A stretch of 64,000 nucleotides of DNA from Obrimoposthia wandeli (taxonomy: Eukaryota): contig CDROCS010001088.1 of the NCBI GenBank assembly GCA_977020255.1, positions 62,001 through 126,000 on the forward strand. Direction: 5' to 3'. This document shows positions 1-64,000 of this stretch, in pieces. Numbering within the stretch: position 1 is the stretch's first letter; each line of letters opens with the position of its first letter. Below the pieces are notes generated by a model. It saw nothing but the letters and a program-made list of their open reading frames with translations, made no database searches and was not told the origin of the DNA. A program made the translations under genes and the position numbers.

Positions 1-3000
1 TTCAGATTATAAATATAATATATTAAAATTCTCAAATTTGTTTTAATACATTATTTTTCCCGCCATATCTTTCAAAAAAGCAGAAAATATAAAACTATAT
101 TTATTCTTTCTTAATAGTATATTTCTCAAATAACTGCAAATATTTTCGTAACACATATCTAATTAAAAGTAATTGGGTCTGAATCTTAGTGCAGTGAAGA
201 ATTAGAAAACATTTTATATATTAAGAAAATAGAGATAGAAGATAGTAGTTACATCTTCTCAATTACTGCCTCTCCTTTCTGCCCTGAGAAGATGAATGAA
301 TATTGTGAGACATTGAAAGAAAAATGCCAATTTATTCTCCACTTTGTGACTAATGTACAATTAAACATCATTTGGCCTTGAAATTGCTCGATTATTCTAT
401 TAGATTTTAAAATAATTATGATCTTAATTTAATGGAATTTTCTATTATGTGATTCAGACGAAGAGGTTTCAATTTGGAATAATAATAATTTACCGAAGTA
501 TTTTTAAAGAACGTATTAGTAAAAACACGACTGGTAGATCTTTTAAAGGTTTTATGAATAAAAATAAAATACTAATATTATTCAATCTTTAAAATGACAT
601 AATCTAACTCATTATCTTTTGCATGACTACTTACAGATCTAAGTAAATCATGTGCTTTTTTTTTAACCTTTTAAATTTTATTGTAATATTTTGTAATAAA
701 TTTGTTTCTGATAAATATTTGTAGAGTACCAAATTAATACATTGAAATATATTGATCTAATTTGATTATTTAATTTATGATAAATTAAGCTTTTATATAA
801 CAAGTAAAGTTGTCGAAGCTGGAAAAAGTCCACTGCTTTATTTTATATTATTGTTAATATTACAGATTAAGAGTCGTAAAAATGTTTGCAAAAATGAATA
901 TCATAGAGTGATATGGTAATACGTATACTTAGAAACAGCAATACTGAGGTACACGACCAGAACGACGACTAGTAGTTATTGCATCTCGAATAATATATTG
1001 TCTACAGTGTTGGAGCGCCTCAATAAGAACAGCTGGGACTTCCGCACAAGAAACACAGAGTCAACTATGGAGAAGCCCTCTGATACCCAGTCACACACAG
1101 TCACAGATAAACAAGAATAAAAGAGATGGTTTCTTGCTAGAGAGCTGCTTCTAGCAGTTGTGACAGGAAGCAGAGTGAAGACACGGCTGCTTCTCCTTGT
1201 TGTCCTTGTTGTGACTAATGTGCTCAGCAGCAGCAGCAATAGAAAGTGCAGCTCGACAAACATTGTCAAGACAATATTGATACACATGTAAAAGACCGCA
1301 TTTTGAGGTGGGAACACTTTCTGCTGCTTTACTTTTCAGCTCTCTCTCCCACTTATTATTTCTTGCTTATTTGCGTTGATTGACACTTCCAAGCCAGTAT
1401 TTTTTACTGGCTAAATACAAAATGTTACAAAAAGATGACAATATATTTCGAACTTCTTGGAATTTATAAAAGCCAATTATATTCAACTAAACTACTTTAT
1501 TAGTTGCAAACATAAATAGGAAGAAAATATGTTAAAATATTCATATATCTGAACTTCAATGTATAAGACCGGTTGTCGAGTATATTTTACATTGGATTAT
1601 TCATCGAGGTACTACATGGGGCTCCATGATGTACATTAACAATTTTACCCATACCTAATTACTGTTTTTAAATATTTTGCGTACATCATAAGGACTCGAA
1701 AATGGAAAATGGAAAATATTTCTGAGTCAATGGTTAAAATTAAAAGATACCACCATTTTGTCATAAAACAAAAAACAACGATCAATTCTAACCAATTATA
1801 AAAATTGTTACATATCTATCCCTCATTGAAATGCCAATTATGGTACATGTAGTTGCACGAAAAATAATAATGATAAACAACCAGTTCCCAACGACAGATC
1901 ATATAAAAAGAAATCCGAAATAAAACTCACAGGATGAGGTCAAGCTATACTGGTTGTATTATAACAAATTTGTCCGTGTATCCGTATATATCGTTATAAA
2001 ATAAATTAAATAATGAATTTATTTATTAATAACATTTCTTATAATGCATTGACAGTTATCAGCAATCTTTGTACATCACAATTGTTTTGATATCAATTTT
2101 TAAATGTGTATAAGGTTTCCTTGAGCCGGTGTTTTTGAACTACGAAGTTGCAACCCAAATTTGGCCTGTAATATTTTTAGATGGTTCACAGATCATTATG
2201 ATTTTAGACCTACATTTCAAAAAAATTATATGATAATCTTTTTCTCATGTTTCTGAAATAAATGAATAAATAGAAATGATAAAATATTATAATAAATTTC
2301 CATTTCATTTCTTCGATTTCCTATTATGACTTTGTTTACATATTCGGTAAAGTTATTATTATTATTATTCACGATATTCATTAGTACATTAGTGTGTCAC
2401 ATGTTTTTAAAATGTAGCAATATTATTACGCTGAAGTTTCATTTTGTATATTTTTAAATTCTCAACCTCATCGCATATTTTAAATAAACTAATATTTATT
2501 GGTTACGTTTTAACGCGGATATTTAAAATTTTACATTAACGAAATCAATGCATAAATTACAAAATTGAAACTGATATATGTAGGTTACTATACAAATCTA
2601 TTTCATTTTATTATTTGAATAGAAACTTATATATTATATAAATCTAGTGGAGTCCTATTATACCGAGAACCTTAGCATAAACTGTAAACTTTTCAATTTT
2701 CTTAACTTCATTACTTAAATTTTAAAAGTTTCATAAGAAAGAAAGTTACATTTACTTTTATATAACACTGAAAATGTCAATTAATTTTCGCGTAAAAATA
2801 GAAACGATTAACATTTATATTTTTGAATAAAGCAAACTAAGTTATTTTCTTCTTTTATTGTTTAATTAAAAAATCTATTTACTTTTAGAAAAATAAAATT
2901 TAACTTTCAAAATTAGGAAAATCGAAAAATTAACAGACTTTTGCTTGTATGATTTTTGTGTATTAAGAATTCAACATAAAAATCACATAGTACATAACTT

Positions 3001-5944
3001 TGTAATAAGAATTAAAATAAATTACTGTTAAGTTTCATTATTTTTTTAAATAGCCATGAATCTATCTACTATATACAATATTACAAATGCTATAATAATT
3101 TTGGCCATACATTCAATAAATTAGCATACTTTCATTTGCAGATTTCAGGATATTTAATATGTACATTTGTTTATTATTATTCCTACTAAATGTAAAAATA
3201 ATTTTTATCAAATTTCTTCGATAAATTTACAATTCGTTTGTATTCTAATCAAGAAATATGGGAATAGAACCTTTATAAATCCCTTTGTTAAATTTAAACT
3301 GTGAATCTTCTATTAGATACTATTGCTTTACTTCCTCCTGCATATATATATTTTGAAGTAAATATATCATGGAAAATATTGTAACAATAACTGCTAGACG
3401 CATAGTTCTTATTAGACCTTTTCTTACACAATAGACATAAATCGATTATTTATTTCACTGAATACATATATTGGACTGAGAAGTGTCAAAATATTGTATG
3501 CAATGTTCAAAACAATAAACTTTATTGTTAAAAATAACATAAACACTAAAAGAGAAAAGGGCGTAGCACATTGAATTACTAATGCATTTCTTTATTGAAA
3601 ATTATCTAAATTATAACGAATTTATTGAGGTTAGAATTTTTGGTTAATTTTCTAACCCTTTATTGAAAAATCTATTTAGATTAAGCATTTTCAACCAATA
3701 TTAGGAAGTTATTTGAGAGAGATACCGCAGAAAAAGTTAAATAAATACTTAATATTTTCTAAAAGTTAAAATTTTATTTACATTATATTTACATTAAATT
3801 CATAAATATAACTTTTTATTTAAAGCAAAATTAACAAAAATAAATACTTTAAATCCACACACGTTTAATAATTAATAATATAATACTTCCAGTAACATAA
3901 TGTATTTTTAATGAGATTCAAGATGTATAATAAATAACATGTAGTAAAACAAATTTTACAGAATGAATCTTGTTTATTTTGAATAATTATTTTCATTCAC
4001 TAATTTCTTTTTATAACACATCTAGCATTGCTTTTAATTACTTTTGCATAAGGCTTAAAAAATATTTAAAATTGGTACTTGGAATTCAATGTACGTTTAT
4101 AATTATATTAAAAGTACTAACTTAAATTAAATAAACTTACTTTCATATATTTACTTTAAATTGTGGAAACTTAACTAAAATAGATCATAAATTTGTCATG
4201 AGGTTATCAGCAACTTTTTCACAAATCAAAATTAACGACTAATATTCATTTCCCAAACAAAATGTAAAGGTGCCTTCAAAATCGATTTTATTGAGAAAGA
4301 AAATAATAAAATTATATTTTTAAACAAACGCTAATGAATAAGTTTGAAATTAGATTTATGTGCATGTTTATTCTTCTGAGACATCAAAAACAAATTAATT
4401 TGTCTTCACTGATATTAAACTCAACAATAAACTAGAAATTCAACCTCTAACAAGGAAACTAAATATTAATTAAAAATATCCAAGATTCTTTGTGCATTAA
4501 GAAAACAAATTTTCAGAGAGCAGTAACTCACTTGTGAAGCATAGCGTTATATTGATATTGAATTTTAAAATCGTCAGTTAAATATAATCCCATGATGAAA
4601 CAGAATTCCCTCCCACAATTTTCTACTCCCCTACAATATTCTCTTTCTCTCTCCTCAAATTCTTGCTCAGAAATTAACTATTTATCCACTAATACCTTTG
4701 TCTAACTCTTATTCAGTCAAACATTGTTTATAGTCGTTAATCATTAATCTGCCTTCCTTCGTAGAAACCACAAATTTGGCTCTCCCTAATCATCATCATC
4801 ACCTTCATCATTGTGGTCGATGTCACCACCAGTTCTTCTTCCGTCTTCTGGAATCAACTATGGACCAGTCCACTTGATCCAAACACGAACATTCATCTTG
4901 GCAAAGAAGACAGATAAAACAACATTCGCTCACGCTCAGTCATGCCAATTTGGGTCAATCTTTCTTTTGTTCTGTTGTTGCACTCGCGCAATTATCTCTT
5001 CTCAATTCTCCCACACTCTTTCTAGGAGTACCTGAGTGGATATTGCTTGAAATCACATTGTTTCCAATAATCCAGCCTCTGCATCACCATCTTCAAATTC
5101 TTCTTCTCATTTTTATTCAATGCTATGCTGCGCTTTTATATGAAACTGTCCAACATTGAAACCAATACATTTTATATGAATTTCACGCCCTTGCAGTTGA
5201 CTTGCTGACAAAGCAGCTGATACATTTCAAATCGAATTTCTTAATAAAATATTGTAGAGCTACTTTTAAGGCCTACATTTTACTTCAAGTAAAAAAGATT
5301 AAACTTCAAGTTTAAAAATAATAACAATAATAGTACATGCATTTGTTAAGAATAAGTATTATGTGTCTGCTCTACACATGCTGAGCTCAGTATTTAAATA
5401 AAATTTGCTAATTAGTAAATTATCACAGTAAAAAGTCACCAGTGGTTTACAATAAAAAATATAAGTAGAAAAAGTATATAATGTATTAAAATACAAATTT
5501 ATCGGTTAATGTATTCTTTTGTAAACAGGCTAAAAGTATGGAAGGTTTAAAGTCAATTGTTATTTAGCTAGAAAGGTGGTGCTTGACTCAGATGGTTGTT
5601 GTTCTCATTCGTTTCAAGTTGTGACCTTCACTAAATGTCTTATAACAAATAATTGACAAACAACACACAGATGTAACTTACAAGCTCGTCTGAAAAGCCA
5701 TGTATATTTTGAGTTATTGTAGACAGTTTTCTGTGTGTCAATTAACTAAAAGCTAATTTTAGTTTTTTTTTCTCGAATTAGTCAACGAATAATATACCAA
5801 TTATATATACAAGTGATTATTTTAACTAGAACTTGAATGTGCTCAGAGCTGGTCAAACTTGTACTTTCGCGGTGAAACATAAATAAGTCAAACAAACAAG
5901 TAAGTTCGAAAACCACTGATTGGTGTAATTTTCTACATCTAGAG

Positions 5945-6314
5945 TAGCGGTTTCCAAACCTTTTGGAAGGCGTCCCAGGTAAAAAAGAAAAACTTTAGTG
6001 ACCCTTTTTAAAAAAATTAGTAACACAATTATATTTATTAATTCAAGATCTTTTTTTAATAAACAAATTTTTAACGTACAAATAGTATTGTCAAATTATT
6101 GAGCATTACTCTTTTGTATAATGGGAAAATTATATAAAAACTACATGTTCTGTACTTTTTCAAAGCCTACTTTTTTAAATTTCTAACTTAAAAAATAGCT
6201 TTGTAAAATTACTCTTTCATGTTAATGTTCAATAATTTTATTTTAAGTATCGAAATATTTTTTTAACGCGACCCTTTCGAAAATTAGTTGCGCCCCACAC
6301 TTTGGAAACCGCTG
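5945..6314. mobile_element. hAT (Charlie-like) MITE
   Basis: TIRs tagcggtttccaaa / tttggaaaccgctg; 8-bp TSD atctagag / atttagag (7/8 match, central TA). Confidence 0.85.
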
Positions 6315-9300
6315 ATTTAGAGTGATGCCGAAAAGAAAACGACCCAAGAGAAAATTAAACACACCAAAGGGTAAATTTGATTAACTTTCAATCAATAGAA
6401 ACTTGTAAAATCACTTGCTGAAGCAAGAAATTTTCAAAAATGTTATAAACGGACCTGAGCATTATTGATTGAATAAAGAAATAAGTAATTATTGTCGTAT
6501 ATTTTATATTACTTTAAATTATATAAAAATACTTAAATTGAATATATATATATGTTGCGTTGAATGTACATAATCACAAATAAATAATTTATATCTGTTT
6601 TATAACTATTTTTAACATTCTTTTAACAAAATGAGATTGTTTTTATTGTTTTTACAATATTTTTTAATACATTTTTAATATTTAGATTTATTTTAGAAAG
6701 AGCTAAAATTACAACCAGGCTAATTGAACAGGCTAAGTAAAGAATCAATCCACTATAATTTTTATAAAAAAGATTAATAAGAAGTTTAGATAATACATAT
6801 TGTATATATGTTTTTGCTTTATCTAATCGATAAAAAATCTGAGATAGAAATGAGATAATTTAAATTTTAAAAAGTACAATTTTAATTTATTCCTGTAAAT
6901 TCCTAGAAATTGAATTAGATGTTTATAATATTATTTAAAAACTTTTTATCTATTAGCTAAATAAAAAAATATTAATTTTCGTTTTAATTAACTATTTTAT
7001 TGATAAATATTTTAGTTAATGTTTAAATTATATTTATTGACAAGGAAACTCTTTTTTGTGATAAGGAAACTTCTTCGAAAATATAATTTCTATAAATACA
7101 TTCTCTTTTTCACTCACTTATCATGTCGTCAGAAATCAATTTTAATCAAGCTTTTTTTGAATTATCAAATAAAAAGAAACAAATGCCTTTCCTTTTAGAC
7201 ATAAAAATGTGCTACAAACATTGAACATTTCATTTTGCAGACAAGGTTAATGACAAAACTACAAGACTGGGACACACGTAGGAAATAATCGTTTGGCCCA
7301 GGTTTGATTGAGAATTTTTAGATTTATAAATTCGATTTGTAAGTTTAAAAAAAATAACTTTGAAAAAAACTCAAATTTCGAAAATTACTTTGTGTGTAAA
7401 TACGTTATTTTCAACCAGTTCTTTTTAATTTTTTTAATTTTCCCTATTTACTACAATCTTTAAGGACTAAAAACTGTTCCAATTGAAAATTTAGAATTCT
7501 TAGTCGTAACTATCTGACATAAAATACAATTAATTCATTTGTTGTCCGCATTAGCGAAATATTTAGTTTTTTGTCAGTTTCTAAACCAGCTTTTGGGAAA
7601 TAACAAAACACAATTTAAGATGTCATAATTCACTTATCTGTAGAAATATATAGATTGATATTTTGTTCTTCTTTATTAAGACATTGTATCGTATCTCGTA
7701 TCTAATTAATTTAAAAAAACAAATAGAAATATTAATTAAAATAATGTTAAAAATAGTTATAAAACAGATATAAATTATTTATTTGTGATTATGTACATTC
7801 AACGATTATGTACATTCAGTGCAATATATATATTTATATACTTAGAAACTCTTTTTTTATTTGAAGGAATTGATTTTTAATATTTATAAAAACCTTATTT
7901 TTTATTTCATTTTAACTAAAAGAAGGCAACTTGATTTCATTTAGTACTGAGTTTCAGATATATTGTGTTATATTCGTTTATAAAAAGGCTAATTTAACGC
8001 TTTTTATATCAAATATTTCGTAATTAATCAAATTAATCAACTTAATTCAGCCATAAAAAGGGAAAATTTTGATATGTAACGGGGTTAAGCGAACTCTCAT
8101 TCTGAAATATAAGTCACTTTCATTTAAATATTAGAAATAACAAATTTTCCCAAACCCTACTTAATATATATAAATATATATAAAAAGTTGTGGATAAAAA
8201 TTTATAGGTTTATAAATTGATGTAGTTTATTTGAATTGATTTAAAACATTTTGAAAGTTTAAATGACCTAAAAACTTCCGAAGTATTAAAATAAAATTTA
8301 AGGTACAGTTTTTGTTAATCATTTTACAGACACTACCATATCTTCTTAGACAAATCAAAGGAAAAACTTAATTTTTTGATAAACTTAGTTCGTTACTCTT
8401 GGCTTGAGGAATAAGAACTATTTTTAACTTAAACTTATAACGTATGGGTAGTCTGAAACATAAAAAATCACGACCATCAATTATTTTCTTAAAATATTCC
8501 CTATAAGTAGAGATGAACTATATTTCTACGAATCACTGCACATTTGAGATTAACTTAAAATAAAGTAGGTTTTATTAAACACAATGGTATATTGTTGAAT
8601 TGAAAATGTTTCCCTACTCTCCAATAGTGGTGACTAACCCTCACAGAAGGTGGAGAGGGTGGACAGAAACATCTGATATCCGAGCTAGATGAGTTAAGAT
8701 TTCCGTTCTGACCTTATCAGATCTCAGGAATGAACACGAAGAGAAATGTGGCACCAAAACAGATATCCATCTCAATAAATATTGACCACTCCAAGGAGCT
8801 CTGTGAAAGAATGTTTTACGCATACTATGTAATGATCATTACTTCTTTAATTTTTATTGTTGAATCAAATTAAAATTTTCCCACAATTTCATCGGCATTT
8901 AAAAGAAGTGGATTTGGTGGGGAGTATAAATTAAGTTGTTTCTTAATAGTTGTTTGTATGAAATTTGAAAAGTATTATTTTACATTACATGAAAAAGAAT
9001 TTCCGATAGAGGTTTTCACTTCAGGTTTATCTCTTCGTTTGCAGTGTGTTGATTAGGTGGCTAAATGTTGGTTAAAGTAATTTAAAAAAGATTTCAATAT
9101 ACATTTTTACATAATTCAATTCATTGTAATTTTAAAATATCCAAGTTAAATGTTTAATAACAAGCATCGAAATTCCTCTAAAACTAATGTTTTCTATAAA
9201 TGAAGTCGCATTATAGCGAACAGGTGCTGCAAATTTCCTTATTTATGAGAAACATCGAGGAAAGATAATATTTTCTTTCAATATATTTAATACTTGAGAA

Positions 9301-12300
9301 TATTATTTTTTAAACTTTTTCATTTTAATTTTAATGAATACCGTTTTATCTATTAGCATCATTTTACTTTCTTAGCTGATTAAAGCTTTTGATCGTGACT
9401 AGATGTTCCAAGAGGTCATTTACCAGATTACAGTGGCTATAAAATCTGAAATTTGATTTTTCTTTATAATGTTCACACAAATGCACTCAAATTTCCGAAA
9501 CAGTGTGACAATTTTGCTTTTTAATAATTCAATTCCAATAGTAATTCATAAATGTTCGTCTCGTTTTGAAGCCATATTTAATCGACAAATTGGATCAATA
9601 TAAAATTAATTTTAGATGATTTGTATAAATTACTAACTATTAATTTGGTTGTTAATTACCCCAAACTATGGACGACAGTCATCGCTGATTACTGAGTAAC
9701 GCCCTGGTAAATGTACTAATTTCACCGAAGGATGGGAGTGAAGACAGACGCACATGTGCACCACCGTGTGTGTACACCACATGGCTGCTAGAAGCGAACC
9801 ATGTGAAGAGCCCCTGTAAACACACAGGCACTGCCTCATAATCATGGGATACAGCTCTACAGAAACATGTGGCGCACATTTGGTTTCACTGTGGGAATTG
9901 TATCATTGTGTGGTGGTGGTCATCACTCTACCGCCAATTAGCCGGACCGAGCGATAATGGGCTGTGCCATTTGTGACCGGGTCGGGATTAATTATCAGGT
10001 GATAACTACCCATGTCTGCAATTGCGCCGGCCTTTAACACTGAGGCCACTTCTTCTGCTGCTGCTGACGATTCATTCTGTGACAGCATCAATCTTCTTTT
10101 CTTTTTCCTGTACACATTCGGAACTGAGAAGAAGCATGTGTAATTGTCGCATTACATAATTTATTTCGTTAATTAAGAAAAACAGACATTTTCAGAACAA
10201 TAAACAAAAACGGATTTTACCCCCTCAAAAATGACATCACAACAATCATAAAATGCATCGATAACTAAAATACAACAGAAGTCAGTGGTAAATTAACAAT
10301 GGTGATTCTAGGTCTCCACGCCAGGCTGTACTTAGAGCGTATATTAAAATTCTAGGTAATACACTACAAAATGACACATTTTCAAAGTCCTAATATGAGC
10401 TCAAGCTTCTCGTCTTTTTGTTTCGTAATTGTCTAATTAGAGCGAAAGTTATTTGTTTATGGCATAGTTGACTTGACGTGCTTTAAATGTACTCGATCTA
10501 GGTAAAACTATCGACAAACATTTCAGCATTTGGTTTCTTTACCAGGTCTACTACTTTCTTTTTCTTGTTAACAGTTCCTATTTCTTTATATTGAAACTGC
10601 AATTGATTTTTAACCAGTTTTAAAAGTTAACAAAATACAAAAATAATAATTAATTTAATTACTTTTTTTCTAGCTTCTAACATAACATTTAGCGGTCAGA
10701 AATGTTGAAAATTCACCTAAAATCTTATATAAAGGTATATGGTCTTCAATCTTCAAGCTGTACATTTACATAATCAGTTTTAGAATTTCCAAAAACTCTC
10801 GGGAAAAACCCACAAAGGACAAACAAACTTGATTAGTTTGGCTGTTATAGAGCGACTCATTTCGTCATTTTTATGATGGAAAACATAACTGGCAACCACG
10901 CCGAAATAAATGTATTGACGAGAAATCAATCAAATAAGAATATTCTCGAGTTTCTTCCTAAAGAGACTAGAAAGATGTTGCAGTACAATATAAGAAGATA
11001 TGATGGAAAGAGTTTAAAGGAAGGTGAAAAATTGTTAAAATATAAATGAGAGTGGGTCGACGCAAATGATTTAATATCAGGGATGCATTTGATTTGCTGC
11101 TGTTCGATAAAGCTGCATTATTATGGAAGGATGCCAATGAAGCGGTAAATTAAACAATTGAAGTCAAAAAATGGTCTGAAAAAATGTCTTAGAAAAAAAA
11201 ATTCATTGTTGATAATGTATGCGAACTCGCAAAGGTGAAGTAAGTAGAAGACGAACGTTTCTCAGCGCTAGAGTTAGAAAACTCGTTGAGGCCAAAATGG
11301 AAAACAACGTTTGCAAAGATGAGCTGACTGACGCTTTTAATAAAGATACGGTACACAGAGTAAAACTGAAGGAACGGTTTTTATTAAAACCGCAGATGCC
11401 AAAAGAAGAAGTAGATATATTGGGTTTATAGCGAAATTGAGAAAAAGAAAGAGCGAAATACATATGATAATACATTAAAAAGAAAGTACAACCGTCCTCA
11501 TGTTTCGATCAATACGAAAAAACACTCAGTACCAGTATCAGTACATCACGAATACAAAAGTTATGTTAATGAAGAAAAAAGACACATAAATAGGGATGCA
11601 CAAAACCAAAATTATAGGAGACAAATACATTTATTTCTTGGCGAATTAAATACTTTATTGAATCAGGAACAATTTTTTTAAACATTCCATCTCAAACAGA
11701 TTAACCCAGAAGTACTATAAAGAAACTTATAAATAAACTTTATTCAATTATGCAAAAATTTTAATTTGAGTTTTAAAGTATAATTCCACGAATAAATATT
11801 TAAGTAAATTTTATAATTTAACAGCATAAGCATTTATTTGATATTAAGGCAAATTGTGACTGGTTTATTATGTAACTTACTCTACCAAATCTTTAATAAT
11901 TAAAAGGATTTTTACTCATATCGTAATCTGTAAAATGTTTAATTCATCTAATATATATAATTTATATTTAATTTATTTTCCTCCTTAAATAAATAATTTA
12001 ATATAATTTAATATATTTTACTTCATTTGATTATTTTTATATTGTTTTTGAAAATTCGTAGTCAATTCTCTGTCACAACGACACGTTTTATCAATGTTTA
12101 TTTTACACCAAACATTTTGTTCGTCGAAAAAGTTAGTTAACTTTCTTTCAGTCAAGACTACTACAATGTGATAATTATAGAAACGAGAGCAGAGTCTGAG
12201 TCATTGATGCACGAGTCGACAGTGTAATGTGAGTGCACAGATCCGAGTTGTGTAGCACAGTGCAGGACACTTAGTCAGCCAGATATTTGATCGGCCTGTC

Positions 12301-13399
12301 AATCTCATCAACCAAACGCCTCTCTTAGTCACCCGACGAAGCAATGATTGACAGACGGATCCTGACAAATGGAGTCAGTGGAAAGTTCTGCTCTATTGGT
12401 CGGGTCATGGTGACTGGGTCATCCGGTTTGTGGTGCATTTCAGGACACTTACACCTCACCTGGCGCTTCACAGTGGTGCAGTTTGTGTCATCTTTGACTG
12501 ACCGAATACCCGCTCGCAAATACATGTCAGTGTAGTCAGAATGAGCCAAAAATTCTCCCAAAACATGGTTTAAGTTGTGAATAGCTGCTCCCTTGTTGTA
12601 AATTTAATAAATATTTGAATATCGTATTAGATCGTATGTTTTTTTTGTCGTTTGCAAAACCTGCAACGACATTTTCATTATTTGCAAGAAACCACCTTCA
12701 CTTTATCGAAAAGTATGGTCTAAAATACTTTTAATATTTATATTTTTATTAACTAAATCTGAAGATTTATTATTTTATAACTTCTCACTGTTAGTCCAGT
12801 GTTGTAATTTCCCAAAATTAGACATTTATCAAAGATTTTTATAGTATAGCAAAAATAAAAGATATGAAACGTTCTTCTTGGCAGTTCTCAAACGTAATAA
12901 ATAAATATTTTAGACATTTACGATGCTATTGCATTAAATGATTACAAAAAAAATAATGTCAAATTAATCAAACAGTATTTTGATTGATTTTGTTATGTAA
13001 AAGATTTATGAGTTACAAAGATTTTAAAATGAAACATTAAAAATGGAGCATAAATAAGTTCATTCTGTCTCGTTAATGCATTATTTGTGAATATTTGTAG
13101 TATTTTCTCCTCATAAATCTAATCAAATTGCGGAAAAAATTTCGGAAAATAAACATAAATATAAAGAAAGTCGTTTTATCAATTAGGCTTAGTTTCTATT
13201 GATGTGTTTAATGATTTTCTGTGCTACGAATTTCATAATGAAAATAAACATTGTTTTTTTCCAAATATTGAAGGAATTTTTATAAAATAAACAAATATTT
13301 CTATGTTTAAGTATGATTATTTTTGATATTAAAATTATTTAAAAATAATGTAAACATATATTTTAAAAATTTGTTTATTAAGTTTGAAAAATAAGACAA

Positions 13400-13630
13400 A
13401 ATAAGACCCTTCTGGTTATATACATGTATCCAACATGCTGTGAAAGATTCGAAACCTGTTGGATACCTCCGACTTTATACTTTCTATAATATAAAATTTG
13501 TTCCCATTCAGAAATGAAGAAAATTATTAAAAATAAGAAAATCAGTTGGAGCAGGTCTGGTGAGCAAGCAGGAAGTGGAAAATTTTCATATTTCAAGTTC
13601 CTCAATTTATACTGCATTCGAATCAAAACC
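13400..13630 (-). pseudogene. Tc1/mariner transposase remnant (xPxxSPDL region)
   Basis: FPLPACSPDL followed by a shifted-frame KVxSRRYP segment, resembling the WPPxSPDL...KVY motif of Tc1-type transposases; heavily decayed. Confidence 0.5.
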
Positions 13631-14590
13631 AGTCAACTAGCAAAATGTGTTCTTTTTCGATTGGATAAACTGTTTTTTTAATAATTATCTTTGATTTCTT
13701 ATATAAATTTCGTTGCAATATGAGTAGAAAAAAACAGCATTCATTTTGTCTAAACCTTCACCAAACACTAAATTTATATTTCTGAATGCTTCCGCTGCCA
13801 TGTGACTTAATTTATATCCATATAAGAAGTAATCCGTTTTTTGGTTTCAATCCTTACCAAATTCCAATATAAAATTATAAAGTTGTTCTACAAACCATAT
13901 GATTTAATTTACTATATAACATATATGATATTTCATTATTTCATCATAATGTTAAGCAATATAGTTAATGACACGGAGTTTTCAGAGTTATACCCATTTC
14001 TTCCAACTGCATTGTATGCTGCAAATTACTTATGGAATTTATTTAGTGTATTAAGTCAGATAAATCATTCATTTTTAAATCCATTAAAGATAGATACTAA
14101 TTCAGGGAAATTGTCCATGAAGGGTATTCATGATAAAGATATAACTCTCCTCACCAAATATATGATCCCAATCTTCTCAAATTTCTAGCTAGAAGAACAA
14201 TCAGTTTATCACATCAGATGATTTAGTCCAAACTTAGAGTATGAATTCTGCTACAAGATGAAGACATGGCCTAAATTGCAATTTTATCAAGTTAAAGTTT
14301 GCACTAAAGGATATAAGAAGGATCCATTTGAGCGAGTGCTTACACTTGACAGAAAGAATATTGTCTCAATTTAATAAGTTTTCAATTTTTTTAATTAAAA
14401 AATCTCACAATATCTTTAAATAACTACAACGTAGTTGATTTTATTCATTCAAAATAGGATATAAATTATTTAACGTTTATTGAGACAATTACAATACCTA
14501 GTTTTCACGTACTAAAGTTTCATATAAATAAATACAAAGTAACATAATTTTTTATATTAAGATTTAAACTTTACAAATAATTTTAAAGTA

Positions 14591-15469
14591 CGTGGTACGT
14601 TCAATAAGTCCCTAGCCTACCAAAGAAAAAAGAAAGTAACCAAATATATTTTTATTTTACAACAACATGTAACAATATAGAGTATATTTTTCGACATATG
14701 ATCCATTTTTGTCAACACATTTTTTCCAGCAGATGATTAGCTCCCGAAAAGCCTTTTCAAAGAAACCAGGCTCACATTTATTGAAAAAATCACGAACATT
14801 GTTGATCAAATCATCTTTGCTGTCGAACTTAATACCTCTCAAATGCTTCTTAAGATACTGGAACTTGTAAAAGTCACTAGGTGCGAGGTCTAGGCTATAG
14901 GGTGGATGTTTCAGTAGAGAAAAGCCAATCTCCTGTGAGGTTTGCAGTGTGCACTGGCGCATTATCCAGCAATAGCCATAAAGGTGTGTTTCGTGCTTTG
15001 TGAAGGCTTCCCACACTGATATTAAGACGAATGGACAGGATTTTAAAATAGATTCTGCGTTCATCATTCACGATCTTAATTAATTTTTCCTTAACTTGAT
15101 CTGGAATCTCTTGAGGTCTTCCCGTTCTTTCATCATCAAACACAGAAGTGCGACCATTTTTAAAATACTTGACCCACGTTTTCATAGTAGCATAACACAG
15201 AGAATCACCCTTGTACGTATCTTGAAGCATTTTATTTATTTCAGTTGCGTTTAGTCCTTGCAAAACAAAAAACAACTTGATATCACTCCTGTATTCCACT
15301 TGATTTATCATAAATTTGAAAATGTGCCACTAAAAATATAAACAAACGTAACACATTAAAATAAAGTATATAGTTTTTACCTATATATAATTATGTAGTT
15401 AAATGAAAAATTAAGGATTGTATCTATCATTTTTCTATGGTAGGCTAGGGACTTATTGAATGTACCACG
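14591..15469 (-). mobile_element. Internally deleted mariner element in the Frizzled intron
   Basis: 32-bp TIRs (cgtggtacgttcaataagtccctagcctacca; 1 mismatch), TA on both flanks. Transposase pieces: N-terminal HTH (MINQVEYRS...ERTGRP), LDNAPVH, HPPYSLDLAPSDF...WKKCVDKNGSYVEK. Middle of the catalytic domain missing, frameshifted. Confidence 0.95.
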
Positions 15470-15886
15470 TAACTCTTCATTGTGCTTGATCCAAAACAGG
15501 ACTAGATCCTATTCAAAGAAACGGTTTTCGATAGCGAGTTTATTAAAATGGACATTTAATTGAGTTTATAAGTGAAGGAAATCATTGAACATATCTCAAA
15601 CATGACACATTATTGACATTTATTTTATCAATCTAGTAAAAAGCCTAACTTGGATTAAATCTACTCATACTTTCAAATTAAACAATATCCACATCTGAAT
15701 ATTTCCTGAATATTTAATTAAATACAGTAAATTATTTGTGAAATTTATCGTAAAAACTTGATTTTATTCGTTCGTAAAATTAGACCTCTAAGGTATTACA
15801 ATTTGTTATATTAATAACTCGAATAGTGCAATACCATCATGTCTATTGTTATTTTGTATATCGATTATCTAATCCAATCAAATATT

Positions 15887-16160
15887 CAGGGTGTCTATAA
15901 TTCCCTATACAGTTTATTTTCTAAATAATTCATAAAATATTTATAATATTTCAAATGTAATGAAAGAAATCGAAACTAGACATTAATAAGTTTGTTTTTA
16001 AATACAATTTATTTTGAAAATGTTTTTCACCTTCGGCCATACATGCAAAACGTATCTTTTTGAAAATTTTCATGACTTTATCACATAATTCTTCAGAAAT
16101 CCTGTTGAATTCTTCTTCAATAATGTTTTTTAATTCATCAATTGTTTCTGGGTGACGAGA
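15887..16160 (-). mobile_element. 3' end fragment of a Tc1/mariner-type element
   Basis: Minus-strand translation SRHPETIDELKNIIEEEFNRISEELCDKVMKIFKKIRFACMAEGEKHF resembles Tc1/Tc3-type transposase C-termini; ends in a cagggtgtc TIR-like sequence. Confidence 0.6.
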
Positions 16161-16285
16161 ACAAACATTCTCATATATTTATTAAATACGACTATTATAC
16201 TTGATATTGATGAGGATTTAAGGGCTTTGAATGTTGTCATGACACAAAAACAGATTTCTGAGGCTTATTCCAAGCAGTCTCTTAC

Positions 16286-16606
16286 CTCAAAACCGGCGTC
16301 ATTCTGGTTATCGTCTCCAAACATGTTGGGCATGCGGGTAAAATTGTACTGGATGCCTTGACACATTGGAATGCGTATCTTCTGACAATTGGCTGCTCCC
16401 GATGCTCCTGGGTTGGAGGGTGCTGGCACCCCGTCTGGGTCAGCCACTGCTGATTGGTGCAGCTGCCGACCTCTGTTGTGGAGCCTGTCTCTTCTCTGCA
16501 GCAGTCCTAGTAGGGCCCGGGTTCTCCGCCGCATAGAGGGGACCAGAGCAGCGTTAGCGATAATAAGCAGCATGAGCAGACTCACTGTCAGTAGCCACGT
16601 GTTCAT
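16286..16606 (-). CDS. fzd: First coding exon of a Frizzled-family cysteine-rich-domain protein (Frizzled receptor most likely; sFRP-like not excluded)
   Basis: Translation MNTWLLTVSLLMLLIIANAALVP... (signal-peptide-like) ... CQKIRIPMCQGIQYNFTRMPNMFGDDNQNDAGFE matches the Fz CRD pattern C-x-x-I-x-I-P-M-C-x-x-I-x-Y-N-x-T-x-M-P-N...Q-x-D/E-A-G-x-E-V. Phase-0 donor GAG|GTAAG after 16286. Pyrimidine tract plus CAG acceptor (tttttttgctatgcag) ends at 16614, 7 nt before the ATG. GC-rich island. Confidence 0.9.
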
Positions 16607-17061
16607 GAAACTTCTGCATAGCAAAAAAATGTAAATTGTTTACTCAGATTTAACCCAGATTTGAATCTATATTATGCGTACGTACTAAATGGTTCACCTC
16701 AAATGTTAAACATGAAGATTACATTTGTTTATTCGAAACACACTAGACATATATTTTTTTATATGTTGGAATGTATTTTTATAGAGCCCATGTTAGAATG
16801 TTTGGAAACATTTTCCATATAAAGATCTTCTACAAATGGTGGGTTTTGAGAAATAATGATGGACAAACTTTCTGCATGTGGAGCTGCATGTAAATAGATG
16901 TATTTCAAATAAATTTAATCTTGAAAACCAAGTAAATGCTAAAGGTTTTGTACAACATCGATACCAGTTAACTTTCTTCAAATCCATTTAGAGCTTATTT
17001 TATATTTCTGTTGTATTTGCCTATTACTTTCCGTTTAATTAATTTAAAACATGATCAAGAA

Positions 17062-17144
17062 CTAGTAAATGGATGTGTCCGGTCTAATCCACCCCTAAAA
17101 GGAGGGGAAGGGGTGGATTAAACCAAACACATCCTTCTTACTAG
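17062..17144. repeat. Short palindromic dispersed element (about 36-bp arms)
   Basis: ctagtaaatggatgtgtccggtctaatccacccct ... aggggtggattaaaccaaacacatccttcttactag; one arm recurs near 30662-30693. Confidence 0.75.
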
Positions 17145-17218
17145 AAAAATAATTTATATTTCAAATATTCATTAATTAATTATGTTTCAACATAGTCCGT
17201 TTGGTATTAAAGTTTCTA

Positions 17219-17921
17219 TAGGGTAGTTCGTAATTAATAGCGTATTTTAAAACCAAATTTCCATAAAAATAAAACGATAGTATAGTGTTTTTGTATTAAC
17301 CATAAAAGTTCAAATATATACAAAAGTGTTAAAAAACCTGTAGCTTATTTCTATTGATTGATAAATTTTTAAAATTTCCAAAAAATATTTGAATGAATAA
17401 TGGAATAATCATTTTAATTTAGCGCTATGGAATTTTCAAACGATAAGAAACTGTTTTTAATTGAATCATTGTAAAGATGTGGGAAGTTTTCTATATACAT
17501 TAATGATTTCAAACGCCTGTGAGACGCCAAGTGGAAAACAAATTACTCAAGCAGGCCGCCTACTCAACAGACACCAATATGTGTGATCAATGTATTTTTC
17601 CATGACTAGAATCACTTCGAGGAAATAATTCTGATTTTAACGACAAATAGGACCTACAAGAATTCTTGGTAAATCAACCTCCTACGTTCACCAAGGAAAT
17701 GATGGACAAGCATTTTACAATGTTGATAGACCATCTCAAGGCAGTCATCGATCAAGATGGTCATTATGTTAAATAAATAGATGTATATAGGCATAACACT
17801 TTTGTAAATATTTGAACTTCTATGGTTAATACAAAAACACTATTGGAATCGATGTATAATGTCGCTTTTTCTTTGTTGTGGAAATTGGGTTTCAAAATAC
17901 GCTATTAATTACGAACAACTA
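17219..17921 (+). mobile_element. Defective mariner element
   Basis: Inverted termini gttcgtaattaatagcgtattttaaaaccaaatttcca / tggaaattgggtttcaaaatacgctattaattacgaac, TA-flanked; internal C-terminal remnant ...MLIDHLKAVIDQDGHYVK*. Confidence 0.75.
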
Positions 17922-20639
17922 TAATAGCATTTTTATTTGATGTGGTAATATAGCTGTTGTATTTATTTACAGATAAGACACATAATGCATAGTACGCATT
18001 CCTACTTTACAAAAGATATCAAATAATAATTTATGGTCCATGGATAATATGCACTCTCTCTTTTAGGTTTAGCTACATTTTTATAATAAAGAAGTCTTTG
18101 TGAACAACAGTAAGATAACATGTCTGAATATATATTGTAAATTAATTATAACAAAGAAACATAGGTAATGAATGATAATGTTTGTGTTCCTTACAAGTTG
18201 TACCTAGTGACTTTCCTTAGGTAGGGTATTTGATTTGATCAAATTTACTCACATATTACGTATTCAGAAATTAAAATTTTTATAATGAAATACCCAAGTA
18301 TAGTACGCATCCCAAGTCCTGAATTTGATACATCGATGTATCGTAAGTCTTATTTGTGGGTAAATACGGTAACTATGATGTATATGAATTCAAAAAATCT
18401 ATAAATAATTGTTATATGTGTTTAGAAAATCTCATAAATCTGTTCAAACACCAAATCAGACACTAATATAATACTTTATTTTAAGTAAAAAAACATTTTT
18501 GTGTGTTGATAATATTTTATTATTTCATGGGTACATAATATGACATTTATGTAATATATGAAAAAAGAAATATAAAAAATCCAATAATCCCAAACTACAG
18601 GAGTATCAAAACTTTTAAATTGATCTGTTAATAATAAAGGTTGTGTTTTTTTGGATTATACTTGTATTTCAGAAATATTTGTACGTACTTTCGTGAAAAA
18701 CGACTTGACTTTGTAAGAACGTCTTGCATGGTTAATTGTCAAAATAAGAAGAGTTGTAAACATTATTCGTAAATCTCCCACAAAAACTAGCAACTTCAGC
18801 ACAATTGTTACACCACTTCGAGTAAGGTTTACACGATACTTTTACATTGTATTTCCTTTATTTTTCATAAATACAGTTTTTTTAACTACAACATTTTTTT
18901 GTGTGGTATTGAATGATTGACAATATTAAGTTAAAAATGTGAAACCAAAAAAATCTCAAAAATATTTACTTAACCATTAACTCGTTATTTTCTAGATTTA
19001 AGCTACTGTTATGTGGCTTTGTGAATAAGAATAATACTAATAAAGTACACAGATGAAATGGTAAACAGTTGACAGAATATGTCACTTTCAAAAATTGGGA
19101 CTTGTTTTGATTGACAGGATTTTATTGTTTCCGATAATAATATAATGATAGACAAAATCTACAATAAAATTTAGATCACTTGATGTGAAGTGGAATACAG
19201 AAAATCAAAATTTTCCCAAGAAACGTTACCTCAATAATACCTTTAGATATATATTAATGATTATTCAATACAAGCGCAGATACCTTTGGGGGTAATATAG
19301 TAATTATCCCACTTTTCACATAAAATTATAAACAATTTTTTAATTTATAAGAAAAATCAAATCGCAAAGTATAAATCTGTAACAAAAGAGGAGTAATTAT
19401 GCTAATTTCCTTTGCGGAATTGGAATCTCTTTTAAATATTTATAATATCGATAATCTTAACATGAACTTTTATCGAAATTAATTGTTCTGTTGAAGTTTA
19501 TTGTTGTGTATATTTTTTCATATATTTTAATGGTTTTTACCTAGACCCTAGCCTAAACGTAGATTTGCCCTTAATCAATATATTTGTATTTCATGACTTA
19601 TTAAGAAAATAAGTTGTAAAAATTATTTTGAATTATTCTGTACTTTACCACTTCTGTAATACAATAAAAAAACTTTGTCAATTGGTTTAAAACAATGGAA
19701 AATGGCTGAGCAACTGTCTTGTTTGCAAAAATAACAATATGTTATCGATATATCTAGTTTCAAAATCAGCAAGTTTTTCTTCTAAATTAGAAAATTCTAA
19801 TTCGTCTTTTTGTAAAATTTATGACAATATAAGACATATGGACGAGTAGAACATTAAAATGAAGTTTAGGAAAAATAACAAGTTTAGCCCTAACCCGAAA
19901 TTTAAGTTACGATATCAATGAAATCGAAAGTTATGAAGTAATTTATTTTACATCGAAAGAAACTGTTAATTTTCTCTACTTTGCTTTTACTTCATACATA
20001 AACAAAAGTTGTAGATAAGACAATTTCAAATATAAATCTCTTCAAAATGTAAAAAGTAAGTATAATTTATTAAAAATATAAAAATATAAAATACAGTTGT
20101 AGATAAAAAAATTGTTTTCGTAATCTCCTCTCCCCAAAAAAGAAAAGATAACATTTCAAGATGTATTAAGAAATTAAGAAGACACTTTTGATAAATAATT
20201 ATAATATGTAATTTCACTTTGTGCACTATAACAATTACTTGGATACAAAGTACATTAATTTGTGGAATACATGTTTAAAATGTTTCTTTTTAATTATGGA
20301 TTTACTAGATTTTCATTTTACACAACTAATATTAAAAATAACTATCGAAAGAGAAGATGAGAAATTAAAAATGAGCTCTTATATTCATAGTGCGCAGACA
20401 TTAAAAATTCACAAAAAAATAATTAACTCACTTTATTTTAGATTCGGATTAAAATTGCAATTTGATACAAAAAATGTGACAAAAGATATTTATTGCCACT
20501 GTTTGCAATTGTTATTGGTCAGCAGTAACGAGAGTAAATTGAGAAATCTGAAGAAATTAAGCATATTTATTATCCAAGTTGAAAATATACTACTTCTGCT
20601 TTCACTACTACTTTCACTACTACTTCTTCTACTACTTCT

Positions 20640-20990
20640 TAATATAATGCCAATGCAGCTGAAGTCGATGTTATTGTTGAAGCAGCTGAAGTAGTCTCTC
20701 CTAGAGAATTAACAATATAGAAGACTGCTGCATATGATTATTAGAGATGTGCACACAAATTCACTATGGCATTGCAGCTGTTTAATATGTATTGATACAC
20801 GCAGAATATATTACAGTGCCGTTTTTCAGTTGGCTAATTCCACAGGAAATCCAATTACACAATTTATACAGTTCAATGTCAACAAAAATGTAACTTTAAA
20901 TCATTTATTCCCAAAAACTCTACACTGTACAACTGTATTGTCATTTTGATCAGCCTTTATTTATTGTCGAATCACTGTTTAGAATGGTGT
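20640..20990 (+). pseudogene. Possible hAT transposase remnant
   Basis: Stop-riddled frame with an acidic stretch, then RCAHKFTMALQL (cf. hAT CxAHxLxL) and IPKNSTLYNC (cf. PxxTRWNS). Confidence 0.35.
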
Positions 20991-21339
20991 CTAAGTATTA
21001 AAGTATAATGAACTTGTTTGTGTGCATGATTGACTTGAGCTTAATTTCTTTTAGTCAAATTACATGTAAATATGTGTGTATAATTTAATTCTGGTCATGT
21101 ATTGGTTATACATTTATCATTTAATCGATTATACAAAAACAAATTGTAATTCAAAAAATTATATCTTATTGTTTTAAAGTGAATTTATTATTCAATATTT
21201 TATTCTAGTATGTGAAATTATGTGAGTAAGTTGTTATGTAAATTATTCCGTAAATTGTTAACCATGAAATTTCTCATTCAAATCCATGAAGTTACAGAAT
21301 CAGTGAAGTTACTTTTCAGTGAATTAGTAAGTAAAATAT

Positions 21340-21800
21340 GATGATGATTCCAGCCAATAGACAGTAAATGGATGAAGCTAAGACTGCCAAACTAAGCATC
21401 TATGAATAAGTGTATTGGCAGACAGAAATGGTCGTTGTGAATTTATTTTTGATTTGATTGACAGCAAACTCTCTTTTAGTACAATTGGGGCTGGTGTATG
21501 TTACACAGTAAAAGCAGTTTTGATTGACTGCTGACAATCATCTGAGAACACATAAAATCCTAATTTTCTGCAAAGTGTTCGATCATGTGTGTATCATATA
21601 ATCGTGTTTATACACATTCTTGTGAATTGGTTGGTGATGAGACTGTGACTGCGAATTCCAATATGGCTGCGATAAAGTAACTATTTATAATAATAATTGC
21701 CACTATTATGCATCAAATACGACTGTAGAGATTGGTTTGCTGAAACGTCGTGCGTGTATGTATCCGAGACCGACATTGACGGATAATTAGTACGGATATT
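21340..21800. promoter_or_regulatory. Candidate cis-regulatory island upstream of the Frizzled exon
   Basis: Non-coding, GC above background; TGATTGACAG (21455), TGATTGACTG (21521) and several CCAAT/ATTGG motifs. Motif-level evidence only. Confidence 0.35.
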
Positions 21801-22680
21801 CTGCATTTGTTGCGTTAACAGTTTCAACACATGTTTCTGATCAAAACTGATTTTGTGATGAAGTATTACATATTATGTATCAATTAGTAAATTGTATAAT
21901 GAAAGCACTGATATTTTGTTATATTGAAGTCTATTCCCAGAATACTATATATATCCAATGGACAATTAATATTATTGTGCGAAATTTGTAAAGCAATCAA
22001 CGATTCTGAGACGTTAGATCTTTTGAATTATGTATTTCAAAATTAATAATAAGGTTAAAAATAAAACTTTCAATGTTAGAGTTTTATCTTATTTAATGTA
22101 TTTTTATAGTAGTGGGCCGTTATGGTTAACATTTTATTGAGGGTCAGTGGGCTGAAAAATGTAAAAAAATACTTGTATACATTTTTTTATTCTAATTTTT
22201 CAATTTAAAATTATTTTGTATATTATAAAGTTTGGGAATAAGACGTTCTGTAGAATTTTAAATGCTAAGTAATATATCTGAACTTTAAGTATATTCGATT
22301 TGTTTCTCAAAGATGTCACGATTATAAAACTCTGTTAATATCTAAAGAAACGAGACTATTTTCAAACAGTGAAAGTTAAAATTAATTTAATAATTTATAT
22401 AATACTTTTGTTAACATGAAGTCTTACTACGTTAATAATATACAAACTCTAGAAAGGAATGGCTACTCTTCTAAAGCAATATACAACCTTTTGGTTAATG
22501 CATGAAGTGAGGAGAATTTGGGTATTCTCCTTCTTTGACAAGATACTTCCTCTCCCACGCAAACATTTTTAATCACTTCATCTTTTGTAACATGGAAAGT
22601 CACTGGCACAACAGAGACTTATGAAAATGTGAGGGAATAATTCAATTTCTGTTGACTTTGTTAGAGTTTTCCTCTCACCT

Positions 22681-23922
22681 AGAATCCTCGTATGGAGCCC
22701 CCCAACGTGAGTTCTGTAGCGATAGGTCTAACATATGGATGTGTTCTACCTGTTTTAGTCTGAAGGTTTATTGTTGTGTGCATATATTGTGTGCAATGAA
22801 ATCGGTGATGTCCCTAAACATATTGTGATGTTGTGTGGGTCTGAACAATAAGCCAGTTAGGCCGAATATGATTTAGGTTGTAAAAATAGTTTGGCAAAGC
22901 CAAGACCAGAAATTGGGCAAAAGTAAGCCGGACTTAATCGGTGTCGACAGTAACCTTCCGAATAATAAGAGTTTAGGCTAGCGTCTCACGGATTAATTCG
23001 CAGCCTCAAAATGTAGTTTAGTTTTCAAATAGTGGTAGCTCAAACGATGGAATAATACTAGAGACAAGTATTATACGATTTGGATTGAATATATTTATTT
23101 CTACTATACTAAATTAAACACGTATAAAACTTTTACAAATTAATCCGTAAGTGGCGACACCTTACAACTCTTTAATGACCTTATGGTTGGTTATTACTTC
23201 GAAATATTACGGTATACACGTCAAAGATTTCTAAATATTATGTTGTTAAATTTTTGATAAAGATTCAAATTTATGATACTGACAATGTCTCACGGTTGTT
23301 TTATGGTTCCTTGAAAAATTGGTCTCGTTAAATGATAATAGTTAGTCCAGCAATACAGTAATTATTCATCTATAAGGGGTCCCACCTATAAGGGTGTCCG
23401 GTCACCGAAAATTTCACGCTTCACCTATAATAGTACCTTTCCAAGCTTTTAAATAATGCATCTATAAGTGATTCGGTGTCGGTCTCTCTCAAAAACATGT
23501 TTTAATGAATACCCTTACAGGTGAATAATTACTGTAGTTTACAATAAGGGGTTTCCTTAGTCTCAGCTAAAAATCGTAACGCTATATAAGTAATTGTGCG
23601 GTAATCTAATGTGTCACTGGGAATTTTCACAGGATTTCTCAACTATTCATTTTTTAAATTTTGATTATTTATTTAATTTTAAATTTATAACTTTTGCTGA
23701 GAATATTATTCCTTTACTATATATATCTCAATTTAATTATTTAATATACACTTTCCTTATTCTTATATACCTCAGGAGTTTTAAGAAAGTTTCGTCACCA
23801 GAACGGTAGAAATTTATATTGTGTCCGCTACTATGCTCAAGCATACTAACCTAATCTACGCTACAGTCGTAGGTACCTAATGTCTATCCTTGCAGCTCCC
23901 AAAATTAGGGTAATGTAAAACA
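22681..23922 (-). mobile_element. LTR (copy E) of the long-LTR family, last about 25 bp missing
   Basis: 22681-22780 is the reverse complement of the family 3' block (aaccttcaga...tatcgctacagaactcacgttggggggctccatacgaggat). The right boundary is tentative: minus-strand TGTTTTAC preceded by a purine run AAGAAAAGAAAA. Confidence 0.55.
23356..23534. mobile_element. pogo/Tigger-type MITE nested in LTR E
   Basis: TIRs cagtaattattcatctataaggg / cccttacaggtgaataattactg, TA on both flanks. Confidence 0.85.
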
Positions 23923-24051
23923 TAGTTTTCTTTTCTTACACTTGTATTTATACAGATAAGGATCACACTAATGTGATGAAGGTGGGGAATATATACAGAA
24001 TGGGATACACTTAAGATAACAAAGGTGGGGAAGAAGGTTAAGAGTTAGTAG

Positions 24052-24690
24052 TCAAAAAGTGGGGAAACAGGAGGTGACTGTCAGGTCAATGGTTAATATT
24101 GTTAGGGCCCGGTCCTCCATGTATCGGGCCACCTGCTCCACTGGCATCGTTGGCGATTCCGGTGAGTTAGTGTACATAATATCCTGCTGCTGGAAGATGT
24201 TGAGCTGTGGGCCATGCAGATCTCACCTCTGATACAGCTGTTTTGGAACGTTGACCCATTGGCCGGCTACGGTAAAAAGTGTTCCACTGGTCAAAGGGCT
24301 CTGATACTTTGGGCACATTGGAGTGGTGTATGGGCGAGATCTGGCCCAGGTGTAGAAACACCCAGCATGAAATCGGTACTCACAAGTTTGGGGCACAACC
24401 GTCTGTCTTCGGAGTCACTTTAGGCCAGCGGTTCCCAACCTTTCTGGTGCGGTGACCCCTTCATAACATTGGCCAAGTTGCGGTGACCCCAAGGATAAAA
24501 TAATTTTATCAACACAACAATTTGTTATATTTTAACTACAAAAAATTTATTGGCATAATGTTTTTTTTTAAACAACTTTTTAAAAGGCCTTGCTGCCTTA
24601 GGCGACTCCAGGCAAATTGTCAGGCGACCCCAGTTGGGGTCGCGACCCACAGGTTGGGAACCGCTGCTTTAGGCAAATTGGGAATGATAT
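24052..24690 (-). pseudogene. Decayed RING-H2 finger gene (RING1), split by a hAT MITE
   Basis: With the MITE and one TSD removed, one frame reads ISFPICLK*LRRQTVVPQTCEYRFHAGCFYTWARSRPYTTPMCPKYQSPL...SCFPTF*, a degenerate C-P-I-C...C-x-H-x-F-H-x-x-C-x-x-x-W...C-P-x-C. TATAAAA lies about 35 nt upstream of the putative decayed start (ATA). Confidence 0.7.
24426..24666. mobile_element. hAT (Charlie-like) MITE
   Basis: TIRs cagcggttcccaacct / aggttgggaaccgctg; perfect 8-bp TSD ctttaggc (24418-24425, 24667-24674). Confidence 0.95.
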
Positions 24691-25027
24691 CCTGGATGGT
24701 AGTACTTGTTGGTTAGGGTTTTGTTTTATAGGCTTATATTATTATTAAGGTATTTGTGTTCAAAAGGTTGTAACTCTGTGTAGCGTATACTACTTACTTT
24801 AATTTTGGTTCTGCTCGGATGGTGACTTCACTGTTGATGGAATTAAAAAAAAATCTTTTTAAGTTTTTTAAATATAAAAATTTACAATTTGAAGTGTGCA
24901 TTATACATAAAGCGTTGATAATTTACATTTTTAGTTACAAGATTTAGTTTCTGGGTTGATATTTTATCACTGTCTGTGATACACAGGATCATTTCAAGAT
25001 TTCATGATCCTCAAAGGTTACCTTCAT

Positions 25028-25333
25028 TTATTGTCTGTTTTTGTGCTGATCCTCTCTTCGCTCGTCTATGCAAAAGGAACACCAGCAGCCGCAGATGTTC
25101 TTCGAGCAGTGGACAATTAGCACCTCTGCTCGGTTCCGGTCTCAGTTTCTGATGTGGTACAGCGAGAAGGTTTCTCGGCACATTGGGCAGGATGGGAAGT
25201 CGAGGGAGTTGGCCTTGTTGACAATTGGCATCCAGGCCTCGAGACAGCTGATGTGTAAAGTGTGGCTGCAGTTGTTGGGTTTTGCATGCTAGTTCCGGAT
25301 GACCTCATAGCAGATGGGACAGTCTTTAGGCAT
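25028..25333 (-). pseudogene. Decayed RING-H2 finger gene (RING2), 101 codons with 2 internal stops
   Basis: MPKDCPICYEVIRN*HAKPNNCSHTLHISCLEAWMPIVNKANSLDFPSCPMCRETFSLYHIRN*...HCSKNICGCWCSFCIDERREDQHKNRQ*. All 8 RING-H2 ligands and the conserved W are present; AATAAA overlaps the stop. Confidence 0.85.
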
Positions 25334-25459
25334 TTAAGTTATCGAACTAAAGTTGTGATCGATTTGAATATGAATAAAGTTTCAAGGAATTATATGTATT
25401 ATTTTGACTGCTCCCTCCCTATTCAAATGAATAAAGTTCATGAAGTTATGAAGTTTTAA

Positions 25460-26150
25460 ATTGTCGACTCTCAAAAATTGTTAGAATAGCGTAACATAAT
25501 CTACGGAAGAATATACGTAATTGCAAGAAGGCCTTTGGTATACGTAACAAGATGTTTCCAGAACAAGAACAAGATGTTTGCTGTTATGGATGATATCACA
25601 TTATGCGATGTTCCTGCTAAGTTTGACGCTACAAAGTATGCTGAGTTGCCTCCATCTGCCAAGAAGTGGAAGAAAGAAGCACAAAAGGCTTCAAATCCCA
25701 TGAAAGTGAGAAAAAAAATAATGCAGAAATGTCGCGAATTGAAAGCTGAAATTGTCTCAAAGGCCTCTAAAGTTGCAACTGCTGTGAAGCAGTCACAAGA
25801 GGATCAGAATACAATATCGTCACTGAAGAAGGAAACCAAGAAGGCATGGAAGTTGGTATATTCACCAACAGAGAAAGAAACTACGGTACGGGAAAAGATC
25901 AAGTTGGAGATAGAGAATCTCACCAAACTCGTGGAGCAGGGAGCGTCGCTTGGAAGCGGTTCGGATAAAATGGACAAGAACCTGAAGATCGCAAGGCGGA
26001 TCCGGTGGACAATCAGACAATAGGAGAATGTACCACAGCTGGAGCAGTTTGTCATGCGCCAAATATTATGGGTGGACAAGTCGCGGCTTGAGAGTGGGTG
26101 TCTTATGGAGCCTGAAGTCGAAGAGGTTGGGCTTTTGCTTCTATTTTTAT
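25460..26150 (+). pseudogene. Intronless Lys-rich, coiled-coil-like ORF of unknown function (open 25490-26023, TAG at each side)
   Basis: ORF-track 162-aa product; the frame continues past TAG 25487 upstream and TAG 26021 downstream with coding-like composition. No family recognised; ends approximate. Confidence 0.55.
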
Positions 26151-26257
26151 TGCCCACATCAACATTTTTCAAAGTTAATAGAGTTAAAGGTAAAGTTAAC
26201 ATTGTAAAGTTAAAATTTTCAATTTTTCAACATTTCAAGTCCGTTGTAAGTCCGTGT

Positions 26258-26389
26258 ATGTCTCGTGATGATGAAGATCGTCTATACAGTAAATGTATCC
26301 AAATAATAGAATTTAACTGGATACATAGAAAGCATCGGCAAGAAATTTTAGAGGAATTATTGTTTTTAGTAGATATTTATGAATTATGA
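26258..26389 (+). CDS. Small 43-aa ORF of unknown function
   Basis: MSRDDEDRLYSKCIQIIEFNWIHRKHRQEILEELLFLVDIYEL*; the TGA overlaps AATAAA (26389-26394), as in RING2. Confidence 0.35.
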   Translation: MSRDDEDRLYSKCIQIIEFNWIHRKHRQEILEELLFLVDIYEL

Positions 26390-26394
26390 ATAAA

Positions 26395-29300
26395 CAAATG
26401 CGCCAAAACAAGAAAAGATGTTACAACTGATGGAATTTCGTTTAACGGGAACCTTACAAATTAATTCAAAACCTAGGTTACAATAAGGCATTGAAATTGT
26501 TAGAGGAAAGATACGGAGGAAGGGAAAGGAATTATCGAAGTTTGATGGATGAAGTTGAAAAATTTAGGGTGGTAAGATAGAGAGAAGATCAAGACCTGAC
26601 GCATTTGTCCAATTGATAAATAAAATAATAATCAGAGTGAGAGCGGAGAACGACAAAGGCGATCTTGGAAATGGGTTTTTATTCAATAAGTTGCTGAGAA
26701 AATTGTCAATGCTAGGGGTTATGGATTGGACAAATGGATACAACAAAATAGAGAGGAAGAAAATGTATGACGTTAAAGATATGGGCACAGCAAGAAAGTG
26801 AAAACCTAAGGATAGCAAATGAAGTTAACGGAAGTGAAAGGTACATGTAAAAAGTAAGCATTAATCATGAAACCTATAGGAGATGAACCGGCGAGTTTGT
26901 AAACAGGGCGAGAACTTTCGTGGGAAATGCAAAAGCTAATAGCATAATTAGTTCTGGAAAATTTCAAAGGAAGGGAAGAGAGATAAAATGTCTGAGGAGT
27001 AATAAAGAGCACTACACGGATAAATGTGAAAAATTAAATAAACTATCAGTAGCAAAACGAAGACAGTGGGTCGACAATGAACGTTTGAGTCGAAATTGTC
27101 TTCGAAATAATCATGATGTAGCCCAGTGTAAGGTGAATAAATGGTGTAGAATGAATGACTGCACCGGCAAACACCACTGGATACTGCAAGCTAATGAAGA
27201 GCGAAATAATCAGACGCGTCCAAACTCCTTCTTTACAGAGGAAACAAAAGAAGAAAATACATTAGTGGCATTAAGAACAGTACCGTTTATAGTACGACAT
27301 AAAGGTCAAGAATTGGTAGTCAACAAATTGTTAGATGATGCCAGCACACGATCTTACATTAGTAAATATCTGGCAAGAACGTTAAGAGTGACAGGACAAA
27401 GACAAAATATTCATGTGGGAGTAAAAATTGGAGGAAACGTGGAAAATGTGGACTGTGCAGAAGTTAATGTAGAATTGTTGACAATGAATCGAAAAGTTAC
27501 GAAGTTAATTAACGCATTAGCAGAGCCAGAGATTACAGGGGAATTAAAGGTAATAAACTGATCAGATGAAGCAACAGTGGCGGCATCTCGAAGGTATAAG
27601 GTTTCCAGCAGTAAATGTGAAGAAAAAAAATAGAATTATTGATTGCCGCAGACAACATCGAACTTCAGAGTTATCTTAGAGAAGAGCTAGAAAGATCAGG
27701 CGCACCTATAGCAAGACTCACACCGTTGGGTTGGACTTATATAGGGCGGGTACGAGGATCGACTAAAGGTCGGCAGTATGCGAATTTGGCCCATACATAT
27801 TTGCGAACCCATATCGATACAGAGATTTTTTATATTAGGAAATTCTGGTAGGTGGAAGCCGTACCAAGGAAAGTTAAGTCAGAACGACGATAAAGTATTG
27901 TAGGAAACACGACGCGGAATAGTAGAGGTGGGAGGGAGGTATGAAGTAAGTTTACCGTGGAAAATGAGAGTGCTAATGTTAGATGGGATTGTGAAATGGC
28001 TAATCAGTGATAGAGGAGCTTGGAGAGACGATTAGACAAAGAGACACAGTTGAGATCGGAGTACACGGCAGTCGTCGAGAGCCATCTACAGAAAAGTTAC
28101 AACATAAAGGTACCGGAATATGAAGTAAAGTTGACTAAGTGGTTGTTGCCGCATTTTCCAATCGTCAAGCGGGGAAAAAACAACTAAAGTTCGAATAGTG
28201 TTCGATGCAGCTGCAGAAGTGCGAGACCCAAGTTTGAATGATTTAATTCATTGTAGGCCGAAGCTGCTAGGATATCTAGTAACGATCTTGTTAAGGTTCA
28301 GAAAAATGCTGTAGCATTAGTTTGTGATATATAGGAGATGTATCTCCAGGTAAAGGTGACAGAGAAAGATAAAGTGTGGTTGAGATTTCTATGGAAGGAG
28401 CACAGAAAAGTGGAAACGTATGAATTTAATCGGGTAGAGTTTGGAATAAGCGCGTCACCCTTCTTAGCACAGTTAGTGACTCAAGTAAATACGGAGAAGT
28501 TCGTAGGAATATTCAACAGGGCCATCGAGACGATATTAAAATTCATATATATGGACGATAGTTTGGATTCTGTGCCGTCCGTCGAATAGGCGATACAGTT
28601 ACAACAAGATCTGCTGCAGGTGTGGGTAGGTGCGGGAATGAGGGCCAAAAATGGTTAAGCAACAATGACAGTCAACGAACAAATCGCCACAGCGGACAAA
28701 GCGAAAGTATTACAAATCGCGGATTTCGAAACAATGCAAAGTATAAAGATCTTGGGAGTAGCGTGGAACGCACAAGCAGACGTCTTTGAAATGACGACGA
28801 GTTTAGAAACGTTAAGGACAATCACTAAGAGGATATTCCTAAGTCTTCTGTCAAAAGTATTTGACCCATTAAGTTTTGCGAGTCGAATAATAATAACAGT
28901 GAAGATTATTATGCAAGAGTTATGGCTGTCAGGTTTGGACTGGGATGAAAAAGTCGATGGAAGTATTAAAGAGAAGATAATTCATTGGGTGGAAGATGTA
29001 AAGTTGTTAAATAAGGTTAAAGTTCCCAGATGGATACGAGCTGGAATATCTAGTAAATTTTCGTTACACATTTTTGTAGACGCTTCTGAGCAAGCATATG
29101 GAGCAGTAGGTTACTTGAGAAATGAAGAAGCAGGCAGAGCGATAATAAGTTTCATCGCGTCAAAAACAAAATCGACGCACGTTAAAGTAAAAAGTATATT
29201 GCGTTTAGAATTATTAGCAGCATGAGTCGGTGTTAAATTAGCAAAAGTACTCACGATTGCGTTGGAGTTACAGTTGAAAGAGGTCAAGTTTTGGTCGGAC

Positions 29301-30360
29301 AGTCTGAACGTATTGTGGTGGATACGCCAGTCAGGGCGGTATTATAATGCATTCGTGGCTAATCGAGTAGGCATTATACAGGAGGAGACGAGTATAAGTC
29401 AGTGGAGGTACGTAACCACAAAATTAAATCCGGCGGACATATTGTCAAGAGGAGCTGGTGTTCAGCGATTGAGCCAAGACAAGTTATGGTGGGAAGGTAC
29501 CGATCTTTTATTGGAGCAAGAGATGGGGTGGCCAAAATAATCAACACTAGAAGGGATGTCAACAGAAGTGGAAAAGATGCAAAAAGTGATAGTTACACAT
29601 GTTACGCAGAGGATCGATGGGTTCAACATAAGTAAGTATTCGACACTAGCAAGGTTACAAAGATGCATGGCGTGAATAATACGTTTCATAACCAACGCAC
29701 GGTTAGATCGAGATAATAGATTATCGAAGGAACTGGAGATCACAGAGATTCAAACTGCAACAAAGCGTTTATTAAAAGCTGAGCAACAAAGATATTATCA
29801 TGAAGATTACAAAAGACTAGAACAACAAATGTCACTAGAGAATAGATATGGTCTAATTAAATTGAACCCATGGATCGATCCAGATGGAATAATACGGTCA
29901 AACACAAGAATTATCCATGCACAATCTTTGTATTATCAGGCCAAGTATCCTATAATCTTACCGTACAAAAGTTGGGTCACAAGATTGATCGTAGAGGCGA
30001 AACACAGAAAGTTGCATCATTATGCAGGCGTGCAGCATGTGTTGTGTGAGATAAATAAGCAATATTGGATTCCAAAAGCGAGAAGATTAATAAGAAGTGT
30101 GAAATTAAAATGTGTGACATGCCAAAAGAGTAAAGCGAGTGGAATGTCAGCTGTAATGGCTCCATTACCGCATTTCCGTTTTGAAGAATCACCCAGAGGA
30201 TTCGATTATGTATGAATTTATTACACAGGACCATTTTTAACGAAGCAAGGCCGTGGAAACGTCAGAATGAAACGGATCTTGTGTTTATTAACCTTGTATT
30301 GAAAGACGAGGAAGACTGAGAATGTTATTATCAGATAACGGGCAAATATGTTTTTTGAAG
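26395..30360 (+). mobile_element. BEL/Pao LTR retrotransposon internal region, decayed, truncated at both ends
   Basis: Gag core (KLIQNLGYNKALKLLEERYGG), triple Cys/His knuckles, protease LLDDAS, RT YMDD (28548), RNase H FVDASEQAYGA, integrase zinc finger H..H..C..C, then LSDNG. Order PR-RT-RH-IN; many stops and frameshifts; no LTRs seen. Confidence 0.95.
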
Positions 30361-32399
30361 CAGTAGCAATAGTTAAAAAACGCATGTGACGATACGAACA
30401 CCAGAATGTTCATATAATGGAGTCAATGGAGGTATTATGCACATCCGTTCTGGGCAATCTCACACACACATGATCATTACTGATTTACTGTGAAACGTCT
30501 TAATTATTTCAAGAGTGTTGTCCAGGTTTCTCAAATGTAAATTATATCCAGGTAGTGTCAACCCCCATTCGTTGCTTATTTTTTTATAATTTCACTACAC
30601 ACATGCACGAAATTTCATTCCACACACATGCACGGTTTTAAAGGACAGTGGTAGCCCCCGTGGGGTGGATTAGACCGGACACATCCACCTACTATCGTCC
30701 ATTGAAATAAGTCATATTTAATTTTGATATTGGCGTTTCGAACCTTTGCAATGAACAAGTTATTTTTTAACCATAAATAAAATCTAAACTAAATAGATCT
30801 GTTCAAAGGAACCAAAACTAAATATATCTTAATATCGAATGTACTTCTCTAGCGACGAGCTTTAATCACAGTGTTTTACTGTATATGAAAATAAATATAC
30901 TTTGTAAGTATGCTGTATACTATATATTGTTATATTCAACATCTTCTTGTTTTGTGTATTTACTAGAAAGATATAATGCATCAGTGACACCATTAACAAA
31001 AACAGACTGAAAAATGTTTTTCATAAAACATGCAAGCCGACATTTTGGGCGTTAGTAATATAGCAATTTTTACATTGATATGTTTCACATTCGGGTGTAA
31101 TTAGTTTATTTCTTTGTTCTAATTAATGTAATTATATTTTTTGTATTTTATTTTTTGTTTGCAACATTCAATATTTTCAGATTATAATCAGAAAAAATAT
31201 GCATATTATGTATAAAATTTATAAAGAATTAATTAATAATTTGTTCTGAGTTTAGTTTTCTAATTCATTTTTTGTTTGTAAATTATTTTAGGATTTTGCT
31301 ATTTTTTGTATTATGGTTTAACGAATAAAGACAAATTTTTACATTCATTATGAAAAAATTCTAATCAATTATGACAAAGAAGATAGTTTTTATCTGTGAA
31401 AAAAAAACCTTTTATGACAGTGGTAGTATGCAATGATTATAGATTTATGTACTTCTATGTGTATTTGGATCGAGGCTTATATTTTTAAAGAATTTTAGTC
31501 AAATCTACGTATAATCCTCCACGTAAGAAAAAGAATAAAAGCCGAGTGTACAAAAGGAGGAAATAAAATAAAGTGTTCATGCAATATATGAAGGGAAATA
31601 ATAAAAATCTTCGGATATTTAAAAATTATTCCCTTGATTTTTATCCTCTATGACAAATCTTGAGTTCCTCCTTAAACTTAAATGAAAGATAACACAAGAA
31701 ACAAATTTTCTTAAAAACAACCCAGAATTACCGGATACAGAGATTAAAAAGTTAGGAATTAGTTGATTAAACTACAATAAAAATTATAATTTCAAATCCC
31801 CCGATCTTTATTAATGTATTACTAAAATGCTCACGAATGTTCTTTATAAATATTCGATCTTCAACCACAAAAAGATGTTCCTACAAATGTCTCACAACAC
31901 ATAAATTATGTACAGGTATAGTCCACATCACCTTCTAAACAGAAGCATGAAAACAGTCCGAATCAAATGTTGCATTTCTAATACACGATTTTGAATATCT
32001 TGCAGTTTTATAATTTTCCTAAAGATCAAATTAAGGGCTAGATTTTCCTGAATTCTTTGACCATATTTACATATTCACATATTCATTACAAATATTTCTT
32101 CGTGTGAAAACATGTTCTGTGTTTCTAAATATCTTCATCATAAACTTATGGACACTTATTTTGTTGAAATAATTTGTTTAATCTAATCTTTTTACTGAAA
32201 TAATTGAATATAAGGAAAAATACGGTCGCTTTCATTAAATTTTCTTCTTTTTTCATTAACAATACTTTGAAATACTCTATAAATAATCCAAAATAAAGAT
32301 AGTTTTACTTTAGGAATGACTAAATAAAATCAATACAAATAATAAAAATATTTTCTATATCCTAATCGTTGAGACCTTGGTTTTATTAAGGAAGCATGA

Positions 32400-33250
32400 T
32401 GTCTATTATATGCATTAGTTCTTTCCAAATCTCTTCTTAAATTAAAAACTAAACTTCACTATCTCCGGTGCTTTATATTCACACTTAAGGATAACTCATA
32501 AGGCCCTATATGTTGTCTATAGTTCACATCAGAACTGATTGAAGGCTAATCAAGTAGAGAAACATTGTATTAGTCCAACCATCAGTGAGTAGTTCTTGAT
32601 GTGAAGGTAAGTCATCATCCATTTGGTAAAGGTATTTGAAAGTTTAGCAATAAAGCTTTTGTAGCAATCCTTGGTATCCGCCACTAATCTATGCACCTTC
32701 AGATTTCCACCAGTGGAGTGAATGAGTTTACTACAAAAGCTCCCCTAAACACAACAGGATCCTTTTTGTACTGCTCTCATATACGCCTTCTAACATACTA
32801 CACAGGAACTCAACTCATAGGTATTTTCACCACAAAAACATCTTGCTACAAGAAATCTTATGGTTTTTGACGGAACAACTTTATCCAGTTGAAACTAGTT
32901 GGCTTATGGTTATCTGTTGGCCATATTTTTTCACAGGCATTCTTGAAGTCAAACCATTTGCTCTTAGTTGTCGTTTTACTGTTCTGCAGACATGGGTAAA
33001 TTGTTTCTTTATTTTCACAGCCGTAGAAAATTTGTTAGCTTCAGACAGGCACAGTATTCTTCTTTCTTCACGGCCGTCATGTTTTTTCATACCCTTATAA
33101 TTTTTTTCTATCTTGTTGTACCTGTCACGCTTTTTGCTAAGTATTTGAAAATTCATGTTTATTGCAATTCCAAATAAGTCAAGTGATGTAGCAATGCTCG
33201 TTATTGTCAGCATGAAATCAAAGGGAATATATATTTTCTTATATTAATCT
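32400..33250 (-). pseudogene. Tc1 transposase remnant
   Basis: DGREERRILCLSEANKFSTAVKIK...RTVKRQLRANGLTSRMPVKK (Tc1 HTH2 region) and a downstream TFTSRTTH*WL...LD*PSISSDVN segment (cf. HTS...WPSQSPDLN). Confidence 0.75.
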
Positions 33251-33769
33251 CATCTAAATCAGTACTATGAAAAGTTTTGTTTCCTTGTTCTTTTATTGTA
33301 AATAAAACCAGATAATTGGTTAAGGCTTATCATCAGTTTTCCAGTCAAACATCGTTAATCAGTATCTGGAGACAATTCAATGAAAGTTACAGTAAAACAT
33401 AATATATTATAACATATAATATATATAGGCTTATTGCATACGTTCTGACCAAAAACATACATTTTAAAATCATTATTATGGTCATTAGTTCGACCAAATA
33501 ATTAGAAAATTCGGAACTACGGATATTCAAATTATTAAATTCGGAACTAAAGATATTCAAATTGGCAAATTCCGAACTACTGATATTTAAATTGAACTGG
33601 TGAGCAACAAAACACAACTTACATAAAGTACATTTTTTGAGTAAAGAAGAATTGAATTTTAAGTACATTTCAAGTATAATACGTTTTAATTTTAAGTACA
33701 TTTCAAGTATAATACGTTTTAATTTAAAGTATATTTCAAGTAATATATTTCAATAATATATTAAATTAA

Positions 33770-34343
33770 AAATTTAGTTAGACGTGTAGAAAGGCACGGG
33801 AAATAATTTGAAGGGTAAGCAGGAGGCGTATAAAAGTATACGCATAGAAAAGTGTCAACCCAATTGTGTATTTTGTAGTAATTTAGGAAGTTTTAAGTGT
33901 GCTAAGTTAAATATAGTTATTTTAGCGAAATCGATAGAAGATTCATTCCGAGTTAAATTTTTTGTGAAATTCGTGTGTCCCCTAACATATATATTAGCCG
34001 AGAGACAACGCACGAGACAATATTCTACGTGTTGACAGATTCAGAGGAGTATTGTCTACTTCGATTGATCCCGGCTCTGTTTCATCGATATTCGGTCTTG
34101 GTGTTGACAGACCCTTACGACATAAAAGCTAACTCAGCTGATAAACTATTCACCCTGCGTTACATCACACCACACTAGCCTTGGGGCCCTATTAGCTATT
34201 CTGTTAACACAACTCCTTAAAAACACCACAAAACAATAAGACACAAAACCTTCAAATTAAGACTAGCCTTATCGCTACAGAACTCTTGCTGGGGGCCTCC
34301 ATACGAGGATCTAATTGAAGAGTTTCAAATAGAAACCCTAACA
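33770..34343 (+). mobile_element. LTR (copy D) of the long-LTR family, 5' end not identified
   Basis: Ends with the family 3' block tatcgctacagaactc...gggggcctccatacgaggatcta...tagaaaccctaaca; no matching 5' TGTT or TSD found. Confidence 0.6.
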
Positions 34344-34529
34344 ATTGTGGAAAATAATTCTTTCAAAATCAGTTTTGTTTTAAATTTTGCATATTTAGGA
34401 ACATTTAAAAACAAACTTAATTTGATTGTTTTTTTCAAAATTTATCTGTTTTTACAGTTATTTAGTAGTTATGAATGATAAAAATAATATATTATAACTA
34501 TTTTATTTAATTATTCAGGTCTATACTTG

Positions 34530-36307
34530 TGTTAAGATTGGGATTCTAATAATTATGAAAAAATTAATTATTTATATATCGAAATAAATCTTTGAAAACA
34601 AGGTTAAAAATAAAATCAAATTTTAAATAAGAATTTAAAATTAAAATAACAAAATTATTAAGAATTTAAGGACCTTGAAAGGTCGTGTGCGATGTGTTAT
34701 ATATAGGTAAGTTAGACTAAATTAAGGGCCCCAAAAAAGATTAGATCAGCCCAGAGTGTGATTAGCAAAGCCTATCCGAGAAGCAATCTGAGAAGCAATC
34801 CTAGAAACAAGCAGCCGGTAGACGAAATCAATTTCCAGAATCCATTAGTGTTGTCTGGAGAACATTAACAGCGAGAAGAAATCTGGGAAACAAGCAGCTG
34901 GTAAACTGCAGATCAGAAAATCAATTAGCAGCCAAGGTAAGAAAAGTAAATAAAGGAAAATTTAAGCTTTATTAATTGCAGCACAGTTGGAAACAGACAG
35001 TTGATCGTACCAGAGATACAGTTGAGAGCAAGGTAAATCCAATATAAAAGGAAAAATTAAGCTTTATTAATTGAAGTACAGTTGGAAACAGACAGTTGAT
35101 CGTACCAGAAGGATCTTCCGTGATTCGTGGAGCTAGGGAATCTCAATTGAGCCTAGTGTTCGAGGAAGCAGATCGGAGACGCAGAGGTCGAGCCGAGCCT
35201 GGAAATCTCTAGGGATACAATATCTACGAAGGACGGTGAGCGCAGAGTGTACTGTAAGTCGATATTCCGGAAAACCAAGGATCCGTATTGTGCTCCGGAA
35301 GGCCATGCCAAGCGAAAATACTTGTGAGAAAGTTGAAAGATTAATAAAGTCTCATTGATAAAGTCTCATTGATAAAATAAAAGAATATTGAAAGATTAAT
35401 AAAGTCTCATTGATTCATTGATAAAATAATAGAATTTGAAAGATTGATATATTAAAAGAAAATTGTTTGAAAAGTGTTTTTGTGTAAAAGAAAAACACAT
35501 TTGTTTTAAAAGCATTTTTGCATTTTGCATTGGAAGTTAAAAGAGTTTTGCAAATTAAAGTTTATAAAGAGTTTGCATTGTGAAGTAAAAGAGTTTTTGT
35601 ATTTTCCATAGTTGGAAACCAATTGAGTTGTCCATTTTTAAGAATTTGATTTTAAAAACTACGTTAAAATACAAATCTTATTTGACTTACACTGCCCATA
35701 TTTTTAGAGCAACCAGCTCTACTAAAATCAACAAACTTAACTTGCCCATATTTTAGAGTGTTTACTCTGCATAAAACCAATAAACTAATTGCCCATAATT
35801 TTAGAGCAACTAGTTCTACTAAAATCAACAAACTTAACTTGCCCATATTTTAGAGTGTTTACTCTGCATAAAACCAATAAACTAATTGCCCATATTTTTA
35901 GAGCAACCAGTTCTACTAAAATCAACTAAATATACATCGCCCATATTTTTAGAGTAAAGACTCTATCGAACTAAAAACCCTCAATTAAAATCGATACGCG
36001 AAACGTCCCCACTTGTGTAGAGACTTTGTGAAAAGTAATTAAGATTAGCTGTTGTCATTTTTAGAACGTATTTTTAGAACGTAACTAGTGTGTTAAAGAA
36101 TAAAGATTTCCTACAACTAAACAACGTTGTTACATTCACACCACACCTAGACATAACAAACCTTCAGATAAGAATTGAGACAGGTAAGCCCAATTTAAGA
36201 AGGCCACAAACAACTGCAAGTCCTACTTCTATAGAACTCACACTGGGGCCCCCCATCAGAGGATTTATATCTAAACTCCAAAGTAGTTTCACATAGAAAC
36301 CCCAACA
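34530..36307 (+). mobile_element. Solo LTR (copy A), 1778 bp, Ty3/Gypsy-like
   Basis: TGTTAAG...CCCAACA termini; perfect 4-bp TSD cttg (34526-34529, 36308-36311); internal tandem duplications. Confidence 0.9.
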
Positions 36308-37954
36308 CTTGAGATTATTCCCTTAAAATATATAATTTAATTACTTGACTAAAAATTTATTTCAAAAAATACAATATTAAATGACTTATTTTGATGACTT
36401 ATTTTATATTATATTTTAAAACGTAATTTAATGTAGAATGCTAAAAAACTGGAAAAAGTTTTCTAAATAATATTAAATCGAATTGTTTTGTTTACAGTGA
36501 ATTATTTTTACCCAATAAAAGTGCGCCTAATTAACCATCATGAAAAATAAAACGACAATAAATACAATTATTTTCTTTTCTTTTAAACTTTATCAAAATT
36601 TCAACCTTCCTAATTTACTATAATTTCTTATATTTTGTTTTATATAACCAAAATTCTACACAAAATACAGTCATGCTTGCAGTTTTAAACATAATTATAT
36701 TATTTCAAAGTTTATTTGTTTTGTTGTCTTTTTACTGAATTTAATTGTAACAATTATTTGCACACAATTTAGCTGTTTCGTATTTAATAATTCATTTAGT
36801 AATTCACCGGATATGTTTTTCCTAAATCTAAATGTTTTCTTTCATTCTACAAAGCATTTTAATTCAACAATGAAAAGCTGAATAAATCATTTGATTCGAG
36901 AAAATAATACTAATTAAAGTTAACAAAGCAATGTATTTCATGAATGAATCGTAATCAAATTTTATCTTTATAAAACCCATTAAATAATACAATTAACAAT
37001 CTTTCGTAGTAATTATTTCTTTGTGAAAACTATAATTAGTCAATAAAAACACTATAATCAATATTTATCATCAATCAATGGAACTTTGAGCCCATTATTA
37101 TCTGATGATTGAGAGTTTAATAGGAATCATTTCACCAGACTACTATAATTGATGCAGATAGGAAATGCGATGATAATTTCCATCCGGTAGATTTGCTTCT
37201 GTTGGATTTGTAACAAAAATTACCATTGTCCTTGCTGTAGCAGCTGATGCTGATAATGAGTTATCGTGCGACGTGACAGACATTTTGTTTATCTAGCCAA
37301 TCACTCAGTAGAAGTACACATGCTATTGCCAACTAGTGCGATTTCACGATACATGCTGCCTAATTCCGAAAATTACTTTGTTTGAAAATATTATCGGAAC
37401 GATAGATTTTAATTAATGTTTTTCGTTTTATTTTATGATTCAACTCAACTTAATAATTGTTTTTAGTATTTACTTAATTACAGTGGTCTGCATAAAATAT
37501 TCTTTGATTTTTGGTTATATTTTTAGTTGGGATTTGTTTTTCCGTGATAAATCCTGATTTTTATAATGATCAATCTAATTTTTAGATTTATAAGATATTT
37601 TGTGTCTATTAAGTTTAGTTGAAGATGGTGTTTGTTCTACTTGGGATTTTGGTCAATTTATAAGATTTTAATTTAAATAATTTAGTTCGTTATTTTTGAG
37701 ATATTTTTTATTGAGTCAATTTATAGTTATTTTTGGTTAAATTATGAGTTTGTTTGGGTCAAAATTATTATAAAAGGATAAAATTTGAGACAATTTATAA
37801 GAAATATAAATTTTTTTTAAAAGAAAGTTGAGTCAATTTAATTAATTTTTTATTACGTCATTGCATTTGGGCAATTTTCATTCGAAATGCCCGCGTATTG
37901 CGTAATTAGGTCGACGAACATACCGCAGTATGTAATTCTGTGCACCGGAACTAA

Positions 37955-40900
37955 TGTTAGGATTAGGTTTTGATAAAATGAAATAATTAGTTGAATTTAT
38001 ACTAAAATGAAAATCCTTAAAAACAAGGTTAAAATTAAATAAAATTAAAATTCAAAATTAAATTATTAAAATTAAAATAAGAATAAATGTTAGAAGACCA
38101 CGAAGGTCGTGTATAATGCGTTGTGTATATAAGTTAATTTAAAGGAAACAAAAGTGCAAAAAAATAATAAGCAAAAGAAATTAATTAAGAAATCAAATAA
38201 AGGAAAGAAGCGATTAATCAAGAAAAAGCCACTGTCAGCAAAAAAGTTAATTGCTGAAGAATAGACGTCAGCAGAAGAAAAAGAGGTAAGCACATTTTAA
38301 GTGCGGAGTCAATTATTTCTAGTCGCAGACCGGATCGATTGTTTTTAGTCGCCGACCAGGACAGGCAGTTAAGCAGAAGGAACTGATTGACAGCTCACGT
38401 CAATTCAGCAGACGGTTAGACTATATAAGTCTAGTTGGATTTAAATTGAAATATAGGGCAGAGAAATCAACAACACAATCGCTACCAAGTCAATTCTCTG
38501 ACTGAATCCGGTTTCCTCTCGATCCAGTCCGCAATCGCATCTGTGCAGTCGCCGAAACCTCGCGATCAAGTCCGCAGCAACCTCAAGTCCGCAATCACAT
38601 CTGAACAGTCGCAGCCGTCGCGATCCAGTCCGCGATCGACATCCAAGCAGTCTCTAACTCCTCTCTGGACGACATCTAAACAGTCGCAGCAATCCCGATC
38701 CAGTCCGCGGTTGAGATAGGTGAGAAGAAAGTTTAAAATACTTTGATTAAAAATTGTGGGAATATTTTGATTATAATTCTGTTTTGAGAAGAAAGTTTAA
38801 ATTACTTTGATTAAAATTTGTGGAAATATTTTGATTATAATTCTGTTTTGAGAAGAAAGTTTAAATTACTTTGATTAAAATTTGTGGAAATATTTTGATT
38901 ATAATTCTGTTTTGAGAAGAAAGTTTAAATTACTTTGATTAAAATTTGTGGAAATATTTTGATTATAATTCTGTTTTGAGAAGAAAGTTTAAATTACTTT
39001 GATTAAAATTTGTGGGAATATTTTGATTATAATTCTGTTTTGAGAAGAAAGTTTAAATTACTTTGATTAAAATTTGTGGAAATATTTTGATTATAATTCT
39101 GTTTTGAGAAGAAAGTTTAAATTACTTTGATTAAAATTTGTGGAAATATTTTGATTATAATTCTGTTTTGAGAAGAAAGTTTAAATTACTTTGATTAAAA
39201 TTTGTGGAAATATTTTGATTATAATTCTGTTTTGAGAAGAAAGTTTAAATTACTTTGATTAAAATTTGTGGAAATATTTTGATTATAATTCTGTTTTGAG
39301 AAGAAAGTTTAAATTACTTTGATTAAAATTTGTGGAAATATTTTGATTATAATTCTGTTTTGAGAAGAAAGTTTAAATTACTTTGATTAAAATTTGTGGA
39401 AATATTTTGATTATAATTCTGTTTTGAGAAGAAAGTTTAAATTACTTTGATTAAAATTTGTGGAAATATTTTGATTATAATTCTGTTTTGAGAAGAAAGT
39501 TTAAATTACTTTGATTAAAATTTGTGGAAATATTTTGATTATAATTCTGTTTTGAGAAGAAAGTTTAAATTACTTTGATTAAAATTTGTGGAAATATTTT
39601 GATTATAATTCTGTTTTGAGAAGAAAGTTTAAATTACTTTGATTAAAATTTGTGGAAATATTTTGATTATAATTCTGTTTTGAGAAGAAAGTTTAAATTA
39701 CTTTGATTAAAATTTGTGGAAATATTTTGATTATAATTCTGTTTTGAGAAGAAAGTTTAAATTACTTTGATTAAAATTTGTGGAAATATTTTGATTATAA
39801 TTCTGTTTTGAGAAGAAAGTTTAAATTACTTTGATTAAAATTTGTGGAAATATTTTGATTATAATTCTGTTTTGAGAAGAAAGTTTAAATTACTTTGATT
39901 AAAATTTGTGGAAATATTTTGATTATAATTCTGTTTTGAGAAGAAAGTTTAAATTACTTTGATTAAAATTTGTGGAAATATTTTGATTATAATTCTGTTT
40001 TGAGAAGAAAGTTTAAATTACTTTGATTAAAATTTGTGGAAATATTTTGATTATAATTCTGTTTTGAGAAGAAAGTTTAAATTACTTTGATTAAAATTTG
40101 TGGGAATATTTTGATTATAATTCTGTTTTAAGAAGAAAGTTTAAATTACTTTGATTAAAATTTGTGGGAATATTTTGATTATAATTCTGTTTTGAGAAGA
40201 AAGTTTAAATTACTTTGATTAAAATTTGTGGGAATATTTTGATTATAATTCTGTTTTGAGAAGAAAGTTTAAATTACTTTGATTAAAATTTGTGGAAATA
40301 TTTTGATTATAATTCTGTTTTGAGAAGAAAGTTTAAATTACTTTGATTAAAATTTGTGGGAATATTTTGATTATAATTCTGTTTTGAGAAGAAAGTTTAA
40401 ATTACTTTGATTAAAATTTGTGGAAATATTTTGATTATAATTCTGTTTTGAGAAGAAAGTTTAAATTACTTTGATTAAAATTTGTGGAAATATTTTGATT
40501 ATAATTCTGTTTTGAGAAGAAAGTTTAAATTACTTTGATTAAAATTTGTGGGAATATTTTGATTATAATTCTGTTTTGAGAAGAAAGTTTAAATTACTTT
40601 GATTAAAATTTGTGGAAATATTTTGATTATAATTCTGTTTTGAGAAGAAAGTTTAAATTACTTTGATTAAAATTTGTGGAAATATTTTGATTATAATTCT
40701 GTTTTGAGAAGAAAGTTTAAATTACTTTGATTAAAAATTGTGGGAATATTTTGATTATAATTCTGTTTTGAGAAGAAAGTTTAAATTACTTTGATTAAAA
40801 TTTGTGGGAATATTTTGATTATAATTCTGTTTTAAGAAGAAAGTTTAAATTACTTTGATTAAAATTTGTGGGAATATTTTGATTATAATTCTGTTTTGAG

Positions 40901-41507
40901 AAGAAAGTTTAAAATACTTTGATTATAATTGTCCTCCATTTGATTTTCAATTTGCCCAAATTGAAAGGAGTTTTGACCTCCATTGATTTTCAATTTATTA
41001 AAGTTTGTCCAATTTTAAGGAAGTTTTTACATCACCACCTTTATTGACATAAAATTAAAGGTTTAACCTCAAAGTTAAAAGCCGACAGTAGAGTTAATTT
41101 GATTTGAAAAATCTATAACGTGAGCTTATTCTCGAGTCAGAGGAACAACTCTAAAATCTCGATCAACCCGAAAGTAAAATCGATACGTGGTTCATCCCCA
41201 CTTGTGTAGAGACTTACAGAAGTCTTAGGAATTTTTACCATACTTTTTAGAAGATACGTACATAAACGTATTGTTGTGTTTTAGTTTAGTGTGTTACCAA
41301 TAAACGATTTCCTACATTAGAAAACGTTGTTTTAAACCCTTCAGATTAAGAGACGTCAAACAAACACCTTCAGATAAGCAATAGAGATAGGCAACCATAG
41401 CACTAAGTAGGCCACGACCAACTTTAAGACCTGCTTCTATTCGAACTCACGTTGGGGCCCTCTGCACACAAGAGGATCTATACAAGTCTCGTATAGAAAC
41501 CCCAACA
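37955..41507 (+). mobile_element. Solo LTR (copy B), 3553 bp, enlarged by an internal satellite
   Basis: TGTTAGG...CCCAACA termini; perfect TSD ctaa (37951-37954, 41508-41511); shares conserved blocks with A and C. Confidence 0.9.
38721..40930. repeat. 64-bp tandem array, 34 full units plus one partial
   Basis: Unit tgagaagaaagtttaaattactttgattaaaatttgtggaaatattttgattataattctgttt; first unit starts 38721, last (partial) at 40897 = 34 x 64 later, with no net indels. Confidence 0.98.
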
Positions 41508-42039
41508 CTAACAGTGTCTTCTCGTTGTTGATCTGTAGATTACATGTTGCGAATATTATATGATCTGATCCCACACTGGTGTTTTGGTCCATCAATTATT
41601 AAGATGTCATCTATGTGGTCATGAAACAGCGGGATATCCCATTTTGGTTGGAATATTTTTATAATCAGGGTTAAGGCTCATTGCAGATTTGCTGTGTTCT
41701 GGCATAGAAAAAACTAACTATTTCTTATAAATTTACTAAAATTTTATTCTTTTATAATAATATTGTCTCAAACAAGCTCAAAGATTTACCAAAAAACCTA
41801 TAAATTGGTTCAAATCTGACTTTTTATAAAAATTCCTAAAAATAACATATTAGAACACCATATTCAATTAAACTGAATTATATAAAATTCAAATATTACA
41901 AATTGACCAAAATAATAGTATTAGAACGAACATAATCTTCAACTAAACTTAATTCTATAATATCTTTTAAATCTTAAAATTATAAAAAAAACCGAAACGT
42001 CCTAGATTCATGTAGAAAACATATATATTATACAATAGT

Positions 42040-43250
42040 AATTGTATTATAACTTAGACGTTAAAGAATCATGTCGTGGTCTCTTGTTATGTCTGTGTGC
42101 TGAGGGTGATGTGGTTGGTGAAATGTCGAGGGTTGGTTTGTGTAATATAAATGTCCTCAAATCGTTTATGTCGGAATCGTTTTTGGTGTGTAACGTTTGT
42201 TGTGTGACGGGTTGGTTGTAGGAATGCAATTTATCTGTTGTTGTGGCTAATTCTTTCAATGTGTATCTTGCAGTGTTGTGAGTATTCTTTGTGTCTGGGA
42301 GTAATTGATTATTCCCCCTCTAGATTGACTTGTGTTTATCGCGTGTGTGAGGTTTTGGTTGGATGAGTTCTAATTTTTCTTTAATGTGTTCAAGTGTTGT
42401 CTCAGTTTTCTAGTGGAGTCGTAGTGTACATTAAATAAGTTTTCAATGATCTCACTTTTGTTTATTGTGTAACGTTAGTTTAAAATGAGTTTGATGTGTT
42501 GTAGTGGTGCACTATGTTTGTTTATTTCTGTGATGGCATCTGTGACCTCATTTAGGATTTGTGCAGATTGTGTGTGAATGATTTGATGGGGTTGTGTTTG
42601 ATATTGTTAATGCTAGGGAATCGATATGGTTTCCGTTAAAGTGAGCCATTAGTTGGATGTGCTGTTTTCGTCTAATGATACTTGTGGTTTACTGGTTTGT
42701 TGGTGTATCATTGACTCCGGTGATAATGTGGGAATTTGTATTTATGTTCTGAGGTGTGTTCTTCTGAAAAGATGTGTTGTGTGGAATCCAAATGTGCTTA
42801 CCATTACGATGATGGGAGAAAGTTATTAAAAAATAATTTATTGGTTAACTTTGATTTTTTCCTGGAAAGTTGTTGTAGAATTCTGAGGCTTGGCTGTGAT
42901 TGAGGACGGTCTTCTTTTTCTTTACACCAATATGTGACAATGAATTGTTGGGCAGTGTACTGGTAAGTAGAACAAAAACTCATGTAAACGAGGTAACTTT
43001 ATATTGGTGTTCGACAACGAGAACGATTAATCTTTGATTCAGAGACTGAAAGAGTTGGAGTTGTGGTCAACGATGATGAGATTATAATTGGATTAGTCAA
43101 AGAAAAGGATTGAGCAGTGGTGCAATGGACTCGATAATGGTACAACGATTTATTTATATTAGGCAACGATAAATTTTGTAAACGGAGTGACAATTTATTT
43201 AATTTTTTTTTCAAAAGTGTTTATAATAAATTTTTTTTCTAGATCTCAAT
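42040..43250 (-). pseudogene. Probable LINE ORF1 (gag-like) remnant
   Basis: Strong A/C skew on the minus strand. The segment YHYRVHCTTAQSFSLTNPIII...RSRCRTPI*SYLVYMSFCSTYQ has the spacing of a decayed triple zinc knuckle of LINE ORF1 proteins, with most Cys lost. Confidence 0.4.
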
Positions 43251-46200
43251 TGGCTTTTCCACGTTTCATATTTGAAGTTTTTAAAGTTTCCAATTTTATA
43301 TAGAACTTAATAGATTAATTATTTTTACTATAATGCAATATCGGCAAACACAAATGGGAACACCTATTATTCAGCAATTCACACCAGATGCCATGTGAAA
43401 TGAACTTTTGTCTCATTGGGGATAGAATTATTATATTAAATCGAATCCATATATTAATCAAAATTGTAAGATAAGTGTAAATAAGCGTGACTAGACTCAT
43501 AAAGTACACAATTTGGTGCATTTAAATCTCCAGATCAGAATTTCTCAGGTGAAAATCGAGCTCAAAATCAATTTTGGCATGTCTGAATTATTGTTAGAGT
43601 AATATTCATGATAAAAATAATCTCGATCAGTGTCATCTAAGGGAAGTTTTCAAAGTGAAAGCCACGAATCTTCATTATATTTACAAAAATAATTTCTGTA
43701 ACAATTTTAAATTATTATTAGCTTCCCACAGAGCCATTATAAAAGTTATAAATAAATAAATTTAATAAAATCACTTTGAGTTAAGTAAATTTGATAAATG
43801 GTTAACTCTCAAAATTTACGGACTCTCTGCTTATTAGATGATTGCAAGTAACTAATATTTTCTATTCTAAAAATGGGGTAACATTTGTTACAATTTTAAC
43901 TTGAATAAACAAATTAAAGAGTAAATTAATATATAAATAACATTTAAATTAATGAATATGAGAATCAAAGATAACATTAATGGATAACTAAGTAAATTTA
44001 GAAACATGTAAAAATAAACAAACATTAATGGACTGGTTGCTGCTGACTTAAACACTTGGTTGGATATATTTGATGAATGTTCAATTAAACGAGTAAGTCA
44101 AACTTAAACGGATGTAAATGAAAATGCCCTATAGGATCTATTTTAATGAAATGTATCGCTGTGCTTAATCAAAATTATTTTAATTTATTTTAATTATTAT
44201 TTAAATTTGCATCAGGTTTGAAGAATTAGAAAATCAACTCTAAAATGCGATTTTTCGTTTCAAATTATTTCCTTAATTAACATTATCGAAAATCGATAGG
44301 TTGGATGAAAGAAGCATTTTCGTGAAACATTATCGATTCTACCCAGAAAGTTATGGAATTGTAACTGCTGCTGCTGTGGGTGGTTTGGAGCTGGAATTGT
44401 GTGGATGCCCAGGAAAGAGTCATGGGATTCGATAATCACAGCGGGATTCTCAGTTTGGATGCGAAAATTCAGTGAGAATCTCGGCTTTTAGAGCTGCAAG
44501 AACGGCTGTGGGCAAATCAAAAGTCAGTAACCTGATTCAACAGAATATCGAGAAAGGGAATTTCTATATTTAATATTGTTTTTTAATTTTGTGTTGTTTT
44601 CTAATAAATGCTTGACTTCATAAATAAAAAAAATATGTTTTTTTTAATATTCCGGACGGATCCAGCTCTACGTTTTTCCTTTTTTATTGTATTTTGTTGT
44701 TATAGGGTTGCCGAAACACTTATAAAAATAAATAATCATACTTCTCTACAGTGTAAAACAAGACGCATTCATAATTTTATTAATTTTGTTTAAATAATTT
44801 AAGAAATGTATACAATATACACTTGAATAGTGTATACATGCAATATTGTAATCTTTGATAAGTTTATCTTTTTTTAATAACCGTGTATTTTTGTTGTTCT
44901 TTAGAAATAAACCAGAAGAAATTTTATTAATTAGAGACATTTAATGATATTAAGAACGCACTTAGGTATTTTTCTAACCTGATAATTTTAATTCTTGTCA
45001 GTCAATGTATGTGTGATTTTGTTTCTAATTTTAGATTACGTTAATAATTTGCTTTCAATATGGCTTGGAGAATTACAGAACTCTACGGCTTGAAAATCTA
45101 AACCATGATTTCTCAAAAGTGATGTTTTATATACTATTGAGAAGTTTTGAATTTCTACATAAAAATATAGATGGATGATGATTATACATTCAATGCCAAC
45201 ATAAAGCTTCACCACAGAAAACAGCAACTATTCGCTTCCCCAAACAAGCTTAATGAGTTGAGGTCCCTCATGCTTATTTTTAAAGTTTTTCTTTGAAGTG
45301 AATTTTAAGTTAAATGTGGTGCAAATAATTTTTTCCACTCTTAATTGTAATCTTAAAATAAATGTTGATTTTGTTGAATTAACATTTTTTGAGGTATCAC
45401 TTTATCACTCATCACTTCTAAATACCTGTAAAACCTGAACATTTTTAAACTAAACAATAAAATAATGTTTTTCCACATGCTCTTAAATAGTCAAAAATTT
45501 AACCAAAACTGTTACAAATTATTTTCTACAAGTATGTACGCTAAATTGTTTCTATAAATAATACTAAAGTTAATAATATGAAGTTAAAGTAGTCAACAAA
45601 ATGGAAAATTCCTGTTGTCACATGTTGTTCACAATTGTCGAAAACCAATAATTATGCCTAGTGACAATCCATGACAAAATTTCAAAAAAAACAGAGAAAG
45701 TTTATAGCGTCTGGAATTGAAAGATCATTCAGCTAAAGTGCATTTGTATATTTAACATTTATGCACTAATAAAAATAATATCAGTGTAGGAATTATATAT
45801 GAAAATTATCGTCTAGATATGGCGGATCTCGTGATGTGTGGTATTTTCCCCCTGTATCAGATTTTTGTTGTTGAAAAACTAACACCTCTATATTACATTT
45901 TAAAAAAACTTGATTAAGCATATAATTTGAAAAGTTATAAATTTAAAACAATATTTTTAATCTTGTTTACTTATTTTGTTTTTTCATACTTATATATATA
46001 CATATTAAATATTTACGCTATCTTCTATCACTTTAATGCTTGTAAATTGACATTGAAAGTCTCTAAATGTAATTTTAAAAATGCAAAAGAAAATAGAGAA
46101 ACATTATATAAATATGATTCACGAGACTTTAAAAAATAAGAATAAGTATTCTTAATCAAAGGCCAAAATACATATGGTTATTATATAAAATTATTCCCAA

Positions 46201-47279
46201 AAATAGTTTCCAACTTTGTTTAAAAGTATAAATTTATTCTTACTGTAGAATAATATCTATAGAATTAAGCGATTAAAGGCCGCCAACAATACCAAGGATA
46301 CCCATTGTCTTTTCACTTTACGACGATAGATTGCCAAATGGAAAAGTTGTAAGTCGTCTTTGTAAATTGTAGTAAATGGCGTCATGGATTGTGACAATTT
46401 GTATTATAATGTAATGTTAACCAATTTTCAACAGAACGAGCTCCACATTGTTAGAGAAATTGGAAACTAGTGGATTGGTATCGTGTGCAGTGTGTGGCGT
46501 CTTGAAAGCAGTCAATAGTGTATCCAATGACTATGTGCATAATTCATAGAAGCGGGTGTAAAGTGAAGCATCATTGTGTTAGAAGCAATTGATAGGCAGC
46601 AGACAATTCCTAGAAGCAGTGGTGGACTATGTTGTGAAAGCGTTTGTTGAGGTTACTGACTGTTTTGAAGTGGTACTGTACAATGATTTGCTGTTTGAGA
46701 TTGTTCATAGTAATCGAGTGAAAGAACCAAAATGGTTTGCTTCTAAATTATCTTTGTGGCACTTAGCTTAACAGTTCAGGGGCCCCAGAAACGCCCAACA
46801 GTAATGTGTTTATGACAAGAAGAACAGTGAATTTGAAAAACAGACAACAAACGTGTCAGTCAGAAATATAATAAATGTTGTCTGTGTAGACAAAGAAATG
46901 GGAAAAATTACAAGAGTCTAGTCACAAATTTACTTTTGGATAATGTATTATTATCAGACTAAGGATGCCATCTAAACTTTTTCTTATTTATTTCTACACA
47001 AATAGTCTCGAAAATAACTTTAATTAAAATGATTGGCTATCTCACAATAAGCTTCATTAGTAATTCATTGTTTTTAAATATAATTCATTTGTTTTATTTG
47101 TATGTCTGATGCATTAAAACTAATTGGATATTTTGAAACATGTTTTCTAAAATTTGAGTGATTTGCAGTTTTGTTTATTTTTAATTTATAATAATATAAC
47201 AATCATATATTTAATATATCGCTAATATCAAATAAATCTATGATTTATATTTCAATTGCGCTTCCTGCTGATTATTCTT

Positions 47280-48130
47280 CAAAATATTTTGTGAGTAGTA
47301 AAGTCTTTAACTGCTTCTTGAATTGACCAACATTGTTAAAATTTCTTATATCCGTTATCGTTATCTCTAGGACGTATATACAAGTTCGCAGCACCAGGCT
47401 CTAGAAGATCATATAAATATTTGAGCTTTAGTGAGAGAAGACATTTTTGATAATATGTAGGATATTGAATTCAATTAAAACATTGATCGGTAGCCAATAA
47501 AGCTTCGTTAAATGTTCACTTGTACTAGCACATTTTTTAGTTAGAATTTAATTATGACGGCTTTGTTTAAAATTTCATGTAGGCTATTTTATAATTAAAC
47601 TGCAAAATAAGTCTTGATGTATTAATGACATGCGTTAGCATTGTAGTTATCTCAGTAGTAATTTATTTTCTTCTTATTTTTTCTTTTATATGACTGTTGT
47701 ATATTCTTTCCAATTTATTATTTTGATAATTCATTGCAATATTTTCATCGAGGACACTACGAATGTTTTTTAAATGAAAAAAAAATATTCACCGACATAT
47801 TTGAAATTCCATTTTTTAGTACTGTTTATATTATTTTTATATCTAAAAAATTTAGCATCAGCTTTATTTTCACTCGTCTTTAATTGTCTTGATTTCATCC
47901 ATATAGCTATTTGATTAAAAATATTTTCAATTTCAGAAAATGTGATTTCGTAGTCATTTGACTCAAAATCAACATAAAGTGGTGAATCATCGACATAAAG
48001 GTGGAAATTAATATTTATATCTTGATAGATGACAAAGTATAAATAAAAATAGGATTTCAGCAAAAATCAAACCCTGTTGAACACTGCATTTTAGGTTATC
48101 GGGATATGAGACAGTATAATCAATTATAGG
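47280..48130 (-). pseudogene. L2/CR1-group LINE reverse transcriptase and 3' end remnant
   Basis: LKCSVQQGLIF (cf. GVPQGS), HLYVDDSPLY (YxDD), QIAIWMKSRQLK and the terminal FKKQLKTLL motif. Confidence 0.8.
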
Positions 48131-49817
48131 AAGTTGTAGAACAAAATGTAATACATTTTAAATCAATTCAGCTCTTTTCCATTGATGCTAATATTTACGA
48201 AATCATTTAAAATAATAAGAGAAAATTATTTTTATTACAATTTAATCATCAGATATGTCGTTTATTTTGGGGTCGAAGTTAAAAGTCATTAGATTTAATT
48301 CTTAGTGCTATAAATGTCCAAAAAGCAAAAGTGGAAATGATTTTAATAAAATAAAAGTCAGTTTTTCTGCTAATCTAGTTGAGTTATTACTGAAATTTTA
48401 TGATGCTATAAAAACGAAATTTTCTATCAAATTTTATGTTCCAATTTGGCATTATAATGTCCGATAGAGATAATAATTAAAACTGAGACCAAATTTGTCA
48501 CGATGACCATAATAATCGTCATCAATTTCATTATTATTACACGTATAATTGTTCTGACTAAATGCCTGATCATCACTGAGCATGTTTGAGGAAAATAAAT
48601 CACCACAAACTGAGAAGTGATAAAGTAACAAGGAGATTGTGATTGGTCCGAGGAAAATCTAAATGTCGTGAGGCATTTTCTGCTCTCCCTAGCTAGGCCG
48701 GATTGAACAGTTATCTGCTTAGAATTATCTCTTGACATTTAGTGATTTATCAATATATTTGTGCGAGAAACAAAAATTATTGAGAATAATGTTATTGTTG
48801 TTATAACGCTACTCAGTGGTTTGTTTTTGAATGAAATATCCAAGTAAGATTTAACACTAAGAACATTAAGTAACAAAGCTCACTCACTCACTGATGAAAT
48901 AAAGTACAATTTTTAAACAAATCATTCTAAATACGGCATTTTACTACCGTTTGCTTTTTGGGGAAACAAGTCACAGCGATATGGAATTGACATCCTTTTA
49001 ACCACCTAGAATTCGTGGAATTTATCAGTAATTCTCGCCAAATTATGGGAAAATACTTTGTACAGATCAATTTTAAAAAATGGTGCAACTAATTTAAAAT
49101 TTAAAGCAAGCAATTTAAAATATAATACATTAACAATTTACTTAATTGTAAGTTAAAAGTATAAAAGCATCAAAATTTTAAAAAAATCCTAAAATAAATA
49201 GTCACAAATCAATGCTATGAAAGTTGCTTATTTGTGGTTATCATTTTATGTATACGACGATAGTTAAATCAAAGTATGTTTTGTCTTGCCAGGCTCATCA
49301 GGTGGTCGCCAATGTTTCATACAATTTTTGTTTTACTTTAATGCACTTATTTACTACATAATCGTTTTACACAATATACATAAAACTTTGATTTTATCCT
49401 TAATCTGTATTATTTAATAAAGCCTTATTTATGTAATCAAAGTAATATAAAACTTCAATATAAAAAGTCATATCTTGTACACCAGACTTAGGTCATGTAG
49501 AATAATTAATTATTCAGTAGATATCATACAAAAAGAATGACACATTGAGAAACAATTTCTTGGACTCGTAGAAGTTATAAGTTCAACCAGGCAGAATTTG
49601 TTTGAACTATTATCATATAAGTACAAGCCTGGAATATAAATATAGATAATGTACGAGGAGAAGTTTCTTTTGTTTTCCTGAGATAATACAAGTAGTAAAT
49701 ACTTTTTGTCGAGCTTCAGTGATGCGTTGGACAGTTTTAAAGAAACATATTCCTTCTTTAACATAAAATCCCTCTCTGAAACTCTGATGGTCTTAGGAAG
49801 CTGAGATATTAAACTGG

Positions 49818-51379
49818 TGTTGGGGTTTCTATATGAAACTGTTTTCTAATATAGATCCTCTGAATGGAGGGCCCCAACGTGAGTTCTATAGAAGCAGGAC
49901 TTGTATATGTTTGTGGCCTACTTAATGTTATGCTTACCTCTCTCTAATTTTATCTGAAGGTTTGTTATTTCTAAATTTGAAGGTCGATAACAACGCTATC
50001 TAGTTGTAAAAAATCGTTTATTACAAAACACACTAATTTAAACACGTTCTAATTACGTTCTAAAAATGACAATACTATTCCTAAGACTTTCACAAAGTCT
50101 CTACACAAGTGGGGATGATCCACGTATCGATTTTATTTTAGGGTTGGTTGGTCACTCGAGTCTTTACTCTAAAATATGGCAAGGTTAAGTAGTAGGTTTT
50201 TGGAGAGCTGATTGCTCTAAAATAGGGAGTGAATTTAGAGAGCTTGTTGGTCTAAAATATGGGTAAAATATGGGACAGTTAATTCAGAATGCGGGACAAT
50301 TATATGAAAATTTTGGGGCAAGTTAATACAAAATGTGGGACAATTATATGAAAAATGGGCAATTATATCTTCTACATTTCTGCTCACAGTATTAGCAGTA
50401 TCTTCACAAATTCTTGTTCAGTATAAATTCAACGAACGCTTTTAATTCTTAGCGACTTTTATTTTCACGCTTTTTACTTTTTACTCAATCTTTAATTCTC
50501 AATACTTTCACGCTTGGCTCTTACCTCCTCCGAATAACCTGCGCGTCCGGTCTCGATTGGCCTCCTCAGATGTCGGCCGAACGTTTGATGTGCTGTGGTC
50601 GCACTGTTCGGTTCTCGTTCTAGGTGACGATTCTGACAGTATCTCCTCGGCTGGATTGGCTGCTCTCCTCCTCGTTTTTAGTTGGTCTCTTGGTTGGCCT
50701 CCGGATTCGGTTTCAGACTCGATCTCCAATATTTCTTATGTCGGCAGAACGTTCGGCTCGGTTCTCGTTTTTTGTTGTGCTGTCTGGGACAATCGAGTAA
50801 GTTCGCTTTTCAATTATTTAGTTTTACCTTCTTATTCTTTTTCGTTTCTATCTCCAATTAGCTTCGGTGCTCGGATTTTATCGACGAGTCTTATATTCTA
50901 ATTTTCTGGCCCTCACTTCTGGATTTCTCAATTTATATAGTTAAATTTCTATGTGGTAATTTCTACTTTGTTTCTTCGCTCAATTTATGTGTGGCAATTT
51001 CCCCTCTGCTTTTCTTACACGAGCTCAAATCGAGGGCCGGTTTCCTGTAACGCGATTAATTTATAAGTAATTAGCTAAGTGCTTCTTACCAAATCCTGGA
51101 CGACTGGCTGAATTCCCAGCGGTTCTTCTCGATCTACAGCTCCAATACCTGGAAAAATGTATCAATTTGCACTTAATATAAGTGCTCTTACTTCTAGACA
51201 GAGCAGACAGAGGCAGCTGTGATTGTTGCGATATTCTTCTTTCCTTCTTAATTTTTTCTTTAATTGAGCTTTCTTCTTCTAATCAATTCTTATTTTAAAT
51301 ATAACCTTGCTTTCAAGGATTTTTATTTTAGTATAAAATCAATTAATTATTTAAAATTACTCAAAACCTAATCCTAACA
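49818..51379 (-). mobile_element. Solo LTR (copy C), 1562 bp
   Basis: Plus strand reads tgttggggtttctat...cctaatcctaaca, the reverse complement of the A/B termini; perfect TSD ctgg (49814-49817, 51380-51383). Confidence 0.9.
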
Positions 51380-52549
51380 CTGGAAACATATATGGTTGGC
51401 TATATGAAATATATATAGACGCAAACTTTGATATACAAAATATGAAGTGTATATTTTGCTATAAAATAGAAAGATTTTTAATATTTATGCTCCCTTTTCA
51501 ATTCAATCAGTAAAATTCTTCAAAAAACTTTTGCAATTTTAATTATTGTTTTTTTTGCTGTCAGGAATCTAAAGTTATTCAAACTACCACTCAAAAGTTA
51601 GGCATTAGTCGGACTTTGCTCACATAAACAATAAAAAAATCGCTAATTGCAAAAAAAATGCGATTACACTGATATTTTTTTGATTTATAAAATGAGATTT
51701 TAAAACATAATTATTAAATAAGTAATATATAGAAAAATAATTATAATAATTAAAAATATTATTAATAACAAAATAATTACAATATTAAAATAATTTTTTT
51801 AACTTTTAAAATAGTAGCATAATTTTAATAATTTACCAATTTATTATATGAAATTTTAATTAATTTATTAAAAGTTTTTTAATTTATAATTATTATTAAT
51901 TGTAATAAAATGGAATATTTTTTTATGGAGCTAATTATGTTTAATTATGACATATTTAGAAAGAATAATATGCAAACATGCAAAGAACTTCAGAAATATG
52001 GTATTGTTTAATATTTTAATTTGTCAAATATATATTTAATACTTAATTTTAATAATTTTATTTTAATATTCGTAACAATAATTTATTTACAAATACTCAG
52101 TAGTCTAAAATCTCAAAGAATATAATTTATAAACATGTAGGTCAGTAAATTAACGAAATTAACTGAAATTAAAAGCTGTTTTAATGATAAATATATTCAG
52201 CAAAAAATAATTATTTGTTAATTTTCTAAAATTCTACTTTGTCAAAGAAGAAATGTAACTTAGTTTCAGCAATCACATGACAATTAGAGTGTAATTATGT
52301 TACACAATTTTGTATGTCATCTCTGATAAAATGGTTTGAACAAATTTTAACAACAAAAAGTCAACTTGAATTTTTGTCTGACATAAAATATTTTTACAGA
52401 TTTGGAAATGCATTTTTCTGAAAGTGATATCAATTTATCAAATTTTAAGTAAAAAAATTAAATTGTAATTCAAAGTGTAAAAAACTTGTCATTTTTCATC
52501 GATAGCAACATAGTAAGTAGCATATAGTTTTGGTACGAACTCAAAGGAA

Positions 52550-53640
52550 CAAAGACCCCCACACTTGCAAATAAATTTGTAACAAAAACTTTACTAAATA
52601 AAAATTAGTTTTAGTTTAATAAATTTTACTTACAAATAAATTTAAAAATTAAAAAAATTACTTGTAATAAATAAAAAATTTATTATAATTTAAAAAACAA
52701 AAAAATTCTAAAAGAAGTATTAAACATTATAGTTTTAAAAAAATCATATAGATTTGAAAATAAATGTTAAACATTATAAAATGTTTAAACTTATAATTCT
52801 ATAATTTAGATTCGTTAGAATTTTTACAAAAACTTTTCAAAATTAAAATAATTTAAAATTTTTAAAAAATTTCCTACTTAAAAATAAATAAAACATATTT
52901 AAAAATTAAAAAAAAAACTTTCTCACAATAAATACAAAGATAAAAAACTAATTTATCATTAAATAAAAGAATTAAACATCATAGTTTTAAAATATAAAAT
53001 ATCGTATAGATTTTAAGTTAAATGTTAACCAATATATAAATGTTTAAACTTAAAGTTCAATAATTTAGATTCATTAGAAATATTTACAACAAAAAAAGAA
53101 GAAGTTATTAAAATCATTTTCAAAAACCTTTATACTTACAAATAAATAAACATATTTCATAATTTTGAAAAACTTTCTTACAATAAATATAAAGATAAAA
53201 AACTATTTAACATTAAATAAAAGTATTTAACATCATAGTTTAAAAATATATTTTATAAAAGTTAGATTTATATAGATTATAAATATTAATTTCAATAAAT
53301 TTTTTAAAATACATTTATAAATTAGATGTTTTACAATCGTTTGCAAATTATATTTATGAAAAAGAATAAATTTTTTAAAGAAAAAAAAAATTAATTCAAA
53401 AATTGAAAAATTCTAAAAAATACTGTATGATCATATTAAATTACATAAAACGATAAACTAGAAAAAATACATTTTAAAAATTTCTTACATTTTTAGAATT
53501 TGAAATTTATATAGAAATATAAAAATATAAAATATTTAAACTTATAATTTGATAATTTAGATTCGTTAGAATTTTACAAATCTTTTCTAAATAAATTTAA
53601 AAAAACATTTACACTTGCAAATACATTTGTTATTTACAAA
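52550..53640. repeat. Degenerate AT-rich tandem repeat, about 250-bp period
   Basis: Recurring blocks (aacat(c/t)atagttt(t)aaaa near 52722, 52976, 53229; ataatttagattc(g/a)ttaga near 52801, 53060, 53553). Confidence 0.6.
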
Positions 53641-54736
53641 GACATAAAAGATTAGTAAGAATAAAAGCTTTGCTTATGGTCATTTTATGATTCATGATCA
53701 CATGAATAAATGATTTTTATTACTTAATTATTCTTTCAAGATTAAAGGTTTATTATAAACAAAAGTAATATAAATATAATCTTTGCCAAAGGTGCTGCCC
53801 GCTCTTCGGATGGAGGGCTCCCGTCTTATGAGGCTCAGCAAGGGAGACTTTGGTCACTTAAAATCTACTTAATCTACTTTTGTTTTAAATGGTAAGATAT
53901 ATAGCGCCATATTTGAAAATGGTCTTGAAATCACGCATACAATACCAAAATGGTTTGGCAGTAAAGGGTCATCGAGGGGGATCTATTGCTTTGAGTTAGT
54001 ATGTGCGATTTTCAGACCAAATGTAGGTCAAGTCTCGAAATCCTGCATACAACACCAGACATGACTTGGTGTTGTATGCATGATTTTGATTCTTGATGAG
54101 TCAATTTAAGCCATTTTTAGACATTTTAACGACATTCTGTATAAAAATGACTTTAAATAGACATTTTAAACACTATATATTACTATAGTATCCATTAATC
54201 CGTATTTAAATATTCCAAAATTTTCCTAAGCACTTATCCAAAATCATCTCTAAATAAAAGACTGAAATCTTCTTCAATATTAAAATAATTTCCTTCAAAC
54301 ACATAATCAGGTATGTAAAATTCAAAAAATTATTGACCTGATCAAAATCAGATGTCAAAATTTCAATTAAATATTCATTTTCAACTTGATATTTCCACAG
54401 GAATCGCAACGCTTATAATTAGATGCTTTTTAATATTTTGCAAGGTTTCCCTTTAGAAAGGCTCTTCGGATAATAAAAATTTCATACATAACTCAGAAGA
54501 GGATCAATTCTAATTTTAAATAACTGATTATATAACACGTTTTTATAAAATATATTTAAACAAGATACAAATATTATGAAACGAAATAAAAAAATTAAAA
54601 CTGATTACAATTTATTACTTGAAAACATGCAGAAATATACAAATGAAAGAAAAATGGCAAAAATAAATTAACATAGAAGAAAATAAATTGAAATTGTTAA
54701 AAAAGTCCAAATCTCGCTTAAAACATAGATAAATTC

Positions 54737-56270
54737 TTGCTTCGAAAAAAGTCCAAAAAATTTCTTGGATATCAAATCGAAGAGAATTCAATGCACCTCG
54801 ATCCAGAAGGGTTAAAACCAATTACTGATTACCCATTACCAACCAATGCAAAGGAATTGCAAAGACTACGTGGACTCCTGAGCTATTACGCCAAATGGAT
54901 ACCATCATTTTCAGACAAAATCCAACCTCTTCTGAAAGCAACATTTCCTCTGCACCCGTCAGCAAAAACAGCACTCTTTCAATTTAAAAAGGAAATCTAA
55001 TCATCCACACTATCTCCAATCAAACTCAATATGCCGGGGAGTCATGCTGCAAGAAGATAAACATATTACATTCTTCTCAAGAACCCTGAACTCGAACGAA
55101 AAAAGATTATATTCAATTGACAAAGAAGCCATGGCGATCGTCGAAAGTGAGCGAAAATGGAGATCAATATTGATCACAAACCACTTTTCAATCAAAAACT
55201 GACCAAAAAGTGCTCTCGTTTATCTTCAATCAAAAGAGAAATGGAAAAAACTAAAAATGACAAAATTCTTCGATGGAGAATTGAGTTGTCCTTATATTCC
55301 TACGACGTAACACACATCCCAGGCGAACTCAATCTAGCTGCAGACGCAATGTACAGATGCAACGCTATCAAATCCAAAAGGGTTCTTGAAATCCATCAAG
55401 CGTTGGGCCACCCAGAAATTACGAGGCTCTGGCATTTCATCAGAAGTATAAGAACCTCCCATTCTCTATAAAGGAAGTCAGAAACGTTTGTTAAAATTTC
55501 CAAACATGCGCAATACTCAAACCACAATACTACCTACCCGAGATGTCACAGCTAATAAAATCGACGCGACCCTTTGAAAGATTGAGTATAGACTTCAAAG
55601 GACCGCTACCGCAATCCGGCCCTTACCGATACCTCTTAGTGATGATAGATGCATATTCTAGATTCCCGTTTGCCTACCCCTGCAAAAACATGGAAGCACA
55701 CACAGTAAAAACGTATCTCTTCAATCTCTTCTCCACATTCGGGTGGCCTTTTTCAATTCACACTGATTGAGGTACCCAATTTATGAGTCAAGAAGTCAAG
55801 GAATTCTTAACGAAGCACAACGTCGCCCAAACCCCAACAACACCATATCATCCAACAGGAAATGGTCAAGTAGATCGACTAAATGGGACACTCTGGAAAA
55901 CTATATTTTTAACTCTACACAGCAGAAAACAAACCCCATCTTCATGGAAAGAGGTTTTGCAAGAAGCGCTACATTCTATTCGATCGTTACTGTGCACCTC
56001 CACAAATTGCACTCCACACGAAAGACTTCTTAATCACGAAAGACATTGTCTGCATTCGGAAGAAGCCTGCCCACATGGCTAAACAAACCAGGAACCGTAC
56101 TTATAAGAAGACACGTAAAAGACAATAAATATGAGCCCTAGGTACAAAATGTCGATCTTATCGAGACTAATCAACAGTATGCCCAAATAAAAAACCAAAA
56201 CGGAAATGTAGACACGGTGTCAACTCAAGATCTTGCTACTCTTTTAAAATCCCTCGTTGCACAATAGAAA
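54737..56270 (+). mobile_element. Ty3/Gypsy pol fragment (RT C-terminus, RNase H, integrase), 5'-truncated and decayed
   Basis: FLGYQI...LQRLRGLLSYYAKWIP; KNDKILRWRIELS...NLAADAM; RPFERLSIDFKGPLP...IDAYSRFPFAYP...IHTD*GTQF...TTPYHPTGNGQVDRLNGT. Followed by agaaaag|TGTTAG at 56273, a possible PPT and LTR start. Confidence 0.92.
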
Positions 56271-57983
56271 AGTGTTAGTACAGTTGATTCTCGAGCTCCA
56301 CATCAATAGCTATGTTCTCGAAATGAGACATGATTAAATAACGATGAGATCTCTCCTTATATACTCCAGCATTTCACTAGAAAGAGTTGAGATATCAAGT
56401 GTTCATCTTTCAATAATAGTGTTGGATTCACATAATCTTTTTCATTTATTTTAGTATTTTGTTAAAAATTTCCTCTGTGCTTGCGCGTGTATGTCATGGG
56501 GGCAGAAATATTTTATAGAAAACGATTGCAACTTTGGATGTAGAAGGATATAATTACTTAAAATGCAAATGTATGGACGGTCAAAAGGCGCGAAAAATAA
56601 ATTTCGCAACTCATACCATATAATTAGGCTTTAAGTTAGTGTTTATAAATACTTCCCTTAGATATTGCCTAGATACTGCACAAGAGAAAAATACATGAAT
56701 CTATTTTTAAACGTGTTAAAGTTTCAGTTTATCCAAATCTGAAAAAGAAAGTTCGCAAAATGTGTGATGAAGTTCAACTACTGATCGTGTTCTATTTGAT
56801 TTTGAGTTAAAATCCGTTTCTCATTATCTAGTCGTGTCATTAGTTTCAGATTTCCCAATTTTCTTAGTTAAACTGAAGTTTAATTTAGCTCAGATATTAT
56901 CAGTATTTAAAAAATATCCATATACGGAAATTTATTATTTGAGAAAGGAATTGCGATGAGTCTATCAAATAAGTATAATATTCATATACTGTGCTTTATA
57001 ATATATAATTTGAGGAATATCGTTTACGTTACACATCCATTTGTCAAGGTTGGCAATTGATTGGCTCATGTTTTGAATATAAATTAACCATTAAAACTAA
57101 ATTATAAATGAATAGAATATATAAATCAAAATAATTTTCTTCAATCTCCATAATAACCAAAACTATTATCTTTGAGCAACTGGCAGCTTTAAAAATAGAA
57201 TATCACAAAATCATTTCCCAATCTGATTCAACACAACAAAGTATGACAAGCATAGATTATGTTTTCCTAAAGACTCGGGATTTTGGATGGCTTCCTCTTT
57301 AACAGAAAAGTTACATTATTTATAAAATAGTTAGGGACATAGAACGAAGATCATTTATATTCGCACATAAGGGGAAAATTATTATTTCAAATACTTTTAA
57401 TATTTGCTTTGGAGAATAATTACAACACGCTGATCCCTATTCTGCGGAAACTGGGATCATCTTTGCCACCAATTGGTAATGAAGAGTTTAACAATCATGT
57501 GCAACATTCAATTCAACCCGTAAAGATACATCCAGGGACAACCTAAACCCAACTTCAACTCTTCGAAATGTGCTTTAAAATGGTCCCCACAGGCAGAACC
57601 TATGCATCAATCATCCCTATATTATCAAACTTAAAATAGCTAACAAATATATTGAATTAATTTACTGCCCTAGGTGGACTTTACGTTTTACGATAATCCA
57701 ACTAATATCCAATGATAACTATGTATTTAATGTAAACAATCGATATCATCGATGATCGATAATAATTATTGACTAACTTGTCGAGTGTTTACAATAATGG
57801 CCGAGCCATTATGCCAAATATATTAATCGAGCTCTGTTTCAGCTGACCTATGGTCTTTGGTTCACTCTCACTTCATTCACTCGTGGAATATTTACTGCAC
57901 AAACACCTCATGTACCGTTATGTATCGTTACAATATTCGTATTATTAAATCTTTATCGTGAATTTGTCTTCACTACTGTCGAC

Positions 57984-60683
57984 ATTTTAGCATCTTATTA
58001 TTATTTTAATACCCTAAAACAAACAATGTTACGGAAGTAATGAGAAACGGAATTCAGCTACTCAGAAATCATTTCTACAATAACTTTTTCTGATAAAAAT
58101 GATATAAAAAAAATTTCCCCAACAAAAACAAACTGTACGTCAATTTACAAAACAAGTGGATTTGCTGATATCTAATCAGAAGGGCTGGGATTGTCTGTAC
58201 TTACAAAACTGACGTCAAAAAACAGATAGATAATCATTAGGCTAAATAATAACGGAAGAAGCTTCAGCCTAACCAATAAATGTCTGTGACTAAAGCACTT
58301 TCAATTAGTCTTCAGATATTTTCGTTCTTGCTTAGTGACTAATGTGACCTGTGATGTGGGTTGTCTGAAAATATGGTTCAGTTAATATCGTTTTTACTCG
58401 ATTTTCTACGAATACAATTTGATATTTATTAAAACATTTACAGAGAGTTAGAAAAATAAAATACAATTATAAATGTAAACTAAATTATTTTTTATTATGA
58501 TTTACTATTTTCAATGATCAATTAATCACTCTTACGCGTTCAAGAGCGGATAAAGGAAAAGTCGCGTACTTAAAATATTCTTACTATGACAAAGAACTCT
58601 CTTGAAAAACATCTCTTCATTCATACAAAGAATTTTGCCGTTTATTTTAAAACAAACTTTCTTAAAAAAGTGGTTTTGTTTAATACACTCATGAATTGTA
58701 TATACATTTATATTCATATATTTTCAAAAGACACACTGGCTTGGTAGTTTACTAGATATGAATATATTTTTTAATATTGCAAACTCGCTGGGCTTTTGTT
58801 CCTAATTGTAACATAATTAATATATTTTTTAATAAATAAAAATACAAGATAAATACACACATTAAAAAATTCATTCAATTAAGACAATATTGATTCTACA
58901 AATTTTTTCATAGTTTGATTTTGTTAAGTATTTTAAAAAAATCTCGAAAAAGTGGCATACCTTCGACTTTAAACTTTCTATATTATCAAATGACGATGAC
59001 GATGATTGCTTGAAAAAATGACTATCAGTTTCAAGAATACCGGTGAGTATGAAGAGGTCAAAAGACTTCATACTTCAAGTTCCTTAATTTCTTCTGCGTT
59101 AGAATCGAAACATATGGTCCGGAATTATCGTGGGTTAAAATGGGTTTTCTCTGATTAGCTAAAATGGATTGTTTTAATAATAATTTTAGAAACGCACTTA
59201 AGCGTACCGAATTTCATTGTCTGATGACTGCTGATGTGTGTGCGGCACAGGAGTTATTAGCCATATGGCAGCAAAGATTGAATTGTTGCGTTGGTATCTG
59301 AAAATAAATTGTGTTAAACTGCAATGAGGACTATAAATGTTTGTGCTAAAAAAACATGTGAGCTAGTTTTTGACTCATTGTAATGGTAATTTTTAAAATT
59401 GATTATGTTAATTAATTGTTTTGTTACAAAGCAAAGAAGTTTTCCCAATAATCTTTGAAATCATTTATCATTTCGGTGCATTATGTGTCTGAATTAATTG
59501 TTTCACATGCTTTCAAAAAGCTGTAGTTTATAATACCCGTCAAAGATTTCTGAACAATTATAACGTGTTTTGGTGGAATGATGGTTTTGGTATTGCTTAT
59601 GTGGCTTCATCCGCTTCATTCAACTGATGTGAACGTCTCCTATTCTTGTACTTTATCAAATTTTCATCATTAGTTATCAAACATTTCATAAACCTACATT
59701 TATTTTGACTAAATAATAATGAACAAATCGTATTTTTGTTGAATATCTTTTAATTCATGAGGTATCCATTTTTTAACTTTTTCAGTTTATTAATTGCAGG
59801 CAAATGTCTGACAATGATTAAATAGTCATACACATAAACAGCTTGCTTCTAGTCCTTTTTTTATATATATTATAATAAGTGCTCCTCTATCTATTATCAA
59901 TTACATACTTCCAAATTATTAAAAACTTCAACAAATGCTATATTTATATTTCTGAATGCTGTGTGACTAAGTTACATTCTGAGTTCTTTTCTAATAAAAA
60001 ACAGCTTATTTTACATATCATGTAAATTTAAATGAATAATGCGGATACAAAATGTGATTCATTAAAAATAGTATAACGATGCATTGACATTCTGACATTG
60101 AAAACGAACCTGATTGAGCAATCGCTTAATACTAAACCCTTAAATGTTACTCATAAACGAAAATATAGAAAAAATTATACATGAAATCTACTTGAATATT
60201 CAAAAATTATTTTCTTGTAATAATTTTCCAAATTTAATTAAACAGTCAACCCTAATTGAAATTGCTGCATCTGCTACTGGTGTTTCAACATTTTAGAATC
60301 ACCTTAAATTTAATTACACTGTGACAAATAATAATATTTTATTTTTCTCTATAAGTGAAATAGCATATTTTTAGTCTAACTGTGTTTACAAAAATGTTTC
60401 AAAAAAAGAAATGTCAAGATTTTGAGATTTTGACATGGTCAGAAAACACACTTTTTAAACAAAAGAACGAATTATATATATATATCTATATCTATATATA
60501 TATATATATATATATCTATGAAACAGTATATTTAGTTATGACAATTAATTATAATATTAAATATGTAACGAGAACATGAAATGCTTGTATTGGTTTCTAA
60601 TAGATTCATGTAATAGATTCTATTATTGCAAACGTGAGCCAAGAATTTTAGCATCTTATTATTATTTTAATACCCTAAAACAA
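57984..60683. repeat. Exact 39-bp direct repeat pair (57984-58022 and 60645-60683)
   Basis: attttagcatcttattattattttaataccctaaaacaa occurs twice, 2661 bp apart. Confidence 0.85.
60473..60519. repeat. (TA)n microsatellite with TC interruptions
   Basis: Directly visible. Confidence 0.9.
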
Positions 60684-62844
60684 TTATTATTTTAATACCC
60701 TATGTATATCCAAACCTGACCTCGATTTCATGAATTATTCTAATTTTGTATTTAGTTCTATTTTGTCTAGTTCTACAAAATACAAAAATTAATCATCCAA
60801 TTTGAATATTTTTTTACACCACTCATTTAAATCCATGGCCTGTCTTGAATACCTTATATCTGTTTCACCAATGTTCTCAAACAACATCGAATTTGCATTG
60901 CATCGATTCTTCTTCGAAAGCCGAATATAAATCAGTACACATTGAATAATATAAACTATGCCTCGCAAATTATGAGAAAAATATTCGATTACTCCTATTA
61001 AAAGTTCAATTCAACTAACAAAATAGGAAAAAGTATTTTTGTAAACTCAAACGAGGTAAATGAGGTAATTGAACTTTTAGAATTTATTTAGTTAAATACA
61101 GATTTTGAAACATTATTAAAATAGAAATGTATTACTTTTAATAAATAGTAGACTGTAAATGGATAAAAGTGCCTTTCAAATATTTTCGAATAAAATTGTT
61201 TTACATTTTCAATTCTGTATATTTAGGTTTTTTAAATTGGTGAATAAAATGTAACATCCGTTTTAATTATTGACAATATGTATAACGTTTATATGAAAGG
61301 AATACATTTTCAGCTGCATGTTGCCAGAGAAACTCTAAAATTTGTGAAGAAGCATTTACAATGATTAATTCATTTAAAAAAAAGACAGAATTAGCAGATC
61401 TTTTCACTTAATAAATTTTTCGGTTACAACAATAATTTCAAAAAATGACGTTAAAATGCACAAGGAAAAATTCATAAGAAACCGAAGAAATAATTGAGAG
61501 CCGTCACACGTAGGAAAATACAAAATTTATGTATGACACATATTTTTTCATTGTAAAATCGTAAACATTTGAGTCACTGTACTGATTGTTACTGGCCTGA
61601 TATATTTTTATGAGGCAATTTGAATTATGGAGTTTTCGAATAGAAACAAAACTACTATTAAAAACTTTATGTCTGAATTTTTAAAATCGACCTACTTGGC
61701 GTTTAGACGATAGTTAACCAATGGCATTTTTGTAATAAATACTGGTCGTTGTAGTAGCGGTATCAAAGAAAGGTTGAGTAACGCAAATTAGAGTTTTTGA
61801 TTATTTGTGATTTATTGAATCGAGGCAGGTGCAGCTGTAAGACATATTATCTTAAGAAATCATGCGGTAGAGATTTACTTAATAGGTGTAACAATTCTAA
61901 ATCTACACATCACTTTTGATGAATTAAATTGATTTTATTTATTTCGTATTTGAACATGTCAGAGATTTAGAAATTTAATATAGTTAGTCCTTTTTGGAAA
62001 ATTAACATTTCCGTTATCTCGACGTATTTAAATACCAAGTCATTCTAGTACAAACTTTTACAGTTTCATATACAAATACGCATACTTATTCAGTAAAATA
62101 CCAGACTGTCTATGTTTAACAATTGGCTTTCCAAATATTCTACCTTACAGTTATTTTGATATAAGCAATCTCCCAAATACAGAAATACTAATATAGAAAT
62201 TTCTGTTACTAATAAGATTGTATCATTTTGGGGATATCATAAATACATAGCTCGGTACATTGATAAACTATAAATATATATGAAGTGTAATTGGGATCAA
62301 CCGTTTCAGTAATTCACAAAAAAGAAAACAAAAAATAAACATATTTAATACGTCATTAGCGATTTTGATACCCATTAAGTCGATCACCATATGTTTTGAT
62401 ACGTAAGAGCATAAATCATAAGACATAGTAATTCTTTAATTCTTTATTGCTTTAAAAAACATTAACATCACAATCTTCATAAAATCGATTTATTTAAACT
62501 TCCATAACTACAAACTTTTATATTCTTTTTACAGGCTACCAACCACCTTGGTAAAACAACTTACTTTCTTTATTACCTCTTCAATTTATATAAAACCTTC
62601 ATCACTACTCTCACTACCCACCCATCGTCGCCATTTCATTGCTCCTATTCAATTTATTTTATTAATAATATTTTACTGTATTTTGGTATTCTATTCTGCT
62701 AATAATAATTAATTTTTCAACACCATATGATAATTGTAGTAATTGTAAAATGGTTCGGATTTCAAGGTATTATCGGAACTACTGTTGTTCATTTTTAATC
62801 ATTTAAAACTCAGACAAGTAAAGTAAAAATACAATAGCATTTTT

Positions 62845-62940
62845 AAAATGAGGTAAAGTAAAGTAAAGTTTTCAAGCTATTTGCAAAAATGAGGTAAAGT
62901 AAAGTTTTCATGCTATTTGCAAAAATGAGGTAAAGTAAAA
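62845..62940. repeat. About 35-bp tandem repeat, about 2.5 copies
   Basis: aaaatgaggtaaagtaaagttttca(a/t)gctatttgc repeated. Confidence 0.8.
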
Positions 62941-62999
62941 TTGAAGTCAACGTAAATATGAATATTTAATTTGCAATTTACATATTTTTGCGTATTTTT

Positions 63000-63450
63000 T
63001 GTATTTAAATCTTCTAAGAATGGAAACTGCGTGCTTATGATACTTCTATATCGATCTCCAGCGTTTGATATTGTTAATCATGAAATATTATTAAAAATTT
63101 GGAAAGTATTCATATCAATGCTAAGGAGCAAGATTGGTTTAAAAGTTATTTACTTTTGCACAAACTATTATAATTACTGACACTATCTCAAATCCTGAAT
63201 ACTTAAAATGCATTCCTTAGTGTTTAATTTTTGGTTCAATTCTATTTTTGATTTTTGATTTAGTCATTACTAAAAAAATAAAATATTCATTTCCATCTTT
63301 ATAATGATGAAACACAACCTTGTGTTGACTTTGATTCCAATCACCATACATATCATTGTTTGAAGTGGATAATTATATTAATCAAATAGCTATTTGGATG
63401 AAATCAAGACAATTGATGAGAGATGAAATGCAACTGTGGCCATATTATTT
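63000..63450 (+). pseudogene. LINE RT remnant, same family as 47280-48130
   Basis: SPAFDIVNHEILL (cf. LSAAFDTVNHxILL) and NQIAIWMKSRQL, identical to the peptide in the 47.9-kb copy. Confidence 0.75.
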
Positions 63451-64000
63451 GGATCATAAAATTTTTAAAATAATACAAGAAATAGCGTCATACATTTTGG
63501 TGAAAATATTATTAATTTTAAAACGAAAATAAAGAATATTGATTAAGTACTCGATAAAATATAACAATGATTTGTTAAATTAATAGAGTGATAAGAATAA
63601 GCAACAATTTTTCTTTTTCCAATAATAGAGTATCTTACTACTAAGATAACTACAATGCTAACGCATGCAATTATGAAATTGACATAAATTTCAAAATTCC
63701 TTATTGTTTAATATTCCAGCTTACCAATAAAATCGATTGCACAAACTTTTAAACAAAGATGTCTGAACTATATTCAAATTAAATAAAAGTTCTAGTAGAA
63801 GTGTTTTTCTGTGTAAGCATTAATATCCATTATATCATTTTCCTCCTCAAGACACACATATGTATGGTCTCTTACTGGTATACATACTTTTATTCTACTG
63901 CACAGGCCACACACACAACAATGGCCAAAAAAGGTCTAGAGAATTTGGGTGGGCAATCTTGAAAAAATTAATTCCATGTATCTACTAGAACCAAGAGACA

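Follow-up and report, generated by a model that had tools for sequence, protein, structure and literature searches.

Whether four short frames packed into one locus of Obrimoposthia wandeli, two RING-H2 genes (RING2 and RING1) on the minus strand and a lysine-rich and a 43-aa ORF on the plus strand, are the remains of a single foreign module was the question raised by the sequence analysed here, a 64,000-nt stretch of contig C1088 (the window). The original prediction had read them together as a pseudogenised ubiquitin-ligase accessory module of a giant mobile element, not host genes; that reading held for the RING half and failed for the plus-strand frames.

Composition of the locus

The 1.35 Gb assembly (30% GC) was searched with positions 24900–26400. 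Among the best 40 non-self matches of 2,049 candidates, 36 covered the RING2 side only, ending at or before the RING2 ATG, and four the plus-strand side only, while none joined the two sides, so the four frames do not form one module. The complete 149-aa plus-strand ORF was unique to the window (0/40 other matches).

The RING2 copy kept all eight RING-H2 ligands, as predicted, and was recognized by Pfam (zf-RING_2, E 1.4e-7), though interrupted by in-frame stops at codons 15 and 64. Its DNA was 77–84% identical to 36 other genomic places (among the best 40 non-self matches), and its protein shared 55% of amino acids with the young copies described below. For RING1, a piece at 24226–24414 matched zf-RING_2 (E 0.004), tblastn against uninterrupted RING1 relatives gave E 1e-12, and the DNA was 73% identical to locus L012. 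The proposal that RING1 becomes readable after excision of a hAT MITE was right about the insertion, which is 241 bp long with an 8-bp target site duplication (TSD; CTTTAGGC) and empty sites in loci L012 and L018, but not about the gene: its homologous start has no ATG, the first and last ligand positions are altered, and it contains one stop and one frameshift. The AATAAA motifs overlapping the RING2 and 43-aa stops are present as described, but that of RING2 was missing in 9/9 other copies with a readable stop region and that of the 43-aa frame falls on a deletion junction (see below); across the window AATAAA overlaps 455 of 8,992 stop-like triplets (5.1%).

The plus-strand side belongs to a BEL/Pao element, whose decayed gag-pol had no place in the original prediction. 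It matched Pfam PF05380 (Pao A17, E 1.9e-33), RVT_1 and Integrase_H2C2, and its DNA was 83% identical over 3.6 kb to L027. Pao A17/RNase H, RT and integrase, and an LTR followed by a primer-binding site (PBS), identify the remnant as BEL/Pao; both of its outer ends are gone, leaving neither an LTR pair nor a TSD. The LTR end was 94–96% identical to five other LTR ends, all extending further left, and homologous to the DNA preceding the PBS in L077 and L078. What could pass for a divergent promoter between RING2 and the lysine-rich ORF is this broken LTR end, and the gap between the two genes, put at about 125 bp, measures 240 bp between their ATGs because the first ATG of the lysine-rich frame lies at 25574.

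The lysine-rich frame does exist (25490–26023 without stops, 149 aa from the first ATG) but is not novel. Positions 25692–25965 were 89% identical to one exon of the host CFAP58 gene (L028), identified by PDB CFAP58 (E 1e-20) and by Pfam CFAP58_CC on L028 (E 6e-121), and 25963–25988 matched the next exon, while the N-terminal part derives from host eEF1-gamma (Pfam EF1G, E 5e-45). The ORF is a one-off mosaic of these host fragments. The 43-aa frame (26258–26389) is also there, in the same frame as the lysine-rich ORF with one stop between them, but was disrupted in 3/3 homologous loci; its stop and AATAAA are located on a 1.2–1.3 kb deletion junction, which created both. The six frames of the L026 homologue of the surrounding leader gave no Pfam match. 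The plus-strand frames are host-gene debris in a truncated BEL/Pao leader, with no viral genes among them. The host eEF1-gamma was about 50% identical to annelid, mollusc and schistosome proteins, with no named protein matching more closely, as would fit a host that is likely a spiralian and plausibly a triclad.

Sister BEL copies hold other mixtures of host genes, and at the CFAP58 junction, the sole one examinable, intron and exon sequence was skipped at a 3-nt GGA overlap. The fragments likely reached the leader by reverse-transcriptase template switching, the route of LTR-mediated capture of host mRNAs given in the available sections of PMC5131818. The retroposition cases in those sections, a Pao example included, likewise consist of partial host genes from several parents within an LTR element; the BEL leader is of the same kind, its parents being eEF1-gamma and CFAP58 here and, among others, HSP60 and HSP70 in sister copies.

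The RING side is flanked by remains of a Gypsy element. A decayed LTR beside RING1 was 68–85% identical to sequences at the equivalent place in nine older RING loci and matched both ends of the young LTR weakly, and on the far side of the BEL remnant lies a fragment of the phosphatase-bearing frame (DNA 72–76% identical to L016 and L018). The window keeps the 3' end of an older Gypsy copy, namely the phosphatase-frame piece, RING2, RING1 and LTR remains, while RING0, the neighbouring cassette gene, and about 2 kb of Gypsy sequence are replaced by the BEL remnant (Table 1). A BEL/Pao element would have landed in the RING cassette region of the older copy, breaks at 25335 and 30381 would have deleted RING0, the 2 kb of Gypsy and both outer BEL ends, and the MITE would later have split RING1. 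What the window itself holds of the element is dead, and its value lies in the family indicated by it.

Table 1. Features of the two elements and their insertions in the window (positions counted from its first letter)
Feature	Positions	Strand	Basis or remark
Decayed 3' LTR of giant Gypsy, older subfamily	22660..23855	-	Right end approximate
Inverted-end insertion, 185 bp	23354-23538		Within decayed 3' LTR
RING1 pseudogene, third cassette gene	24052..24690	-	zf-RING_2, tblastn, DNA match to L012
hAT-type MITE splitting RING1	24426..24666	.	Terminal inverted repeats; TSD 24418-24425, 24667-24674
GT-AG spacer RING2/RING1, likely intron	24692..25021	-	Donor 6 nt after RING2 stop; acceptor 1 nt before RING1 start
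RING2 pseudogene	25028..25333	-	RING-H2 and second C-x6-C-x-C-x2-C cluster, two in-frame stops
BEL/Pao 5' LTR, 3' end, left side cut	25336..25473	+	Rearrangement junction at 25335/6
Degraded BEL/Pao primer-binding site	25479..25492	+	Position equals TGGTAGCAGAGCG in L081; near-matches in L077, L078, L082
Captured host eEF1-gamma fragment, N-part of lysine-rich ORF	25522..25665	+	81% over 153 columns to L079
Captured host CFAP58 fragments, core of lysine-rich ORF	25692..25988	+	89% over 283 columns to L028 exon, plus 26 nt of next
BEL-family leader including 43-aa frame	25989..26388	+	77-81% to BEL copies L026, L027, L029; ends at deletion junction
Decayed BEL/Pao gag-pol, 3' end lost	26389..30380	+	RT, Pao RNase H/A17, integrase zinc finger
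Fragment of Gypsy long post-integrase (phosphatase-bearing) frame, residues 1125-1186	30382..30561	-	tblastn 68%, E 1e-17

The carrier of the RING genes

A Gypsy element was common to five young RING copies. The copy on C370 is about 22 kb long and bounded by 1.9-kb LTRs (93.6% identical over 1,971 columns) that have TG...CA ends; its TSD measures 4 bp (ATAT), and its PBS matches tRNA-Met(CAT) genes of the host. These features, the PR-RT-RH-IN order and a Gypsy-type RT (by Pfam, homologue search and tree) place it in Ty3/Gypsy (Metaviridae). The Pfam domains follow the order CCHC gag, fusion glycoprotein, protease, BIR, RING, PR-RT-RH-IN, two DSPc domains and RING0-RING2-RING1, followed by the 3' LTR. 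The Monjiviricetes-type glycoprotein (PF24664, E 1.3e-70) lies between the CCHC knuckle and RT, and the BIR (E 2.6e-14) with its adjoining C3HC4 RING (E 1.6e-9) precedes pol. The two dual-specificity phosphatase (DSP) domains (2e-41) stand 3' of the integrase; the first has an intact HCxxGxxRS motif and found its best PDB matches in DUSP10/4/16/1, which would make the element phosphatase closest to MAPK phosphatases, while NCBIfam gave a single match on this region, below its cutoff. The long frame contains several predicted membrane stretches, and the coding span suggests about 5,300 aa; the positions of the frame breaks differ between the two copies with listed ORFs. The env frames were disrupted in the copies examined. 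Present activity of the element is no more than a possibility, as frames were disrupted in each of the two full-length copies examined, in an assembly that seems prone to indels.

Retroelement core genes thus stand beside intact RING copies, as the original prediction had anticipated, while the uncharacterised virus that it offered as one of two sources gave way to a different carrier: the RING genes ride in an env-bearing Gypsy LTR retrotransposon, not in a large DNA virus. Several older loci, on C1002, C629 and C3303, likewise had remains of gag, env, BIR, pol or DSP 5' of the cassette. In the RT-RNase H tree the element grouped (97/91) with nine metagenomic elements, two of which have the same env before pol. 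No RING-H2 motif was found by regular expression in 80 metagenome loci related by pol, most of them short; in one of these (L085) the 7.4 kb 3' of pol hold ankyrin, exonuclease and unknown ORFs rather than RING-H2. A Maverick/Polinton carrier had also been considered, because some older copies have TBP-like, capsid, protease and pPolB fragments in their neighbourhood, and was overruled by the Gypsy genes and direct LTRs; these pieces lie outside the five young copies and vary, without a constant linkage to viral core genes.

The RING cassette, its putative products and their probable expression

Near one genome match three uninterrupted RING genes were found in tandem, and the order RING0-RING2-RING1 recurred in 14/14 further young loci, bearing out the expectation of multiple copies in a conserved order. 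The RING frames of this young subfamily are open. A search with the middle RING gene returned 22,063 candidates, the best 150 of which were all 97–100% identical and without stops, and a cassette 20-mer from the RING2 end had 1,410 exact matches genome-wide, some in tandem (control 0). Among 20 older loci resembling the window RING0 was present in 17 and RING1 in nine. The dN/dS of RING2 was 0.15–0.20 between L040, a copy found without RING2 selection, and 15 other copies, while natural copies gave 0.18–0.35 for RING1 and 0.31–0.55 for RING0; these values cover pairs that involve three chosen copies and have a dS above 0.12, and the young set had been chosen by RING2 identity. Such purifying selection shows that the RING proteins mattered to the element, though it does not indicate their mode of action. 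RING1 falls into at least four deep classes (pS 0.5–0.67), joined to near-identical RING2.

RING0, RING2 and RING1 are paralogues with eight invariant RING-H2 ligands (C52 altered in 1/12 rows) and a second invariant C-x6-C-x-C-x2-C cluster. All three also conserve an Ile, a Trp, a Pro and an Arg at positions which we take to mark E2-binding RINGs, and likely encode E3 ubiquitin ligases. The predicted model (pLDDT 79.6) had its best matches in a viral library among RING E3s of the PE38, IE2 and ICP0 types (best E 1e-4), with weak matches to RING-E3 folds in PDB, and the language-model (Atlas) neighbours of RING2 were small viral RINGs. These neighbours, and the Maverick-like fragments near some older copies, are what would speak for the four frames being one accessory module that came from a Maverick-type element or a large DNA virus. 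We consider that origin very improbable given the absence of any match joining the two strands, a lysine-rich ORF unique to the window and a carrier with LTRs and RT; moreover, the second Cys cluster was found in 0/68 viral loci, and the RING tree set the element RINGs apart from 22 viral ones (97/91; long branches). Large DNA viruses encode small RING E3s (IE2/PE38/CG30 in baculoviruses, ICP0 in herpesviruses, RINGs in iridoviruses) that share the N-terminal RING fold with the element proteins; no orthologue is among them, identity is 15–37% over the RING core only, and the element RINGs, unlike these, ride in a retroelement. Baculoviruses likewise combine IAP, phosphatase and RING ligases.

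Still less credible, with an almost negligible chance in our estimate and nothing found in its favour, is an origin of the RING frames as processed pseudogenes from RING-H2 genes of the host: they hold a fixed position inside an LTR element, occur in over a thousand copies with selection among them, and RING2 had no homologue in a search of 5.8 billion proteins, covering those of 55–177 aa. Two observations had been named as counting against the original prediction, and their outcomes differed: among the best 40 matches the four frames were never together at another locus, while the RINGs did not prove to be host processed pseudogenes. The genome search for a host parent RING gene was saturated by element copies; the RING genes may have a distant host ancestor, or the ancestral gene may have come from an ancient viral source.

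The spacer between RING2 and RING1 is likely an intron, judging from its GT-AG borders and its precise loss in four genomic copies. A GTAAC donor 6 nt past the RING2 stop was present in the window and in 9/10 other copies, and an AG stood 0–2 nt before the starts of RING0, RING2 and RING1 in 13/13, 14/14 and 9/10 young copies and in 10/11, 10/15 and 4/4 readable older copies, respectively. The four spacer-less copies came from five junction matches, the fifth (L193) having been dropped as a small deletion. They represent three distinct sequences, 92–94% alike and 96–97% identical to unspliced copies, which is consistent with up to three events and could trace to fewer. Deletion during reverse transcription is another possible cause of the loss, since 2 nt of microhomology (AG) are found at the junction. 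Spliced copies were found neither at the RING0 acceptor (0/25 loci examined, of 36 matches) nor at the RING2 acceptor (0/15). The TATA box reported about 35 nt upstream of RING1 is present (TATAAA), but lies within this intron-like spacer and is not conserved; TATAWA occurs in 4.5% of 21-nt windows. We infer that spliced subgenomic RNA would yield the three RING-H2 ligases, and that ribosomes may reach RING1 by reinitiating once RING2 has been translated.

Proposed role and relation to known elements

The cargo is coherent, combining an IAP, a MAPK-phosphatase-like phosphatase and three putative ligases, and may serve cell survival or counter-defence. The RING proteins, together with the BIR-RING and MAPK-phosphatase-like domains, would help host cells under stress to survive and remain permissive during replication of the element, and we consider it probable, by a modest margin of confidence, that host proteins are the targets through which the ligases keep element-active cells alive and permissive. 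Ubiquitin also serves in retroviral budding, and an element that has an env, and whose long frame includes several predicted membrane stretches, might use its ligases in its own particle cycle, with Gag or Env ubiquitinated either for turnover or for budding of the ESCRT type; this seems unlikely to us, because three divergent paralogues and deep RING1 classes fit a host-facing conflict better and the BIR and DSP domains carried alongside belong to host signalling. Somewhat less likely again is that the cassette is kept for the benefit of the host, through stem-cell survival, as mutualism or incipient domestication. The planarian Burro1 IAP provides a precedent, its BIR-RING being reported, in the accessible part of PMC13465017, to protect stem cells from apoptosis, but selection measured among dispersed element copies reflects element replication, and older copies decay.

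A role in host-cell survival remains our preferred reading. In a bolder and less probable one, an invertebrate retrovirus-like element may have gathered tools for host control in the manner of DNA viruses (IAP, MAPK phosphatase and three stand-alone RING E3s from spliced RNA), with RING1 as a swappable multi-allelic effector in an arms race against host defence proteins; no family of free ubiquitin ligases encoded by a retroelement would then have been known before it. Retroviruses hijack host ligases through adaptor proteins. An LTR element that itself encodes three ligases, kept by selection in some 1,400 copies, would offer a direct handle on transposon counter-defence or stem-cell survival, and would add ubiquitin and MAPK signalling to the Burro story, in which an IAP cargo helps regeneration.

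With the planarian giant Gypsy Burro (GYPSM1; PMC6431247) the element shares a CCHC-knuckle Gag, a mononegavirus-like fusion glycoprotein between gag and pol, a BIR-RING before pol, a very long coding region, high copy number and, by eye only, a ubiquitin-like-looking stretch. However, it is about 22 kb long compared to over 30 kb for Burro, which encodes a single polyprotein of about 4,900–5,100 aa, and no Pfam match to Burro-type MATH, BCL2-like, ankyrin or dUTPase domains was obtained at E 0.001 in 12 element ORFs. In turn, the two DSP domains after the integrase and the three stand-alone RING-H2 genes are absent from the Burro description (PMC6431247, section 7). The element resembles Burro in the way it works, but because of its length and the lack of Pfam matches to MATH, BCL2, ankyrin and dUTPase it was not assigned to Burro. 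In the literature covered, other than the original Burro descriptions, no stand-alone RING or phosphatase cargo was found in such elements; those descriptions could already include 3' ORFs. Bdelloid LTR retrotransposons with ORF3s similarly carry stand-alone ORFs behind pol, typically expressed from spliced messages; their cargo, as far as the available text of PMC5408684 lists it, consists of GDSL lipase, DEDDy exonuclease and env or TM proteins, with RING occurring 0 times.

The GAG-ENV-POL errantiviruses with an HSV gB-type env, known from Platyhelminthes, Nematoda and Bryozoa (PMC13524379, in its accessible part), share both gene order and env family with the element, in which a chuvirus/gB-type env lies between gag and pol; short env motifs are shared by eye with Smed_errantivirus_1 from the accessible part of the supplement, while the terms RING, phosphatase, ubiquitin, accessory and BIR have 0 occurrences in the main text as available. 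In its architecture the element is closest to the planarian Burro and the flatworm GAG-ENV-POL errantiviruses.

Variation of RING1 beside RING2

In the 3' cassette of the giant Gypsy, the env-bearing LTR element of about 22 kb, RING1 falls into four or more classes that lie far apart from one another (pS 0.5–0.67). The RING2 joined to them was near-identical (pS 0–0.16) in these copies, which were chosen by RING2 identity (loci L040 and L170–L181). Such diverged RING1 classes on a near-identical RING2 point to module swapping in the cassette, in which RING1 would have been exchanged beside RING2.

Elements and host fragments in the window and genome

The nested elements of the window lie upstream of the first exon of a Frizzled-domain gene, and three solo LTRs of the giant Gypsy family were delimited (see table). 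The 64-bp array (34.5 copies, 38721–40930) is an expanded tandem region within the second of these, and an older LTR has an end near 34345.

Features of the window and of the giant Gypsy copy L071
Feature	Location	Strand	Details
Mariner-like element	window 14589–15471		decayed; inverted ends
Frizzled-domain gene, first exon	window 16265–16639	minus	Pfam Fz, E 7e-6
Solo LTR, giant Gypsy family	window 34530–36307		TG...CA ends; 4-bp TSD CTTG
Solo LTR, giant Gypsy family	window 37955–41507		TG...CA ends; 4-bp TSD CTAA
Solo LTR, giant Gypsy family	window 49818–51379		TG...CA ends; 4-bp TSD CTGG
Gypsy pol fragment, separate	window 54722–56082
Post-integrase frame, 1,754 aa	L071:1157–6418	minus

The mix of host fragments directly after the PBS differs among sister copies of the BEL/Pao element (L029, L026, L077–L082), whose leaders contained pieces of HSP60 (recognized by eye; 44 non-self matches in the genome), HSP70 (Pfam 6e-14), eEF1-gamma and CFAP58. 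Maverick-type pieces (capsid, protease, ATPase, polymerase) were frequent near loci L012, L013, L023, L024, L026, L029 and L083, together with an ORF labeled TBP-like by eye, and the genome seems to have a TBP-carrying Maverick family. Elsewhere in the host genome, tRNA-Met(CAT) genes form tandem arrays with a 284-bp period (G000:C2252:1–11900 and C2837:586000–598400).

Post-integrase region and a related Gypsy

The long post-integrase frame of L071 encodes two dual-specificity phosphatase domains, one intact and one degenerate, followed downstream by several hydrophobic stretches. The giant Gypsy also has a second aspartyl-protease-like domain, located upstream of the BIR. In the metagenome contig L085, a related Gypsy pol is followed after the integrase by a second protease and ankyrin repeats, behind which come three stand-alone ORFs, one of them a DEDD exonuclease. 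L085 is of the same lineage as the giant Gypsy, with different 3' cargo.
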